This document shows, piece by piece, positions 1 to 64,000 of a DNA stretch of 64,000 bases (the stretch's first letter is position 1; each line of letters opens with the position of its first letter). Position numbers and translations under genes: made by a program. Under the pieces are notes generated by a model. That model made no database searches. It was not told where the DNA came from and was given only the letters and a program-made list of their open reading frames with translations. This DNA is from a virus, in the IMG/VR virus record IMGVR_UViG_3300010354_012181, positions 8,450-72,449 of that record; one strand, written 5' to 3'.

Positions 1-53
1 GGAAATATATTAGATTCAATAGAAAAAATTAAAAAGAAAAAGAAAGGTAAAAA

Positions 54-380
54 ATGACCGAATCACAAAAGTTTTTAGAAGATCTAAAAACTGGTGTTCG
101 ATTCATAGTGATCAATGATTGCTATGGCGGCTTTGGTTTGAGTGAAAGGGCTCAAACCGAATACAAGCGACTAGTAGGTATCACTGATCCGGATTGGTAT
201 GATAGAGATGTCTCCCGCGATGATCCTTATCTAGTTAAAGTCGTCAAAGAACTGGGGATGGCGGCTAATGGTCCTCATTCTAATCTCAAGATCGTAGAAA
301 TTCCCGGTGATATAGAATGGCTAATCCAAGAATATGATGGTGCAGAATGGGTGGCGGAGAAACACAGAACATGGAGTTAA
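54..380 (+). CDS. Hypothetical phage protein (INxCYGGFGLS...EYDGxE family)
   Basis: ORF with upstream AAGG RBS; motif pattern typical of small conserved phage proteins. Confidence 0.75.
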   Translation: MTESQKFLEDLKTGVRFIVINDCYGGFGLSERAQTEYKRLVGITDPDWYDRDVSRDDPYLVKVVKELGMAANGPHSNLKIVEIPGDIEWLIQEYDGAEWVAEKHRTWS

Positions 381-586
381 TTCGAAGAATCAGTTTCGGT
401 AAAGATAGATTTCACGAACAAGATGATATGATCGAATGGTGCAAACAGCACTGTGGAGAGGGTGGTTATCATGCCTTTACTAAAAGCGACGATGCTCGTT
501 GGAGTGTAGATCGTATGTTTGGCAATGCTCATTTTTTCTTTAAAGAAGAAAAAGATATCGTGCTGTTTTCTATGAGGTGGATGTGA
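371..586 (+). CDS. Small hypothetical protein, 'F-x-LRW' C-terminal paralog family
   Basis: ATG at 371 overlapping the previous gene end; C-terminus FFFKEEKDIVLFSMRWM. Confidence 0.7.
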   Translation: MELIRRISFGKDRFHEQDDMIEWCKQHCGEGGYHAFTKSDDARWSVDRMFGNAHFFFKEEKDIVLFSMRWM

Positions 587-843
587 ATCTGGAAAAAGAA
601 ATCTATAATGAACTAGCCACAGGGATGCAGAGTGAGATGGATTTCCATATCCTATCCGATATGCTGGTTCAAAGTTGCGGTTGGACTAGAGTAAATATCC
701 TTGAACAACAAGATAATTATCACGCTATTGATATTAGAGATTGGTGTAGAGAAAACACGAAGAACCCTTATGAATACAGAGGCACTAGTTTTGTCTTTCA
801 AGATCAAGGAGATGCTATAAATTTTTCACTGAGATGGTTGTGA
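577..843 (+). CDS. Small hypothetical protein, 'F-x-LRW' paralog family
   Basis: C-terminus FVFQDQGDAINFSLRWL; start may be GTG at 583. Confidence 0.7.
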   Translation: MDVNLEKEIYNELATGMQSEMDFHILSDMLVQSCGWTRVNILEQQDNYHAIDIRDWCRENTKNPYEYRGTSFVFQDQGDAINFSLRWL

Positions 844-1121
844 ATAATTACAATATAGTAGGAGACAGAATAGAAGAATGTAGAGAAGTTATAGTGCATT
901 CTTTTTCTATGGGAGATGTTGAGGATCCAGATCTCTATGCTGCCCAACCGTTATGCGAATGGGAACACAGTGAACTGGGACAGTGGGTGATGCAAAATGC
1001 AGTTGAGACTCCTACTTGGCACAGAATGGTGGATCAAACATCCTTCGGATATAAGTATCAGATTCGAGCCAAACTAATGGGCCCTGCACTGACAGAATGG
1101 TTTTTAAGATACGGTAAATGA
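834..1121 (+). CDS. Small hypothetical protein, divergent member of the same family
   Basis: Overlapping operon context; ends ALTEWFLRYGK. Confidence 0.7.
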   Translation: MVVNNYNIVGDRIEECREVIVHSFSMGDVEDPDLYAAQPLCEWEHSELGQWVMQNAVETPTWHRMVDQTSFGYKYQIRAKLMGPALTEWFLRYGK

Positions 1122-1372
1122 TTATTCCTCCTTATACCTTAGTAAAATCTCAAAAATCAGAAGAACATCTTAAAGTAGATGATCGTTTGATGTTGCTACT
1201 TTCTACCTATCACGTTATAGTTTTGTCTGATGATGATTTTGCAGAAAAACTTACTTGGTGTTTGGAACATTGTCAAAATAAATTTAGAGATTTAAGTGAT
1301 GCCAACGGTCGCGCTTGGTATTTTCAAAATGAACAAGATGCTATGATGTTTTCAATGCGATGGGCAGCATAG
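1118..1372 (+). CDS. Small hypothetical protein, 'F-x-LRW' paralog family
   Basis: ATGA overlap; ends WYFQNEQDAMMFSMRWAA. Confidence 0.75.
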   Translation: MIIPPYTLVKSQKSEEHLKVDDRLMLLLSTYHVIVLSDDDFAEKLTWCLEHCQNKFRDLSDANGRAWYFQNEQDAMMFSMRWAA

Positions 1373-1590
1373 ATAAAAAAATATTTTGGGTAGAAGGTGC
1401 GAGAAGATTAAGTCTTGCTGCCCGAGCAGAAATACAGCCTAGGGGTTGGGAAGTGGGATTAACCGAAACCGAAATGGATGCTGTTCACGAATGGGTAAAA
1501 GAACATAATTGCGGACGCAGGATAAGTTTTGATACATTTCAATTTAAAAACAAAAAAGAAATGACCATGTTCTTATTGAGGTGGGGATGA
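1360..1590 (+). CDS. Small hypothetical protein, 'F-x-LRW' paralog family
   Basis: Ends FQFKNKKEMTMFLLRWG. Confidence 0.7.
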   Translation: MGSIDKKIFWVEGARRLSLAARAEIQPRGWEVGLTETEMDAVHEWVKEHNCGRRISFDTFQFKNKKEMTMFLLRWG

Positions 1591-1808
1591 TCGTAGTCTA
1601 CCTCAACGACAGCAATATGGATTACGATATGGCCGTTGATTACTTCGACGAAGCAGGAGCATGGGCTACGAGACAATGTCAAACCTTTGTAGATTTCACT
1701 GTTCAGGATGTTTCTGATGTTTCAATGATGTTCGATCAAGTAGCAGAATACAGGTTTGGAGATCCAAAAGACGCACTACTATTCGAATTGAAATGGAAAA
1801 ATGCTTGA
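1587..1808 (+). CDS. Small hypothetical protein, 'F-x-LRW' paralog family
   Basis: ATGA overlap at 1587; ends YRFGDPKDALLFELKWKNA. Confidence 0.7.
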   Translation: MIVVYLNDSNMDYDMAVDYFDEAGAWATRQCQTFVDFTVQDVSDVSMMFDQVAEYRFGDPKDALLFELKWKNA

Positions 1809-1833
1809 CAGATCGCTAGTCTTATGTTATAAT
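1805..1833 (+). promoter_or_regulatory. sigma70-type promoter
   Basis: TTGACA(1805-1810)-17 nt-TATAAT(1828-1833) with extended TG. Confidence 0.85.
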
Positions 1834-1861
1834 GTAATATCATAAACACATAGGAGCAAAA

Positions 1862-2092
1862 ATGATCTACCAATTAGTGCTGATTACTAATCTAGGTATT
1901 ATGACACCTTTGGTAAATTTTCCAACCTGGGAAGAATGTCTTAGAGAACGGGCAAAGATCAGCAAGACCCAACAATACTCTGCTGAATGTTTACCCGCAC
2001 AAAGTCCCGAACAGATGCAGAAACAGATAGAATCTAGTATGAAAATGATGTTGGACACTTTGAACAAATTAAGTCAATCTCAAAAGCAGTAA
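1862..2092 (+). CDS. Hypothetical protein
   Basis: AGGAG RBS, downstream of promoter. Confidence 0.7.
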   Translation: MIYQLVLITNLGIMTPLVNFPTWEECLRERAKISKTQQYSAECLPAQSPEQMQKQIESSMKMMLDTLNKLSQSQKQ

Positions 2093-2107
2093 AATGGAGA
2101 GCAGTAA

Positions 2108-2512
2108 ATGAAAATTGGATTCAGTTTAGGGCGTTGCGTCCGCGATATTGTTAGTGGCGATGTTAGTATTGATGATGTAGCATTTGTAATCACTGCTACC
2201 AGTATCCATTCTCGTGATCAGATAGCTAATGTGATTGTTGCCTATCAGTCCGAGCCACAATATCTTTACGGACTGGATTACGATCGTTGCATGGAAGTGG
2301 CCTATGCTCTTTGGGATACTAATAGACTGCTACAGCCTCGCAGGCAAGGTGTACATCGTCATCAGCAACCAGAAAATTCTGTATGGGTAGATATGTTTCC
2401 TACAGTATTAAGTAAAAACGAAAGTGTCAAGAAAGCCTGGGATGCCTACAGATTTATGATACATATGGTAGAGAACGTAGAGACGGAGGCTACGGAAGTT
2501 TTTAAAACATAG
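2108..2512 (+). CDS. Hypothetical phage protein
   Basis: GGAG RBS; 134-aa ORF. Confidence 0.75.
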   Translation: MKIGFSLGRCVRDIVSGDVSIDDVAFVITATSIHSRDQIANVIVAYQSEPQYLYGLDYDRCMEVAYALWDTNRLLQPRRQGVHRHQQPENSVWVDMFPTVLSKNESVKKAWDAYRFMIHMVENVETEATEVFKT

Positions 2513-2521
2513 GAGAGCGCG

Positions 2522-2695
2522 ATGATCAAAGAAGGATCTAAATGGACCACAACAGATGGTAAAGTATTTCATGTATTACACTGTATAGAGTTAGATGGAC
2601 ACTTGTGGGTCCATTACATCTCTGAAACTAATGCAAAGGAATATAGTTGTTATGAAGAGAGTTTTCTCGAAAGGTTTCATCCTTTAGCAGAATAA
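2522..2695 (+). CDS. Small hypothetical protein (57 aa, MIKEGSKWTTTDGKVFHV...), not in ORF track
   Basis: AGGAG RBS at ~2510; fills the gap between two genes exactly. Confidence 0.7.
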   Translation: MIKEGSKWTTTDGKVFHVLHCIELDGHLWVHYISETNAKEYSCYEESFLERFHPLAE

Positions 2696-2697
2696 AA

Positions 2698-3087
2698 ATG
2701 ATATATAACCTAGACGGTGTTCAGATCATGATGCTGATCTTGCTGATGTTGCAGATCAAGCATTTTCTTGCAGATTTTTGGTTGCAAACTGATCAAATGA
2801 TCAGGGATAAAGGAATCTATGGAGCCCGTAACGGGATATATCACAGTCTCATCCATGCTATTGGAACGTTTATTGCTTTTTTAATTTTAGATCCTTACAT
2901 CGCATTTACGATGTCAGTTTTGGATTTTTTAATACATTATCATATAGACTGGACCAAAAGTTTTATCAATAATAGATATGAACTTAATAGCGAAAATCCA
3001 AAATTTTGGTTTTGTTTTGGAGCGGACCAAATGGCACATCAATTAACCTACCTTTTTTTAGTCGGGTGGGTTTTTTTCGTTTTTTAA
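2698..3087 (+). CDS. DUF3307-like membrane protein
   Basis: KHFLADFWLQ, HSLIH, HYHIDW, DQMAHQ His/Asp motifs in a hydrophobic protein. Confidence 0.75.
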   Translation: MIYNLDGVQIMMLILLMLQIKHFLADFWLQTDQMIRDKGIYGARNGIYHSLIHAIGTFIAFLILDPYIAFTMSVLDFLIHYHIDWTKSFINNRYELNSENPKFWFCFGADQMAHQLTYLFLVGWVFFVF

Positions 3088-3131
3088 ATAAACAGATGCT
3101 ATAATAAACAAAAGGATAAGTAAAGCAAACG

Positions 3132-3707
3132 ATGGAGCATCGGGTGAAAAAATTAGAAGATTTCATAGCCGAAGATCGGATTGATCTCAAACTGCTTGAA
3201 AATAGCACACATTTTCTTAACGGAGAAATCGATGAAGATTCTGTAGGGGCAGCAGTAAAATGGTTGATCTACGAAAATCTCGATACTAGCAAAGAAAAGA
3301 TCTTGACTCTGTACATTAACTCTACAGGAGGCGATTTGTATCAGGCATTTGGATTGATCGATATTATGCAGGCCAGTCCTCATGTGATTAGAACTATAGG
3401 TATAGGTGCAGTAATGAGTGCTGCCTTTTTAATTTTTGCATCGGGTGATCACGGACAGAGATTAGCGGCTAAAAATACCAGTTTTATGTGTCATCAATTC
3501 AGCGAAGGTATAGATGCCAAATATCATGATATCAAGGCTACAATGAAAGAAAACGATCTGTGTAATGAAAGAATGATATTGCTGTTAAAAGAAGCCACTG
3601 GTCTTGCACCTAGTGTAATTAAAAAGAAATTACTACCAGCGTCAGATGTTTATTTGACTGCAGAAGAGGTTGTCGATCTGGGAATAGCTGACAGCATCTT
3701 GGAGTGA
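3132..3707 (+). CDS. clpP: ClpP-like serine protease (S14)
   Basis: LYINSTGG, AVMSAA (Ser), FMCHQ (His), DVYLTAEEVVDLGIAD. Confidence 0.85.
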   Translation: MEHRVKKLEDFIAEDRIDLKLLENSTHFLNGEIDEDSVGAAVKWLIYENLDTSKEKILTLYINSTGGDLYQAFGLIDIMQASPHVIRTIGIGAVMSAAFLIFASGDHGQRLAAKNTSFMCHQFSEGIDAKYHDIKATMKENDLCNERMILLLKEATGLAPSVIKKKLLPASDVYLTAEEVVDLGIADSILE

Positions 3708-3714
3708 GAACTTT

Positions 3715-3954
3715 ATGAATATAGTACCTATAGAATCGAAAGCTAAAAAAGAAGAAGAACGCAAAATAGCGATGTTAGATGTTTTAACTGTGATAAAAAA
3801 ACAAATAGAAGATGGAAAAATTAAAGAATTCGTAGCCTGTTCGCTGAACGATGAGGGAGATGCACAAATCCATGTCAGTTGTCTTGATCTTGTTGGCGGC
3901 GTAGGACTTTTCGAAGTTGGTAAACACTTACTTATTGAATTGGATCAATCGTAG
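3715..3954 (+). CDS. Hypothetical protein
   Basis: ORF in operon context. Confidence 0.7.
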   Translation: MNIVPIESKAKKEEERKIAMLDVLTVIKKQIEDGKIKEFVACSLNDEGDAQIHVSCLDLVGGVGLFEVGKHLLIELDQS

Positions 3955-3986
3955 CAAAAAAGCCACATTTATTGGCGAAAAAATTC

Positions 3987-4015
3987 TTGACAGATAAATA
4001 AACTGACAATATAAT
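3987..4015 (+). promoter_or_regulatory. sigma70-type promoter of the tRNA-array leader
   Basis: TTGACA(3987-3992)-17 nt-TATAAT(4010-4015); predicted start ~4022 coincides with an ATG. Confidence 0.88.
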
Positions 4016-4021
4016 AATACT

Positions 4022-4129
4022 ATGATGAACAAACTTCATTCAATTATATCTAGCATTAAACAGATGGCCTATACATGGTCAGTACCCTGCTTTGGTCTAG
4101 AGAATGATCGTATGAGGGGTTCCGCATAG
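4022..4129 (+). CDS. Putative attenuator leader peptide containing all 20 amino acids (MMNKLHSIISSIKQMAYTWSVPCFGLENDRMRGSA)
   Basis: Leaderless ATG at the predicted TSS; residues 12-30 are 19 different amino acids; last codons and stop overlap the antiterminator 5' arm. Confidence 0.8.
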   Translation: MMNKLHSIISSIKQMAYTWSVPCFGLENDRMRGSA

Positions 4130-4161
4130 TCTAATAAGAAACTAGATTTATACGGGACCCC
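4116..4161 (+). promoter_or_regulatory. Putative antiterminator hairpin
   Basis: GGGGTTCCGCATAGTCTA (4116-4133) pairs with TAGATTTATACGGGACCCC (4143-4161), sequestering the CCCC of the terminator. Confidence 0.75.
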
Positions 4162-4191
4162 AGGATTAAAAACCCTGGGGTTTTTGTTTTT
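4158..4191 (+). terminator. Intrinsic terminator (attenuator)
   Basis: CCCCAGG-ATTAAAAAC-CCTGGGG followed by TTTTTGTTTTT. Confidence 0.88.
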
Positions 4192-4204
4192 ATAAAGGAA
4201 AAAA

Positions 4205-4384
4205 ATGCAAACAAAAGAAATAGATTACACAAAACTGAATGAACGCATCGTTGAACAGGCTTACGATTCTGCTTTCCGTATGACAGAAGAACAGACTCGC
4301 AAACTTATTCAAGATAAGTTTGAAAGAGCCAAAGCGATGAGTGACGCCATAAAGGCCAGTCCTGTGTGGCACACTGATCGATAA
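4205..4384 (+). CDS. Small hypothetical protein (59 aa, MQTKEIDYTKLNERIVEQAY...), not in ORF track
   Basis: AAAGGA RBS just after the terminator; open frame to TAA at 4382-4384. Confidence 0.7.
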   Translation: MQTKEIDYTKLNERIVEQAYDSAFRMTEEQTRKLIQDKFERAKAMSDAIKASPVWHTDR

Positions 4385-4394
4385 TATTCAGTTA

Positions 4395-4620
4395 TAAAGT
4401 GTGAATGGGAAACGAGGTCCCGGAGCGCACTCAAAACATGCTCCAAACGGGCGGACCTGAGGATGGAGTTCTTCTTGTAGAACAAAAAATTCAGGAGTAG
4501 TAAAGCATATTGGAGATAAGCTCGGTACTGTCTGCAGACGGAACGCCTCGCCCAGTATGCTTTACTACACACTCTCCACCTCCGCCTGCACAGCGGTTGA
4601 CAGCATAGCGGGAGAGTGAT
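4395..4620 (+). ncRNA. Putative structured non-coding RNA(s) at the head of the tRNA array
   Basis: GC-rich intergenic tract; stems AGTGTG/CGCACT, GGGA/TCCC, possible GGAG/CTCC pseudoknot, 17-bp 4497-4513/4552-4568, CACTCTCC/GGAGAGTG. Confidence 0.6.
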
Positions 4621-4629
4621 AAAATTTTT

Positions 4630-4718
4630 GGATAGGTGCGCTGAATTGGTTGAAGGCAACGGACTGTAAATCCGCCACATAAGAAACATTGTAGGTTCGA
4701 ATCCTACCCTATCCACCA
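4630..4718 (+). tRNA. tRNA-Tyr(GTA)
   Basis: Cloverleaf, anticodon loop CTGTAAA, long V arm, GGTTCGAATCC, CCA end. Confidence 0.92.
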
Positions 4719-4725
4719 ATATTAT

Positions 4726-4754
4726 TTGACTTTTTTCTTTTTTGATGTTATAAT
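4726..4754 (+). promoter_or_regulatory. sigma70-type promoter (leaderless downstream gene)
   Basis: TTGACT-17 nt-TATAAT with TG; ATG 6 nt downstream. Confidence 0.7.
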
Positions 4755-4760
4755 AACAAT

Positions 4761-5528
4761 ATGAAAATAAAAATTGCTCTTAGTTCGTTTTTGCTAACAG
4801 TATGTTTATCCGGATGCGGAGCCACTCTAACAGCCAAAGATGGCACAAAAATGCCTGTGAGTGTTTCTGAGTATAGAGCATATAGAGATAAACCGGCACC
4901 AACAGTTTTAATTTCACATGGCAGCGACGGTGTTCAAAAACATCACGTAGAATGGGCTAAAGAAATACAATCTTGGGGCTTCAATGCTGTGGTGATCGAT
5001 CATTATTCCTTACGCGGAATATCAATGCACATAGGCATTGTGTTACCTAATATGAGAGGTGAACATAGGGCACGTGATATAGTGGAGGCAGGGAGATGGG
5101 CGAAATCTCAAACTTGGCATAAAGGCAAGATTTCTGTAATTGGCTTTAGTCAGGGAGGTAGCGGTGTAATGGCATTAGTAAATGGAAAAGACAGAGAGTA
5201 CAATAAAATACTGTTAAAAGGTGAGGAGATGCCAATCGATTCGGCCGTAGCATTTTATCCCGGTTGCAGTATAAGCTTTCCTCCGTTAACTCCTAGTATG
5301 CCAGTGCAGATGCATCTTGCAGGAGAAGATACTCTGGCTTTGACTAGTTATTGCGAACCATTAACAGATAAAAATTATACGGTACATAGATACAATAATG
5401 CTACTCATGCCTTTGATGTATATTTAGGATCATTTAAACCTAAATTTTATCATAGATATGATCCTAACATTACTGCCGTTGCCAAAAAAAATACCAGAGA
5501 TTTTTTAGTAAAAAACTTAAAAGAATGA
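4761..5528 (+). CDS. Dienelactone hydrolase-family alpha/beta hydrolase, lipoprotein-like signal
   Basis: LSGC lipobox; HGSDG, GFSQGG nucleophile elbow, AFYPGC, ATHAFD. Confidence 0.85.
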   Translation: MKIKIALSSFLLTVCLSGCGATLTAKDGTKMPVSVSEYRAYRDKPAPTVLISHGSDGVQKHHVEWAKEIQSWGFNAVVIDHYSLRGISMHIGIVLPNMRGEHRARDIVEAGRWAKSQTWHKGKISVIGFSQGGSGVMALVNGKDREYNKILLKGEEMPIDSAVAFYPGCSISFPPLTPSMPVQMHLAGEDTLALTSYCEPLTDKNYTVHRYNNATHAFDVYLGSFKPKFYHRYDPNITAVAKKNTRDFLVKNLKE

Positions 5529-5529
5529 T

Positions 5530-5672
5530 CATTTAGAAGTAGCACAGCTCGTGAGGCACCGATCAAGCCTAACCTTGTCCAAAGCGGAAAGCCTGTGATA
5601 CTAGTAATGTCAGCCTATAAGGTTTGACACATCAGGTAGCAAGAGGATAGTAAACTGTGTTACTCCTAAATG
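5530..5672 (+). ncRNA. Putative structured ncRNA closed by an 18-bp stem
   Basis: CATTTAGAAGTAGCACAG (5530-5547) pairs with CTGTGTTACTCCTAAATG (5655-5672); internal hairpin TGTCAGCCT/AGGTTTGACA. Confidence 0.6.
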
Positions 5673-5746
5673 GTCCCATAATATATCGGTTAGTATACTG
5701 GCCTGTCACGCCGGAAGGATGGGTTCGACTCCCATTGGGACCGCCA
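5672..5746 (+). tRNA. tRNA-Asp(GTC)
   Basis: Cloverleaf, loop CTGTCAC, CCA end. Confidence 0.92.
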
Positions 5747-5787
5747 AATTTTTTACATGACAAGTTTTTTCTGATAAGTAGATTTAC

Positions 5788-5863
5788 GCCGGTTTAGCAC
5801 AGTGGTAGTTGCAATCGCCTTGTAAGCGATAGGTCGTCAGTTCGAATCCGACAACCGGCACCA
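5788..5863 (+). tRNA. tRNA-Thr(TGT)
   Basis: ATCGC-CTTGTAA-GCGAT, CCA end. Confidence 0.92.
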
Positions 5864-5869
5864 TTTTAA

Positions 5870-5945
5870 TGTCCTGTAGATCAGTCGGTAGATCAGCGGA
5901 CTGTTAATCCGTGTGTCGGTGGTTCGAGCCCACCCAGGACAGCCA
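5870..5945 (+). tRNA. tRNA-Asn(GTT)
   Basis: GCGGA-CTGTTAA-TCCGT, CCA end. Confidence 0.92.
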
Positions 5946-5961
5946 ATTTATGGAGTGTTGT

Positions 5962-6114
5962 ATGCCGATGTATGAAACAACTGTAAGAACACCGCAAGGT
6001 GAAGAAAAGAAACGTGTTTACGCGAAAGACGTAAAAGAAGCAAAACAACTTTTCGAACAACTTTACGGTGGTCCTAGAGCAGTTCCTTATATACCGCACA
6101 TAGTACCAAGTTAA
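5962..6114 (+). CDS. Small hypothetical protein (50 aa) inside the tRNA array
   Basis: GGAG RBS at ~5952; MPMYETTVRTPQGEEKKRVY... Confidence 0.65.
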   Translation: MPMYETTVRTPQGEEKKRVYAKDVKEAKQLFEQLYGGPRAVPYIPHIVPS

Positions 6115-6116
6115 TT

Positions 6117-6190
6117 GGGGGATTAGTTAAATGGGATAACATCGGCTTTGCAAGCCGAGATTAACAGTTCGATTCTGTTATCCTCCACCA
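6117..6190 (+). tRNA. tRNA-Ala(TGC)
   Basis: TCGGC-TTTGCAA-GCCGA; G3:U70 identity pair; CCA. Confidence 0.92.
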
Positions 6191-6205
6191 AGTTGTAAAT
6201 TTTTT

Positions 6206-6284
6206 CCGGGTGTAGCTTAGTCTGGCTTAAAGCGCCTGCTTTGGGAGCAGGAGATCGTGAGTTCGAATCCCACTTCCCGGACCA
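6206..6284 (+). tRNA. tRNA-Pro(TGG)
   Basis: CCTGC-TTTGGGA-GCAGG; some stem mismatches; CCA. Confidence 0.88.
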
Positions 6285-6289
6285 ATTTT

Positions 6290-6364
6290 GCATCGTTAGT
6301 TCAGCGGTAGAACGTCGCCCTTACAAGGCGAATGTCAGTGGTTCGACTCCATTACGATGCACCA
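6290..6364 (+). tRNA. tRNA-Val(TAC)
   Basis: TCGCC-CTTACAA-GGCGA; CCA. Confidence 0.92.
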
Positions 6365-6371
6365 TATAAAT

Positions 6372-6447
6372 ATCTCGCTAGTGTTTAACGGCAGCACGTC
6401 GGTCTCCAAAACCGAAAGACGGGGTTCAAATCCCTGGCGAGGTGCCA
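6372..6447 (+). tRNA. tRNA-Trp(CCA)
   Basis: TCGGT-CTCCAAA-ACCGA; CCA. Confidence 0.9.
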
Positions 6448-6453
6448 AAATTT

Positions 6454-6528
6454 GCTCGGTTCGTCTATCGGTTAGGACACCGCCCTTTCACGGCGGGAAG
6501 AGGGGTTCGATTCCCCTACCGAGTACCA
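6454..6528 (+). tRNA. tRNA-Glu(TTC)
   Basis: CCGCC-CTTTCAC-GGCGG; CCA. Confidence 0.92.
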
Positions 6529-6533
6529 AATAT

Positions 6534-6607
6534 GCGGGATTAGTTTATTGGTAAAACAGAACCTTGCCAAGGTCCAGTGACCAGTTCGATTCTGGTATCC
6601 CGCTCCA
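6534..6607 (+). tRNA. tRNA-Gly(GCC)
   Basis: Loop TTGCCAA; GCGGGAT/ATCCCGC, U73, CCA. Confidence 0.9.
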
Positions 6608-6614
6608 AGTTTTT

Positions 6615-6714
6615 GCCTCTGTAGCTTAATCGGTAAAGAAGCGAGCTTATACCTCGCCAAAGCACCGGCCAGATAAGCCGGCGTGTGCAGGTTCGAGTCC
6701 TGCCAGAGGCACCA
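6615..6714 (+). tRNA. tRNA-Ile(TAT) with long variable arm
   Basis: GCGAG-CTTATAC-CTCGC; V arm with CCGGC/GCCGG stem; CCA. Confidence 0.8.
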
Positions 6715-6768
6715 ATATCATTATAAATTTAGTACAATTTATTTTAGGGTAAGTATTAGATATAAAAT

Positions 6769-6846
6769 GTGTCGGTGGCAGAGAGGCCCAATGCAAGAGT
6801 CTGCAAAACTCTAAAACCGTGAGTTCGAATCTCACCCGGCACTCCA
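6769..6846 (+). tRNA. tRNA-Cys(GCA)
   Basis: AGAGT-CTGCAAA-ACTCT; U73; CCA. Confidence 0.9.
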
Positions 6847-6851
6847 ATATT

Positions 6852-7397
6852 ATGAAACAATTTAATTATAATCATCTTAATAATTTTATAGCAGGTTGGT
6901 ATATTGACAATAATATTTGTGATGCTATAGTTTCTAAAGGAGAAGATAATTTATTATTATTTTCTGCAGGAATAAAAGAATATACAAACTGCGATTTAAA
7001 AAATTTTGACGTTATATTAAATGATTTATATTCTAACCAACTCACTAAAGTGTTGGAAGAATACAAAAAAATATATCCTTACTGCTTTAAAAATTTGAAT
7101 ACTTGGAAATTTACTCCGCCTCGAATTCAGAGATACGATCCAGGAAAATCATACAGTGAAATTCATTGTGAAAATAACGGACAGACCTTGTATCAAACCA
7201 GGCACTTAGTTTACATGACGTATCTTAATGATATTACAAATGGTGGAGGTACTGAATTCCCCTATCAAAATTTAACTACTCCTCCAGAAAAAGGTTTAAC
7301 CTTAGTTTGGCCGGCGGGTTGGACACATCAACATCGTGGTATAGTTAGCAATAAAGAAACAAAGTATATAATTACTGGTTGGTGCTGTTTTGATTAA
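6852..7397 (+). CDS. 2OG-Fe(II) oxygenase (prolyl 4-hydroxylase-like)
   Basis: IQRY..H.E, YMTYLND, GGGTEF, WPAGWTHQHRG, KYIITGW; ATG at 6852 after tRNA-Cys. Confidence 0.88.
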   Translation: MKQFNYNHLNNFIAGWYIDNNICDAIVSKGEDNLLLFSAGIKEYTNCDLKNFDVILNDLYSNQLTKVLEEYKKIYPYCFKNLNTWKFTPPRIQRYDPGKSYSEIHCENNGQTLYQTRHLVYMTYLNDITNGGGTEFPYQNLTTPPEKGLTLVWPAGWTHQHRGIVSNKETKYIITGWCCFD

Positions 7398-7410
7398 ATC
7401 AATAATTTAG

Positions 7411-7492
7411 GCCCCTGTGGCGCAAAATACCGGGAAGACGCGACTGTTCAAGAGACAGTAATGTGCGGGTTCGAATCCCGTCAGGGGCACCA
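7411..7492 (+). tRNA. Atypical tRNA, Leu-like (AAG by position), short variable loop
   Basis: GCCCCTG/CAGGGGC-A-CCA; ACTGT-TCAAGAG-ACAGT with C33; normal T arm. Confidence 0.65.
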
Positions 7493-7498
7493 GTTTAC

Positions 7499-7586
7499 GG
7501 AAGTGTGGTCGAGTGGTCTATGGCACTGGTCTTGAAAACCAGCGATCTGAAAGGGTCCGTGAGTTCGAATCTCACCGCTTCCGCCA
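7499..7586 (+). tRNA. tRNA-Ser(TGA)
   Basis: CTGGT-CTTGAAA-ACCAG; long V arm; G73; CCA. Confidence 0.92.
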
Positions 7587-7595
7587 TTTTAGGAG

Positions 7596-7799
7596 ATGAA
7601 TATGGAAGTTAACTCAGTGACTTATTACGGTTGGAGAGATAATCTACAAACCGTAGAAAAACGCATCACCTATGATTATTCTAATGGTAATGATGTAACT
7701 GTAGTCGAACGTAGATCTTATCTTATAACTCTTTATGACGGAAGAGGTAATGTAGATGTGTCTCAGAGCAAAGGTAACAATATTGATCAAATGGCCTGA
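7596..7799 (+). CDS. Small hypothetical protein
   Basis: AGGAG RBS; stop overlaps the 5' end of tRNA-Ile. Confidence 0.65.
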   Translation: MNMEVNSVTYYGWRDNLQTVEKRITYDYSNGNDVTVVERRSYLITLYDGRGNVDVSQSKGNNIDQMA

Positions 7800-7868
7800 T
7801 TAGCTCAGTGGTAGAGCATCGTCTTGATAAGGCGAGGGTCCGTGGATCGTTCCCACGATCAGGCACCA
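7794..7868 (+). tRNA. tRNA-Ile(GAT)
   Basis: TCGTC-TTGATAA-GGCGA; variant T loop ATCGTTC; CCA. Confidence 0.85.
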
Positions 7869-7870
7869 AT

Positions 7871-7946
7871 GGGACGTTAGCTCAGTTGGTAGAGCAGCGG
7901 ACTTTTAATCCGTTGGTCACTGGTTCGAATCCAGTACGTCCTACCA
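7871..7946 (+). tRNA. tRNA-Lys(TTT)
   Basis: GCGGA-CTTTTAA-TCCGT; CCA. Confidence 0.93.
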
Positions 7947-7951
7947 TATTT

Positions 7952-8027
7952 GGTAACGTAGCATAGCGGCTAATGCGGCACCTTCATACGGTGTTTATCG
8001 TGAGTTCGAGTCTCACCGTTACTACCA
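7952..8027 (+). tRNA. tRNA-Met(CAT) elongator (or Ile2)
   Basis: GCACC-TTCATAC-GGTGT; CCA. Confidence 0.85.
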
Positions 8028-8033
8028 AACAAT

Positions 8034-8109
8034 TGGGGATTCGCCAAGTTGGTAAGGCATCGGATTTTGATTCCGACATTCGGTGGTTCGAGTCCATCAT
8101 CCCCAGCCA
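8034..8109 (+). tRNA. tRNA-Gln(TTG)
   Basis: TCGGA-TTTTGAT-TCCGA; U1:A72, G73; CCA. Confidence 0.92.
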
Positions 8110-8110
8110 A

Positions 8111-8187
8111 CGGTCCTTAACTCAATGGATTAGAGTGCCAGTCTTCGAAACTGGAGGTTGGGGGTTCGAGTCCCTCAGGGCCGGCCA
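8111..8187 (+). tRNA. tRNA-Arg(TCG)
   Basis: CCAGT-CTTCGAA-ACTGG; CCA. Confidence 0.9.
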
Positions 8188-8193
8188 TACAAT

Positions 8194-8267
8194 GGTGTTG
8201 TTAGTGTAGTGGTAACACGACTGTCTGTGAAACAGTAAACCAGGGTTCGATTCCCGACTTCACCCCA
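8194..8267 (+). tRNA. tRNA-His(GTG)
   Basis: ACTGT-CTGTGAA-ACAGT; G-1:C73; two U-U mismatches in acceptor stem. Confidence 0.8.
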
Positions 8268-8271
8268 GTTA

Positions 8272-8344
8272 CCCGCTTTAGCTGATGTGGTCATAGCAAC
8301 GGTTTGAAGAACCGTGGAACGTGGTTCGATCCCACGAGGCGGGA
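8272..8344 (+). tRNA. tRNA-Phe(GAA), CCA not fully encoded
   Basis: ACGGT-TTGAAGA-ACCGT; CCCGCTT/AGGCGGG. Confidence 0.85.
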
Positions 8345-8346
8345 CA

Positions 8347-9258
8347 TTAATTTATAAATTCTAGTCCTTTGAAATAATGTTGTCGATTAACCAATAATTC
8401 TAAAGGCTGCGTGTATTTTTTAACATAACCTATTACTATTTCTAAAGGCATATTTTTTGGGGAAAGATTAAAATTTTTACACCATGTTTCAAACTTCATT
8501 GAGGAATATAACTTTTTTCTATTCTCATTAGTGTCAAACACAAAACCACCATGAGAACCAAATCTACCAGTGCAATCTATTTCCGTAGGATCATCGTTTT
8601 CATAAAATGATTGTAATGGTGGTTTACCAAGAATAGATCTATTTAAGAGAACAAGATTTTTTTGATTATAATTAAAAAATTTATAATTAGAAAGCAAGTC
8701 TTCTGAATTAAAGGTTAACCAATTATCCCAAGTTATGGGCCTGATCTCAAATGATGTTATAGGATAAAACGTATTGGTGAATATTTTATTTTCCGTTAAA
8801 TTTGCCACGTGTTCAAGACTGTGAACATTATTATTTAGATTTTCTATTGATTTTATGAAATCTTGTTTATCATAATCATTAATAATGTTAAAATTGCAAT
8901 CAAACGGATTTGGTAAATTATGATAGGGATCTGAATCGATCCAAATCATGTTTTTTGTAAAAAATCTATGAATAAAATTAAGAGTCGATTGTTGAAAATC
9001 AAATGTAGGCGATAACTGAAATGGGATTTTAAATCCTTTATTTTCAAGGTTAATTAAACTCTTTAGAATTTCATTCCAGCAGGATTCAACATCTATATGA
9101 TCTCGATAAGAGTGCGGGTGATAGCACCAATACTCATTTCTCATTGTGTATGTTTCTTTTTTAGAAGAAAAAAAATCAAACCATTTTTGAATTAAAGATT
9201 CATCGAATAATTCAATAAGAACATAATTAGATTTTTGAAAAGTTAATAAAAGACGCAT
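8347..9258 (-). CDS. Hypothetical protein (AT-rich insertion in the tRNA array)
   Basis: 303-aa ORF on the opposite strand, preceded by TATAAATA (minus strand, 9263-9270). Confidence 0.75.
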   Translation of the reverse strand: MRLLLTFQKSNYVLIELFDESLIQKWFDFFSSKKETYTMRNEYWCYHPHSYRDHIDVESCWNEILKSLINLENKGFKIPFQLSPTFDFQQSTLNFIHRFFTKNMIWIDSDPYHNLPNPFDCNFNIINDYDKQDFIKSIENLNNNVHSLEHVANLTENKIFTNTFYPITSFEIRPITWDNWLTFNSEDLLSNYKFFNYNQKNLVLLNRSILGKPPLQSFYENDDPTEIDCTGRFGSHGGFVFDTNENRKKLYSSMKFETWCKNFNLSPKNMPLEIVIGYVKKYTQPLELLVNRQHYFKGLEFIN

Positions 9259-9279
9259 AAAATATTTATAGGAGTAATT

Positions 9280-9474
9280 ATGAGACCAATCACTTTAAAA
9301 AATCGATTGAACAACGATCGTTTTATCTGCGACGATATAAAAATCACTGAAATTATAGATGGTGTAGAATATCTTTTGGTTAAACGATTAGGTGAAAATA
9401 GAAAATTTTTGATGCGTAAAGAGGCATTAGAAAAGGTTGACACAGCGGAAAAAAAATCTTATAATAAGAAATGA
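9280..9474 (+). CDS. Small hypothetical protein
   Basis: AGGAG RBS. Confidence 0.7.
   Translation: MRPITLKNRLNNDRFICDDIKITEIIDGVEYLLVKRLGENRKFLMRKEALEKVDTAEKKSYNKK
9437..9465 (+). promoter_or_regulatory. sigma70-type promoter for the two tRNA-Leu genes
   Basis: TTGACA(9437)-17 nt-TATAAT(9460). Confidence 0.8.
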
Positions 9475-9480
9475 TAGCAA

Positions 9481-9563
9481 GCCCCGATGGTGGAATGGTA
9501 GACACGCTGGTCTTAGAAGCCAGTGCCTAGTGCGTGAGAGTTCGAGTCTCTCTTGGGGCACCA
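9481..9563 (+). tRNA. tRNA-Leu(TAG)
   Basis: CTGGT-CTTAGAA-GCCAG; long V arm; CCA. Confidence 0.93.
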
Positions 9564-9568
9564 AATAT

Positions 9569-9653
9569 GCGACTGTGGTGAAATCGGTAGACACAAGAGA
9601 CTTAAAATCTCTCGCTTTCGGGCGTGCCAGTTCGATTCTGGCCAGTCGCACCA
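9569..9653 (+). tRNA. tRNA-Leu(TAA)
   Basis: AGAGA-CTTAAAA-TCTCT; long V arm; CCA. Confidence 0.93.
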
Positions 9654-9671
9654 TTATTGTAAATATTTGTT

Positions 9672-10154
9672 ATGAACAATTATTTAAATTATATTGATAC
9701 ACCCTCCCTGCCTGAATCGATAATCCAGGAGGTTTATAAAAGTACACAAAATCCAAATATTTTTTACGTTCAAAAAAGTCAGAATGAATATGGATTATAT
9801 GAAGCTACAGACTTATTAAAAGAGTATACTCATAAAATTTTCTCATTTCAACATAAAACAAGAGTACAAAAAATATATAAAGACCTTTTCATTCATAAGG
9901 ACTTTGAAAGGGGTTTAGCCTACAACTATCTGATAGATCTAGGTGGAGATAATGTAGAAACTTGTTTTTTTGATAATGATTTTAAATTAGTTGAAACCCA
10001 TGTGATTAAAAAACACGCATGGCATACTCTAGACGTAACAGTTTTTCATAGTGTAAAAAATGTTACTCACCCAAGATTGGCCATAACTCTTTTTCCTATC
10101 GACAGTAAAGTAAATTATTTTAAATTAGCAGATCAAAATTGGTGTAAAGAATAG
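9672..10154 (+). CDS. Cupin/2OG-Fe(II) oxygenase-like protein
   Basis: HKD...FHSV...PRLAITL double-stranded beta-helix pattern. Confidence 0.6.
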   Translation: MNNYLNYIDTPSLPESIIQEVYKSTQNPNIFYVQKSQNEYGLYEATDLLKEYTHKIFSFQHKTRVQKIYKDLFIHKDFERGLAYNYLIDLGGDNVETCFFDNDFKLVETHVIKKHAWHTLDVTVFHSVKNVTHPRLAITLFPIDSKVNYFKLADQNWCKE

Positions 10155-10198
10155 ATGTGTGTTCTATAAATTATTTGTATTAGGTTATAACTAAAAAT

Positions 10199-10822
10199 AT
10201 GTTGACTAACTTAGATAAGATTAAGTTCATTGGTGACCTTAGCCTCCAAGATGCTGACATATTGGCTAAGTTTGGACGTCAATCAAAATCTATTATCGAA
10301 TTTGGTTCAGGTGGTAGCACACAGATTTTTTCTCAGTGCGGATGTAATTCTGTAACTAGCATTGAAACTGATCCTAATTGGATAAATCTAACAAAAAAAA
10401 GACTAAGTCAATTGAATGAAGCGTCTGTTGTAGAATTTTTTTCCTATACCCACTTAGACAAAATTATTTTTGGAAAACAATATGATCTTATTTTTGTAGA
10501 TGGTGTAGATCATCTCCGCAGAGAATTTGCAATTACCACGTGGAAGTATCTACAGGTAGGAGGGGTGATGATATTTCACGACACGAGACGTTTTAATGAT
10601 TTTCAAAATGTTGCTTGGATAGCACAATTATACTTTAACGAAATAAATCGAATAGATATAAATCTTGCAGCCAGCGATGGGATCAGTAGTAATATGACCG
10701 TCATCCACAAAAAAAGTTACGAGCCTTACCAAAACTGGAACCATACTGAAAACAAACCTCTTTGGGCTTATGGTTCACAGCCCAATACTGAGGATATTCC
10801 ATTATGGAGTCAGAACAGTTAA
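10199..10822 (+). CDS. Class I SAM-dependent methyltransferase
   Basis: IIEFGSGGST, YDLIFVDG, GGVMIFHD. Confidence 0.85.
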   Translation: MLTNLDKIKFIGDLSLQDADILAKFGRQSKSIIEFGSGGSTQIFSQCGCNSVTSIETDPNWINLTKKRLSQLNEASVVEFFSYTHLDKIIFGKQYDLIFVDGVDHLRREFAITTWKYLQVGGVMIFHDTRRFNDFQNVAWIAQLYFNEINRIDINLAASDGISSNMTVIHKKSYEPYQNWNHTENKPLWAYGSQPNTEDIPLWSQNS

Positions 10823-10828
10823 GTTTAT

Positions 10829-10918
10829 GGAGAGTTGGCCGAGTGGCTGAAGGCAGCGGCTTGCTAAGCCGTCCACGGGTTAAACCGTGCATAGGTTCGA
10901 ATCCTATACTCTCCGCCA
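10829..10918 (+). tRNA. tRNA-Ser(GCT)
   Basis: GCGGC-TTGCTAA-GCCGT; long V arm; CCA. Confidence 0.93.
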
Positions 10919-10940
10919 AATTTTTAAAAAGGAAACATAT

Positions 10941-11117
10941 ATGTTGAAATCCGGATCGAATTATAAAATGACGAAACAATCAAAGCGTCTTTTAGCCACT
11001 AAGAAAATGATAGATGCTCATTATAGGGGAGAAATCAAAAGAACTGTAATTCAGGCGGAACTGGCCGCGGCAATCCAACCAAAAAGAGAAAAAGGTAAAA
11101 GAGAATCTTTGGAATAA
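10941..11117 (+). CDS. Small basic hypothetical protein
   Basis: AAGGA RBS, ATG at 10941. Confidence 0.65.
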   Translation: MLKSGSNYKMTKQSKRLLATKKMIDAHYRGEIKRTVIQAELAAAIQPKREKGKRESLE

Positions 11118-11132
11118 CATAACCAAAATGTC

Positions 11133-11160
11133 TTGACACTGACATAAAATAGTGTATAAT
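11133..11160 (+). promoter_or_regulatory. sigma70-type promoter
   Basis: TTGACA-16 nt-TATAAT. Confidence 0.7.
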
Positions 11161-11167
11161 AGTTTTT

Positions 11168-11428
11168 GTTCGGTAGCAATACTGAACCGGTGAAGTGAAA
11201 GGTAGATGAGGGTAGACGCTTGTATGGCTGAATGCCGTACATCCAATTCTGGCAAAGACTCTTGAAAAGTCTCCGTGCTTGGGTGAACCGATTCTTATAT
11301 ACCTGTCAATTGCTGATCGGAAATATTCAGGCCCCTGTAGCCTGTCTATTGCACGTTGTCAAGGATTAACTTTTAGTAAATCCGTTTGTCAATTGTCCGG
11401 TCTATTACTTGACCTTTCGCCGACCCGT
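11168..11428 (+). ncRNA. Putative ~260-nt structured ncRNA
   Basis: 5' GCAA-tetraloop hairpin; closing stem GTGAAAGGT/ACCTTTCGC; internal hairpins; repeated TGTC(A/T)ATTG motifs; no credible ORF. Confidence 0.65.
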
Positions 11429-11437
11429 TAGTATAAT
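11409..11437 (+). promoter_or_regulatory. Possible sigma70 promoter
   Basis: TTGACC-17 nt-TATAAT upstream of the 11457 ORF. Confidence 0.55.
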
Positions 11438-11456
11438 ATAAAAAAGAGAGACACAA

Positions 11457-12029
11457 ATGAATATCACACTTCGCAAAGCAAACGCCATCCAGAACAGTAT
11501 CAACGATGCAGTAAAGAATATCAAAGTTGAGTTAAATGTAGAACTCAACGAGTTCCAAAATGTTGAAGAAACAATCAGTCAGGCCAACAATGCGTTGATT
11601 GAGGCAGACGGCCGTCGTCAGAAGTTAACCATGGCTCTGTACAATATTCGAGCCCTTGTCGGAACTGCTAATTCTTCTAGCGGTATAGATACTGCTTTGG
11701 CTAAAGCAGCATTCGTAGACAAACGTATCGGTCAATTAGAAGAATTATCTCACGCCAAGGAAATGACCGGCCTAGATGTAATTAAAGGAAAACTAGAAAA
11801 AATAAAAAGTCTTAAGGACGAGGCTAGGAGTAGAGTATTTGGTTATGGTGATACCGTCACAACTTCTGTTCTTAGCAAAGAACAGATTTCACAGGCTAAA
11901 ACAGAAGTTCTTAACCTTAAAAAACAAAAACAAAAACTTAACGATGAGATTCTGGAGTTGAATATTAAAACTGAAATTCCCCTCAGCGATGATGTAGTTA
12001 AAACATTACAGTCTGAAGGGTTATTGTAA
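11457..12029 (+). CDS. Coiled-coil protein, possibly DIP1984-like
   Basis: All-helical heptad pattern; C-terminal LKKQKQKLNDEILELNIKTEI resembles that family (from memory, unverified). Confidence 0.6.
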   Translation: MNITLRKANAIQNSINDAVKNIKVELNVELNEFQNVEETISQANNALIEADGRRQKLTMALYNIRALVGTANSSSGIDTALAKAAFVDKRIGQLEELSHAKEMTGLDVIKGKLEKIKSLKDEARSRVFGYGDTVTTSVLSKEQISQAKTEVLNLKKQKQKLNDEILELNIKTEIPLSDDVVKTLQSEGLL

Positions 12030-12036
12030 AATCTAT

Positions 12037-12110
12037 CGCGGGATAGAGAAATGGTATCTCGAGAGTCTCATAAGCTCTAGTTCCTGGTTCAATTCCGGGT
12101 CCCGCAACCA
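12037..12110 (+). tRNA. tRNA-Met(CAT), initiator-like
   Basis: C1:A72 mismatch, CGCGGG 5' end, loop CTCATAA; lacks the full 3 G:C anticodon-stem run. Confidence 0.85.
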
Positions 12111-12112
12111 TT

Positions 12113-12352
12113 TATTGATAGTAGTATAAGATCCGATTCGGAAACCGAAAGGTAAAACTTAGCGGGTGGAACTGCGAGGTAGATGTATCGTAGATACATT
12201 TCGATTCTCATATATGATCCAGGGCGTTTTACAGCGTGACCAGATTGAGGGATACGGATTCCATGTTAGGCTGGACTATAGAAGCAGGTGCTGTAATGCC
12301 TGGGCGGCCCCGGGTTTCGTCCCAAACCAAAACTTCAATATTACTATCAATA
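12113..12352 (+). ncRNA. Putative ~240-nt structured ncRNA closed by a 15-bp stem
   Basis: TATTGATAGTAGTAT/ATATTACTATCAATA; internal ACC-GAAA-GGT, AGATGTATC/GATACATTT, CCAGGGCG..TTACAGC/GCTGTAATGCCTGG. Confidence 0.6.
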
Positions 12353-12371
12353 TTCTTATAAGTAGAATTAT

Positions 12372-12445
12372 GCGGGGTTCGTATAGTGGTAATACCTCAG
12401 CCTTCCAAGCTGATGCGGAGAGTTCGATTCTCTTACCCCGCTCCA
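12372..12445 (+). tRNA. tRNA-Gly(TCC)
   Basis: TCAGC-CTTCCAA-GCTGA; U73; CCA. Confidence 0.93.
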
Positions 12446-12451
12446 AATAAA

Positions 12452-13027
12452 ATGCAAGTAATTGATCAAAACAAAACCTTTCGTAAGTTTGATTTTAGTT
12501 CTGTAATTACCGCAGATGATAATAGATCAGCAATAGGTATAATCAAAGACATCATCGCAGACGGAAATTATTTTACTAACAGTCCTAAGTTTCAAACTAA
12601 AGAAAACATATTTTCTCGACCTGAACCTGTCTGGCTCAAGTATCGAATGAGTTTTTTATTTTCTGTGTTCTTATACCTGGGTCGCGAAGTCAAGGTCAGT
12701 AATATGATGGCCTGGTCATTTATGACTAATCTCGAAGGTGCCGAGGACCGTGAAAAATTATGGCATCATCATTGGCATCCTAGTCGTCCAGAATCTAAAC
12801 TTCTCAGCGGTATATGGTATCTGCATATACCCGAAGATGTAAAAGATCGAGATTACTGTGGTACTGAAATGGCTCCAAATGGTATAGATGCTGATGGAAA
12901 ATTTTTTGTTCGTCCCTCAGATAACAATTGGTTAATTTATCCTAGCGATCAATGGCATAGGCCCGGAATCGTTCAAAGTGATCAGTATCGATTTATATTG
13001 GCCGCAGATGTAGAATATTACGATTGA
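12452..13027 (+). CDS. Putative 2OG-Fe(II) oxygenase-like protein
   Basis: WHHHWH, LSGIWYL, LIYPSDQWH, RFILA; ATG right after tRNA-Gly. Confidence 0.65.
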   Translation: MQVIDQNKTFRKFDFSSVITADDNRSAIGIIKDIIADGNYFTNSPKFQTKENIFSRPEPVWLKYRMSFLFSVFLYLGREVKVSNMMAWSFMTNLEGAEDREKLWHHHWHPSRPESKLLSGIWYLHIPEDVKDRDYCGTEMAPNGIDADGKFFVRPSDNNWLIYPSDQWHRPGIVQSDQYRFILAADVEYYD

Positions 13028-13065
13028 AAATAATAATTTAAATCCGCAGGCCTGGAGATTTAGTA

Positions 13066-13467
13066 ATGCAATTTGCTGTTCAAACTCGTAGCAAACAAAA
13101 CAAAGAATTTATCGAACGGATCCTTCCATCAATGATAACGCAGTTAGGTTTGCAACACAGTAAAAAATTATTGTTTGTTAGAATAGTCAAAGACATTGAT
13201 GACAATGACGGTTGCACTAGTCATATCGTCAATCTCGGTACTATTGTAATTTTACTTAAACCTCAGAGCCTAGAAAGATTGGGAGTTACTCTCGCTCATG
13301 AAATGGTTCATGTTAAACAACTAGCCAAAGGTAAACTTAAAACTATTAAAGGTATAAGTTATTGGAACGGTAAAAGATACAGCAAACGAACAAAGTATCT
13401 CGATCAACCCTGGGAAATAGAAGCATTTAGTAAACAAGAATTAATTTTTAGACGCTCTATAGAGTAG
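13066..13467 (+). CDS. Zinc metallopeptidase (HExxH)
   Basis: TLAHEMVHVKQ ... PWEIEA. Confidence 0.8.
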   Translation: MQFAVQTRSKQNKEFIERILPSMITQLGLQHSKKLLFVRIVKDIDDNDGCTSHIVNLGTIVILLKPQSLERLGVTLAHEMVHVKQLAKGKLKTIKGISYWNGKRYSKRTKYLDQPWEIEAFSKQELIFRRSIE

Positions 13468-13480
13468 AAAGGAGGGCAAG

Positions 13481-14086
13481 ATGCCTAGTGTATTTTTAGT
13501 TAGCGACACGCACTTTGGTCACGCAGGTGTCTGCCGCTTCACACGCAACGATGGTGTGACAAAACTGCGTCCGTGGGATGATCCTGCGGAGATGGACGAA
13601 GATATGATCAAGGCCTGGAACGAACGTGTCCGACCCACTGATAAGGTATACCATTTAGGTGATGTTGTTATTAATCGGAAAGCCATGTCTACATTATCAC
13701 GTTTGAATGGGGACAAGGTCTTGATACGTGGTAATCACGACATCTTCCGTGATGACGAGTATAGGCAGTTCTTTAGAGAATTGCGAGCATACCACGTTAT
13801 GAACGGAATGATCTTAAGCCATATTCCTGTACACAGTGACAGCTTAGGTCGTTTTGGTACAAACATTCACGGCCACTTACACGCAAACCGTGTTAAGAAG
13901 CCTCGCGGTGTTGATGCTCGTACAGGAGAAATCTTGTACAGCGATGAAAACGATGTTCGCTACCATTGCGTTTGCGTAGAACAAACACCAGACTTTGCTC
14001 CAATATTATTTGAAGACGTTATCAAACGCATCGAAGAAGAAGGCGGAAGTATTGGATTTAGAAACGGAAACGGCGCAATCATGTAG
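13481..14086 (+). CDS. Calcineurin-like metallophosphoesterase
   Basis: SDTHFGH, HLGD, GNHD, SH, HGHLH motifs. Confidence 0.9.
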   Translation: MPSVFLVSDTHFGHAGVCRFTRNDGVTKLRPWDDPAEMDEDMIKAWNERVRPTDKVYHLGDVVINRKAMSTLSRLNGDKVLIRGNHDIFRDDEYRQFFRELRAYHVMNGMILSHIPVHSDSLGRFGTNIHGHLHANRVKKPRGVDARTGEILYSDENDVRYHCVCVEQTPDFAPILFEDVIKRIEEEGGSIGFRNGNGAIM

Positions 14087-14089
14087 TTT

Positions 14090-14119
14090 AAATAGGGCAC
14101 TCTGGTGCCCTATTTTTTT
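14090..14119 (+). terminator. Intrinsic terminator
   Basis: AAATAGGGCAC-TCTG-GTGCCCTATTTTTTT. Confidence 0.88.
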
Positions 14120-14163
14120 GAGTAAAAAAATATAATGCATAAATATATTTTTTAACATATATT

Positions 14164-15051
14164 ATGAATAACAAATTATTTAGATATTCAAATAAAGATA
14201 GCTTTCTAATTTGCTACACTCTAATAATGATAGCGATTCCTATCATTTTAGCTCTGTACACACCCAGCCTTCCGTGGTTATTTTTAATAACTTTTTTCCA
14301 TATTTGGTTTATTGTTAATGGACAAAATTCAGCAGAGCACCATCACACACACTGGCCTACTTTTTGGAGTCAATCTCTTAATCAAAAATATGAATTATTA
14401 CTGTCAATGGCATTTGGTATACCAGTAAGCACTTGGAAAGACTCTCATTTTTTACATCACAAACATGTAAATGATAAGCCAGTAAATGGCGTGACACAAG
14501 ATCCTATTAGTGTGTATACACTTAATCCAGAAAAGGAAGAACTTAATAATTTTTGGGTATATTGTTTCAAAGGCGCTTGGATTTTTAATATAAAAGGCGT
14601 TTTTACTTGGCATAAATTAAAATTATACTATATGCCTCAGGTACAAGATCAATGTCGTCGTGAAATATGGGCCTTCCGCATATTTTTAATTTTTATTCTT
14701 TATCTAAATTTGTTTTATGGATTTTGGCTGATTGCTGTATATATAATGTCGTATGTTGTAAATAATGCTAACAGTTATGGCGAGCATTGGGGAGCCTTAA
14801 ATAGACGAGGTGATACCACACAGGATTCTATAGGAATATACAGTAAATGGTATAACATTTTTGGATTCAATGCCGGCCTTCATCAAGAACATCATCACAG
14901 ACCGGGAATACATTGGACTAAATTACCACTTATTACTCCATTGTTACATCCCGATAGAGTCAAAGTAAAACATGGAGTTCATATTACAAATAACCCTTTT
15001 TGGGAGCATTTTGTGTTGTTATTAAAAAGGCAAAAAGCAGTGCCAAAATAA
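14164..15051 (+). CDS. Fatty acid desaturase-family membrane protein
   Basis: His boxes HHHTH, HFLHHKH, HQEHHH; hydrophobic segments. Confidence 0.85.
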   Translation: MNNKLFRYSNKDSFLICYTLIMIAIPIILALYTPSLPWLFLITFFHIWFIVNGQNSAEHHHTHWPTFWSQSLNQKYELLLSMAFGIPVSTWKDSHFLHHKHVNDKPVNGVTQDPISVYTLNPEKEELNNFWVYCFKGAWIFNIKGVFTWHKLKLYYMPQVQDQCRREIWAFRIFLIFILYLNLFYGFWLIAVYIMSYVVNNANSYGEHWGALNRRGDTTQDSIGIYSKWYNIFGFNAGLHQEHHHRPGIHWTKLPLITPLLHPDRVKVKHGVHITNNPFWEHFVLLLKRQKAVPK

Positions 15052-15052
15052 G

Positions 15053-15082
15053 AAAAATAGGGCGTGATAGCCCTATTTTTTT
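15053..15082 (+). terminator. Intrinsic terminator
   Basis: AAAAATAGGGC-GTGATA-GCCCTATTTTTTT. Confidence 0.8.
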
Positions 15083-15149
15083 GAACTCATTTTCTTATTA
15101 GCGAGGCATAAATATATGATAATAATTAAGTTATCCCAGGAGTTATGCT

Positions 15150-16736
15150 ATGCCATTACAGCTTCGCAGAGGCAATACCGCTGAAGTAAACAGTATCACA
15201 CCGTTAATAGGTGAAATAGTCTATGATACCCAACTAAAACGCATTCTTGTTGGCGACGGATCTACTGCCGGCGGCGTGGCAGTGGCCGGAGTCACTATAA
15301 ATGAATCAAAAGATGCTACGTTCGCAGCATTATCGGCAGGAACGCATCAAAACATAAGTTTTTCATATAACGCAACAACCAAAGCTATAAGTGCAACAGT
15401 TGATATCTTAACTCACGATACTATCGAAGCAGATGCAATAATAACAGACAAAATTTATAATTCTTCATCGTCGGTAGTCATTGATGTTTCTTCTGGTATT
15501 TTTACAGGAACCTTAACTGGTAACGTTACAGGTAATGTTACCGGCGATACTTCCGGTACACACAACGGTCCAGTCAACGGTAATATTACAGGCAATGTTA
15601 CTGGTAATCTTACTGGTAATGTAACTGGTAATGTAACTGGTAATGTAACTGGTAATACGACCGGATTTCATACTGGAGATATCAAAGGTGATGTGTTTGC
15701 AGCAGACGATTCTTCATTGCTAATAGACAGCGCCAGTGGAACATTCTATGGTAATTTTATTGGTAATACTACTGGACTTCACACAGGTAATATCGATACA
15801 AATCTTATAAGTTCTTCTGATTCAAGTGCTATCGTTTTTGACACTCCTACTATTTTTCAAACAAATGTAGAAATACAGAATGAGTTATTGATTAAGGATG
15901 CTCTTACAATAATTAACAGAACCTCAACTGATAGATTAGTAACATTTACCACATCAACTAATGACGATTTGTCACCTCCTATACTAATTAGGAAATCAAG
16001 AGGAAGTCCTGGATCCCCATCCTCAGTAGCAGTAGATGACATTTTAGGTTCTATAACATTTTCGGGTCACAATGGAAGCGTTTTTACTCCACAAAATGAA
16101 ATTTACTCACAGGTTAATGGCATTACTCTCGGAAATGTTACATCTACATTATATGTAAGAACAGCCTATCCCAGCGGATTATTATTAGATAAAGTAGCCA
16201 TCAGTCAAGTAGGTGTGCAAATTTTTAGTACCAGTGCCACAGAAGATACTTTAGCACTTTTAAACAACCACGACACAGCGGGAAATGCGTCTAACTTAGT
16301 CTTATCTAGATCAAGAGGAACATATGACTCACCAACTACGGTTGTAAACGGTGACATAATCCATGACATCAGTATAAGAGGTCACGACGGCACCACGTAT
16401 AGATTGTCAGGACAGATACGTGCATCAGTAGATGGAGCAGTATCTGCAGGAGTTGTTCCAGGAAGATTAGATTTTACTTTAAATGATGCCAGTGGTACTT
16501 CTAGAAATATTTTAAGATTGACCAACGACAAAGTTGTTCATGCTGATAAGATTGGTGGTTTAGATAACTCATACATTCAATTTATGCAGATTCCCTACTT
16601 GCCTAGTTTCGCAGGAGAAGGTGCTGCAGACACTGCTATTGGTGGCGCTGGGTCTAGAATAAACGGAATGATGTTCTATGACAGCACTGCAAATGCAGTA
16701 AAAGCAGTTGTGTCGGGCGCCTGGGTCTCACTGTAA
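15150..16736 (+). CDS. Virion structural / tail fibre protein with GNVT repeats
   Basis: N-terminal LQLRRG...GEIVYDT...VGDG module; GNVT repeats; two RSRG..SP..V..GD.I..I...GHDG repeats. Confidence 0.8.
   Translation: MPLQLRRGNTAEVNSITPLIGEIVYDTQLKRILVGDGSTAGGVAVAGVTINESKDATFAALSAGTHQNISFSYNATTKAISATVDILTHDTIEADAIITDKIYNSSSSVVIDVSSGIFTGTLTGNVTGNVTGDTSGTHNGPVNGNITGNVTGNLTGNVTGNVTGNVTGNTTGFHTGDIKGDVFAADDSSLLIDSASGTFYGNFIGNTTGLHTGNIDTNLISSSDSSAIVFDTPTIFQTNVEIQNELLIKDALTIINRTSTDRLVTFTTSTNDDLSPPILIRKSRGSPGSPSSVAVDDILGSITFSGHNGSVFTPQNEIYSQVNGITLGNVTSTLYVRTAYPSGLLLDKVAISQVGVQIFSTSATEDTLALLNNHDTAGNASNLVLSRSRGTYDSPTTVVNGDIIHDISIRGHDGTTYRLSGQIRASVDGAVSAGVVPGRLDFTLNDASGTSRNILRLTNDKVVHADKIGGLDNSYIQFMQIPYLPSFAGEGAADTAIGGAGSRINGMMFYDSTANAVKAVVSGAWVSL
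15517..15660 (+). repeat. 12-bp tandem coding repeat (ACTGGTAATGTA; TGNV)
   Basis: Near-perfect copies at ~15600-15657. Confidence 0.85.
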
Positions 16737-16783
16737 TTTAATCAAATCGTAATATTAGTTTTTAAATTTATCATATATATGAT

Positions 16784-17674
16784 ATGTTTAAAAATGATTG
16801 GGCTCATTATTCTTACGATGGAATAAAAAACTCTTATAGAATTTCCAATAGAAGTCTTTTTGATTTTTCTTGCTCGATTAAAAATACTTCTATAAGTCAC
16901 AAATCTGTACTCAATGATCTGGCTACAGAGATTTATGAAAAAAATAACAGGTTAGATATATTGTTATCTGGTGGGCTCAATTCTCAAATAATCGTTAAAA
17001 CTTATAAAGAATTAGGTATTCCTGTTAATGTAAAAATATTTTCCTACGAAAACGACATTAATTTACATTGGGATGTGGCTGCAGCTTTAAAATTTTGCCA
17101 AGATCAAAAAATCAAATATACTAAAATTGATTTTAACTTAAAAAAATTTTTTGAATTAGAAGCCGAACATTATTTTAAAAAATCTCTTAATACAGATGTT
17201 AGTAAACTGCCTTTGTTAAAAATGATAGAATATTGCGACAATATGCCTGTACTGGGAACTGCTTATCCTTTAATTACCAGATCAAATTTTTTCTATGATA
17301 CACCTGCTACTTGGGATTTAAGGATTTTAGAATCTGAAATTAATATTTTGGGTTATTCTCAAAAAATTAATAGGCCAGTAATATCTAATTGGTTTTTGTA
17401 TGATTCTAATTTTTTATCTAGCTTGATCAATCATAGCGCAATGCAGGATTTAATTAAAGATAAAAATACAGGTTGTACCTCAAATTTTGAAATTCGATCC
17501 AAAATTTATGATTTAAAAATAAATCGAGTAAGCCAATCCGGATTAGAGTGGGAATCGAATAATTGGCTTTTTCCAGATTTTGTTAATGATTTTTATCACA
17601 AAGTCATCTCTAGTTCGATTCAATCAAAGATGAAAGTTGTAAAAATTAAAAATTTTACAGATCAAGTATCTTGA
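16784..17674 (+). CDS. PP-loop (adenine nucleotide alpha-hydrolase-like) protein, degenerate motif
   Basis: LLSGGLNSQ. Confidence 0.65.
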   Translation: MFKNDWAHYSYDGIKNSYRISNRSLFDFSCSIKNTSISHKSVLNDLATEIYEKNNRLDILLSGGLNSQIIVKTYKELGIPVNVKIFSYENDINLHWDVAAALKFCQDQKIKYTKIDFNLKKFFELEAEHYFKKSLNTDVSKLPLLKMIEYCDNMPVLGTAYPLITRSNFFYDTPATWDLRILESEINILGYSQKINRPVISNWFLYDSNFLSSLINHSAMQDLIKDKNTGCTSNFEIRSKIYDLKINRVSQSGLEWESNNWLFPDFVNDFYHKVISSSIQSKMKVVKIKNFTDQVS

Positions 17675-18812
17675 ATCCTTTAGTGTAGGTTTCACTTAAT
17701 ATAGATCCTTTAGGATTAGATAATAGATATCTGTCGTCTATCTGTGAAAATATATTTTTAACAGCAATATTAAAGTTATTTTTTAATAAATCAAATTCAT
17801 TATTTTCAAACATCCAAAAATAAACATCATCTAGTAAAGGTTTAGGTTTTCCCGCTTGGAAAATATTATTATTCCAAGTATCCTGATAAAGGATTTTTTT
17901 CTGTATTAGTCTCAAAGACTCTTTTTTGTTCTTCAGCGTATCTGATTGAGGATTTATACTGTCTAAATTTATACAGTCAAATAATTTATTTTCCTTAATA
18001 AATTTCGCTGTTTGATAAGCCTGTTCCATTGGTAATAAAGGAAAGTCAGGAGTCCAATAAAAAAATTCTGTATTAAAATTGTCAATGCCCGAAGGAAATA
18101 AAGTATTTTCTATGAGAATATCTACAAATACAAGGTCTATGCTTTTCAATCCTAAATTTAAAATTGGTTTATCAGTTCCAAAAATATGACCTTCTTTTTT
18201 TCTAGTATTAAGATTCGTATACAAATCTCGATTCAAACGCTGAACAAACGAAGCGAATGACCCTTTGTACATTTTTAAATTATAGAATTCTTGTTCTAAG
18301 GTTTCTACTTTTATTTTTTGTCTATCTATATTTTCAGTATATTCGATAAATGAGATTTTTATTTCAGGATGATCAGAATATAGTTTATCTAATTGAGGTT
18401 TGATAGCAAAATCCCATTCACTTACTGTATTTTTTGCCGATGAATCTTTGTTATTCGGAATATATAATTTTCCATCCTTTAACGGTTTAGGCCATTTTAC
18501 TCTTAACTCATCTAGTTTAATTTTATTATCTATAAATGTTCTTAGAATATTATGACTATCTGCTCCGCCTGAGTAATAAAGAATAAGATAGTCATAAGTA
18601 TCTCTTAACTGTTCCGCCCTTTGTCTGTACAGTTCGTTTAATGAATATTTTCCTAATAAATTTCTGTCAAATGATTCCCACATATGATCGTGAAAATAAA
18701 ATCTAAGATATGAATTGGTTTTAGATGCATAAATCATTGCATCTACTTTGTTATCAAAGGCCAGCCCACCTACTAGCCAACAACCATTTTTTTTATTTAG
18801 AATATTCAACAT
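17655..18812 (-). CDS. PP-loop (asparagine synthase/AANH-like) protein
   Basis: YLILYYSGGADSHN; clear paralog of 21596-22765. Confidence 0.75.
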   Translation of the reverse strand: MLNILNKKNGCWLVGGLAFDNKVDAMIYASKTNSYLRFYFHDHMWESFDRNLLGKYSLNELYRQRAEQLRDTYDYLILYYSGGADSHNILRTFIDNKIKLDELRVKWPKPLKDGKLYIPNNKDSSAKNTVSEWDFAIKPQLDKLYSDHPEIKISFIEYTENIDRQKIKVETLEQEFYNLKMYKGSFASFVQRLNRDLYTNLNTRKKEGHIFGTDKPILNLGLKSIDLVFVDILIENTLFPSGIDNFNTEFFYWTPDFPLLPMEQAYQTAKFIKENKLFDCINLDSINPQSDTLKNKKESLRLIQKKILYQDTWNNNIFQAGKPKPLLDDVYFWMFENNEFDLLKNNFNIAVKNIFSQIDDRYLLSNPKGSILSETYTKGFKILDL

Positions 18813-18842
18813 AGATATATACAGAAGTAAGATATTTATTTT

Positions 18843-19742
18843 ATGAAATTAATCCTAATTATTATTTTCTTTTTTGTATCTATTAATTTGGCAATAGGTA
18901 GTGAAATAGAATTTACTGTCCATCACGGTCCAGGCGGACCTAGTGATAAATTAACTAGACTTTTAGTTGCTCAAATGCCAAAAAAATACCTACCTGTTAA
19001 TCGTCCGGGGGCACAGGGAAGAATTGCTGTTAGACATCTATTGAACAATAATGCTATTATGATAGCCACAACTGCACAGATTTTTGTCACTAATTTTATA
19101 GATAATGATATGTCTGTTTATAAACAAGATGATTTAGAAATAATATATGTAGTCGGTATAATGCCTAGTGTTTTGGTGTGCAATAATAAATTAGGATTTA
19201 AAACTTATAAGGAATTTATAGCAAATAATCGGTCACTTTCTTTTGGAGTGGCTGGATACGGAAGTTCGGAACATCTAGCAACTGAAATTTTATTTAAAGA
19301 ATTTAAAAATAATCATGTAATTATTCCTTACCCGCAAGGAGGCGCACACAGTTTAAATGATTTACTTAGTGGACACATAGATTGTATGTTTGCAAACTAT
19401 CCATTAGTTAAAGAACATATTAAGGATGGCACAAAGATTACCACGTTAATGTCTAGTCATGATCTTAAATTACCAATACCAACGTGGCAACAAATAAACA
19501 AAACATCGTTTCCTTATCAAAGTTACCTTGCTATAGTTGCTAATAAAAAAATGCTATCAGAATTACAAAAAGATATTATAAATGATCTGAACAATTCATA
19601 TTCAGATAAATTAAAAGAAGATTTGATACAGGTTGGTATTTTTCCAATTATGTCAAAAGACAAAAATTCAATTTTAGAAGTATATCGAGATAACGATAAA
19701 TTAAAATCTTTTTTACTAAAAAATAATATTAAGATAAATTGA
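18843..19742 (+). CDS. Bug/TctC tripartite tricarboxylate transporter substrate-binding protein
   Basis: Signal peptide; PGGPSD, NRPGAQG, GYGSSEHL, IPYPQG, DLLSGHID. Confidence 0.85.
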   Translation: MKLILIIIFFFVSINLAIGSEIEFTVHHGPGGPSDKLTRLLVAQMPKKYLPVNRPGAQGRIAVRHLLNNNAIMIATTAQIFVTNFIDNDMSVYKQDDLEIIYVVGIMPSVLVCNNKLGFKTYKEFIANNRSLSFGVAGYGSSEHLATEILFKEFKNNHVIIPYPQGGAHSLNDLLSGHIDCMFANYPLVKEHIKDGTKITTLMSSHDLKLPIPTWQQINKTSFPYQSYLAIVANKKMLSELQKDIINDLNNSYSDKLKEDLIQVGIFPIMSKDKNSILEVYRDNDKLKSFLLKNNIKIN

Positions 19743-20650
19743 TAAAACATCAAGATTTTTTTCATACTAGATATCCTATCGTATGTGCCTCTATGAATAG
19801 AGTTAGCGATGTCAAATTAGCTGTGGCTTGTTATCATGCAGATATACTGCCAAGTTTTACAGTTTATAATTGGATTCAAAAAGACTTTCAATTTTCTTTT
19901 GATTTTGTTCAAGCAGACAAAGATTTAAAAGAGTTTCAAGATAAAACTGGATCAAATAATTTAATGCTTTCAATAGGAACTGCCGAAATAGGAATTCCGC
20001 AAATGGTCGATTTAATATTAAAGAATAAAATAAAATTCCTTGAAATTTTTGGTAGAGAGGACGAAGGTTTAAAAAGTATTTCCGCTCACGATTATGAGAT
20101 CTATGACATTTATAAAAAAAATGATATAAAAATTATTCCAAAACAGTTGTCAGGAAAACACGCTAATAACATAGGAATGGATGCTATATTATTAAAGGGT
20201 AGAGATGGCGCAGGAAGAAGTTTAAGTTATATTGATATTGATACTGAAATTATAAACATACTTGGAAAATACCCAACGTTGCCTATAATAATATCTGGTG
20301 GTATAGGCAATGCCGGGGACATAAAAAAATATATGAGTATGGGCTGTATGTCTGTAGCGATAGGAACACTTTTTGCTGCCAGCGAAGAGAGTTGTTTAAG
20401 TTTGGAAACTAAAAAGAAAATGGTCGAGGCAAGCAGTACTGATATTTCTAGACTCTCCACTGGTGCTCAACAGAATGCTTTAGTTTTTCGCAAAATGGAT
20501 TGGCAGGATGATTTTAATAATACTAGGTCTTTAATGCAAGGAATAATAAATCCAGAGGCAGGCCATGTTTTTGCAGGGAAAGGAATAAACGATGTAAAAT
20601 CTATTATGCCGGTAAAGGATATAGTTCAACAATTAGTAGAAGGTTTGTGA
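19739..20650 (+). CDS. Nitronate monooxygenase/FabK-like FMN oxidoreductase
   Basis: PIVCASMNRVSDVKLA, PIIISGGIG, GTLFAASEES, FAGKGI. Confidence 0.85.
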   Translation: MIKHQDFFHTRYPIVCASMNRVSDVKLAVACYHADILPSFTVYNWIQKDFQFSFDFVQADKDLKEFQDKTGSNNLMLSIGTAEIGIPQMVDLILKNKIKFLEIFGREDEGLKSISAHDYEIYDIYKKNDIKIIPKQLSGKHANNIGMDAILLKGRDGAGRSLSYIDIDTEIINILGKYPTLPIIISGGIGNAGDIKKYMSMGCMSVAIGTLFAASEESCLSLETKKKMVEASSTDISRLSTGAQQNALVFRKMDWQDDFNNTRSLMQGIINPEAGHVFAGKGINDVKSIMPVKDIVQQLVEGL

Positions 20651-21549
20651 ATAGTCTGGTAGAATCTTTTAGTTTCATTAGTAGTTGTAAGTAAAAAATT
20701 TAAAAAAGGTTTCAACGGAATCATAAGAGCGTGTTCTTTGATTTTTAATTCTGTAAGCATAAAAGGTATATTTTCAAATCCAGCCCACTTTGGAAAATAT
20801 AAAAGTTCATCTTTCCAATATTTTCCGTATATTAAAGGTTTAATATAATAATCCCATCTATCTGTGGTGTCTAAGTATACGTGAGGAAATTCCGGACCCT
20901 TTGTTAACCCATTACCTTTAAAATATGGCCACGAATAGATACAGGACCACAGAACCTCTTCACTTAATATACTGGATAAGAATTCGCTAGTGTCACCAAA
21001 AAATATAAATTTGCCTTTTCTATTTAATAATTCAAAAGCTCTATGTCTAACCATTTCAAAAGAATTGTATCCTTGAAACCAATAAGGTTCATTTTGCGGG
21101 GTTATATGTACATATGGATCATGAACCATCTGTACAAAGTCATAATCGTCTGGTAATAAACTTAAAAACTTTTTTTGTAAAATTGAGTTTATTTGTATGT
21201 CGTATAATTCTGCTTCTTCTTCCAACTCGTCTTTGATCTTTAAAACATTAATATCTATGATGTGCGCCTTTATGTTATATTTGTCTTCAACTAATTTTAA
21301 ATTTTTGTATTCGTGATCGTTGAATCCCGGAAGGTACAAAAATGCACATTCAACAGGTATATCTTGTTGTTGAAAACTCAACAACATACTTTGGCTATCA
21401 ATACCGCCACTAAGACTTAGCATAATTTTTTTACTAGTTTGTCCAATTTCTAATGCTCGTTTATCTGACTCTTCCCTCATGTTTCCAGGCGACCATCTAC
21501 AGGATTGATATTCTATCCACCATTTTCCATTATCGAAACCATAAATCAT
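20626..21549 (-). CDS. PP-loop (AANH-like) protein
   Basis: MLSLSGGIDSQ. Confidence 0.7.
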   Translation of the reverse strand: MIYGFDNGKWWIEYQSCRWSPGNMREESDKRALEIGQTSKKIMLSLSGGIDSQSMLLSFQQQDIPVECAFLYLPGFNDHEYKNLKLVEDKYNIKAHIIDINVLKIKDELEEEAELYDIQINSILQKKFLSLLPDDYDFVQMVHDPYVHITPQNEPYWFQGYNSFEMVRHRAFELLNRKGKFIFFGDTSEFLSSILSEEVLWSCIYSWPYFKGNGLTKGPEFPHVYLDTTDRWDYYIKPLIYGKYWKDELLYFPKWAGFENIPFMLTELKIKEHALMIPLKPFLNFLLTTTNETKRFYQTIHKPSTNC

Positions 21550-21595
21550 AAAGTGCCCTTATTTTTGTGTTAAATATTTACTCAAAGGTGTACTG

Positions 21596-22765
21596 ATGAT
21601 TAATGTAATTGATGAAAAACTAGGGTACTATCATGCAGGCGGACAAAAATTTAGTTCAAAAATTGCCGCAGCCTTACATTCTATAAAAACAAATACAAAA
21701 TTACATTGGAATTTCAATGATGAAATTTTTAGCAAACATGATTGGTCAAAAGAACCTTTGTCAACATTAGACGAATTGTATGACGCTAGGTCTAGAGAAC
21801 TACGAGAAAAATACGATTATCTGATTTTAAGTTATAGCGGAGGATCAGATAGTCATAACATACTAATGAGCTTTATTAGACAAGGACTTCATTTAGATGA
21901 AATAATAATAAATCATATGAATAAGGCCAATGACCAATTCACTGATTTGAATCCTACTAATAAAAATAGCACAAACGCAGCAGCCGAATTTCATCTTCAA
22001 ACATTGCCAAGATTAAAAGAAGTTGAAAATTTAATACCTCAAACAAAAATAACTATTTTAGATTTAACTGATTATCTTTTTCAATCATTAGAAAAAATAG
22101 GTGATGCTAGTTGGGTGCTAGATAAAAAAGAGCAGGTTAACATAGCAGGTATGACACGGTTTAATTATATTTTCTTCGATGACATAAGAAAGAATTTTGA
22201 TAAGGGACGAAAATTAGGTTTAATTACAGGTTTAGAAAAACCCAGATCGTTTATAGAAAACGGAGAGTATCATTTGCTTTTTACAGATAGACCTGCTAAC
22301 ATCATAACAGTTAAAGAACATATGCATGAATATACAAACTGTTCTGTAGAAATGTTCTACTGGAGTCCTAGTCCTATAGCAATACAAATTATGACTAAAC
22401 AGGCTCATACAATTAAAAAATATTTAGAAATGTTTCCACAAAAACAAGAACTGTGGAAAATAGAAAGACTTCATAGTGGTACAATGATTAGGATCATACA
22501 CGAAAGGATTTTGCGTACATTGTTGTATACTACTTGGGACAATAATTGGTACCAGGCCGATAAAGCTATTAAAGACTGGCATAGTGAATTTGACCAATGG
22601 TTTTTTGATCATTATACTGATACAAAAACTTTTCATATTTGGAAAGAAGGCATAGATTACTTAAAAAATAATCTTTCCTCTTTAATAAAATACGATGACA
22701 ATACAGCAGATGGATTAGTTCCATTTCATAAAAAATACAAAGTAGGACCTATTAAAAGATATTAA
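21596..22765 (+). CDS. PP-loop (asparagine synthase/AANH-like) protein
   Basis: YLILSYSGGSDSHN; G.EKP; FYWSP. Confidence 0.75.
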   Translation: MINVIDEKLGYYHAGGQKFSSKIAAALHSIKTNTKLHWNFNDEIFSKHDWSKEPLSTLDELYDARSRELREKYDYLILSYSGGSDSHNILMSFIRQGLHLDEIIINHMNKANDQFTDLNPTNKNSTNAAAEFHLQTLPRLKEVENLIPQTKITILDLTDYLFQSLEKIGDASWVLDKKEQVNIAGMTRFNYIFFDDIRKNFDKGRKLGLITGLEKPRSFIENGEYHLLFTDRPANIITVKEHMHEYTNCSVEMFYWSPSPIAIQIMTKQAHTIKKYLEMFPQKQELWKIERLHSGTMIRIIHERILRTLLYTTWDNNWYQADKAIKDWHSEFDQWFFDHYTDTKTFHIWKEGIDYLKNNLSSLIKYDDNTADGLVPFHKKYKVGPIKRY

Positions 22766-22767
22766 AA

Positions 22768-23598
22768 ATGAATAATATTAATAGTAAATATCCTAAAGTT
22801 TTTACGCACAAAGGTGTATTCAAAAATAATAACTTTTATGGCAGCAGTCAATTTGTCATAAACAAAGACCTACAACTGTTTTCTAATAGATGTCCGCATA
22901 GGGGTAATAAGATCATATCTCCGGGAACTGTTAAGCAAGAATTTAAGTGCGGACTTCACGGTTGGCAATGGAACGAAAATGGATCACCTATTAATAATTC
23001 TGTAAATTTAAGATCAACTTATGCTACTTTGGGGGGAAGCGGGTTAATATATTTAGATTGGAATGAGCCGTCATCGGCGAAATGGGTTCATGATCTTTCT
23101 TCCGATGATTTACAATTTGATCACTGCATCAAAAAACATGGGCATGGAGATTGGCGATGGCAGATGGAAATGCATGTAGATTTATTACACGTTCAATTTA
23201 TACATCCATTGTTAAACAATTACGTTGATTGTAATAAATTAATTTCAGAAAAGGGGTACGACTGGATAGCACAATATCATGATCACGGATGGTGGTTGTT
23301 TATCTATCCCTTTACTCATATCGAATGGGAACCTGGATGCTTGTACTTTAGTGAAATGGTGCCGAGAGAAAATAATCTAGGTTATGACGTTTTTATACAT
23401 TATCTTTTTTCTCCTAAAATTTCTGAAGAAAAAAAACGAGATTTTTCTATGATGGCCGAAATCACCTTCGATGAAGATATTAACGCTGTAAACGAGATTT
23501 CAAGCACATCAAAATATAGAATGCCTAGTAATGCGAAACATCCGTTAGAGCAAGATATAATTCATTTCTATAAATGGTTGGAGGACAATACCGAATGA
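22768..23598 (+). CDS. Rieske [2Fe-2S] oxygenase
   Basis: NRCPHRG...CGLHGW; mononuclear Fe motif EMHVDLLHVQFIH and C-terminal ED. Confidence 0.85.
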   Translation: MNNINSKYPKVFTHKGVFKNNNFYGSSQFVINKDLQLFSNRCPHRGNKIISPGTVKQEFKCGLHGWQWNENGSPINNSVNLRSTYATLGGSGLIYLDWNEPSSAKWVHDLSSDDLQFDHCIKKHGHGDWRWQMEMHVDLLHVQFIHPLLNNYVDCNKLISEKGYDWIAQYHDHGWWLFIYPFTHIEWEPGCLYFSEMVPRENNLGYDVFIHYLFSPKISEEKKRDFSMMAEITFDEDINAVNEISSTSKYRMPSNAKHPLEQDIIHFYKWLEDNTE

Positions 23599-24065
23599 GA
23601 ATAGAAATTGTTGGAAATGAAAGAGATAGAGCAGATAATGAATTAATTATAAAACACAGTGATCTTCTTTCCTATACACCGGCCTATAGTTTTTTTCTTA
23701 AGGAAATGGCTAATTTAATCGATTCCGGCAATCATATTGGATATACTTATTGGGATGATAAAAATTGCGGAATTATTTGGGCAGAAAACGTTGATAATAA
23801 AGTTGTAGGAATTTTAGTATATGATCGATCATTTACTAAAAGTAGAATACCTTGTCTTTATATAGTTCTTACTGCGGTTGATATTAATTATAGACAGTTA
23901 GGTATACATATAATTATGAACAAATATTTTGAGAGACAGGTACAGAAACTAAATTGCCAAGGAATAAAATCTGAAATAAGTTTAAAAAATAAAATACGAT
24001 TACTTACAGCAGAGAGAGATCAATTAGTTCCATATGCATTTGTTGTTTCTAAAAAAATATCATGA
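23595..24065 (+). CDS. GNAT-family acetyltransferase
   Basis: AVDINYRQLGI motif A; ATGA overlap. Confidence 0.75.
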   Translation: MRIEIVGNERDRADNELIIKHSDLLSYTPAYSFFLKEMANLIDSGNHIGYTYWDDKNCGIIWAENVDNKVVGILVYDRSFTKSRIPCLYIVLTAVDINYRQLGIHIIMNKYFERQVQKLNCQGIKSEISLKNKIRLLTAERDQLVPYAFVVSKKIS

Positions 24066-24499
24066 CAATTAAAGAAAATATAAAATTAGTTGAAAGCGAT
24101 ATCTATTCGATCTTGAAAAATAAAGTAAAAGAGCGTATAGAATACCTAATAAATTTAGGATACAGCGAAAATCTTGCTAGATTTTTTACTGATATAGATG
24201 AGGATAATACTGCCGTAATTTGGAATGATGATAAAAATTCTATTACTGCTATACTTTGTTATACGATTAATGATATAGATAAAGGCGGGGTATTAATTAA
24301 TTTTAGTTACGCCAAAGATGCTGTTAGTTTAGAACAAGTTTATAATTATTTTGAAAAAAAAGTAAAGGCATTAAGATGCGTTTATATAAACGAACACGTT
24401 CCTATTAAAGATCATAGACGGCTTACTGAATTGGAAAATTTAAGTTTCGAAAAAAAATATTATCTATTGTTCAAAAGAGTGCAAAATGTTACGCTATAA
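24062..24499 (+). CDS. Possible degenerate GNAT-fold protein
   Basis: Size and pattern similar to the preceding GNAT; ATGA overlap. Confidence 0.5.
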   Translation: MTIKENIKLVESDIYSILKNKVKERIEYLINLGYSENLARFFTDIDEDNTAVIWNDDKNSITAILCYTINDIDKGGVLINFSYAKDAVSLEQVYNYFEKKVKALRCVYINEHVPIKDHRRLTELENLSFEKKYYLLFKRVQNVTL

Positions 24500-25436
24500 A
24501 AATTGGATGTCCTATAAGTTTGACGATGGTATTTTGTTAGGACCCAAAAAAACGAAACAATCGATATTCAAGTTAGAATTTTCTAAAAATATCGACTGCA
24601 AAGAAATGGATTACTTTTCTGCCTTAGAATATAATGCACGAATGGTTGCCGATAATTATCCACAACCCTTTGATGTTTTATTATCGGGCGGAATAGATAG
24701 CGAAGTAATAGTTAGAATGAATCACAAATTAGGAATAAAACAAAATGTTTATACCTTTAGATTAGAAAATGATTATAATATAAAAGATGTGCTGTCTTCT
24801 CAGATAATATGTAATGATTTAAATATTGATCTTAAAATTATAGATTGGAACCTACAAAAATGGATAGAAAATGATGCCGAATCAGTTTATAAAAAAACCT
24901 ACTCTCCATTGATAGAAAGAATGGTGCGGTTTGATTGGTTAAAATACTTTGATAATATAATAGTAATGGGAGAAGGAGAACCTTATTGGAGAAGAGATTT
25001 TTCTGATGATTATAATAAGAAATCACACTGGCATCTGCACTGGACCGAAGATTATTTTATGACCTCTATATATGCCAATTTGATAGGTCAGACTGTAATG
25101 GGAGAATGGTACAATTATACCCCAGAAGTAGTAAAGTCCTTTCATAAAATGCCTATAGTTAAAAAATTATTGAACGATGAATTTAAAGGTAAACAGAGTT
25201 CTTGGAGTATTAGAACAGAAATTCACCAAAAAATTTTTCCGGAAATTAGACCAAAATTTAAATTAGTAGGATACGAAGGATTCAATTATCCATTTACGAA
25301 ACCGGAATTTATGACTACGTTTCAGAAAGAAATAATAGGCGATACTACAAACTATGGATATAAATTCCACGAAAGCGATATAGATAATATGTGTGGTGGT
25401 CTTGCAGTAGGCGAAGGATGTTGGGTAAAATATTAA
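24486..25436 (+). CDS. PP-loop (AANH-like) protein
   Basis: VLLSGGIDSE; paralog of 16784-17674. Confidence 0.72.
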   Translation: MLRYKNWMSYKFDDGILLGPKKTKQSIFKLEFSKNIDCKEMDYFSALEYNARMVADNYPQPFDVLLSGGIDSEVIVRMNHKLGIKQNVYTFRLENDYNIKDVLSSQIICNDLNIDLKIIDWNLQKWIENDAESVYKKTYSPLIERMVRFDWLKYFDNIIVMGEGEPYWRRDFSDDYNKKSHWHLHWTEDYFMTSIYANLIGQTVMGEWYNYTPEVVKSFHKMPIVKKLLNDEFKGKQSSWSIRTEIHQKIFPEIRPKFKLVGYEGFNYPFTKPEFMTTFQKEIIGDTTNYGYKFHESDIDNMCGGLAVGEGCWVKY

Positions 25437-25437
25437 A

Positions 25438-25989
25438 ATGAAATCTGTAACATGGAAACCCGGAGAAAACAAAGAATTAGATAATTTGTTTGATAAGTTA
25501 CGAGAACAGCAATATCAAAATCGAAACCATAGACTATGGAAAAATTACAGTAAAGATGAAATAGAAAAATGGTCTGGTTTGATAGCCTATACTATTTCTT
25601 TTGACTATAATGATCAACCGGAATTATGTTCAACTATTTCTAAGAGAAATTGTTGGCCGGACAATGCCTGCAGAATATTAAACAGGACTTGGAAAGTATC
25701 AAATAAAAAACAAATTATGCCCGAAATTAGCCAGGCTATGGGTAAGGCAACATTAAGTCAGATATCTTGGTTAAAAGAAAACACAGATTATCAATTTTAT
25801 TTTATAAGCAGACAAACTAATAACTGGATGGAATGGGTAACTAAAAATTTTAAAAGGCAGTTTGACTTAAATTTCAAAATTGCCAAAAATAAATATCTTA
25901 CATGTTCAAATGAACACGATGATTCTTGTTGGCAAAGTATCATTTACATAGGGGATGATTCTGTGCTAAAAATCTGGAAAAAGAGATGA
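25438..25989 (+). CDS. Hypothetical protein (possibly GNAT-like)
   Basis: RILNRTW, FISRQ; operon context. Confidence 0.6.
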   Translation: MKSVTWKPGENKELDNLFDKLREQQYQNRNHRLWKNYSKDEIEKWSGLIAYTISFDYNDQPELCSTISKRNCWPDNACRILNRTWKVSNKKQIMPEISQAMGKATLSQISWLKENTDYQFYFISRQTNNWMEWVTKNFKRQFDLNFKIAKNKYLTCSNEHDDSCWQSIIYIGDDSVLKIWKKR

Positions 25990-26783
25990 AACAAATAATA
26001 AAAAATATATTATCTTTAAAACACCTTTGGGGAGGCATAATCCCTTTACATATTTTTGGAATATATTCCATCTATGTTTTATCCGTAGGATCCGCACCCG
26101 ACTGGTGGTGGATAGCCACGCTGATTGGATGGTTTTTTATGAAATTCGTAGGAATAGGGGCTGGATTTCATAGACTTTTCAGTCACAAAGGTTTTGAAGT
26201 TAGTAAATTTATGAAAAGATTTATTTTGTTTTGGGGAACTATAGCAGTGCAAGGAAGTGCTATTTTATGGGTTGGGATACACAGAGGGGCGCACCATAGG
26301 CATAGCGACACTGATTTAGACCCACACAGCCCCAAACATGGATTTTGGCATAGTTATATTTTGTGGATGTTTACTTTAAAAGAAGGCGAAGTAAGCGTAA
26401 GGCAAGTTCCCGATTTGCTGAGAGATACGGATATGGTTTTTACGCACAAGTATTATTCAGAAATTTTATGGATAATTTATGGCATAGTTGCTTTAATAAG
26501 TTTTGATTTATTTTTATATCTTTTAATATTGCCTGCTCTTATAACTCTACATGTATTTTGCCTACAAACAAGTGTAGTTCATTACGAAAAACTTGGATAC
26601 AGAAATTATGAAACCAAAGATTCAAGCGCCAATATACCTTGGTTATTTCTATTGACACAGGGAGAATGTTGGCATAATAATCATCACGGCGATCCAAAAA
26701 ATCCTAATTATGGAGGAAGGCGTTGGTGGGAATTAGATCCAACTTACTTTGTTATACGATTAATAAGAACAGATGTTAATTGA
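25986..26783 (+). CDS. Acyl-CoA delta-9-type desaturase
   Basis: GFHRLFSH, HRGAHHRHSD..DPHSP, GECWHNNHH, WWELDP. Confidence 0.92.
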   Translation: MKQIIKNILSLKHLWGGIIPLHIFGIYSIYVLSVGSAPDWWWIATLIGWFFMKFVGIGAGFHRLFSHKGFEVSKFMKRFILFWGTIAVQGSAILWVGIHRGAHHRHSDTDLDPHSPKHGFWHSYILWMFTLKEGEVSVRQVPDLLRDTDMVFTHKYYSEILWIIYGIVALISFDLFLYLLILPALITLHVFCLQTSVVHYEKLGYRNYETKDSSANIPWLFLLTQGECWHNNHHGDPKNPNYGGRRWWELDPTYFVIRLIRTDVN

Positions 26784-27405
26784 ATCAAAACTCGACGATA
26801 AAAAAATAGTAATAGAATTATTTAAAAATAATAGATATGGTATTATGCTGTCTGGGGGTTTAGATAGTGCAATTTTACTATCGTTGATTCTCATAGAAAG
26901 CCAAAAATCAAAAAGTGCAATAAATTTACAACCGTTTAGTATGATTAAAAATGATCATTCATACAAATATGTTAATAATATCATAGACAGAATTAATGAT
27001 CAATTTAAGTCTACAATCGCACAAACTATATTAATAGGCGATCCATCCATTAATCATAAAGAACAAAGTTTATATGCAACTAAACAAGTTTTCCGAGAAC
27101 ATAGATATATAGATTTTCTTTTTAATGCTGTAAATCAAAATCCACCTGCTCCTTGGGGTGAACCCCATTATCTATTTCCAGATAGAGTAAAAGAATCTCC
27201 TCACCCTAAAATCATTATGCCATTTGTGCATTTAACAAAAAAACACATAGTCGATATAATGTTTCAATATAATTTAGAATTTTTATGCGACATTACACAC
27301 TCCTGCACTGAGTATAAAATTGGCAGATGTAATCTTTGTTTTCAATGCAATGAAAGAAAATGGGCTTTTGAAGAGTTAGAAAAAGTAGATTCAGGTACTT
27401 TATGA
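26773..27405 (+). CDS. QueC-like PP-loop ATPase
   Basis: MLSGGLDSA; C-terminal THSC...CNLCFQCNER zinc site. Confidence 0.75.
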   Translation: MLIESKLDDKKIVIELFKNNRYGIMLSGGLDSAILLSLILIESQKSKSAINLQPFSMIKNDHSYKYVNNIIDRINDQFKSTIAQTILIGDPSINHKEQSLYATKQVFREHRYIDFLFNAVNQNPPAPWGEPHYLFPDRVKESPHPKIIMPFVHLTKKHIVDIMFQYNLEFLCDITHSCTEYKIGRCNLCFQCNERKWAFEELEKVDSGTL

Positions 27406-27418
27406 GACTATATACGAT

Positions 27419-28114
27419 ATGAAAATACCATTGGGAATTAGCGGACAGCCGGCACATTATGATTCGGAAAATGTCAGTGCAGAGGACGTCAAAAACGAAT
27501 TAGCTTTATTAAGTATTGGAGATTTCGAACCCCTTAATATAAGAATTGATTGTAACAATTTACTAGAACAACTATCGGAATATGATAATGATTGGCAGGA
27601 ATATTTGCCAAGAACCGACAGACCTAACAACAGATATGGTTTGACACTAACAACTATACCAGGAAAAACACACAAAGATGCTCCTAGTTTGGCAGAAGCA
27701 AGTTATGCTGCAGGTCGCAGATTAAGTGAATTAGAATTTAATAATAAAACTGATGTTTATGAATCCTGTTCGGCGTTGCAGCCTTTATTCGAGAAATTTC
27801 CGCAGATTGGAAGAACCTTTTTCGTTAAGTCTAATATAGGAGGCTATTTTGTTCCTCATAGAGATCATCCTGCTATTCCGAGAGATGTTTTTAGACTTAT
27901 TGTATTTGTAAAAAATTGTGGACCATTGGATTATGATTGGTTAATGGACGATAGAAAATTACAGATCGAACATGGTAGAGTATATTATGTTAACACTAGA
28001 AAAACTCATAGAACAATAAGTTGGGTCAACGATAGTATACATCTAATATTGAACGTGGCTTGTAATGGTGATAATATTAGTAAAGTTATTGCTAATTTAC
28101 AACATACTCACTAA
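27419..28114 (+). CDS. Aspartyl/asparaginyl beta-hydroxylase-like 2OG oxygenase
   Basis: PHRD...NTRKTH...IHLILN. Confidence 0.7.
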   Translation: MKIPLGISGQPAHYDSENVSAEDVKNELALLSIGDFEPLNIRIDCNNLLEQLSEYDNDWQEYLPRTDRPNNRYGLTLTTIPGKTHKDAPSLAEASYAAGRRLSELEFNNKTDVYESCSALQPLFEKFPQIGRTFFVKSNIGGYFVPHRDHPAIPRDVFRLIVFVKNCGPLDYDWLMDDRKLQIEHGRVYYVNTRKTHRTISWVNDSIHLILNVACNGDNISKVIANLQHTH

Positions 28115-28661
28115 AAATTTCTATAGCATCTTTAAATAAAATACGGCGATTGTTCTTTGTAATTATTAACGACAAACACCACCTACCAGTTGAATCAAAG
28201 TTTACAATTTTATGAGGACGACCTGCATTAATAATTACAGGTTGGTTAATTTTGACTGCTGTTACATTAAGTACTTCATTGTCATCTAAACTTATATATT
28301 GTGTATTGACTGCGGTTTTTGAAGTTACAAAAATCTTGTTTGTATCCTTTGTTTCCCCATAACACATGATATGATTTTCTGATCCCCAAACATAATTTAT
28401 CTTTACAAAATCTTCAGGGGGATTCATATCAATATGCCAAGGTAGTCTTCCAAAAGGCGGAGTGTAGAATAATTCAGAGTTTATTAAAGTACAATCTAGC
28501 GATGAAAAAAATGAAAATATCTTATCATTAAAAATGTAATTAAGTTGATTCCAATGATTATTTTTATTTTGATCTATACTTTTAGATAGATCAAATGATA
28601 TCTGATCTTTATCAAAAAAAATTTCAGGTAGAGTTAAAAATCTATAATAAGGTGATAGCAT
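28092..28661 (-). CDS. Cupin/2OG oxygenase-like protein
   Basis: WHID...NAGRPH...RWCLSL. Confidence 0.62.
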   Translation of the reverse strand: MLSPYYRFLTLPEIFFDKDQISFDLSKSIDQNKNNHWNQLNYIFNDKIFSFFSSLDCTLINSELFYTPPFGRLPWHIDMNPPEDFVKINYVWGSENHIMCYGETKDTNKIFVTSKTAVNTQYISLDDNEVLNVTAVKINQPVIINAGRPHKIVNFDSTGRWCLSLIITKNNRRILFKDAIEIFSEYVVN

Positions 28662-29187
28662 AGTCTTTGTATTTTTCGTAACTACGTTTTATCAATTCTT
28701 TATGCTTTTGTGGATTTACAAACCCCCTAACATATATAGTTTCTCTGTTTTTATCTTCTTTTACACGGTGATATCCTACCGTTGAATTTAAAAGATAGCA
28801 ACATGGAATGTTAGGTACCGCGGCATCTATCCATTCGTTCCCGTTAAACACTTCTAAACTATCATTATTACCTTTCAGTATAAATCTGTAACCGCAAGGT
28901 TCGTTTTCTTTGATGTGATCTAGTTCGCCTTGTTCAAAGGTCATCGAAGGATAGACATCAACATGACTTTCTACTTTTCTTTGTTGTATTTTATGTGTTA
29001 AAGTAGTAATCTTTTCAAAAGGTAATTGTTTTAATATTTCTTCAAATCTAGTATTTGTCAGACTCTGTTGATCTATAGGTGTCGAAGACCAATACGGATT
29101 GTATTCTTTTAATTCTATGGATCTATCTTCTTGATGGAATTCTAGTAAAGATAAATCTATATCAATGGGAAGAAATAAAAAATTCAT
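28642..29187 (-). CDS. Cupin/2OG oxygenase-like protein
   Basis: SHVD...GYH...RETIY; start at MNFLF (29187). Confidence 0.58.
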   Translation of the reverse strand: MNFLFLPIDIDLSLLEFHQEDRSIELKEYNPYWSSTPIDQQSLTNTRFEEILKQLPFEKITTLTHKIQQRKVESHVDVYPSMTFEQGELDHIKENEPCGYRFILKGNNDSLEVFNGNEWIDAAVPNIPCCYLLNSTVGYHRVKEDKNRETIYVRGFVNPQKHKELIKRSYEKYKDYAITLL

Positions 29188-29188
29188 T

Positions 29189-29929
29189 TTATATAATTTT
29201 ATTTGTTTCCGAAATAAAACAATTTGTTCGATACTTCTCAATGCTACGATCGATCAATATTTGATATTTGTCTATATCAAGTTCGTATCGATCTAGGATG
29301 ATTATTATTTTTCTAAACCCCGGAATGAATTCACTGCCGTGTTTCGTTCGAAGATTATTCCATACATAAGAATTAGTGTCTTGTAATCTCGGTATAGGAA
29401 ATTTTTTAGAAAGATTGTCTGGTGTATCAGGTAAAGACTGTATAAGACTTAATGTTTGTTTAGGATTTTCGTCATACAACATTATTCTAAATGCTCCAGG
29501 AAAATCAACAAATTTAGTATGATCCCTATGAAAGGGTATAGAAGTTGTGCTGCTCCACATTCTAATCCTTGAGATTTCATGAAAAGGTAAATGGCTAATC
29601 AAACTATCATAAACATATTGAAAATCTGTCATGAATTCTTGTTTCACATTTAATGTCCATATATCTTGTTGAGCCATTTCATTTGTAGGCATGACGTCAA
29701 CAGCATTGAAAGATGTCATCCCATACAGATTATTTGCCACATCTGGTTGTATTTTATAAGTTGGTTTGGAATTTTTAAAAAACCAATCCACCAAATCCGG
29801 AAATTCAAATTTTGGTATATCTAAAGGAATTAAACAATAGTTGCCATACTTTTCTAATTCTGTTAATCTAGGATAGGCTGACAAATTTTCTAATCGTCTA
29901 CTGGTAAAAAATTCTTTTTCTTTTAACAT
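29189..29929 (-). CDS. Cupin/2OG oxygenase-like protein
   Basis: PFHRD...NNLRTKHGS; C-terminus resembles the adjacent gene. Confidence 0.6.
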   Translation of the reverse strand: MLKEKEFFTSRRLENLSAYPRLTELEKYGNYCLIPLDIPKFEFPDLVDWFFKNSKPTYKIQPDVANNLYGMTSFNAVDVMPTNEMAQQDIWTLNVKQEFMTDFQYVYDSLISHLPFHEISRIRMWSSTTSIPFHRDHTKFVDFPGAFRIMLYDENPKQTLSLIQSLPDTPDNLSKKFPIPRLQDTNSYVWNNLRTKHGSEFIPGFRKIIIILDRYELDIDKYQILIDRSIEKYRTNCFISETNKII

Positions 29930-30651
29930 TTTTTTGTGAATATGCTTATACCTAATTTAGAATTAATTCCTAATTTTCTAAAATCGCTCGCACAATGGAG
30001 TCTTACGCTATCAAATATAATAGCGTTTCCTGGTATCCAACTTACTATAGAATTCAAGCTTAATCCGGTTAACCAAGAAGGTTTCATATGACTAAAATAA
30101 TCTTTTACGAGTTGATCGTCAATTTTATCTAGTGATAAATTTTCAACTTCTGTATAATCATATAATTGTTTGTTATAATATGTCGGAATATTTTTATCTC
30201 CATAAAAAAATTTAGAGGGCCCATGGAAATAGCATTGATCAAAAAAACATAGTTTCGGAAACTTTTTTATTTCTTGAGGATAAATCTTTAGAGGTAGAGT
30301 TATACCCTTATAAACATTAGACGGTAATTCATGTGTATCATCATTATGGATTATATGGGGATAATTCGTTTTAAAAAAGAAAGCGGCTGTTATTTCAAAA
30401 TTTCCTATGTGGTCTTTTAATTTTTTTAGAATCTTTGATATTATAATATCTTCAGAATAATATTTGAGATCAAGTGTGATGGGTCCGGTATTTTTGTAGA
30501 TCTTTCCTTGGTAAAAATTATTTGTATTATCTGCTTGATCAAAGATTTTTTCTAAATAATCTATCTCTTCTGTATTTAGAAAATTATCAACTGAAAAGGG
30601 AGAAGAAAATGTTTCTTTTATGGATTGAATTTGTTCTAATGTTCTTTTCAT
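29923..30651 (-). CDS. 2OG-Fe(II) oxygenase-like protein
   Basis: IHND...WIPGNAIIFDSVRLHCA...KLGISIF. Confidence 0.68.
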   Translation of the reverse strand: MKRTLEQIQSIKETFSSPFSVDNFLNTEEIDYLEKIFDQADNTNNFYQGKIYKNTGPITLDLKYYSEDIIISKILKKLKDHIGNFEITAAFFFKTNYPHIIHNDDTHELPSNVYKGITLPLKIYPQEIKKFPKLCFFDQCYFHGPSKFFYGDKNIPTYYNKQLYDYTEVENLSLDKIDDQLVKDYFSHMKPSWLTGLSLNSIVSWIPGNAIIFDSVRLHCASDFRKLGINSKLGISIFTKKC

Positions 30652-30652
30652 A

Positions 30653-31147
30653 TTAATCTACTGACATAACTAGATGAATCCTGGTAAGATTAATATGGCC
30701 GTTTATAAATGTATGAGACTTAGTAGTATCTGTAATATAAGATTTTCCGGTTTGTAACTGGTGACATTCATTTTCATAGGGCCATATCATCCAACATTGT
30801 TCATTGGTTATTATCGGAATATGCACACGTTTGAAAATATCTCTATGGATAGAATATGATTTTCTAGGTTCCATAATCATGATTCTTGCCCTAAATCCGT
30901 TATGTTCAAGAATAACTTTTTCTATTTCTGAATTTTTTAGAGAATCGGGAATATACCGATAAGATTTTTCTAATTTATTTTCGAGATTGGCCAAAGAACC
31001 TATGCTTTCTTGCCAGTTTTCATTACGTTCTGTACTCATTTGGCAACTAATCTGGCTAGTCCCTGGCTGTAATTTATTCAATAATTTGTTAACTTCCGCA
31101 CATAATTCGCCGAAATTTGGTATTTGTTTTAATGGTTCTACTAACAT
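30653..31147 (-). CDS. Aspartyl/asparaginyl beta-hydroxylase-like oxygenase
   Basis: RARIM..YSIHRD..RVHIPI..DTTKSHTFING..RIHLV. Confidence 0.78.
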   Translation of the reverse strand: MLVEPLKQIPNFGELCAEVNKLLNKLQPGTSQISCQMSTERNENWQESIGSLANLENKLEKSYRYIPDSLKNSEIEKVILEHNGFRARIMIMEPRKSYSIHRDIFKRVHIPIITNEQCWMIWPYENECHQLQTGKSYITDTTKSHTFINGHINLTRIHLVMSVD

Positions 31148-31223
31148 AAATAAATTATATATCTTGTGATATTTATCGGTATTATATGCTCACAGATTAT
31201 GATAGAAAATTGGAGATTGATTC

Positions 31224-31550
31224 ATGCCCTGGATAGTACAAAGTGTATATAAAAGGCCAAATAAAGATGTAATTTGGCACACCCAGGCTTTTGATAAAAA
31301 TTCAGTAAGCCTAAGTTTCGCATCTTGGTCAATGAAGGTGTGTTTATTTGGCCGTAGAAGGACTGAAAACGAAATCGACGAACTTACATTACAAATACAG
31401 ACTGTTTGGCAAACGAAAGAAGAATACGATGAATTTATGTCTATTCCTTCAGTAAAAGAGCATTTTAATAACGTGGCTTTATATAACGCTAATATGGGCA
31501 TTAAGACTGAACCAAAGTTAGAGTTTTATAATGATCCAATAAATCCTTAA
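31224..31550 (+). CDS. Hypothetical protein
   Basis: GGAG RBS; followed by a terminator. Confidence 0.65.
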   Translation: MPWIVQSVYKRPNKDVIWHTQAFDKNSVSLSFASWSMKVCLFGRRRTENEIDELTLQIQTVWQTKEEYDEFMSIPSVKEHFNNVALYNANMGIKTEPKLEFYNDPINP

Positions 31551-31579
31551 AAAAAGGACTCATAAAGAGTCCTTTTTTT
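31549..31579. terminator. Bidirectional intrinsic terminator
   Basis: AAAAAAAGGACTC-ATAAA-GAGTCCTTTTTTT between convergent genes. Confidence 0.85.
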
Positions 31580-31595
31580 GACAAGTTATAGATTA

Positions 31596-32153
31596 TTAAT
31601 GAAATCTTCTAGTGAAACTTAAACCATATATTCTTTGCTCAATAGTTCCATCAACTATGTAATAAGCAAGACCTATTTGATTTTTCTTATCTAAATTATA
31701 ATTTAAGCCTGCTCTCCATGTTCTGGTTTGATCGTTTTTACCTTCCTGAAAAGAAGATCTAAATCTCCAACCAAGGGTAGAAACAAATCCACTGTTTCCT
31801 AAAGGCAAAGCAAAACTAGGATTAATTGAATAATAGGCATAGTTTCCAGTCGTGGCATTACCTGAATATCTTTCTCCTATGGCTGCACGAACAGAAAAAC
31901 CAGAATCAAATGTACGCATAACTCCTGCCTCTAATCTATTAGAAACTGCCTGCGTACTATCTACTTTGAGTCCAGTGACTGCTATATCGCCAAACCAATT
32001 TTTTGTAATGCTATCGCGCACAGTAACCACTACTGCTTTCATGTCTGATACTCCATTTTTGCTGTCTAGGTCTTGAAGTTCAACATTAATAGACTGTGCC
32101 TGTGCAGCTGCAGAAAAAATAGCAATCACAATCGCTGCGGTAAATTTAAACAT
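31596..32153 (-). CDS. Outer-membrane beta-barrel (porin-like) protein
   Basis: Signal peptide ending AQA; alternating beta-strand pattern; C-terminal aromatic; AGGAG RBS. Confidence 0.65.
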   Translation of the reverse strand: MFKFTAAIVIAIFSAAAQAQSINVELQDLDSKNGVSDMKAVVVTVRDSITKNWFGDIAVTGLKVDSTQAVSNRLEAGVMRTFDSGFSVRAAIGERYSGNATTGNYAYYSINPSFALPLGNSGFVSTLGWRFRSSFQEGKNDQTRTWRAGLNYNLDKKNQIGLAYYIVDGTIEQRIYGLSFTRRFH

Positions 32154-32196
32154 AACTTCTCCTTGTGTTTGTGTCTATTATATATCGATAAATTAC

Positions 32197-33054
32197 TTAC
32201 TTACGATTAATTATGAAATCCTCATCGTTTATGATTTCTTTATTATATTCATAATTTTGAGGAATCCAATCTTGATTTAAAATATCTGAATCTGCAGAAT
32301 ATTCTATCATAAAATTAGATGGAGTATTGAAGTACCAATATGTGGCTGATGAAATATTATGCCTCCCAGGACCTTTAGCAGTTCTCCAGCCAGACCTCTG
32401 CATGTGTTGTCCGCCTGCAAATAGTTCATATATATCTCCCACGGAAAATGCTATATGATGTAGACCTTTATCTTCCGACTGTATTAGAAAAAGTCTATGA
32501 TGATAATCCAATGCAGCGGCACGTAAAAATATTCCTCTGTTTAATAACCTGTCGCTGACAACAAAGCCCAGGTCAGTATAAAATTTTTCTGCTGTTTCTA
32601 TATCATCTGAGAATAAAACAACATGAGCGATCTCATATGGATATGCTCTTTCATATTTTTTCACAGGAGAATTAATTCTAACATTGTTACCTAATGAATT
32701 AGTGGCTGTTCCCCGATTTTCCGAGATTGTTTTAGAAAACTGCTCTAAAATAATCGTATAATCATGACAATCCTTTAGAGATATTTTATTCTCTATTGGT
32801 CTAAAATCTTTATAGTTTATTCTGTTTGAAATTAAAACTGCACAGACAAGATCTATATCATCTACGTACCAAGTAATAGAATTAAATTCATCTTTGCAAT
32901 CACTATTTAAGGTAATAGAAGATCCATCTAAAGTTTTAAAAATATAATTGTCTATAGTCTGTAATCCGAAATCCGATAAGAAGGACACAGTTTTGTCAAC
33001 ATCATTAACTGATATCGATATATCTTTTATTCCCTTGATATTATTATTCAACAT
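32197..33054 (-). CDS. VOC-family (extradiol ring-cleavage dioxygenase-like) protein
   Basis: IAHVVL, YHH, GLHHIAF, GPGRH, YWYFNTP, IEYSAD. Confidence 0.85.
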   Translation of the reverse strand: MLNNNIKGIKDISISVNDVDKTVSFLSDFGLQTIDNYIFKTLDGSSITLNSDCKDEFNSITWYVDDIDLVCAVLISNRINYKDFRPIENKISLKDCHDYTIILEQFSKTISENRGTATNSLGNNVRINSPVKKYERAYPYEIAHVVLFSDDIETAEKFYTDLGFVVSDRLLNRGIFLRAAALDYHHRLFLIQSEDKGLHHIAFSVGDIYELFAGGQHMQRSGWRTAKGPGRHNISSATYWYFNTPSNFMIEYSADSDILNQDWIPQNYEYNKEIINDEDFIINRK

Positions 33055-34021
33055 TTACAATGATTTTAAATTTTTTAATATTATTATCAAACTTATTATA
33101 CAAATTTCTAAATGCTGTTTCCATGTCTTTAGGAGAACCTCCAGCAGTTGAATAGGCAAGTCCGCTAAATTTTGTCCTAACTTCTTGATCTTTTAATATT
33201 TCATTTATATGATAATTCAATGAATTAACAATATTGCTATTCATACCAGCAGGACCCATTAGAGCGAACCATCCTGAAAAATCTGCAGGAGTTAATCCTG
33301 TCTCGGAAAGTGTGGGAATTTCCGGTGCAAATTGACTTCTTTTGTCTGAAGCAACAGCTATTACATTGACCTTTTTACTTTCTATCGCAGAGATAACCGG
33401 AAATAATCCAGTTATCATCATTGAAACTTCATTAGATAATAGAGCAGTAACCGCAGGAAAATTTCCTCTATAGGGTACCTGAACAATATCTAAACCTAAT
33501 TCTTTCTTATAGTATTCTCCAACCATGTTCATCGGACTGCCACTACCGGGCGTAGCGTATGATCTTATTCTTCCTTGTTTTATCGCATCAATTAACTCTT
33601 TATTTGTTCTAACATTTGTTGAACTGTTTACTACTATAAAAAGATTTGTTTCTCTGATGACTTTTACTATTGGCGTGAAATCTTTGAAAATATCATATGA
33701 AATTCTATCACCTAGAACAAATTTAGAAGTTATAATCGTGCTAGGTGTTAACAACAGAGTGTATCCGTCAGGTTTAGATTCTGCTACGAATCTATTACCT
33801 ATAGTTCCGCTGGCTCCTGATTTATTAAGGACTAACACATTTTGATTTATTCTTTTAGATAATTTTTCTGCTAATACTCTTGCGATCACATCTGTATCTC
33901 CTCCCGTAGGAAACGAAACTACAATAGTTATGGGTCTATCAAATGTAACATTAGCAAATACAGCAGGAGATATTAACAATAATAAAACAAATGCTGCTAA
34001 TCTATTTCTAAAAATTTTCAT
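33044..34021 (-). CDS. Bug/TctC substrate-binding protein
   Basis: FPTGGDTDVIAR, NKSGASGTIG, PDGYTLL, VPYRG, PEIPTLSE. Confidence 0.92.
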   Translation of the reverse strand: MKIFRNRLAAFVLLLLISPAVFANVTFDRPITIVVSFPTGGDTDVIARVLAEKLSKRINQNVLVLNKSGASGTIGNRFVAESKPDGYTLLLTPSTIITSKFVLGDRISYDIFKDFTPIVKVIRETNLFIVVNSSTNVRTNKELIDAIKQGRIRSYATPGSGSPMNMVGEYYKKELGLDIVQVPYRGNFPAVTALLSNEVSMMITGLFPVISAIESKKVNVIAVASDKRSQFAPEIPTLSETGLTPADFSGWFALMGPAGMNSNIVNSLNYHINEILKDQEVRTKFSGLAYSTAGGSPKDMETAFRNLYNKFDNNIKKFKIIVNVE

Positions 34022-34022
34022 A

Positions 34023-35171
34023 TCAATTCTTTCCTAATAAATCGTTCGGTAAAATAAAATTTTTTTCATTCAAATAAAAATCATCTACTTTGCTTTGACT
34101 AATTTTTAAGTCAAAATTATCTTTAGATTTAAACCCTAAACCAATTTGGCGACACTGGGTTTGAACATATCTTGCTATATCATAACGGTAGTCAACATAC
34201 ATTTTCAGCACATTGTCGAGATTGCTATCTAAATTCAAAAGTTGTGTTAATGTAGCAGCGTCCTGCAAAGCCTGAGCACCCCCCTGTGCCATGAAAGGCA
34301 ACGATGCATGAGCCGAGTCACCTATAAACACTATGTTTCCTTTGTTCCATGGTTTAGGAAGATTAACTTCTTCCACACAGGTAAAATTTACATGAGTCAA
34401 AGAATCTATTTCATCTATTATTTCTTTAACCAGTCCATTACAATGAGATGAAAATTTTTCTTTCATTGCCGCAGGCTGCTGTTCTATTGGTATTTTATAC
34501 TTAGATTCTTCCGGCATCGCTGCCCAAGTATACATGTATTCATTATCTAAAGGCACAAAACCTAATCTGAAACCATCACCTATTACAATTATTTTTTCAT
34601 TTATTTCAGGACGCCTTAAATGTAAACTATGCCAGAGTCCGAAGTTAGTAAAAACTGACTGCTGATTTTTAAAAAGATGCTGTCTAATAGAAGAGTTGGT
34701 ACCGTCTGCTGCTATTATCAAATCATAGTTATCCGAAATTCCATTATTCAAACTTACTTTAGAATTTAAATATCCGTTCAAAGTTTCATTTAATATAAAA
34801 CAATTAAAATGAAATTTAACTTTATAGCGGCTTGCTGTTTTATATAATATTTTTAAAAACTCATATCGATTAATCCCGACATAAGAAGGATATTTCTTTT
34901 CTATAGAAGGAAAATAAACTTTTCCTAATAATTTAGAATCATAACTCCAAAATTCTGTATCTCCAGATAAAGTACAGCCTTTCAACAATATTTTGTCTAA
35001 GACTCCGATATAATCTAAACATTTAAGAGCATTACTGTATAATACTATACCAGCACCCCTAGTAAAAATATTAGATTTTTTTTCTACAACCGTAACATTA
35101 TGTCCTTGCTGTGATAAGGCAGCGGCAACATAACAACCTGCGATACCTGCTCCTTGAATTAAAATTTTCAT
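34023..35171 (-). CDS. FAD-dependent monooxygenase (class A aromatic hydroxylase-like)
   Basis: GAGIAG, DLIIAADG, GDSAHASLPFMAQGGAQALQDA. Confidence 0.9.
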   Translation of the reverse strand: MKILIQGAGIAGCYVAAALSQQGHNVTVVEKKSNIFTRGAGIVLYSNALKCLDYIGVLDKILLKGCTLSGDTEFWSYDSKLLGKVYFPSIEKKYPSYVGINRYEFLKILYKTASRYKVKFHFNCFILNETLNGYLNSKVSLNNGISDNYDLIIAADGTNSSIRQHLFKNQQSVFTNFGLWHSLHLRRPEINEKIIVIGDGFRLGFVPLDNEYMYTWAAMPEESKYKIPIEQQPAAMKEKFSSHCNGLVKEIIDEIDSLTHVNFTCVEEVNLPKPWNKGNIVFIGDSAHASLPFMAQGGAQALQDAATLTQLLNLDSNLDNVLKMYVDYRYDIARYVQTQCRQIGLGFKSKDNFDLKISQSKVDDFYLNEKNFILPNDLLGKN

Positions 35172-35172
35172 T

Positions 35173-35952
35173 TTAAATTTTATGTAAAGAATCGTAAGTA
35201 GATTCTATGAGAATTTTATCTGTTTCATCAGTTCTTACACCAGTAATTACGAAAATTATTCTAGGAGATCTGCTCATGTTCACAGTGCTATGCGGAACAT
35301 TAAGAGTATCGAATATATGTACGTCGCCCGCTCTCCAATTGGTGTATACATAATTTCCGTAAACCATCACTTGACCTGGTTCATAATCCTGTAATGTTAC
35401 AACCATTCTAGTGACTTTATGGGGTGCTGCTGGATATCTATGCCATAATTTGTCTATATGCATAGGAAAAGTCTGACCAGGAAATTGTGTATGAATTCTA
35501 GTTCTACAACGTTTCAACTGCCAATAGTCAGCCATTTTTTTCAAAACAGGATGATCTGCTATGAGAGGTTCTGGAACAACCTGGGTAAATTCTATGCCAC
35601 CAAATTCTTTTCTATCATAATGTTCTTGTTCTAAGAGAGGACTCTTTCCTCCAGGGAATCCGGGATGAGCTTGTTTGTCTGTTAATTCATTCCAGCCTAT
35701 TTTTTTTGATTCCTCAATCAAAAAAGGATAAAGATCCAGCAAAGATTTTTTATCTTCATCGTTCCAATCATATCTACCTAATCTAGAAAAATATTCCCCT
35801 TCTTGATCTTGTTTCCATTTATCAAAATGATAATTAGAAAATTTATCCTTGATATATTCAAAATTACTCTTATAACCAGTAGAGTCTTGGTATTGAAAAT
35901 CTAAAGGTAAAGAATGGAATTTAGCTCTGTTTTCAAAAATTTTTGGATTCAT
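35173..35952 (-). CDS. 2OG/cupin oxygenase-like protein
   Basis: FPMHID...WRAGDVHIFD..PHST..PRI. Confidence 0.68.
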   Translation of the reverse strand: MNPKIFENRAKFHSLPLDFQYQDSTGYKSNFEYIKDKFSNYHFDKWKQDQEGEYFSRLGRYDWNDEDKKSLLDLYPFLIEESKKIGWNELTDKQAHPGFPGGKSPLLEQEHYDRKEFGGIEFTQVVPEPLIADHPVLKKMADYWQLKRCRTRIHTQFPGQTFPMHIDKLWHRYPAAPHKVTRMVVTLQDYEPGQVMVYGNYVYTNWRAGDVHIFDTLNVPHSTVNMSRSPRIIFVITGVRTDETDKILIESTYDSLHKI

Positions 35953-36137
35953 AAATTCTCTTTAGTTTGATATGAAATGACTATTAACCAATCTATAAGA
36001 TCAGTTTCATCTTCGTCCGGCACGCCCTTAATTCCGTCATAAGAAATAAGAACTTTACACCTAGGTCGAGCGGCATCATCCGGTGCTACTGGACCAGTTT
36101 TCCAAATTCTTGGTTTCATTTTTACTGTTTCTGACAT
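35949..36137 (-). CDS. Small hypothetical protein
   Basis: First gene of the minus-strand operon; ATGA overlap with the next gene. Confidence 0.55.
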   Translation of the reverse strand: MSETVKMKPRIWKTGPVAPDDAARPRCKVLISYDGIKGVPDEDETDLIDWLIVISYQTKENL

Positions 36138-36189
36138 ATGTTTTACTTATTATTTGACACTATAACTAGTAATTATTTTGGAAAAGATG

Positions 36190-36218
36190 TTGATTCTTTT
36201 AAAAAAATTGTATATAAT
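36190..36218 (+). promoter_or_regulatory. sigma70-type promoter
   Basis: TTGATT-17 nt-TATAAT; predicted start ~36225. Confidence 0.65.
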
Positions 36219-36224
36219 TAGAAT

Positions 36225-36334
36225 GTGGTCGTGAGTGGAACAGGCAGACCTCCGGTCCGTTGCGAAACGCACTTGGGAATGGGGCGCCGTCTTAGACACA
36301 GCCTTTGTAGGTTCGAATCCTACCGACCACACCA
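36225..36334 (+). ncRNA. tRNA-like RNA with Leu-like acceptor/D/T arms and a remodelled anticodon domain
   Basis: GTGGTCG/CGACCAC-A-CCA; GTAGG-TTCGAAT-CCTAC; no canonical 7-nt anticodon loop. Confidence 0.75.
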
Positions 36335-36377
36335 GATTCTATTATAAGTAGAATACTACTAACTAAAAGGAAACATT

Positions 36378-36572
36378 ATGTCAAACACAGTAGAACAACT
36401 AAAAGCAGCATTTGAAGCTTTCTTGGCCGAAGATGCAAAATTTGCCGCTGGTAACAATGCCGCTGGTACTCGTGCCCGCAAAGCCCTACAAGAAGTAGGT
36501 AAGGCAGTCAAGGCTCGTAGAAACGAAATCACTGCTGAGAAAAACGCTCGCAAGGAAGCCAAGGCCAAGTGA
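36378..36572 (+). CDS. Histone H1-like (Hc1-type) small basic protein
   Basis: KFAAGNNAAGTRARKAL motif; AAGGA RBS. Confidence 0.75.
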   Translation: MSNTVEQLKAAFEAFLAEDAKFAAGNNAAGTRARKALQEVGKAVKARRNEITAEKNARKEAKAK

Positions 36573-36573
36573 G

Positions 36574-37122
36574 ATGGATCTTGATGCATTCTCCAGCGGT
36601 CAAATAGTCAGCAAACTTTGGCTGGCCAAGGAATTAGAACCTATCGCTGGAGAACATGCTAACCCCGCAAAGATAGTCTTAGTGGGCGGTTGGTACGGCA
36701 TTCTTAATTTGTTATTAAGAACAAGATCCAATATGTCAATCGAATCTGTAAGAAGCGTAGATATCGATAAAGATGCCTGCTCCTTAGCAGATAAGATAAA
36801 TGACACGTGGGTGTGGCAGAATTGGAAATTTAAAGCCATAGTCGCAGATGCTAATGAGTATGATTATGCTGATAGCAATCTCGTTATCAATACCAGCGTA
36901 GAACACATAGATACTCATCAGTGGTTCGATAATATACCCGTAGGTTGCTTGGTAGTACTGCAGAGCAATGATATGAACCATGAAGATCACTGCAACAATC
37001 ATGAATCTCTTGAAAAATTCTTAGAGGATTTTCCTCTTACAAAAATTTTATATTCCGGATCTAAGCACTTTGAATATCCCAACTGGGGTTTCAATAGATT
37101 CATGATAATAGGTTTGAAATAA
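36574..37122 (+). CDS. SAM-dependent methyltransferase-like protein
   Basis: LVGGWYG, SVDID, VINTSVEH. Confidence 0.7.
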   Translation: MDLDAFSSGQIVSKLWLAKELEPIAGEHANPAKIVLVGGWYGILNLLLRTRSNMSIESVRSVDIDKDACSLADKINDTWVWQNWKFKAIVADANEYDYADSNLVINTSVEHIDTHQWFDNIPVGCLVVLQSNDMNHEDHCNNHESLEKFLEDFPLTKILYSGSKHFEYPNWGFNRFMIIGLK

Positions 37123-37132
37123 AGGATAGACT

Positions 37133-37612
37133 ATGAATAAAAAAGATATAGAAACATACGACGATGTTGTTATTGATCTAGGAGATTACGGTGCTGCTCA
37201 GCCAGCTATAGAAACTATCAGTATAAGCGGTTTAGATACTATTACTTTAAATAGTTCAATGTATGATACAGGATCATTAACCAGTTCTTCAGTTATATCA
37301 TTCCCAAGCACGTATACTACTAATTCGACCGGTATATCTTATACAAATACCCCTACCTATACTTTTAACTCTACATTTTCAGATCCAATAGTTAACATAG
37401 ATTCGGATGGGGTGAATATAAAAGAAGGCGGAGATCTCAAGATTGGCAACACTAGTCTTAAAGAATTTATAACAAAGATGGAGCAGAGATTGGCTATTCT
37501 AGTGCCGGATCCTGCTAAATTAGAAAAGTTTGAAGCATTGAAAAAAGCCTACGAACACTATAAGACAATGGAAAAACTTTGCTTCGATGAACCGGATAAA
37601 GAGGAAAATTGA
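37133..37612 (+). CDS. Hypothetical phage protein
   Basis: Ser/Thr-rich middle; C-terminal ALKKAYEHYK. Confidence 0.7.
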   Translation: MNKKDIETYDDVVIDLGDYGAAQPAIETISISGLDTITLNSSMYDTGSLTSSSVISFPSTYTTNSTGISYTNTPTYTFNSTFSDPIVNIDSDGVNIKEGGDLKIGNTSLKEFITKMEQRLAILVPDPAKLEKFEALKKAYEHYKTMEKLCFDEPDKEEN

Positions 37613-38280
37613 TGAATGTACGTTTGGTATCCTATTCCCAACCCACAATGGAATTCGCTGATCTTGGCATCTCAGATGCGCAGGAACTCATCGCGTATTG
37701 CGCCCGTGTCAGCAATCCATCCAACCAATTTAATACAGAGACATCAGAGAAGCTTATTCGATATCTTGTTAAACACGCACATTGGAGCCCCCTTGAAATG
37801 GTTTCAGCCTGTGTTGAAATCACAACCACAAGAGACATCGCAAGACAGATCCTCAGACACAGAAGTTTTAGTTTCCAAGAGTTCAGTCAGCGATATGCTG
37901 ACCCTACTAAAGATCTCTCGTTCGTATTGCGAGAAGCACGACTTCAAGACCCAAAGAACAGACAGAACAGCGTCGAAACGGATGATGAACGCCTACAGAG
38001 AGATTGGGAACGACAACAACAGCAGGTCATCGACTACGCTCGCAGTGCCTACGAATGGGCTATCGCTAAAGGCATAGCCAAAGAACAAGCTCGTGCTGTG
38101 TTGCCCGAAGGGTTGATCGAAAGCAAACTTTACATGAACGGCACACTTCGTTCTTGGATACACTTTATCGAACTACGTTCGGGTAACGGTACACAAAAAG
38201 AACATCAATTAGTAGCACTGGCCTGTGCCCAAGCCATTGCCGCTATTTTTCCAATGGGTCAAACATTGACCCAAAATTAA
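37612..38280 (+). CDS. thyX: Flavin-dependent thymidylate synthase
   Basis: HWSPLEM, RQILRHRSFSFQEFSQRY, EQARAVLP, TQKEH. Confidence 0.95.
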   Translation: MNVRLVSYSQPTMEFADLGISDAQELIAYCARVSNPSNQFNTETSEKLIRYLVKHAHWSPLEMVSACVEITTTRDIARQILRHRSFSFQEFSQRYADPTKDLSFVLREARLQDPKNRQNSVETDDERLQRDWERQQQQVIDYARSAYEWAIAKGIAKEQARAVLPEGLIESKLYMNGTLRSWIHFIELRSGNGTQKEHQLVALACAQAIAAIFPMGQTLTQN

Positions 38281-38286
38281 TGGATC

Positions 38287-38315
38287 TTGACAGGTTTTTA
38301 GAAATCTAGTATAAT
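38287..38315 (+). promoter_or_regulatory. sigma70-type promoter
   Basis: TTGACA-17 nt-TATAAT. Confidence 0.85.
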
Positions 38316-38342
38316 TAAAGTGTTCAACAGAAAGAATATTAT

Positions 38343-39167
38343 ATGAGAAATTATTGGACCTGTTCAAAATTCGCCGATTGGATTCGCGGCACCACTAAGC
38401 TGAAGTGCGGCACTAGCGAAGAATGGGCGGAGTGGGAAACTCGTGCTAAAAAAGCATATCCTATTCGCTGGTGGCTGGCCGAAGAAGGATTAGATAAGTT
38501 ACAAGACATCTGGTGTTTCATTCCGGAGAAAATAAATGATGTACGCTATTATATCAACAATCGTTGGGTTACTCGTACTCATAGTCTTACTGCTCACAGT
38601 CGTGATATTAAACCTGGTGTATGGTGTGATGTGGGTAATCGCTTTCTGCCATGTCTCTTTAATGAACTTGTGGATTTTGTTGAGGTCGAACAAGCATGGC
38701 ACCATGTAATGTGGGACGACAAAGCACGTAAAAAGTATCGTACACCCTTCAGCAGAACATTTTTCCGTTTTCGCACCTGGCGCTGTCCTGAAGCCGGCAT
38801 CGACTACCTCAAGTGGGCGATGACTTTGACCAACAAAGAATTCATCGAAGAAGGCGAACAGGAAGAACCCACATATCAAGCCAAAGCCGCTAAAGAAATA
38901 TTAGAACTTTACACTTGGTGGAAGGAAGTCTATCCTAATCGTCCAGAGCCTATGGATGCCAGCGGTTGGAGTGCGTATTGCGAGGCCTGCCGAGAAGAAC
39001 ACGGCGGCAGTCTTTGGGCTAGTTTGAGAGATCCTAAGAACAAAGAACTTAAAAAGCAAGGTGAGAAAGCACACAAACTTCTTCAAAAAATCGAAGCAGA
39101 GTATAACAAAGAAGACGAAACAATGATGATCCGTCTTATCAAAATACGTGAAAGCCTATGGACCTAG
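38343..39167 (+). CDS. Hypothetical phage protein (Trp-rich)
   Basis: 274-aa ORF downstream of the promoter. Confidence 0.75.
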   Translation: MRNYWTCSKFADWIRGTTKLKCGTSEEWAEWETRAKKAYPIRWWLAEEGLDKLQDIWCFIPEKINDVRYYINNRWVTRTHSLTAHSRDIKPGVWCDVGNRFLPCLFNELVDFVEVEQAWHHVMWDDKARKKYRTPFSRTFFRFRTWRCPEAGIDYLKWAMTLTNKEFIEEGEQEEPTYQAKAAKEILELYTWWKEVYPNRPEPMDASGWSAYCEACREEHGGSLWASLRDPKNKELKKQGEKAHKLLQKIEAEYNKEDETMMIRLIKIRESLWT

Positions 39168-39168
39168 C

Positions 39169-39357
39169 ATGAAAACATCTGCGTTTAGAACTTGGGTTAG
39201 AGAATTATGGTATGATAACTGTGAAGAGCACGTTGAAGCAAGATTACCTAAGTACACGCATGAAGAATATTTCCAAAAATTTAAATGGTGGTTAAAAAGG
39301 GAATACAAACATAAGAGAGAGCAAGATGCTAGAAAACAAAGAAGAAGAACTATATAA
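39169..39357 (+). CDS. Small hypothetical protein
   Basis: ATG 1 nt after the previous stop. Confidence 0.65.
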   Translation: MKTSAFRTWVRELWYDNCEEHVEARLPKYTHEEYFQKFKWWLKREYKHKREQDARKQRRRTI

Positions 39358-39547
39358 CAAATATATGGCATTCAATCAAGTAATGCTAGAAGAGTATGAC
39401 CCTATAGAAATAGCAGCCATAATGATCGTACAAGGTTTAACTTTTTACAGAACTGTTATGACTGAAGAAGATTATCAAAAAATTGTTGATAGTATCTATA
39501 ACAACAAAGACAATATAATGACCTTCACAGGACCAAATCTACAATGA
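39326..39547 (+). CDS. Small hypothetical protein
   Basis: Operon context. Confidence 0.65.
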   Translation: MLENKEEELYNKYMAFNQVMLEEYDPIEIAAIMIVQGLTFYRTVMTEEDYQKIVDSIYNNKDNIMTFTGPNLQ

Positions 39548-39873
39548 AACCACAGACACCAGCAGAAGGCATTATGAAAACCGGCGATTGGGGCACTGCT
39601 AAATCTTACAAAGTTGTCTGCGATTGTGGCGATCCCGATCACGAACACAAGGTTTGGGTTGAAGCCGAAGAAATAGGTATAAATGTTACCATCTACACAA
39701 CTGTTAAATCTCCTTTTTGGTCTATTAATCGATTCAAACAAATTTGGCAAATATTGACAAAAGGCCATTTACAGACAGAAACTGTAATTTTAATGAATGA
39801 ACAAGAAGCATTGAACTACGCCGAGACTCTAAAATCCGCAATTCAAGATGTCAAAGATTTCAAAAAGCTCTGA
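39544..39873 (+). CDS. Hypothetical protein (CxC..H motif)
   Basis: ATGA overlap. Confidence 0.7.
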   Translation: MKPQTPAEGIMKTGDWGTAKSYKVVCDCGDPDHEHKVWVEAEEIGINVTIYTTVKSPFWSINRFKQIWQILTKGHLQTETVILMNEQEALNYAETLKSAIQDVKDFKKL

Positions 39874-40399
39874 ACGACATACCTTCCAAAAAGAAGGTTA
39901 TGTCCGGCGCCAGGCAGAAAAGGGCGAATCAGTCAACGAAGATTATTTAGATTGGTTTGAAAAAGTTCTAGAAGAACACAATCACAAGTTCGACGATCCA
40001 CAAAGCCGTATTAACAATATGGAGTACGATCTCCTAACCACTGATTGGATTTTGGAGAAAGTTCGAGCCAGCGAATCCTATGCCCAAAATTTGTATGCGG
40101 CTATGTGCAATAATGGGTTTATTAAATTGGAAGTCATTCCTGTACTCAAGGGTGAGGAATGGGGTTGCTCTTGGAGATATGCTGGAGGCATAATCGCAGA
40201 TATGCAGCAAGAAGGTGACTATATAGATTGGTATTGTTCTGGAATAGCAGGTGGCGATGAACCCGATGTATATAATGAAGCATACGATTTAAAACGGAAA
40301 AATTATGTGCCGGAAGGCCGCATAACCGACGAGATCCGGAATGATCTCCAGCGTCTTGGCTGGGCAGTGGCGCCCGGTGGAGATTGGGAAAAATTTTAA
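39848..40399 (+). CDS. Hypothetical phage protein
   Basis: YAQNLYAAMCNN...SWRYAGG...DYIDWYCSG. Confidence 0.75.
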   Translation: MSKISKSSERHTFQKEGYVRRQAEKGESVNEDYLDWFEKVLEEHNHKFDDPQSRINNMEYDLLTTDWILEKVRASESYAQNLYAAMCNNGFIKLEVIPVLKGEEWGCSWRYAGGIIADMQQEGDYIDWYCSGIAGGDEPDVYNEAYDLKRKNYVPEGRITDEIRNDLQRLGWAVAPGGDWEKF

Positions 40400-40422
40400 C
40401 TTAAAGGAGAATATTTTCTAAA

Positions 40423-40614
40423 ATGACCTGGGAACTATATGAGGTCTGGTCCGAATTTGACGGACACGAAGAATTGGTTGAAACTACCAAGAGTAAAAAA
40501 GAAGCATTGGCACTAGCCAAAAAAACTATTAATGAAGGTGCAGATCAAGTTTGGATCTGCAGAGAAACCGGGGACGGCGACTACGAAGAAATCGAACGGT
40601 TGACTGCTGACTAG
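40423..40614 (+). CDS. Small hypothetical protein
   Basis: AGGAG RBS. Confidence 0.7.
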   Translation: MTWELYEVWSEFDGHEELVETTKSKKEALALAKKTINEGADQVWICRETGDGDYEEIERLTAD

Positions 40615-40628
40615 AATGATGTTATAAT
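40600..40628 (+). promoter_or_regulatory. sigma70-type promoter
   Basis: TTGACT-17 nt-TATAAT with TG. Confidence 0.75.
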
Positions 40629-40658
40629 ATATATTAAACAACATTAGGAGTGATATCT

Positions 40659-41846
40659 ATGCCCAAATTGGCTACTAAAACTCGTATTACTAAAAAGCAC
40701 GTAGCAGATCATCGCGCCAAATCTAATAGAGATATGAGTCCTCGGTGGGACGGTTCAGAGGAATGGAGTGGAGAAAAATTCACAGCCCATTTTAGAACCG
40801 CTATGGAATATTATAGGCTAGAGTATTCTGCTAAAGATCTTAAGCCTAAGGTCATCGAATGGATGAAAACACAAGGATGGAATCCCGATTCTATTTTGGC
40901 TTTTAAAAAGACCAAAGATAATCGCTGTTCTGGAACTATGGGAGGATTGGCTGCTTGTATGCTTCGCGGTATGCCTGAAATACATCAAGGTTTTAATAAC
41001 GGAAGAGATTCTGCAAAATGGTTAGAAGATGCTATTAATCAAGTTATCAGCGAAGGCATAGATGATTACGAATTAGAAGAAAAATCTGGTGAACAGCCAT
41101 CGGTTCCTGTAATGTCAATTCAGGACAGAGTTAAAGAAGCCACCTTTACTATGACTGAGGAGATTGAAGATGCTATTGAGTCGTTCAGTGCCGATCCTGA
41201 AGCATTTGATCCTAAGGCATTTAAAATGCTCAATCTCCTAAAAGGAAAACAAGCCAAGGCGGCTCACGCTCGTATTATTCGAGATTACTATCAACCGCAG
41301 TATGACGAATATATGGAATTACAACAGGGTAGTTGCGATCAACTTAAAGAAGCATACAGTCATCTTAGCAAGGCGCAGATTAAAAAGATCGTTACTTTTT
41401 ACAGCGAGATCCTTTCAGCCTGCGATATGCTTATGCAGGAGGCCAAGGTCAATCGTAAGCCACGTGCTAAAAAATCAAAACCAGTAGAAAAAATCGTAGA
41501 AAAGCTCAAATACCTTAAACAGGATGCAGGACTAAAACTGGTTTCTATTAACCCTGTGGATATTGTTGGCTGCAAAGAACTTTGGATTTTTAACACCAAA
41601 ACTCGTAAACTAGGAAAATACGTGGCAGGTGAGTTCTCAGATCTAGGAGTGAAAGGTACCAGTATCACTGGATTTGACGAGTTTAAATCAGTGCAAAAAA
41701 CACTGAGAAAACCCGAAGATCAACTTAAAGAATTTAAAAATTCAGGAAAAGTGGCCCTAAGAAAATTCTTAGAAGATATCAAAGCCGTTGACATCAAACT
41801 TAACGGTCGTATCAACGAAGATACTATTCTGCTAAAAACGCTGTAA
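40659..41846 (+). CDS. Conserved hypothetical protein of large phages
   Basis: AGGAG RBS; C-terminal VKGTSITGFD..KTLRKP..NGRINE. Confidence 0.75.
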   Translation: MPKLATKTRITKKHVADHRAKSNRDMSPRWDGSEEWSGEKFTAHFRTAMEYYRLEYSAKDLKPKVIEWMKTQGWNPDSILAFKKTKDNRCSGTMGGLAACMLRGMPEIHQGFNNGRDSAKWLEDAINQVISEGIDDYELEEKSGEQPSVPVMSIQDRVKEATFTMTEEIEDAIESFSADPEAFDPKAFKMLNLLKGKQAKAAHARIIRDYYQPQYDEYMELQQGSCDQLKEAYSHLSKAQIKKIVTFYSEILSACDMLMQEAKVNRKPRAKKSKPVEKIVEKLKYLKQDAGLKLVSINPVDIVGCKELWIFNTKTRKLGKYVAGEFSDLGVKGTSITGFDEFKSVQKTLRKPEDQLKEFKNSGKVALRKFLEDIKAVDIKLNGRINEDTILLKTL

Positions 41847-41876
41847 AGATTGTGCTAGAGTTTGATAAATACTGGT

Positions 41877-42752
41877 ATGAACAATACCAATCTCGATCAA
41901 ACTCTAGCAGATCTTAATAAAATAATCAAAGATCTCGCCGAAGCAGCACATCAGCCTGTAGCCCAAGAAGTTACACAATTCTTAGAATTTCGCGCCAAAA
42001 AAGGCGAAAATAATTGGGGTAAAGGTGTAATATGGACCGGGGAAGGTTATACTAGACAATTGGTATTCAACGGTTCTCCCGATAGAATATTCTCGTCAGA
42101 ATCATTAGATCTAGATAGAAATAAATCTTACAGTATAGGAGGCGTCAAAGTTCTAGATGAAAAAGAACTTGGGCCTAATATTGTTAAAAGTAATCTACAG
42201 CAGGTAGGTAGATTAAAAGGATTAATAGTTGACGGATCAGTAAGTATCAATCAATACTTGATCTATAATGCTGCCACTGATAGATTAGGTATTGGTACAG
42301 AAGCGCCTAATGCAGCCTTTTCTGTAGCAGAAAATGCTATTGAAGTTATGTTAGGCACGAACGACGACTTCCACGGAATGGTGGGCACTTATGCTTCTAC
42401 AGACTTTGATATTGTTACAGATAATACTGCAAGAATTAGTATTGCTGCCAATGGCAATATACTTTTAGGTAATTTTAATAGGAATCCTATACAGGTTTCC
42501 ATCAATGGAAAACTAAGCGTAGGTGTTAAAAATCCGGATCCCACAGTTGATCTTCATGTTGCTGGTTCAGTGCGTTTTGCTAACCATTTGCAAACATATG
42601 GATCAGAACCTCCTAAAGAAGGCACTCATGCTGTCGGAGACATAGTTTGGAATTCCGCTCCTAGAGTAGGCATCGGTATAGGTTGGGTATGCCTGAGAGC
42701 TGGTAGCCCGGGCGCTTGGTATCCATTCGGCGACATTAAAGAAAGAGGTTAA
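41877..42752 (+). CDS. Probable virion structural protein
   Basis: RLGIGTEAP, LHVAG, GDIVWNSAP..GWVC..G.PG.W fibre-type motifs; TAAATA upstream. Confidence 0.65.
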   Translation: MNNTNLDQTLADLNKIIKDLAEAAHQPVAQEVTQFLEFRAKKGENNWGKGVIWTGEGYTRQLVFNGSPDRIFSSESLDLDRNKSYSIGGVKVLDEKELGPNIVKSNLQQVGRLKGLIVDGSVSINQYLIYNAATDRLGIGTEAPNAAFSVAENAIEVMLGTNDDFHGMVGTYASTDFDIVTDNTARISIAANGNILLGNFNRNPIQVSINGKLSVGVKNPDPTVDLHVAGSVRFANHLQTYGSEPPKEGTHAVGDIVWNSAPRVGIGIGWVCLRAGSPGAWYPFGDIKERG

Positions 42753-42753
42753 T

Positions 42754-43392
42754 ATGCAGGCCCTAGTGATAGGGAACGGCGAAAGCCGACGCAATATCGA
42801 CATCGCCGATTTCAAAGATCATACTCTAATAGGCTGTAATGCCATACACAGAGATCTCATAGTTGATCATCTCATATGCTGTGATCAGCGTATGGCACGT
42901 GAGGCATTAGAAAATCCAAACATCAAACAAACTTCTGTCTACGTGAGAAACGACTGGTATCATTACTTTCGTAAAGTACAAAAGCATAAAAATATCAATA
43001 TAGTTCCAGAATTACCCTACAAAGGAGATAAAAGACATGATCAGCCAGTGCATTGGGGCAGCGGTTGCTATGCACTACTTTTGGCCGCAGTTTTAGAACA
43101 CAGACAGATTTCAATGATAGGATTTGATCTATATGCCAAAGAAAAATATGTTAATAATGTGTATAAAGACAGTCCCAACTATTCTAGATCTAATGCCAGT
43201 CCTGTAGATCCTTCTTATTGGATATATCAGATAGGTAAGGTTTTTGAATATTTTCCAGATATTGATTTTTTAATTTACAATTTTCAAAGTTGGAATATGC
43301 CGGAAGATTGGAAAAAAAATAATGTTCATTTAGTACCTATTGGTGTTGATTCTAAGTTAAATATATCTTATAATACTTCAACAGTGGACTAA
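42754..43392 (+). CDS. Nucleotide-sugar transferase-like (MAF/DUF115-like) protein
   Basis: VIGNGES, IGCNA, GSG..A, MIGFD pattern. Confidence 0.55.
   Translation: MQALVIGNGESRRNIDIADFKDHTLIGCNAIHRDLIVDHLICCDQRMAREALENPNIKQTSVYVRNDWYHYFRKVQKHKNINIVPELPYKGDKRHDQPVHWGSGCYALLLAAVLEHRQISMIGFDLYAKEKYVNNVYKDSPNYSRSNASPVDPSYWIYQIGKVFEYFPDIDFLIYNFQSWNMPEDWKKNNVHLVPIGVDSKLNISYNTSTVD
43346..43374 (+). promoter_or_regulatory. sigma70-type promoter for queD
   Basis: TTGATT-17 nt-TATAAT. Confidence 0.6.
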
Positions 43393-43445
43393 GACGTTCA
43401 TCCCACTTTAAATATTCTGCATGTCATCAAACTTGCTACTTTTAT
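43381..43445 (+). promoter_or_regulatory. Candidate pseudoknotted riboswitch-like 5' UTR of queD
   Basis: P1 AGTGG/CCACT; loop GACGT pairs with downstream ATGTC. Confidence 0.45.
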
Positions 43446-43459
43446 AAAGGAGAGAAGAG

Positions 43460-43963
43460 ATGGCAAATCAACCTATTACTTACAGATATGTAAGTACAAA
43501 AGAATATCATGATTCGTTCCCTTGTGCATATAGACAATGGCGAGCAGATAGTCATTGTAATCTGATACATGGATATTCATTTTCAATGAAATTTTACTTT
43601 GGAACTAACGACTTAGATGTTCGAAATTGGGCTGCTGACTATGGCGGTTTAAAAGAACTGAAAAAAATACTTGAAGATCAATTTGATCACACTCTGCTGG
43701 TAGCACAAGATGATCCTGAGATTAATACATTCAAGTTACTGCAAGAAAAAAAGATGGCTAAATTAACCATATTACCAAGACTAGGCTGCGAAGGATTGGC
43801 AGATATGTTATACAAGTATGTCAACGGTGTTTATATTCCCGATATGTGGGGTCCGGGTGAGGCTGCTAGACTCTGGTGCTACAGAGTGGAAGTCCGAGAA
43901 ACGCAGAGTAATATGGCATTCCGCGAAGGACATCGCGAATGGAATGAGGATCTGTTTAGTTAA
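43460..43963 (+). CDS. queD: 6-carboxytetrahydropterin synthase / PTPS family
   Basis: SHCNLIHGYS, DYGGLK, FDHTLL, GCEGLA, VEVRET. Confidence 0.85.
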   Translation: MANQPITYRYVSTKEYHDSFPCAYRQWRADSHCNLIHGYSFSMKFYFGTNDLDVRNWAADYGGLKELKKILEDQFDHTLLVAQDDPEINTFKLLQEKKMAKLTILPRLGCEGLADMLYKYVNGVYIPDMWGPGEAARLWCYRVEVRETQSNMAFREGHREWNEDLFS

Positions 43964-43974
43964 TTTGATTCGTA

Positions 43975-44799
43975 ATGAATTTTGATAGACAAGTTCTTAG
44001 AGAATTATTGAGCAAATCCGAGTGGAAACATTTCAAAGCCACCGGAGAATTGCCACCTAATTTTGTTTATCCTGAATCAGAAACTGTTACAGTGAATGCG
44101 ACAGATTTCGTCAATGTGCTGTGTGTTAGATTTGGCAACAAATATGGGGCTGATTATGTAGAAAAATTGCGTAATATGGTATCAAGGCACCTTACTGTAC
44201 CGTATGAGTTTTACTGTCTAACGGATGATCAACATCCCATAGATGGAGTTAAATCTATAATTCGTCCCAACCAAGGATATGTTAGAGGCTGGTGGCACAA
44301 AGTGCATATGTTTGATCCAAGTCTAGGTCTTAAAGGTAGGATTTTGTATTTTGATCTAGATGTTATCATACATGATAATATTAACAAATTAGCCATCGGA
44401 CACCAAAATAAATTCATGGGCATTAGGGATTTCAATAGAAAGTTCAATTCAGACTGGAACATGTTGAATAGTTCAGTGCTTAGTTGGCCGGCTGGATTAC
44501 ATACAGATATTTTTACAGTTTTCCAGACAGATCCAAAAAAGGCTCAGCGGATGCATGGGGACCAAGATTGGATCTGGCAAACAGCTAAATCTAGAATAAC
44601 ATTTTGGCCGGAAAGATGGATAATGAGTTATAAATGGGAAATCCGGGACCGTAGCGAAATCGCATACAGCGGAGCACGTAGACATTTTAAAACTGTGAAA
44701 GAAGTTAATATTCCTAGAGACTGTTCGGTATGTGTATTCCATGGCGATCCAAATCCTCATGATGTACAGGATCCTTATGTGCTTGACAACTGGCGTTAA
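43975..44799 (+). CDS. Glycosyltransferase (GT-A, family 8-like)
   Basis: WWHKVHMF, LYFDLD, NSS, GDQDWI, VFHGDPNP. Confidence 0.8.
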   Translation: MNFDRQVLRELLSKSEWKHFKATGELPPNFVYPESETVTVNATDFVNVLCVRFGNKYGADYVEKLRNMVSRHLTVPYEFYCLTDDQHPIDGVKSIIRPNQGYVRGWWHKVHMFDPSLGLKGRILYFDLDVIIHDNINKLAIGHQNKFMGIRDFNRKFNSDWNMLNSSVLSWPAGLHTDIFTVFQTDPKKAQRMHGDQDWIWQTAKSRITFWPERWIMSYKWEIRDRSEIAYSGARRHFKTVKEVNIPRDCSVCVFHGDPNPHDVQDPYVLDNWR

Positions 44800-44811
44800 C
44801 TGTGCTATAAT
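44783..44811 (+). promoter_or_regulatory. sigma70-type promoter (leaderless uvsE)
   Basis: TTGACA-17 nt-TATAAT with TG; ATG 5 nt downstream. Confidence 0.85.
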
Positions 44812-44816
44812 AAAGT

Positions 44817-45839
44817 ATGACTAAACGAATTGGTTTTGCTTGTAAATGGATAGACGAACCTCGTCAAATAGATGGTATCAAACCTAAGGACGACTGTAAA
44901 AAGTATAACACAGGTTCTACCACTGTGGCTTGGTTAAATAGACAGACTAAAGATGTGGCTGTAGAAAAACTATGGTCATTGATGGAACAGAACACAGAAT
45001 CTACCAGACTACTAGTAGAGCGTGTTGGAGGATTAGATGAAGATCTTAGAATGGTACGACTCAGCAGTGATATACTACCTGTATACACTGAGCCAACTTG
45101 GGGCTGGTTTTGGCGGCTTCCCGATGTGCGAGCAACTTGTGAAAGAAGATTTCAGCAAATCGGAGATGTGGCTCGCTCGCGTGGCGTTCGGTTGTCTTTC
45201 CATCCTGGCCAGTTTTGCGTGTTGGCATCTGATAACAATGATATTGTAGATCGAAGCATAGAGGAATTTGAGTATCATGTGGACATGGCTCGCTGGATGG
45301 GATTTGGCAAGACATTCCAAGACTTTAAGATCAATGTTCATATCTCGGGCAGACAAGGACCGACAGGTATCGTTGCTGCATTAGCAAGGATGACTCCAGA
45401 AGCACGTAACACACTGACCATCGAGAACGATGAGATTACTTGGGGAATCGATTCCAGTTTAGAACTAGTAGATCACTGTGCTTTGGTGTTAGACATACAC
45501 CATCATTGGATACACACAGGAGAATATATTGAAGCGAATGACGACCGTGTTAAAAGGATTATTGATAGCTGGCGCGGTGTGCGGCCTGTTATACATTATA
45601 GTGTTTCACGGGAAGAGCATCTTATTGATCATCCCACCGACACCATTCCCTCCCTTAATGCGTTAATGGAGAACGGACACAAAAAAGCAAAACTCAGAGC
45701 ACATTCAAATTTCTACTGGAACACAGCAGCAAATGAATGGGCACTGAGTTTTAGGGAACAGTTCGATATTATGTGCGAGAGCAAGGCTAAAAATCTAGCA
45801 TCGTTCGCACTCTACGAACAGGCTAAGCAGATTACTTAG
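44817..45839 (+). CDS. uvsE: UV damage endonuclease
   Basis: RIGFAC, RLSSD, RLSFHPGQF, IENDE, LDIHHH, HYS, RAHS, DIMCESKAK. Confidence 0.92.
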   Translation: MTKRIGFACKWIDEPRQIDGIKPKDDCKKYNTGSTTVAWLNRQTKDVAVEKLWSLMEQNTESTRLLVERVGGLDEDLRMVRLSSDILPVYTEPTWGWFWRLPDVRATCERRFQQIGDVARSRGVRLSFHPGQFCVLASDNNDIVDRSIEEFEYHVDMARWMGFGKTFQDFKINVHISGRQGPTGIVAALARMTPEARNTLTIENDEITWGIDSSLELVDHCALVLDIHHHWIHTGEYIEANDDRVKRIIDSWRGVRPVIHYSVSREEHLIDHPTDTIPSLNALMENGHKKAKLRAHSNFYWNTAANEWALSFREQFDIMCESKAKNLASFALYEQAKQIT

Positions 45840-46134
45840 ATTTTGGTTTACGACCAACGGCTTTCTTAGCAGTTTCTTTAGCTTTGACTGCGGCTTTTTT
45901 AGCACCAGTCTTGGCTTTTTCTTTAACTACCTTAACGTCAGCAGCATCAACCTTGCCGTCCTTGTTAACGTCGGCAGTTGCTTTAACTCCCTCTACGACA
46001 TTTTGGACAGCAGCCTTTGCATCGGCAGCATCTACTTTACCATCATTGTTTACATCAAAGCTTTTAGAGCTGCGATTGTAATAAATGAAAGCGCCAATAA
46101 CCACTGCGGCGATTGCTAAAAGTACGATTTCCAT
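45832..46134 (-). CDS. Small membrane-anchored protein with two EF-hand-like loops and a basic tail
   Basis: N-terminal TM helix; DVNNDGKVDAAD and DVNKDGKVDAAD; AGGAG RBS. Confidence 0.72.
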   Translation of the reverse strand: MEIVLLAIAAVVIGAFIYYNRSSKSFDVNNDGKVDAADAKAAVQNVVEGVKATADVNKDGKVDAADVKVVKEKAKTGAKKAAVKAKETAKKAVGRKPKSK

Positions 46135-46177
46135 GGTTAAATCTCCTTGTGGTTTATTTAGCAGGGTAAATATTGAT

Positions 46178-46735
46178 ATGCTACATTTTATTAAAAGTTT
46201 AACTGAAAACACAGATAAAAGAGAATTATATCAGGAAAAACTGAAATTCTCTAAAGATGAACTGGAACCTGTTATGAGCGAAGCCACCATAAAATATCAC
46301 TATGACGGTCTGGCTTCTAAATATTCAGAACGCTATAACAAGGGCGAAGGTGATCCAGATTTCAATTACGGCGGTGCTGTATTACATAACCTATTCTTCG
46401 CAAATTTAACCCCGCCTAAGGCCGCTAATAAACCAGAGGGGATCAGTAAGACTGTTATCAATGAAAAATGGGGCAATTTTGACAAGTTCAAATCAGAGAT
46501 AGAAAAAACTGCTATGTCAATACAGGGCAGCGGTTGGCTATATATGGATACTGCTGGAGAGATCCAGACTATACGCAATCACGAATATAAAAAGAATATG
46601 AAGATTGCACTGTTGATAGATTGGTGGGAACATGCTTGGGCCCTTGATTATCAACAGGACAAAGCCAAATACCTTAACAATATTTGGCGTATCATCAACT
46701 GGGAAGTTGTTGATATTAGACTACAAGGAGCGTAA
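46178..46735 (+). CDS. sod: Fe/Mn superoxide dismutase
   Basis: LEPVMSEAT..YH, HNLFF, QGSGW, DWWEHAW. Confidence 0.88.
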   Translation: MLHFIKSLTENTDKRELYQEKLKFSKDELEPVMSEATIKYHYDGLASKYSERYNKGEGDPDFNYGGAVLHNLFFANLTPPKAANKPEGISKTVINEKWGNFDKFKSEIEKTAMSIQGSGWLYMDTAGEIQTIRNHEYKKNMKIALLIDWWEHAWALDYQQDKAKYLNNIWRIINWEVVDIRLQGA

Positions 46736-46736
46736 A

Positions 46737-46850
46737 ATGTTAGATACAATCGTACTATTATTAGTCGGTGCATTCATTGGTTGGCATTTCCCTGAGCCAT
46801 CTTGGGCCAAGGTAATCAAAGCCAAAGTTCTAGGAATGATTAAAAAATAA
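46737..46850 (+). CDS. Small membrane protein (37 aa)
   Basis: AGGAG RBS; MLDTIVLLLVGAFIGWHFPEP. Confidence 0.6.
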   Translation: MLDTIVLLLVGAFIGWHFPEPSWAKVIKAKVLGMIKK

Positions 46851-46859
46851 GGAGACGGT

Positions 46860-47252
46860 ATGGCATACTCAGAGAAAGTGATCGATCACTACGAAAACCC
46901 TCGTAATGTAGGTAGTTTCTCTAAGGATGATCCCGAGGTAGGCACCGGCATGGTCGGTGCGCCTGCCTGCGGGGATGTTATGAAACTACAGATAAAGGTA
47001 GATGATGCTACAGGTATTATTACAGACGCTAAATTTAAAACTTATGGCTGCGGTTCGGCGATCGCAAGCTCCAGTCTCGTCACAGAATGGGTTAAAGGTC
47101 GTACCCTTGACGAAGCCGCCACCATCCGGAACACAGAAATCGCAGAAGAATTAGCACTTCCGCCAGTAAAGATTCACTGTTCAATTCTTGCAGAAGATGC
47201 TATAAAAGCAGCTATAACTGATTATAAAAATAAACATGATCTTTCTAACTGA
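46860..47252 (+). CDS. iscU: Fe-S cluster assembly scaffold
   Basis: MAYSEKVIDHYENPRNVG, APACGDVM, YGCGSAIAS, LPPVKIHCS. Confidence 0.96.
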   Translation: MAYSEKVIDHYENPRNVGSFSKDDPEVGTGMVGAPACGDVMKLQIKVDDATGIITDAKFKTYGCGSAIASSSLVTEWVKGRTLDEAATIRNTEIAEELALPPVKIHCSILAEDAIKAAITDYKNKHDLSN

Positions 47253-47565
47253 TCTAGCAACCTGCAAAGTAAAGGAAGCAATTAAGAAAAGAGGCAAAGG
47301 TTTAGGAATAAAGATAGGAGTTAAAACCACAGGTTGTTCGGGAATGGCCTATACATTAGAATACGTAGACACAGAGCAGGGAGTCGAACACTGTATAGAA
47401 CATCATGAAATAAACGGTTTACGAGTTTATATGGATCCTAAACACAGACCTTATCTTTACGGTATGACTATGGATTGGGTGAAAAAAGGACTAAACGAAG
47501 GTTTTGATTTCATTAATCCCAATGAACGAGATCGTTGCGGTTGCGGAGAGAGTTTCAGGATTTAG
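47236..47565 (+). CDS. iscA: Fe-S cluster assembly A-type carrier
   Basis: TTGCSGMAY, NPN...CGCGESF. Confidence 0.93.
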   Translation: MIFLTDLATCKVKEAIKKRGKGLGIKIGVKTTGCSGMAYTLEYVDTEQGVEHCIEHHEINGLRVYMDPKHRPYLYGMTMDWVKKGLNEGFDFINPNERDRCGCGESFRI

Positions 47566-47849
47566 TGTTTTCCTACAGGCCAATCTAAGCTGGCTGGCAT
47601 ATCCCATATTGTTTTACGTTCAGCACCTTTGCGTTGGGCGAATCTTTTGGCATCACAGTTCGAACAACAATGAAAATAGTTGTTGCTTAGACGTCTGTGA
47701 TCGATCTGTTTTAAATCTCTTTCAAAAATTTCATCACAGTTGTCGCATCGAAACATCGCCACGATTTTTTTCCTAAAGTAATCATGAACAGTGCCTAGTT
47801 TACTGATCCTAGTGTATTGATTCTTAACTGTTTTTTTCTTTAAGAACAT
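47562..47849 (-). CDS. Small zinc-finger-like protein
   Basis: CDNC...CCSNC. Confidence 0.65.
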   Translation of the reverse strand: MFLKKKTVKNQYTRISKLGTVHDYFRKKIVAMFRCDNCDEIFERDLKQIDHRRLSNNYFHCCSNCDAKRFAQRKGAERKTIWDMPASLDWPVGKH

Positions 47850-47918
47850 AAAGTATTTACATTCGGCTTATAAAATTTATTGGTAAATACTAGTTGAAAC
47901 TATTCACCAGGGTCTATT

Positions 47919-50900
47919 ATGGCAAGAAAAATCATAGATATAGGTGTTGTCGGTAACGATGGAACCGGCGACAGTATAAGAGATTCGTTCCGCAAAGTCA
48001 ACGACAACTTCAGAGAACTTTACAGTTCTTTGGGTCTCGGCGAAAGGCTAACATTTTTAGGTTTAGATGACACACCTAATTCCTTTGTAGGACAGAATGA
48101 TCCTGTCTCGGGGAACACACCATTAATTACTATCAACAATACAGAATCGGGATTGCAGTTCAAGAGATTAGTTGCAGGAACTGGTATTGCATTAGATTTT
48201 ACTACAAATGCTAATGAAATATCTATTAGCTCTGAGTTTTCTCAGGTTGTGGGAGATCCAAGTCCTCAATTAGGCGGCCCTTTAAATGTGTTTAGCGGTA
48301 GTATAAGACACGCTATAGGTGGTTTGCCCGATCTAAGTATTCCAAACGAACTGCAATTTGCAGTATCAGAATTAAATGCTGCCTATACAGAAGTAAATGA
48401 TGCTGATAATCCGGACAGATTAGCATCTAACAAAGGCTATGTAGATACCAAATTAAGCAAAAGAGGAACTAATGCAGTAGATCCAGCAACTGGCCTAAAC
48501 GATCCAAGTTTTGGATATATGACTGGCCCTCTAATTCTTTCAAGAGATCCTGTGCCAGATGATGACGAGGTTTATGATGGTCTCATCGCTGCTACCAAAA
48601 GATATGTAGATAATTCTGCTTTTGGTAGCGTTGTTAATTTATATGTAGCCACTAGCGGTATTGACGAAAGACCGGGAATATCAAAAGAATATCAAGGTCG
48701 TGCATTGGCCTATGCCTATAGGAGTTTAGAGGCAGCCTGTAAGAGAGCAGAAGAAATTATGCTCGAATCTAGATTAGAGATTGGACCTTATAAGAAAGTT
48801 TTGACTTACAATAACGGTCAAAACCAGTGTACTCTTGATGATATAACCGATGCTCCTAGTTCCGGCGCCGGATTCAGTGGTCAGGTTTTAATGAGTGTAG
48901 ATTCTATAACCATAGTTTCTCCTGGAGTAAACTATTATCCAGGAGAAATTCTTACAGTAGCCGGCGGTACATTTATTGAGCCTGCCAGATATGAAATTTT
49001 AACAACAACTACTACTCCGGGTGCAGTAGTAACAGTGAGACAATTAAGTTCGGGAGTTTATACTACTCTTCCGGGGTCTTCTAGTGTTGACACCACAAGT
49101 GATAGTGCTATTCCTCATTTGACCGAGGCAGAACGTGTGCAATTTGATGTCACATATAAAGTAAACAATGTACAAGTACTTGCCGGAGGTAGCAATTATG
49201 GACTGGTATCTGTTCGTATTACAGGTGGCGGTGGTAGTGGTGCATTTGGCACTGCAGATGTTGTTGGAGGTTCAGTAGTAAGTGTTACTATCACTGATCA
49301 AGGAACAGGATTTACATCTTTACCTGTGTGTCAGGTCAGTCTTCCAAGATTTTTGATAGAAACTGGGGGACAAAGAACAGACTTTACAGGCGACGTATTA
49401 ACCTCAACGCCCGAAGCAATAAGAAGCCGCGATTTAAGAGAAGGTTTATATTTACGAGGTGAAACGTCCGGGGCATTGGCACAAATACTAGCACATAGTG
49501 GGGAATTGGATAGTTCAGGTAGAGAAATATTTGATGTAGATATTAAATACGGATCTTTTCAAACTGGCGAAGTTATCTCGTACGGTGATGTATCTAAACA
49601 GACTCAGATCACCATATTAGTTGAAAGTGGTGTATACGAAGAGAACTTACCTCTAAGAGTTCCACAAAACACATCTATCGTCGGTGATGAATTTAGAAGA
49701 TGTATCATCAGACCAAAACCAGGTATCAGTTCTAGTCCATGGGCCTTCCTAAATTTTAGACGAGATTTAACTATCGGTGAGGTGGACAACGATCAAATAA
49801 CACTAACAGATAGGTTGTTTGGATGGCATTATCTAACAGACTCAGCCGATCCAGTCTATCCATTAGTTAATAACAAAGGTTTTTATAGATCTGCAGCGAT
49901 CTTATTAGAACTGAACCGATCATTTATACAAAAAGAAGTTATTGGCTGGATTGAATATCAGATAGACAATAATATTTCTCCGTTTGTAGGGGCCTTTGAT
50001 TATGATAGAACCATTTGTGAAAGAGATGTAGGTCTTATAATTGATGCCATGGTATTTGATTTGAAATATGGAGGCTCTAATAGAACAGTTTCTGCTGCAT
50101 TAAAATACTATGGACAGGCCACAGAATACGGAGATCCATCTGTGGCTATTGGCGTACAATTAGACGAAACCAAGGCTGCAATTAGAAGATTAGGTGTCCT
50201 TGCTCAAGCGGTAATTAGAAATGTTGAATTCACAGAGTTGTATCAAGAAATATTTCCACAGATTATCGACGGTGCTTATATAGCAGAAACGGGATCTGGT
50301 GGCACATCATTTAACATTTCTGCAGTAACTTTAACCGACCCTGTAGTAATAACTACATCTACACCACATGGGTTGGTTAACGGTGACACTGTTATCATCG
50401 ATGATATAACAGGAACTACAGAAATAAATGGTAACGATTATTATGTTTCAGTTGTATCCCCAACTGCATTCTCTTTGTTTAACGACTCTTTATTAACTGA
50501 TCCAGTCGACGGCACTGATTTTACTGCCTATATCAGCGGAGGATCTGCATATAATAATGGAGGTGTTGTTGGAGCATTAACCAACGTTATACTTGATATA
50601 ATAGATGAATCTGGTCCTGGTCTAGGCAGCGTTAATACTCCTAAAAATAATGACCAAATGGATGTGTTCTTGTGCAACGATGCTGTAAGATTCCAAGCTA
50701 TCACTTGCCAAGGACATGGCGGATTCTTTATGGTGCTTGACCCCGAAGGTCAGATTCTTGCCAAATCACCATACGCACAAGAATGCGCATCATTTTCAAA
50801 GAGTACCGGCAGACAAACATTTGCTGGTGGACAATATGTAGATGGTTTTGCAGGAAATATTAAATTTGAATTATTAGGAAGAAGAGAATTAAATGTTTCT

Positions 50901-53900
50901 GCTATGATCAGTGGAAGAAGTTATACTATAAAAACCGTAGGTACAACAGTTTTTACAGCGTTAGGATCTAGTGATAATAACATAGGTACGGTCTTCACTT
51001 ATAATGGAGTTGTGGCTGCGGGCACAGGAACTGTTGAAGATAACAGTTTTCTATATGTAGGCGGACTGAATAGATTTCCACAACTGCCTGCCTCATTTAT
51101 CGTATCGGATACTGTTTATAGAATAAACTACGTTAGAGATTTTACATTTAATACAGCAGGGTCTACCGCGTCATTTGTTCTAGATGAAGCTACTCCTTGG
51201 ACTGATCCACGATTTGAATACAACGATGATATCTGTTACAGAGACGTTGGTTTGATCATAGACGGTCTAGGCTACGATATAGTTTTAGGTACAAACTATA
51301 ACGCTAGAAAAGCCGGTCTTACTTATAGACAAGCCAATGCCAGTGTGGTTATCGACACACAGTTAGATTTAACTGCTAGGGCTATTTCATATGCTCATGA
51401 TCTGGCTATTCTTGCACTAGAATTATATCCATCTGCACAATCTGTAGCAGAAAGCAGTCAATTGACATTGGATAATATTGTAAGGAATGGTGTTACTTTC
51501 GCACCTAGTTTATCATTTACCAACCCTCCTGGATTGGCATCAAATAAGATAAATGCAAAAAATCTTTTACAGGCAAATATTAATTACATAGCCGACGAAA
51601 CAGTGGGCTGGATAGCCGCGCAGATAGCAGGTAGTATAGCACCGTTTACTCCTGCATTTACCTACGACAGCAACAAATGTTCTAGAGATGTCAAGTATAT
51701 CATGGAAGCATTGATTTATGATGTTATCTATGGTGGTAATAGCCAAACGAGAGATGCAGGTATTAGGTATTATAATGGTGTAGGCGATGCTATCACTTTG
51801 CAAATTCCTGCAGGGCAAGTAACCGAAACAGCAGCAGCATTAGATTATGCCAAATATCTAGCCAAACAGGTAATTTTAGATCTTCCTCCTGCAGTTTCTT
51901 ATAGTGCCACTCTAAGAGTATCAGGCGCGGCCAGCGATGTCACGATTCAAAATTTAATCGATACTTTGCTCACAGAAACAGTAGACATTGTAACCAACGG
52001 AGTATCTGCTGCCGATCCAGAAGTGTTACCCGACTTAAACGCTTACGCATACACAACTATATTGAAGAATGCTAGAACAGGTTTATTGAATGAAAAAACA
52101 GATATTCAAGATTCTACTATAGTATTCATAGATGAAAACGCTAATATATATGAAGTTTTAATGCCGGGCAATAGAAGTATGTTGGGCAACGACTTCACAC
52201 AGATTAACGATTTAGGTTACGGAATAATTGCTACCAATGGCGGTTTGATCGAAGCAGTTTCTATGTTTACATATTACTGCCACATTTCGTATTATGCAGT
52301 AAACGGTGGACAAATCAGGTCAGTGGGAGGATCGAGTGCTCATGGTAATTATGCTCTTGTCGCGGAAGGTGCAGATCCTTTAGAAGTACCTACGCCAGTA
52401 TCGCTTTACTATGACCTAGCACAAGGGGCACAGGTTTATTTTCCCAGCCCAAGTTATGCTAATGCAGTGAATGGTTTGATTGTTTACATAGACAATTATA
52501 CCTATGCTCCCTTAGACAGAGGTGAACTCGAAGTAGATCATGGACTAGGGTCTATCTACAGATATCCTATCGCCACTTCAGAAATTGGTGGAGACTTACC
52601 GCCGGGAGTAGCAAAACTAAGTTTGCAAAGTTCTGAAGGAGCAGGAGTTGAAGGTCTGGCCGCAATCATTCCTGATAATACCTTTGTCACTGTTAGACAA
52701 GCTTCTCAGACAGTTCTTACAGGAGATGTTGTTGATGTTGCTGTGAGACCTTCAACCGGTATGGTTTTGAGAGAATCACCAACTGTTTATCGTATTTTAC
52801 AGTTTGAAGAATATTTGGATCCTGTTGGTTCAAAAACCTGTACCATAAGCATTGCATCACCTTCTGTTATAACTAGAGTAGCACATGGTCTACAGCCAGA
52901 CTATCAATTTAGTTTAAGCACCACTGGAACATTGCCGACTGGTGTAAATTCTACCACAGTCTATTATGTTTTAGCCGACGGATTTACTGCAGATAGCTTT
53001 AGTTTCTCAACAACCAAACGAGGAACAGCGGTGGCAACATCGGGTAGTCAGAGTGGCGTTCAAAGTTATTTTGTTGAAGGTTTAGCGAGAACTACTCTGA
53101 GAGAAAACTATAACTACGTTGATCTTTCTATTTGGCCTAGCCAGCCTTTCAAGACCGGTTCGTCAGTATGTACAATTAGCATTGCTTCGCCTGCTGTGAT
53201 CACATTAGCTAGTCACGGTTTTACTGCTGATACCCCTATAAAATTTGAAACCACAGGATCTTTACCGACAGGAATTACAGATGGTGGACATTATTTTGTT
53301 AAAACTGTATTGTCTCCCAACACATTTACTATAACTAGAGAAGCAATACCGGCTGGAGTGGCTGTAGATACCTCTGGTTCACAGAGCGGTGTACACACTG
53401 TGGGAATCATAACTGGTAGAGTTGGAGACAGCGATTTTGCCGTTGTTCCTTTGGGCGGTGATGAAAAAGAACGAGTACTAAATTCTTATATAATATGGAA
53501 AGGCCAACAATACACGATTTCTAATTATCAAGACGAATCGACCACAGGACAACCATACGCACTTGTAACTTTAAACACACCGTTGCTAGACAATGTTGTT
53601 TATTTCACTGCCTTGCCATCTCTAAAGGCTGCTGTGCCCAAAGATGAACCGGGCACCCTAACAATACGTATCGGTCTTACTCGCGTAACATCTCATGATC
53701 TATTAGACATAGGCACAGGATCATATTCTGACACTAACTATCCAAATGAGATTTATGGTCCTCCAGTAAACGCTTACAATCCTGGTCAAGAAGTGCAGGA
53801 ACGTGGAGTAGGTCGTGTTTTCTATGTGACCACAGACCAATTCGGTAATTTCTCAGTCGGACCATATTTCAGAGTTGACCAAGGCACAGGTACTGTAACT

Positions 53901-55553
53901 TTTGCAGCATCGATAGCTCTGTCAAACTTAGATGGTATTGGATTCAAAAGAGGCGTACCTATTTCTGAATTCTCAACAGATTCTGGAATGTCAGACAATG
54001 CCACTGATACCGTGCCTACAGAGAATGCGGTAAGAACTTATCTAGATAGGAGACTAGGAATATCGCACACAGGTGCTGTGGTTGCAGACACTTCATTAAT
54101 TCCTGCTATATCTGGAGGCTTTATGAGCCTCGATGGCCAGTTGTCTATGAAAGGCAATATGGATCTCGATGGTAATAGGATCACAAATGTTGGAGATCCA
54201 GTAAGTCCTCAAGATGCGATTAATCTACAAAGCTTAACATTTAATAACTTACAAGATGCTGATCTTAACAATGTTAAAGCAGCCGATGTATTGACATTTA
54301 CAGGTGCTGGAAATATTGTACAGAATTCCACTGTGATAGGAGATATCACTTTTAACATAGACAGCACTGCCAACACAGTAGATGCTCAGATAGTAGCAGG
54401 CTCTATCACTAACACAGATATAAATGCTGCTGCAGGAATCCTACAAAGTAAGTTAGCCATGGGTTCGGCAGGTACTCGAGTTAACGCAACAGGAATTACT
54501 CAGGCAGAAAAAGGATTGGCTAGTTTTGATTCTGCTCAATTCAATGCCACTGGTGGTTGGATCAGTATTAAAAATAATGGTATAACTTTTGGAAAATTAG
54601 AACAGATCGCTACTAAAACCGTAGTTGGTAATTCAAGTTTAGCCACAGCAGATCCCGCAGCAGTTTCATTTACCACAGTGGTTAGTGACGGTGGTGCTAT
54701 TAAAAAATCTCAATATAATAGCGGCACAGGATATCTTAGAAGAACTGGTTTTACCGCCACCCAGGACACTGATTACACTGTAGTAGACGAATCAAGTACA
54801 AATGCAGCCAGCACACTGGTCAAAAGAGATAGCAATGGAGACTTTGGTGCTAGAAACGTGAGTGTAGAAAGACTGTTAATAGATACTAAGATTGCTATAG
54901 ACACCACTACAAGTGCCACTGGCGGTTATACACAATATCACGGATTTAATAGCCAGGTAGGTATATTGATAGGCGATGGATCATTAGCTGGTGATAAAAA
55001 ATCTTTTTACGATAACGATACTCACACTTTCAGAACTCAAAATGGTTTGAGCAATGCCCCAGTAACCTGTTCATCAATTACTTTACAGTCGATAACCACA
55101 GGGGCAGCATCTACCGCAGGTACAGTCACAGGTACGTGGACTTTGACCACTGGCAGTAAATGGCAGGCCACTTACGCTGACCTAGCAGAATATTATCAAG
55201 GTGACCAAGAATACACAGTAGGCACTGTGCTGGTATTTGGTGGAGACAATGAGGTTACACAAAGCAATGTTCGAGGAGATCATAGAGTGGCTGGTGTGGT
55301 GTCAGAAAATGCTGCTTTCATAATGAACGAGGCTTGTCCAGGCACAAAAGTTTTGATAGCACTTCAGGGTCGTGTTCCTGTGCGTGTGGTAGGAAAAATA
55401 AACAAAGGCGATCTAATAATCACATCAGGAATTCCCGGAGTGGGTATTTCCTCAAGCGGTAATGCCCGGCCTGGAACTATCCTGGGTAAGGCATTAGCAG
55501 ACTATGATTCAGATCATATCGGCACTATTGAAGTGGCCGTGGGAAGAGCATAA
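47919..55553 (+). CDS. Very large virion structural protein (tail/baseplate/fibre)
   Basis: GNDGTGDSIRDSFRKVNDNFRELY N-terminus; AATKRYVD, YDxxxCxRDV repeats; C-terminal YADLAEYY...GRVPV domain. Confidence 0.85.
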   Translation: MARKIIDIGVVGNDGTGDSIRDSFRKVNDNFRELYSSLGLGERLTFLGLDDTPNSFVGQNDPVSGNTPLITINNTESGLQFKRLVAGTGIALDFTTNANEISISSEFSQVVGDPSPQLGGPLNVFSGSIRHAIGGLPDLSIPNELQFAVSELNAAYTEVNDADNPDRLASNKGYVDTKLSKRGTNAVDPATGLNDPSFGYMTGPLILSRDPVPDDDEVYDGLIAATKRYVDNSAFGSVVNLYVATSGIDERPGISKEYQGRALAYAYRSLEAACKRAEEIMLESRLEIGPYKKVLTYNNGQNQCTLDDITDAPSSGAGFSGQVLMSVDSITIVSPGVNYYPGEILTVAGGTFIEPARYEILTTTTTPGAVVTVRQLSSGVYTTLPGSSSVDTTSDSAIPHLTEAERVQFDVTYKVNNVQVLAGGSNYGLVSVRITGGGGSGAFGTADVVGGSVVSVTITDQGTGFTSLPVCQVSLPRFLIETGGQRTDFTGDVLTSTPEAIRSRDLREGLYLRGETSGALAQILAHSGELDSSGREIFDVDIKYGSFQTGEVISYGDVSKQTQITILVESGVYEENLPLRVPQNTSIVGDEFRRCIIRPKPGISSSPWAFLNFRRDLTIGEVDNDQITLTDRLFGWHYLTDSADPVYPLVNNKGFYRSAAILLELNRSFIQKEVIGWIEYQIDNNISPFVGAFDYDRTICERDVGLIIDAMVFDLKYGGSNRTVSAALKYYGQATEYGDPSVAIGVQLDETKAAIRRLGVLAQAVIRNVEFTELYQEIFPQIIDGAYIAETGSGGTSFNISAVTLTDPVVITTSTPHGLVNGDTVIIDDITGTTEINGNDYYVSVVSPTAFSLFNDSLLTDPVDGTDFTAYISGGSAYNNGGVVGALTNVILDIIDESGPGLGSVNTPKNNDQMDVFLCNDAVRFQAITCQGHGGFFMVLDPEGQILAKSPYAQECASFSKSTGRQTFAGGQYVDGFAGNIKFELLGRRELNVSAMISGRSYTIKTVGTTVFTALGSSDNNIGTVFTYNGVVAAGTGTVEDNSFLYVGGLNRFPQLPASFIVSDTVYRINYVRDFTFNTAGSTASFVLDEATPWTDPRFEYNDDICYRDVGLIIDGLGYDIVLGTNYNARKAGLTYRQANASVVIDTQLDLTARAISYAHDLAILALELYPSAQSVAESSQLTLDNIVRNGVTFAPSLSFTNPPGLASNKINAKNLLQANINYIADETVGWIAAQIAGSIAPFTPAFTYDSNKCSRDVKYIMEALIYDVIYGGNSQTRDAGIRYYNGVGDAITLQIPAGQVTETAAALDYAKYLAKQVILDLPPAVSYSATLRVSGAASDVTIQNLIDTLLTETVDIVTNGVSAADPEVLPDLNAYAYTTILKNARTGLLNEKTDIQDSTIVFIDENANIYEVLMPGNRSMLGNDFTQINDLGYGIIATNGGLIEAVSMFTYYCHISYYAVNGGQIRSVGGSSAHGNYALVAEGADPLEVPTPVSLYYDLAQGAQVYFPSPSYANAVNGLIVYIDNYTYAPLDRGELEVDHGLGSIYRYPIATSEIGGDLPPGVAKLSLQSSEGAGVEGLAAIIPDNTFVTVRQASQTVLTGDVVDVAVRPSTGMVLRESPTVYRILQFEEYLDPVGSKTCTISIASPSVITRVAHGLQPDYQFSLSTTGTLPTGVNSTTVYYVLADGFTADSFSFSTTKRGTAVATSGSQSGVQSYFVEGLARTTLRENYNYVDLSIWPSQPFKTGSSVCTISIASPAVITLASHGFTADTPIKFETTGSLPTGITDGGHYFVKTVLSPNTFTITREAIPAGVAVDTSGSQSGVHTVGIITGRVGDSDFAVVPLGGDEKERVLNSYIIWKGQQYTISNYQDESTTGQPYALVTLNTPLLDNVVYFTALPSLKAAVPKDEPGTLTIRIGLTRVTSHDLLDIGTGSYSDTNYPNEIYGPPVNAYNPGQEVQERGVGRVFYVTTDQFGNFSVGPYFRVDQGTGTVTFAASIALSNLDGIGFKRGVPISEFSTDSGMSDNATDTVPTENAVRTYLDRRLGISHTGAVVADTSLIPAISGGFMSLDGQLSMKGNMDLDGNRITNVGDPVSPQDAINLQSLTFNNLQDADLNNVKAADVLTFTGAGNIVQNSTVIGDITFNIDSTANTVDAQIVAGSITNTDINAAAGILQSKLAMGSAGTRVNATGITQAEKGLASFDSAQFNATGGWISIKNNGITFGKLEQIATKTVVGNSSLATADPAAVSFTTVVSDGGAIKKSQYNSGTGYLRRTGFTATQDTDYTVVDESSTNAASTLVKRDSNGDFGARNVSVERLLIDTKIAIDTTTSATGGYTQYHGFNSQVGILIGDGSLAGDKKSFYDNDTHTFRTQNGLSNAPVTCSSITLQSITTGAASTAGTVTGTWTLTTGSKWQATYADLAEYYQGDQEYTVGTVLVFGGDNEVTQSNVRGDHRVAGVVSENAAFIMNEACPGTKVLIALQGRVPVRVVGKINKGDLIITSGIPGVGISSSGNARPGTILGKALADYDSDHIGTIEVAVGRA

Positions 55554-58039
55554 TGGCAAAACAAACGATAAATCCAGGTACACCTCCAATCATATGGAGC
55601 ACTGTAGAAGAAGCCTTCCAGGCCATCAATGATAATTTTACAGAACTATATCTTACAGTTGCCGGAGGGCCTGGAGCAGTTGTTGACCTTACTGATCTAG
55701 GAACTAGCCTAATTCCAAGAAATACAGAAATCTATGATCTAGGCAGTTCCAGTAAGAGATGGAAAGATCTTTATCTCAGCGGCACTAGTCTATATCTAGG
55801 TAACGCTGTTGTAACTGCCACAGGAACTTCGGTAAATCTTCCCGCAGGTTCTACCATAGGTGGCAATATTCTAGATCAAGAATATTTTAGAGAGATCGCA
55901 GTAGCAGGACAAAGTAATATAGTAGCAGACTCAGGCGGTAATGATATACTAACTATAGCATCGGGTCTAGGAATAACGCTGACTACCGATGACACCACTG
56001 ACACATTAACTATCGCCAACGCAGGCGTCCTTAATATTACCACTAGCAGCGGTCTTAGCACCAATACCACAGCCACTGGTGCTGTGTCTATAACGAACAC
56101 AGGTGTAGTTAGTTTCGGAAACGGAACAGCATTGCCTGATGCTAGACCAGCCGGATCAGGAATAGTAGTAAGTGCAGTCAGCGGCACAGGTATCAATGTC
56201 ACTAACACCGGCGTACTGGCTGTGACAACATTCGGCGGATCTGGTATCACTATTAATAATCCATCACCGGGAACTTATGAAATAGTAAATTCTAGTCCGA
56301 ACATTAATCAAGATACATTTAAATTTTTTGCTGTTAGCGGACAAAATACTGTTGGAGCAGATTCTGCTTCGGATACCTTAACATTAGTTAACGGTACTGG
56401 TATCGATATCACCACTAACGACCTTACAGATTCAATTACTATTACTAATACCGGGGTAACAACAATAGCAGCATCTGGTCTAGGAATTAATGTAAGCGCA
56501 GCCACTGGATCGGTGAATATTAGCAATACAGGAGTTACAAGTATCGTAGCAGGATCTGGTATCAGTATCTCAGGCGGAACTGGAGCTGTTACTATACAAA
56601 ATACTAGAAACACCTTCCAAAATTTTGCTGTGTCCGGCAGTGCTACTGTTATTCAAGCGGATAACGGTTCAGATACCTTTACTTTTGTTCCTGGAGAAGG
56701 GGTCGTTCTAACACCAGATTCAACCAATGATACTCTGACACTGAACATTTCATATCTAGTTGGTAATGTTTACAGTGACAACTCTACACTTTTAATAGAT
56801 GCACTTGGCTCACAAATAGTTGGAGACATTTTAACCAACAGATTAAGAACTACCGAAACAGAGATAGCCATAGGCGACGAATCAGATTCAGGAAATTATT
56901 CTGTTAGCATAGGTTATAGAACAGGTAAGACTGGACAAGGTGATTTAGCGGTAGCGATAGGCAGCAATGCTGGAGAAAACAATCAGGCTCAAGGAGCCAT
57001 AGCATTAGGACGAGATGCAGGTTATTCTGCACAAGGCAGTAATGGTATAGCCATAGGATTTGAAGCAGGCACTAGCAATCAAGGTACGAATTCTGTGGCT
57101 ATCGGCTATAGGGCAGGTTATAGTAATCAGTCAGCAGGAAGCATTGTTTTAAATGCCAGCGGGGCTGCGCAGAATGCTTCGGCTGCTGGTTTCTTTGTCA
57201 ATCCTGTAAGAGAAGTTACTGGTCCGCAAGTTTTGTATTATAATCCATCAGATAAAGAAATCACATGGGGACCAGTGCCCGCAGGCAGTGGCGGAGGAGG
57301 AGGTGGTGGTGAAGACTTTGAATTAAATGTGGCCGGCGACGATTCTACTATCCGAAGAATTAACAACGGTGAGACATTGAAGTTTATTGGTGCCAATGGC
57401 GTGACTACTGCTTCGGATGGCGAAGGGGCTATTACCATAACCGGACCGACAAACATCTCAGGTAACGCAGCAACATCAACAAGAACTAATACTTTAGATA
57501 TTACCAACACCAACGGTCTGACTACAGTTTATTATCCTACCTTTGTTGAAAATAGAACCACTGCACAGACAGTCAGAGCAGATGTGGATTTGTCATATAG
57601 AACAGATACAAATACTTTAACTGCAGGTGGATTTGTTGGTAACTTAACTGGTAACCTATTCACTAACTTAATTGATTCTGCAGACAGTTCTCAAATCTTA
57701 GTAACTCCATTAATGAGATTTCAATCTGATGTAGTTATCGAAAATGAACTATCAGTCAATAATAGTGCCACTGTGTCTGGAACATTGACTGTAAATCACC
57801 TTACTGTTACTGGAACAATAACAGCACAGGGATCAGGAACTCCGGAAGTTTATTCGGACAATGAAATTTTACTAACAGCAGGAACTAGAGTTGAAATTAG
57901 TAGCAGTCCACTTAAGATGGCCAGTTTTTCAACTGCTGAAAGAGATGCCCTTGCAGCAACCAATGGTGATATAATATACAACAGTTCTACAAATAAATTC
58001 CAGGGGTATGCTAACAGCACCTGGGTAGATTTGCATTAA
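55553..58039 (+). CDS. Tail fibre-like structural protein
   Basis: INDNFTELY; repeated ITNTGV and AIG..AG motifs; C-terminal NGDIIYN..KFQGY. Confidence 0.82.
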   Translation: MAKQTINPGTPPIIWSTVEEAFQAINDNFTELYLTVAGGPGAVVDLTDLGTSLIPRNTEIYDLGSSSKRWKDLYLSGTSLYLGNAVVTATGTSVNLPAGSTIGGNILDQEYFREIAVAGQSNIVADSGGNDILTIASGLGITLTTDDTTDTLTIANAGVLNITTSSGLSTNTTATGAVSITNTGVVSFGNGTALPDARPAGSGIVVSAVSGTGINVTNTGVLAVTTFGGSGITINNPSPGTYEIVNSSPNINQDTFKFFAVSGQNTVGADSASDTLTLVNGTGIDITTNDLTDSITITNTGVTTIAASGLGINVSAATGSVNISNTGVTSIVAGSGISISGGTGAVTIQNTRNTFQNFAVSGSATVIQADNGSDTFTFVPGEGVVLTPDSTNDTLTLNISYLVGNVYSDNSTLLIDALGSQIVGDILTNRLRTTETEIAIGDESDSGNYSVSIGYRTGKTGQGDLAVAIGSNAGENNQAQGAIALGRDAGYSAQGSNGIAIGFEAGTSNQGTNSVAIGYRAGYSNQSAGSIVLNASGAAQNASAAGFFVNPVREVTGPQVLYYNPSDKEITWGPVPAGSGGGGGGGEDFELNVAGDDSTIRRINNGETLKFIGANGVTTASDGEGAITITGPTNISGNAATSTRTNTLDITNTNGLTTVYYPTFVENRTTAQTVRADVDLSYRTDTNTLTAGGFVGNLTGNLFTNLIDSADSSQILVTPLMRFQSDVVIENELSVNNSATVSGTLTVNHLTVTGTITAQGSGTPEVYSDNEILLTAGTRVEISSSPLKMASFSTAERDALAATNGDIIYNSSTNKFQGYANSTWVDLH

Positions 58040-58048
58040 AAGTCTTAT

Positions 58049-60658
58049 ATGGAAAAAAAATATTATCAATTAGGTACTCAAACAGAAAAAGATTGGGATG
58101 ATCTACATCAAGAACTTTGTCACCGTGGCAGTGATTGTGAACATGTGCCAGAAAGATCTGTAGAATGCGTAGATGATCAATTACATAGCCCTACAAGAGG
58201 AACGTATCTTCTTACAGAAGAAGAAGCAGCGAATCTTGCACACGACCCTAGAATAAAATTTTTAAATCTAGATTACAAAAGATATCCAAAAGAATATAAA
58301 CCACCGCCAGAAGAATTACAGTCTGTGAGACCGGAATTAATAAACAGATATTCATCAACAGTAAAAAATTATAGAGAATTTTCAGCATCAAATACCTTAA
58401 ATGGTACTGCCGCCGATGCTAACAGAACCGGTTATCAATTATATAGATGCCAACAAGAGTTAGACCCTTGGGTGGATAATGGTTACGCTGACAATTTAGT
58501 CGTCAATACAAATATAACACAGTATGGAACTGGAAAAAATGTTGACGTAATAGTCGGCGATGACGGCACTTGGTTCGGTCATCCTGAGTTTCAAAATAAT
58601 ACTGTATTGATCAGTAACAATGCTGTTTCTATAGAAAGACCTACCGGATACGTGGGAGGAAATGTTCTTCCCGGCAATGGTTATTGCGATTTATTAGATT
58701 TAGTTTTGGATGCACCTTATTATATAGATCCTGATTGGTTTGATGCTGATCCTGCTACAAGATTAACCACAAGGTGGGACGGAACCATAGTTCCAGTTGA
58801 ATCAGTGGCTAGATCTTGGTGGGGAGACAGTTCACTAAGAAGTGCTAAATTTGCGAATGCGGGAACTGTGATTGTAACATCAAGTTATAATAGAAGTAAC
58901 TGCAATGGCAGTAACATAGCACAATCTACAGTAGGTAATCATGGTACAGCCTGTGCAGGTTTGACCTACGGAAGAAGTCAGGGATGGGCCTATAATGCCA
59001 ATAAATGGGCATTCAATTTATATAATACTTACGGAACTGATATTGAGCAAGGTTTTGACATCGTAAAGATTTTCCATCAAACCAAACCAATCAATCCTGC
59101 ATTTGGTACCAAAGATCCTACCATAATGTCTAACAGTTGGGGATACCGATCAAATAAGGATCCGGGAGGTGCAACTTATTATTATACTCATAGATCCACT
59201 TCAAACACACCATATACTTCTGAAACAGGAATAACTTGGTTAAGCCATATGGGTACACAAGGAGATTCTGGTAGATGGAAATCAGAAATGAAAACTAATT
59301 CCTACACCACTGCTCTAGATGAATTGATTGCGTCTGGTGTAATTTTTGTAGCAGCAGCAGGAAACAGTAATCAGAAACAGGTAAGTTCTGATCATCCCGA
59401 TTTCAACAACTATATCACTGCTACAAATGGAGGATCTTTATCTAACTCCTCATTCAGTGAGTTTGGATTGACTGTCACGGGTACTACTAATCGGCGTGGT
59501 TTTCCTCAACAGGGAGGTATGTATACTGACTCTTCCGGCACAAGGATTTATCCTGTGATTAACATCGGAGCATTAGATGATGATTATAAAACAAGCAAAG
59601 AAGCCAAAGTGTCTTACAGTGATAGAGGCAATCAGATAGATGTCTATGCACCAGCCGACGGAACCTTGGCGGCTAATCGAGGATATGCAACATTTTGGAA
59701 CCGTGTAGACACATACTTGCAATATAGACAAGGAACAGGATCTTTGATTGACAACGGTTTTTCGGGTGTCTGTAGCACCAGTGCTGTGTTAACAGGGGGA
59801 ACATTATTCCCCGAACCAGGAGATTCTTATAGTATTGTAACTTCGTCAGGATCGGCTGTGGTGACTCCTATATCGCAGAATTTATTAAATATCACTACCA
59901 ATGCAGTCATTCTCCCAACATCAGGTAACACAGATGACGGATATTTTACCGTAAATATTCCTTGGAATATACTCTACAACGGCAGCACTTATTCACAGGT
60001 CTTTGTAGGAACTAATACCTATCTTACGTTTGGCAGTGGTTCTACTGTTTACTCGGGCATTAGTGCTAGTAATCCTGCGTTAAACAAAATCTGCGTCAGT
60101 TCAAATGATAATTCTATACAAAGAATTTATACAGATACGCAGGGAGTTTCGCCAAACAGATTATTTGTAATCAGAGTGCAGGCAACTAATGCCACATCTG
60201 GAATACTAGGTAGTCCTAATATGCAGTGGGAGTGGCATTTTTACGAAAATGATACTGATAGAATTGAACTACACATAAATTTAAATGCACATATTAGCAT
60301 TGCTGGTATTAATGCGCCCACCACAGCTACCGACACAGCGTTCAGCGGAACCAGTGCCGCTTGCCCTGTGGCGGCTGGTTTCATCGCCACAGTTTTAGAA
60401 TATAACAGAGATTGGGATTGGCGGGATGTAAAGACCTATTTGAGATCTTTAACAATCCAAAGTGCCAGCGATTTTTATTATGGTTCAGAATCTACTACTG
60501 CTACAACTTCAAACTGGACTGATTACGAAAGTCTAGAAGGAGGCGATGCTAGGGTAATATATCAAGGAAAAATTGATACTAGATTTAAATTAGGTGCTAG
60601 AAATATTATCAGTGGAAATTCTGGTAGAATCGTAAATGGTTTCAGATATAGAAAATAA
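58049..60658 (+). CDS. Subtilisin-like serine protease (S8) within the structural module
   Basis: VIVGDDG, GNHGTACAG, AAAGNS, FSGTSAACPVAAG. Confidence 0.88.
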   Translation: MEKKYYQLGTQTEKDWDDLHQELCHRGSDCEHVPERSVECVDDQLHSPTRGTYLLTEEEAANLAHDPRIKFLNLDYKRYPKEYKPPPEELQSVRPELINRYSSTVKNYREFSASNTLNGTAADANRTGYQLYRCQQELDPWVDNGYADNLVVNTNITQYGTGKNVDVIVGDDGTWFGHPEFQNNTVLISNNAVSIERPTGYVGGNVLPGNGYCDLLDLVLDAPYYIDPDWFDADPATRLTTRWDGTIVPVESVARSWWGDSSLRSAKFANAGTVIVTSSYNRSNCNGSNIAQSTVGNHGTACAGLTYGRSQGWAYNANKWAFNLYNTYGTDIEQGFDIVKIFHQTKPINPAFGTKDPTIMSNSWGYRSNKDPGGATYYYTHRSTSNTPYTSETGITWLSHMGTQGDSGRWKSEMKTNSYTTALDELIASGVIFVAAAGNSNQKQVSSDHPDFNNYITATNGGSLSNSSFSEFGLTVTGTTNRRGFPQQGGMYTDSSGTRIYPVINIGALDDDYKTSKEAKVSYSDRGNQIDVYAPADGTLAANRGYATFWNRVDTYLQYRQGTGSLIDNGFSGVCSTSAVLTGGTLFPEPGDSYSIVTSSGSAVVTPISQNLLNITTNAVILPTSGNTDDGYFTVNIPWNILYNGSTYSQVFVGTNTYLTFGSGSTVYSGISASNPALNKICVSSNDNSIQRIYTDTQGVSPNRLFVIRVQATNATSGILGSPNMQWEWHFYENDTDRIELHINLNAHISIAGINAPTTATDTAFSGTSAACPVAAGFIATVLEYNRDWDWRDVKTYLRSLTIQSASDFYYGSESTTATTSNWTDYESLEGGDARVIYQGKIDTRFKLGARNIISGNSGRIVNGFRYRK

Positions 60659-60669
60659 TGGAGCGATAA

Positions 60670-61401
60670 ATGGCAAAACAAAATATCAACGTAGGCAGTT
60701 CACCCAATGATCGCTCAGGCGATAGTCTAAGATCAGCGTTCCAAAAGATCAATGCCAACTTTACTGAACTTTATACAGCACTAGGATTAGATGTTGCTCC
60801 ATTAAATCTTGGAGCATTTGAATTCACAGGTAGCACACTGAGTACTACGGACTCAAGTGCTATAACTATAGATCAAGCCACCACAGTGACCAGCAACCTG
60901 ACTGTAGGTGGAGACCTCTTACCTAGTGTGGCCAACGGTGGAGACTTAGGTAGTCCGGCCAAACCTTGGCGTAGTTTATATGTCAGTCTAGGCACTATCT
61001 ACATCAATAATGTTCCTATAACTTTAAATGCATCAAACAATCTAACTGTCGATGGTGCGGAAGTAGTTAGTTCATCAACTAGCGATAGATTTTATAATCT
61101 AAATGGAACTGCTATTGAAAATAGTGATATAACACATGGTGCTACATCTAGAGTAAGTGTGCCGGAGAATGGTAGCAATGATTCTATTGTTGTTCTAAAT
61201 TACTATGGCGGAGTTTCTATCACCGCAGGCACGGGCCCGGACAATACACACACTTGGAATTTTAACACGGATGGAAGCATTACATTTCCAGACGGCAGTG
61301 TTCAAACCACAGCCTATGATGGAGAAAACTTAGAAATAGATGGAGGCAACGCCTTCACAGTATATACAGCCGAATTAGAAATCGACGGAGGCGGAGCATA
61401 A
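60670..61401 (+). CDS. Virion structural protein
   Basis: NDRSGDSLRSAFQKINANFTELY; LGSPAKPWRSLY; FPDGSVQTTA. Confidence 0.8.
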   Translation: MAKQNINVGSSPNDRSGDSLRSAFQKINANFTELYTALGLDVAPLNLGAFEFTGSTLSTTDSSAITIDQATTVTSNLTVGGDLLPSVANGGDLGSPAKPWRSLYVSLGTIYINNVPITLNASNNLTVDGAEVVSSSTSDRFYNLNGTAIENSDITHGATSRVSVPENGSNDSIVVLNYYGGVSITAGTGPDNTHTWNFNTDGSITFPDGSVQTTAYDGENLEIDGGNAFTVYTAELEIDGGGA

Positions 61402-61402
61402 T

Positions 61403-64000
61403 ATGGCAAAAATTAAATTACGTAGAGATACATATCAAAATTGGTACGATGCTAACCCTGTGTTAGCCTCTGGAGAACCAGCATACGACATCACTAACAA
61501 TAAAATTAAAATTGGTGATGGAGAAACTCTGTGGAGAGATTTAGAGTATCTCACTGACGAATCAGGCGGAGGCGGCGCTGGTGATACACTTACTCACGCT
61601 GCCAGTGGCAATACAGCAACCATAGGTAATAACACTTTCCAACTAAACATAGACAACGGCGACGGCAGCGACATACAGTACAGTCTCAATGCTCAGGGTA
61701 AGATGACACTGACTCCGGGCGAAGAAAGTTATACAGATGCTGGTGTTGAAGTCATAGGCAACACTTACACCATACAGGCAAATACCAGTGTAAGTCTATT
61801 GACTACTAACTCCGATCCCAATCCTGCTACGGCCAACACCGCAACATTTTCTATAGGTAAAACCGGTAGTGAGATTAATCTAACACGATCGGGAGAATCA
61901 GGTTGGATTAGAAATTGGCAATTCAAAACTGATGGCAATCTACAACTGCCTGTAGAAGGTGACATCGTAGACAGCGAAGGTAACTCAGTGTTAGGTGGTG
62001 GTAGCACTGGTAACTGGACATTCACTGACAACATATTAGATTCTAACCCAGGTTTTGAATCATCTATCAGAGCTAAAAACGGTGACGGTGTAACAGCATC
62101 AGAAATCGTTTTAGACCCCAATGACGGTAGGATACAAATGTCTGCTTACAGCGGTCAAAGCTCTAACAACTTTAGTATTGGCAATGGAGATTTTACTTCA
62201 GCAAGTTGGAGCAATGACGGTGGAACGGGTGTAATAACACTGACAGTAGCACCTAATGTACAGAGTTTTATCAACGACACTTTCTTTAACAAGGCTAACA
62301 AAGGATATATCATAGAAAACAATTCGGATGAATTTATCGAATTTGCCGGATATGGTTTTGACGATACTAATGTAATTCTATATACCACTCAAACGCCTGA
62401 AGAAGATCCTTTTGAATTTACCAGTATAACATTCCTTTATCAAAATGAAAGCCGTTTTGAAATAGACTATGATGATGACAGTTATACTCTTTATGCCAAC
62501 GGTATGAGTATAGATATAGAAAGTACCGGCAATGTTAATATTGACGCAGAAGGCGGTATTAACATAAACGCAGGCAGCGATATAACCATCGATTCTGATG
62601 ATGACGTTAGGATAACTGCCTATGATGATCTAGAAATTAGAACTAGGTCCGATAGTGATCCTGTGGTCATCAGCACTGGCTACACAACTGAGAATCAAAA
62701 GGATTGGACTTTCAACTACGACGGTAATTTACAATTACCCGCAGGTGGAGACATCCTAGACAGCACAGGCAATTCAGTGTTAGGCGGTTCTGCCGATCAA
62801 TTGTCCAACACAGGAGAAACTTTCACTCTTTCATCAGATGGTGATGTAACATTTAGTGGTGAGGCTGGTGGAATTAATCGCGGCGTTGTATGGGACTATG
62901 GTGCTGAACTCGAAGGCACCAACTCTACAATCCGTCAAGACAACGATGGTCTAAGTGTAAAGGCTTGGACAACCTACGGCGGCGGAGGTCCAAATGGTGA
63001 TAATTCAGCACCAGTAAACATTCGTACCAATCAAGGCGAAAATGAGAAATGGTGGGTATTTGACGGAGCAGGTAATTTAACGTTACCAGAAGGTGGTGAT
63101 ATCCTAGACAGCGAAGGAGATTCAGTGTTAGGTGGCGGCGCCGCCAGTCTCACAGACGATAAAGAAGTCAAAGTCACTGTGGGCAACACAGATTACTTTG
63201 CCCTGATTAGTCGTGCCCAGCAGGGTGATAACTCTGGTGTATCACCACAGGCAGTGGCCTATGACGGTGACGGTAATATGATCGTCCTACACATCAGCAA
63301 CTATGATACGGGCAACGACAAGTTAATAATTTCTAAATTTTCAGACACAGGTGAACTATCCTGGCAAAAGCAACTGAACAATCACGATGTTGATACCAGT
63401 GTAAGTGCCGACCTAGTCACACTTGAAGATAACAGTATGGTGATAACATTTACCATTGACAGTTACAGCACCACTGACAGAGACAGCATCGCTGTGATGA
63501 AACTTGACGACGAAGGTGGACTGGTATGGAGCAAGGTATTAACTGGTAATCTTCCAGTTGAAGTCACAGAAAGTGTTATTCCTGAGGTCAATGGTATAGG
63601 CGGAATAACCATAGAAGGTACAGACTATCAGATAGTATTTGTCAGTGGCAATTATGACTATGTTAATTACTATCAGGGATGGGTATTCCAAGAAAGCACA
63701 GACGGAGAAAATTGGACTACAATGGGTACAGTCGCGTTGGCTACCTATGACGGTGAAGCAAACACCACTAGCCTACTATTCCCAGACGGTACATTCGCCG
63801 GCAACTTAGATTATCCAACCAAATCATATAGAGTAGTCACTGAACAGGTCAACAGTTGGCACGAAACCAGTGCTATCACTACAGACGGTGATGATGTGTT
63901 TGTGATCGCTGAATACCAAGATGGTGCTAGCGGACCTAACCTAACCAAAGCAGCCATACTGAAACTGGCGGGTACTAACGGTAATTTAATATGGGCCAAG
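61403..64000 (+). CDS. Tail fibre protein, 3'-truncated by the window (absent from the ORF track)
   Basis: MAKIKLRRDTYQNWYDANPVLASGEPAYD..KIKIGDG N-terminal module; three W.F..dG.L.LP.gGDI.DS.G.SVLGG repeats. Confidence 0.8.
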   Translation, partial: MAKIKLRRDTYQNWYDANPVLASGEPAYDITNNKIKIGDGETLWRDLEYLTDESGGGGAGDTLTHAASGNTATIGNNTFQLNIDNGDGSDIQYSLNAQGKMTLTPGEESYTDAGVEVIGNTYTIQANTSVSLLTTNSDPNPATANTATFSIGKTGSEINLTRSGESGWIRNWQFKTDGNLQLPVEGDIVDSEGNSVLGGGSTGNWTFTDNILDSNPGFESSIRAKNGDGVTASEIVLDPNDGRIQMSAYSGQSSNNFSIGNGDFTSASWSNDGGTGVITLTVAPNVQSFINDTFFNKANKGYIIENNSDEFIEFAGYGFDDTNVILYTTQTPEEDPFEFTSITFLYQNESRFEIDYDDDSYTLYANGMSIDIESTGNVNIDAEGGININAGSDITIDSDDDVRITAYDDLEIRTRSDSDPVVISTGYTTENQKDWTFNYDGNLQLPAGGDILDSTGNSVLGGSADQLSNTGETFTLSSDGDVTFSGEAGGINRGVVWDYGAELEGTNSTIRQDNDGLSVKAWTTYGGGGPNGDNSAPVNIRTNQGENEKWWVFDGAGNLTLPEGGDILDSEGDSVLGGGAASLTDDKEVKVTVGNTDYFALISRAQQGDNSGVSPQAVAYDGDGNMIVLHISNYDTGNDKLIISKFSDTGELSWQKQLNNHDVDTSVSADLVTLEDNSMVITFTIDSYSTTDRDSIAVMKLDDEGGLVWSKVLTGNLPVEVTESVIPEVNGIGGITIEGTDYQIVFVSGNYDYVNYYQGWVFQESTDGENWTTMGTVALATYDGEANTTSLLFPDGTFAGNLDYPTKSYRVVTEQVNSWHETSAITTDGDDVFVIAEYQDGASGPNLTKAAILKLAGTNGNLIWAK

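What the first reader, a model, noticed from the sequence alone, without database searches (positions are those of the whole stretch)
3987..4191. Candidate all-amino-acid attenuator gating a phage tRNA array
Seen directly: a consensus promoter (TTGACA-17-TATAAT) whose expected start falls on an ATG (4022), then a 35-codon ORF, MMNKLHSIISSIKQMAYTWSVPCFGLENDRMRGSA. It contains all 20 amino acids. Residues 12-30 (IKQMAYTWSVPCFGLENDR) are 19 different residues in a row, and His is at position 6. Under a uniform model the chance per window is 20!/20^19, about 5e-7. The last codons and stop (GGGGTTCCGCATAG, 4116-4129) form the 5' arm of a hairpin with 4143-4161. That hairpin is mutually exclusive with the terminator CCCCAGG/CCTGGGG+U-tract (4158-4191). 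Established knowledge: trp/his/thr-type attenuators use this leader/antiterminator/terminator logic but with runs of one or a few amino acids. Inference: a ribosome reaching the stop masks the antiterminator and transcription terminates. Stalling at any codon (starvation, or tRNA destruction by host anticodon nucleases) allows read-through into an array encoding tRNAs for all 20 amino acids. This would be a general sensor of the charged-tRNA pool. I do not know of a described example. Caveat: internal promoters at 4726, 9437 and 11133 could bypass it for part of the array.
Basis: partly seen in the sequence, partly recalled or inferred. Interest (0 to 1): 0.96.

Follow-up and report, generated by a model that had tools for sequence, protein, structure and literature searches.

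The report
All-amino-acid leader attenuator before phage tRNAs
A giant uncultured phage places a tiny 35-codon test gene that uses every amino acid, wired to a switchable transcription stop, in front of its set of tRNA genes, so it probably makes extra tRNAs only when ribosomes run short of one.

Summary
A 12/12 sigma-70 promoter (3987-4015) lies 6 nt before the ATG of a 35-codon ORF (4022-4129) that holds all 20 amino acids. Its last codons and stop sit in the 5' strand of a hairpin (4116-4161). That hairpin shares 4-7 nt with an intrinsic terminator (4155-4191).

Comparison decides the case. Of 116 distinct homologous leaders in related giant-phage contigs, 82 hold all 20 amino acids and 102 hold at least 19. 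Among other small ORFs of the same loci, 52 of 3,833 hold all 20. Cys, His and Tyr stay at about one copy but change position. The antiterminator stem pairs in 224 of 224 cells, with three compensated pairs. Every leader with enough flanking sequence heads a tRNA array.

In relatives with split arrays (G005, G003, L103) each block has its own leader, written almost only in the amino acids of that block's tRNAs.

Best reading (0.78): a ribosome-mediated attenuator that gives negative feedback on tRNA supply.

Caveats: there is no experiment. A bypass promoter lies at 4597. The Asp and Arg codons lie close to the stem. Matching at codon-to-anticodon level is not significant.

Eight literature searches found no published account. 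Nearest are the whiB7 uORF and the Anabaena trn operon. The scan has reported the same kind on other DNA before.

The parts
3987..4015 (+). Consensus sigma-70-type promoter (-35 at 3987-3992, -10 at 4010-4015). The predicted start is at or next to the A of the ATG at 4022, giving a leaderless mRNA.
   Evidence: 12 of 12 matches. There are 6 nt between the -10 and the ATG. 32 of 105 distinct relatives have the same leaderless layout.
4022..4129 (+). Leader ORF of 35 codons plus TAG: MMNKLHSIISSIKQMAYTWSVPCFGLENDRMRGSA. It holds all 20 amino acids, and 23 of 24 decoding classes (no Leu TTR codon).
   Evidence: All 20 amino acids already occur in the 31 codons wholly upstream of the antiterminator arm.
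4065..4081 (+). Small hairpin inside the coding region (UGGCC/GGUCA). It is a possible RNA polymerase pause or timing hairpin. This role is inferred and conservation was not tested.
   Evidence: Present in the minimum-free-energy folds. No covariation test was made.
4116..4161 (+). Antiterminator hairpin. The outer stem is 4116-4124 with 4153-4161 and the inner stem is 4126-4133 with 4143-4151. The last four sense codons and the stop codon (4127-4129) lie in its 5' strand.
   Evidence: the nascent-RNA fold holding this hairpin, 4082-4166, is -25.4 kcal/mol. The homologous outer stem pairs in 224 of 224 cells, and 3 of 7 pairs are compensated.
4155..4191 (+). Intrinsic terminator. The stem is 4155-4164 with 4174-4183 (core 4158-4164/4174-4180), the loop is 9 nt and the U-tract is 4181-4191. 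Its 5' strand overlaps the 3' strand of the antiterminator.
   Evidence: -16.4 kcal/mol. The homologous stem pairs in 98.4% of cells. The stop-to-U-tract distance is 51 nt here and 49-57 nt in all 37 first-set leaders.
4205..4384 (+). First gene behind the attenuator: a conserved 59-aa protein of unknown function. It is optional and is absent in L039 and L047/L048.
   Evidence: No Pfam, PHROG or Atlas lead.
4395..4620 (+). Conserved structured RNA that always lies between the attenuator and the first tRNA. It is part of the gated transcript. Its family is unknown.
   Evidence: Its motif occurs in at least 120 viral contigs. The region is conserved in all loci inspected. No Rfam match at E<=1.
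4597..4625 (+). Bypass promoter (TTGACA-17-TAAAAT with TG) inside the last hairpin of the structured RNA, 5 nt before tRNA-Tyr.
   Evidence: 11 of 12 matches. A comparable promoter is present in 10 of 35 distinct loci and absent in 22. Three further loci have only a weaker site further downstream.
4630..12445 (+). tRNA array. ARAGORN finds 24 tRNA genes covering all 20 amino acids. Two more are found only by Rfam (6615-6711 and 7411-7489).

Best explanation
This is a ribosome-mediated transcription attenuator that acts as a demand sensor for the phage's tRNA genes.

How it works:
1. Host RNA polymerase starts at the consensus promoter and the transcript begins at the AUG.
2. A ribosome translates 35 codons that include every amino acid.
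3. If decoding is fast, the ribosome reaches the stop codon and covers roughly 4112-4141. This holds the 5' strand of the antiterminator (4116-4124) single-stranded. The strand 4155-4164 is then free to form the terminator with 4174-4183, and transcription ends in the U-tract (4181-4191).
4. If the ribosome is held up at an earlier codon because its aminoacyl-tRNA is scarce, the antiterminator 4116-4161 forms first. The terminator cannot form. Polymerase runs on into the 59-aa gene, the structured RNA and the tRNA array.
5. More phage tRNA then relieves the stall. The loop is a negative feedback.

Shown here: the parts, their conservation, covariation of the switch, selection for amino-acid coverage, and the match between leader alphabet and downstream tRNA set.

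Inferred: that the ORF is translated, the direction of the switch, and the physiological trigger (host tRNA loss, anticodon nucleases, codon-usage mismatch or starvation).
For: (1) Anatomy in the window.

(2) Constrained folds of the nascent RNA (to 4172). With no ribosome, or with one stalled at codon 12, the full antiterminator forms. With a ribosome at the stop codon it cannot.

(3) Conservation of coverage.
- 35 of 37 distinct leaders found through the flanking genes hold 20/20 amino acids in 35-51 residues.
- 47 of 79 further distinct leaders, found independently through the downstream RNA motif by an automatic finder, are 20/20 and 18 are 19/20.
- Merged, 82 of 116 are 20/20 and 102 of 116 are at least 19/20.
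- Controls: 52 of 3,833 other small ORFs in the same loci are 20/20, and 115 of 13,984 47-residue windows of real proteins.

(4) Selection acts on presence, not position.
- Cys averages 1.03 copies (min 1, max 2) spread over 13 alignment columns. His averages 1.11 over 10 columns and Tyr 1.16 over 11.
- Shuffling residues within columns leaves a mean of 5.4 of 37 at 20/20 (max 14 in 5,000 shuffles), against 35 observed.

(5) 30 of 37 leaders cover 24 decoding classes (split Ser, Arg and Leu boxes; ATA versus ATY). Only 6 of 13,984 47-codon gene windows do so.

(6) All 20 amino acids already lie in codons wholly upstream of the antiterminator arm in 34 of 37 leaders.

(7) Switch.
- The outer antiterminator stem pairs in 224 of 224 cells. 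3 of 7 pairs have changes on both sides, and 0 of 500 shuffles reach this.
- The terminator pairs in 98.4% of cells.
- The shared column 82 pairs with column 10 (AU 17, GC 13, GU 2) and with column 98 (UG 18, CG 13, UA 1).
- The stop-to-U-tract distance is 49-57 nt in 37 of 37 leaders and 45-59 nt in 104 of 105.

(8) Context. A tRNA array follows in 22 of 24 loci scanned. The other two end about 350-530 nt after the 59-aa gene. It also follows in 7 of 7 further loci. 22 of 35 loci have no consensus-like promoter between the attenuator and the first tRNA.

(9) The leader alphabet follows the tRNA set.
- Amino acids missing from a leader are missing from the sampled array in 26 of 34 cases. A margin-preserving null gives 15.1 +/- 2.4, and 0 of 4,000 randomisations reach 26.
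- G005 has two leaders. The first 20 residues of the second use exactly the 10 amino acids of the 13 tRNAs behind it: 19 of 19 residues, binomial P 6e-9.
- G005 leader-1 has 28 of 31 residues in its block's set. G003 leader-A has 19 of 23 and leader-B 21 of 22.
- In all 4 of these leaders no amino acid of the downstream block is absent from the part upstream of the arm.
- L103 shows the same pattern.

(10) Precedent. In the whiB7 uORF attenuator, removing the single Trp codon greatly reduced (significantly less induction), and removing the three His codons abolished, the response to that amino acid's starvation (passages of PMC10274678). One codon can therefore sense.
Against: - There is no experimental evidence of translation, termination or regulation.
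- In this window a strong promoter (4597-4625, 11/12) lies between the attenuator and the first tRNA. Further promoters at 4726, 6904, 9437, 11133 and 11409 lie inside the array. The attenuator can only add to array transcription here.
- The last-placed amino acids sit close to the stem. All 20 lie at least 9 nt upstream of the arm in only 26 of 37 leaders, and at least 12 nt upstream in 5 of 37. In the window, with a +12 nt footprint, a ribosome waiting at Asp-29 blocks the outer stem. Asp and Arg may therefore not be sensed.
- Each amino acid is mostly represented by one codon, unlike the tandem runs of classical attenuators.
- 34 of 116 leaders lack at least one amino acid.
- 8 of 34 leader gaps do have the tRNA in the sampled array. 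In the complete genome G002 the leader lacks Phe, yet a tRNA-Phe lies 9 kb downstream in the array.
- Matching at the codon-to-anticodon (isoacceptor) level is not significant: P(codon|tRNA) 0.73 against 0.66, permutation p 0.09 with at least 12 tRNAs and p 0.26 with at least 18.
- All leaders fall into one family. They form one single-linkage cluster at >=40% identity, so the counts are not independent events.
- The full-length equilibrium fold favours the terminator whether or not a ribosome is modelled. The outcome depends on kinetics that I cannot compute.
Confidence: 0.78

Rival explanations
1. The ORF is translated and controls the switch, but it reports general translation capacity (ribosome availability, initiation, elongation factors, antibiotics) and not individual aminoacyl-tRNAs. 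Alternatively it acts through another route, such as Rho or mRNA decay, and not through the intrinsic terminator.
For: Any slowing of the ribosome would give the same read-through (geometry). The whiB7 uORF responds to many translation stresses. Codon-to-anticodon matching is not significant.
Against: Selection for every amino acid to be present, with Cys, His and Tyr changing position, and leaders that follow the tRNA set of their own block, are not expected of a purely general sensor. The terminator has a canonical hairpin plus U-tract, is conserved and overlaps a covarying antiterminator.
Confidence: 0.1
2. The polarity is reversed. Translation through the leader favours read-through, for example by a closely coupled ribosome as in pyrBI, and stalling causes termination.
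For: None specific. The direction of the switch is inferred, not measured.
Against: The stop codon lies 49-57 nt before the U-tract and about 25 nt before the terminator stem, so a ribosome on the ORF cannot cover the terminator. In 37 of 37 first-set leaders the stop codon lies inside the antiterminator, which the ribosome must melt.
Confidence: 0.05
3. The RNA switch is set by a trans-acting factor, either a protein or an uncharged tRNA as in T-box leaders. The ORF would be incidental.
For: A conserved covarying antiterminator/terminator pair is also what a riboswitch-like element would show.
Against: No Rfam family, T-box included, matches 3987-4191 at E<=1. An intact ATG-to-stop ORF of 25-67 codons ending 40-59 nt before the U-tract (40-65 nt was the finder's own criterion) was found in 100 of 109 loci with enough upstream sequence, and with looser criteria in 4 of the 9 others. 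Its composition is under selection.
Confidence: 0.04
4. It is an ordinary small-protein gene with its own terminator. The all-20 composition would be inherited by descent.
For: Parts of the peptide are conserved: Trp sits in one alignment column and there is an NDR motif. All leaders are one family.
Against: Rare residues change position while the copy number stays near one. The column shuffle destroys the coverage. The C-terminal residues encoded in the stem never add a needed amino acid in 34 of 37 leaders. Split arrays have split alphabets. The mutually exclusive hairpins covary.
Confidence: 0.03

Closest known systems
Leader-peptide attenuators of amino-acid biosynthetic operons (trpL, hisL, leuL, pheL; multivalent thrL and ilvL). 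This entry rests on established knowledge. Of the modelling paper PMC1183508 I saw only the abstract start in the listing.
   Same: A promoter-proximal short ORF. An antiterminator whose 5' strand is covered by a ribosome at the stop codon. An overlapping intrinsic terminator. Stalling at hungry codons gives read-through.
   Different: Here there are no runs of one or a few regulatory codons, but about one codon for each of the 20 amino acids. The cargo is tRNA genes, not biosynthetic enzymes. The window's form is leaderless. I saw no obvious strong 1:2 anti-antiterminator. No Rfam leader family matches.
The whiB7 uORF attenuator of mycobacteria (PMC10274678; passages read).
   Same: A uORF plus intrinsic terminator and antiterminator that senses translation stress broadly. 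The uORF composition decides which amino-acid shortages are sensed. The M. smegmatis uORF has every amino acid except Cys. A single Trp codon is enough for sensing.
   Different: The whiB7 uORF varies among species, lacks several amino acids in M. tuberculosis and is Ala-rich, so complete coverage is not kept. Its cargo is a transcription factor. It is a host element, not a phage element. There is no link to a tRNA gene set. Sequence homology to whiB7 leaders was not tested.
The supernumerary tRNA array (trn operon) of Anabaena sp. PCC 7120 (PMC8421152, passages read; PMC10272220, abstract read).
   Same: An extra tRNA array that is silent normally and induced when translation is impaired.
   Different: Control there is by a protein repressor (TrcR) that binds direct repeats over the -10 and the start site. 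The words attenuat-, leader and terminator occur 0 times in PMC8421152.
T-box riboswitches (established knowledge).
   Same: A terminator/antiterminator switch that reports tRNA charging and controls translation-related genes.
   Different: T-box leaders bind one uncharged tRNA directly, have no ORF, and have a Stem I specifier and the T-box sequence. None of these is found here (no Rfam match).
Leaderless polycysteine short ORFs acting as Cys-responsive attenuators in mycobacteria (bioRxiv 10.1101/834739; seen only in the listing).
   Same: A leaderless short ORF at the 5' end of an operon acts as an attenuator.
   Different: They sense one amino acid through a Cys run. The paper was not read, so the details are unchecked.

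Membership tests
Ribosome-mediated leader-peptide transcription attenuators (trp/his/thr/ilv type) | Short ORF directly behind the promoter and ahead of the regulated genes | tested here: met
   ORF 4022-4129 lies 6 nt behind the -10. An ORF was found in 100 of 109 related loci with enough upstream sequence.
Ribosome-mediated leader-peptide transcription attenuators (trp/his/thr/ilv type) | Mutually exclusive antiterminator and intrinsic terminator hairpins | tested here: met
   4116-4161 against 4155-4191 share 4-7 nt. The stems are conserved and the antiterminator covaries.
Ribosome-mediated leader-peptide transcription attenuators (trp/his/thr/ilv type) | Stop codon placed so that a terminating ribosome masks the antiterminator but not the terminator | tested here: met
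   The stop codon is inside the antiterminator in 37 of 37 leaders. It lies 49-57 nt before the U-tract. Constrained folds agree.
Ribosome-mediated leader-peptide transcription attenuators (trp/his/thr/ilv type) | Tandem or clustered regulatory codons for the amino acid(s) made by the operon | tested here: not met
   There are no runs. Each amino acid occurs about once or a few times. The cargo is tRNA genes.
Ribosome-mediated leader-peptide transcription attenuators (trp/his/thr/ilv type) | Read-through rises when the cognate charged tRNA is scarce | not testable with these tools
   This needs reporter or in-vitro assays.
Rfam leader families (Trp_leader, His_leader, Thr_leader, Leu_leader and others; names recalled) and T-box | Match to the covariance model | tested here: not met
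   cmscan of 3000-13500 at E<=1 gave no match in 3987-4191.
whiB7-type broad translation-stress uORF attenuator | uORF of diverse composition plus terminator/antiterminator, with a response set by uORF composition | tested here: inconclusive
   The architecture and diverse composition are met. The response is untestable here. Homology to whiB7 leaders was not tested. The cargo and the organism differ.
Phage tRNA-array leader attenuators noted earlier by this scan on other DNA | Short ORF written in the amino acids of the tRNAs behind it, plus a terminator switch, at the head of a tRNA block | tested here: met
   Window: a 20/20 leader stands before an array that covers all 20 amino acids. Relatives G005, G003 and L103 have block-matched leaders. 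The earlier notes are.

The most novel reading that the evidence does not exclude
The phage carries a modular, self-tuning homeostat for tRNA supply. Each block of phage tRNA genes would be transcribed on demand. Demand would be read codon by codon by a leader ORF whose amino-acid alphabet co-evolves with the tRNA genes behind it. This window holds the extreme form: a leaderless 35-codon ORF that samples all 20 amino acids before a complete array. Such a device would let the phage answer loss of any host tRNA, for example cleavage by anticodon nucleases or decay late in infection, without constitutive cost.
Probability: 0.7. Interest if true: 0.92.

Novelty: new variant of a known kind. Interest (0 to 1): 0.88.

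Why it matters
Why phages carry tRNA genes, and how they use them, is a long-running question. A sensor wired to the array would show that tRNA supply is regulated on demand and not merely added.

It points to shortage of particular charged tRNAs as the selective problem. Possible causes are host shut-off, tRNA-cleaving defences and codon mismatch.

The question becomes directly testable with a 200-nt element that carries a consensus sigma-70 promoter and should work in laboratory hosts.

It also extends attenuation from sensing one or a few amino acids for biosynthetic genes to sensing all of them for tRNA genes. The leader alphabet follows gene content. This is a compact natural design that could serve as a reporter of decoding speed for any chosen set of codons.

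Tried and rejected
- Cultured-phage collection. blastn of 3900-4400 and tblastn of the 528-aa protein found nothing. An 869-aa structural protein found only T4-like cyanophages, at up to 45% identity. There is therefore no annotated close relative to lean on.
- Rfam at E<=1: only tRNAs and chance-level hits. Nothing matched the leader or 4395-4620.
- The consensus terminator scan missed the terminator because of its 9-nt loop.
- MAFFT of all 37 switch regions misaligned the window's subgroup. I counted pairs on the 32 type-A rows only. The five rows dropped (WIN, L025, L037, L039, L047) were folded singly. All five show the same two hairpins.
- My first script set the window's arm too far upstream. 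This was corrected.
- Codon-to-anticodon matching across loci is not significant.
- Candidates of the generic scan that I judged false or doubtful: L075 at 4454 and L088 at 9282 (promoter 9/12; the first has a weak antiterminator and the second overlaps a tRNA), and L142. L029 at 926 is doubtful (promoter 8/12).
- RNAalifold on 92 copies of the structured RNA gave no usable consensus because the alignment was too gappy.
- The 59-aa protein has no Pfam, PHROG or Atlas lead.
- RNA runs. All runs laid are contigs, so starts, ends and levels cannot be read.
  - One 163-nt contig of run X1, identical to the window, spans 4082-4244 and so bridges the terminator. DNA in the library cannot be excluded.
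  - Short contigs of X8 and X16 on 4155-4190 come from relatives.
  - I draw no conclusion from the parts without cover.
- Of the 9 loci where the automatic finder saw no leader, looser criteria found one in 4 (L102, L146, L133, L103) and none in 5 (L096, L105, L115, L150, L165).
- Structure prediction, complex prediction and the large protein searches were not used. No claim here needs them.
- Supplementary files of the papers were not seen. The uORF table of PMC10274678 (its Supplemental Table 1) could bear on how complete whiB7 uORFs are.
- Not in print: searches found no account of a leader-peptide attenuator on tRNA genes. Subscription journals are outside the library.
Full report
WHAT IS THERE

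The window is part of a 72-kb viral contig that CheckV rates 21% complete, which points to a giant phage. Related contigs reach 330-357 kb. The nearest cultured relatives are T4-like cyanophages, and only at up to 45% identity on one structural protein.

At 3987-4015 lies a perfect sigma-70-type promoter, 12 of 12. Its -10 hexamer ends 6 nt before an ATG at 4022, so the mRNA is probably leaderless. The ORF 4022-4129 encodes MMNKLHSIISSIKQMAYTWSVPCFGLENDRMRGSA. It holds all 20 amino acids, and residues 12-30 are 19 different residues in a row.

The last four sense codons and the TAG lie in the 5' strand of a hairpin, 4116-4124 with 4153-4161, around an inner stem. Its 3' strand shares 4-7 nt with the 5' strand of a terminator: 4155-4164 with 4174-4183, -16.4 kcal/mol, then TTTTTGTTTTT. 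The consensus terminator scan missed it because the loop is 9 nt.

Behind it come:
- a 59-aa ORF (4205-4384);
- a conserved structured RNA (about 4395-4620);
- a second strong promoter (4597-4625, 11 of 12);
- tRNA-Tyr (4630), followed by an array of 24 tRNAs found by ARAGORN and two more found only by Rfam. Together they cover all 20 amino acids.

IS IT MORE THAN CHANCE?

For the single instance:
- 5 of 14,596 35-residue windows of the window's own 51 long ORFs hold all 20 amino acids.
- 0 of 15,412 19-residue windows are all-distinct.
- Among 134 small ATG ORFs in six frames of the window, only this one is 20/20.

That is suggestive but not decisive.

RELATIVES

Searching viral contigs with the two flanking proteins gave 47 loci, which together with the window held 37 distinct leaders of 35-51 residues. 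Of these, 35 hold all 20 amino acids and two hold 19.

A second, independent sample was drawn with a motif of the downstream structured RNA. A finder that uses only hairpin, U-tract and ORF geometry handled them as follows:
- 11 loci had too little upstream sequence;
- 9 gave no hit;
- 100 gave a leader, making 88 distinct peptides, 9 of them already seen.

Of the 79 new peptides, 47 are 20/20, 18 are 19/20, 8 are 18/20, 3 are 17/20 and 3 have 16 or fewer.

Merged, 82 of 116 are 20/20 and 102 of 116 are at least 19/20. Of 3,833 other small ORFs in the same loci, 52 are 20/20. Looser criteria recovered a leader in 4 of the 9 misses.

The leaders are one family. They fall into 63 single-linkage clusters at 70% identity, 39 of which have a 20/20 member, but into one cluster at 40%. 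The counts are therefore not independent events.

SELECTION ON PRESENCE

In the alignment of the 37 first-set leaders:
- Cys occurs 1.03 times per peptide (min 1, max 2) but in 13 different columns;
- His occurs 1.11 times in 10 columns;
- Tyr occurs 1.16 times in 11 columns;
- Trp and Asp mostly keep one column.

Shuffling residues within columns leaves on average 5.4 of 37 peptides complete (max 14 in 5,000 shuffles), against 35 observed. Rare residues are therefore replaced elsewhere when they are lost. This is what selection for "at least one of each" predicts, and what plain descent does not.

30 of 37 leaders also cover 24 decoding classes (both Ser, Arg and Leu boxes; ATA as well as ATY). 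Only 6 of 13,984 47-codon gene windows do so. The window's own leader lacks a Leu TTR codon.

In 34 of 37 leaders the full set already lies in codons wholly upstream of the antiterminator arm.

THE SWITCH

In every one of the 37 leaders the nascent RNA folds into the same tiered hairpin with the stop codon inside it.

On 32 alignable sequences:
- the outer stem pairs in 224 of 224 cells, 3 of 7 pairs change on both sides, and 0 of 500 shuffles reach this;
- the terminator pairs in 98.4% of cells;
- the shared column 82 keeps Watson-Crick pairing in the antiterminator through a covarying partner (AU 17, GC 13, GU 2), while the terminator tolerates the change by wobble (UG 18, CG 13, UA 1).

The distance from stop codon to U-tract is 49-57 nt in 37 of 37 leaders, although ORF length runs from 108 to 156 nt. 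It is 45-59 nt in 104 of 105 leaders of the generic scan.

Constrained folds of the window's nascent RNA show the following:
- with no ribosome, or with one stalled at codon 12, the antiterminator forms;
- with a ribosome at the stop codon, it cannot form.

WHAT IT GATES

A tRNA array follows the element in 22 of 24 loci scanned. The other two loci end too soon to tell. An array also follows in 7 of 7 further loci.

Between attenuator and first tRNA:
- 22 of 35 distinct loci have no consensus-like promoter;
- 10, including the window, have one inside the last hairpin of the structured RNA;
- 3 have only a weaker site further downstream.

In most relatives the attenuator therefore stands alone before the head of the array. 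In this window it can only add to transcription.

The 59-aa gene is absent in L039 and L047/L048, where the structured RNA follows the terminator directly.

THE LEADER FOLLOWS THE tRNA SET

Across loci with at least 9 tRNAs sampled, 26 of the 34 amino acids missing from a leader are also missing from the sampled array. A null that keeps both margins gives 15.1 +/- 2.4, and 0 of 4,000 randomisations reach 26.

Fuller sequence for five records showed two natural experiments.

G005 has two leaders.
- Leader-1 is MKKEMLSMLFVTLSPVASTTLGSENPGSDATMTRVMKL. It stands before tRNAs for N, S, E, D, T, L, G, P, A, M and V.
- Leader-2 is MIKMFKQIRKHQMFCIRWYRLPGEGLSVGASYA. It stands before tRNAs for Y, I, W, R, C, Q, M, K, H and F.
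- The 20 codons of leader-2 upstream of the arm use exactly those ten amino acids: 19 of 19 residues after Met-1, binomial P 6e-9.

G003 is 93% complete and also has two leaders.
- Leader-A is MKLAYEHKFMIRSIEKCREYRYGVSEGSAV. It precedes tRNAs for C, M, E, Y, F, K, I, H, R and L.
- Leader-B is MNLTSASSLVWTNGLQNPGNDLCSEGYGNG. It precedes tRNAs for N, W, S, A, V, D, G, T, L, Q and P.

In all 4 of these leaders, no amino acid of the downstream block is missing from the part upstream of the arm. 28 of 31, 19 of 19, 19 of 23 and 21 of 22 residues belong to the block's set.

Where the two genomes divide Glu, Gln and Trp differently, the leaders differ in the same way. L103 repeats the pattern, and L087 does so in part.

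I found these cases before reading the scan's earlier notes on other genomes, which describe the same thing.

AGAINST

- There is no experiment.
- Counter-examples exist. 8 of 34 leader gaps do have the tRNA in the array. In the complete genome G002 the leader lacks Phe, yet tRNA-Phe lies 9 kb downstream.
- At the isoacceptor level the match is not significant, with p 0.09 and 0.26.
- The last-placed amino acids lie 6-11 nt before the arm in most leaders. All 20 lie at least 12 nt upstream in only 5 of 37.
- In the window, a ribosome waiting at Asp-29 would, with a +12 nt footprint, block the outer stem.
- RNA evidence is weak. One identical 163-nt contig in an RNA library spans 4082-4244. All runs laid are contigs, and DNA carry-over cannot be excluded.

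MECHANISM AND COMPARISON

The best reading is classical ribosome-mediated attenuation turned into a demand sensor for tRNAs. Fast decoding of all codons leads to termination. A wait at any sensed codon leads to read-through and more tRNA.

Closest known systems:
- Multivalent leader attenuators (thr, ilv; from knowledge) have the same logic, but use runs of a few codons and carry enzyme genes.
- The whiB7 uORF is a broad sensor whose composition sets what is sensed, and a single Trp codon is enough. Its coverage is not conserved and its cargo is a regulator.
- The Anabaena trn array is induced by translational stress, but through the repressor TrcR and not an attenuator.

Eight literature searches found no description of such control on tRNA genes.

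VERDICT

The element is a new variant of a known kind. Confidence in the mechanism is 0.78. Interest is 0.88.

Noticed in passing
window 4395-4620: A conserved structured RNA of about 200-230 nt always sits between the attenuator (or the 59-aa gene) and the first tRNA (Tyr). Its motif occurs in at least 120 viral contigs. It has no Rfam match. RNase P cleavage at tRNA-Tyr would define its 3' end. By-eye helices are seen, but RNAalifold on 92 copies failed because the alignment was too gappy.
   Followed up: partly
window 4597-4625, and the homologous place in L018, L032, L034, L037, L039, L040, L043, L045, L047: A consensus promoter is housed in the loop of the last hairpin of the structured RNA, flanked by a 9-bp inverted repeat (CACTCTCC / GGGAGAGTG). 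In 22 of 35 loci the same hairpin is short and has no promoter. The promoter looks like an insertion that bypasses the attenuator.
   Followed up: partly
window 4205-4384: A conserved 59-aa protein directly behind the terminator has no Pfam, PHROG or Atlas lead. It is missing in L039 and L047/L048.
   Followed up: partly
window 6615-6711 and 7411-7489: Two tRNA genes found by Rfam (58.3 and 44.3 bits) but not by ARAGORN at default settings. The first is long, at 97 nt.
   Followed up: no
L171 (G003:289119-289200); also L002, L004, L013, L033 directly after the structured RNA: The tRNA-Tyr genes of these phages often escape ARAGORN at default threshold. One is found at a relaxed threshold and scores 35 bits with Rfam. 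'No tRNA-Tyr' in automatic counts is therefore an artefact.
   Followed up: partly
L009 43-441, L018 896-1312, L032 627-1058: Permuted (two-piece) tmRNA genes with 24-28-residue tags lie about 2 kb upstream of the leader in some relatives. None was found in the window.
   Followed up: no
L003, L004, L009 and other type-A loci, between promoter and ATG: 55 of 105 leaders have a 40-59-nt 5' UTR that starts with a hairpin whose sequence varies but still pairs, followed by a Shine-Dalgarno-like AAGGA. 32 of 105, including the window, are leaderless.
   Followed up: partly
L038, L040, L041, L043, L045, L046, about 60-90 nt upstream of the leader's own promoter: A second strong promoter, homologous to the window's promoter (TTGACA..ATAAATAAAC..TATAAT), stands in tandem before the leader's promoter.
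   Followed up: no
window 3132-3707: A ClpP-family protease gene (Pfam CLP_protease, E 1.2e-30) lies two genes upstream of the leader. A dienelactone-hydrolase-like gene, a 2OG-Fe(II) oxygenase and a methyltransferase are interspersed in the tRNA array.
   Followed up: no
window 4082-4244: A 163-nt contig from a run filed as RNA (X1) is identical to the window and bridges the terminator. Short contigs of relatives pile up on 4155-4190 in X8 and X16. The data are contigs only, so this is no proof of transcription or of ends.
   Followed up: partly
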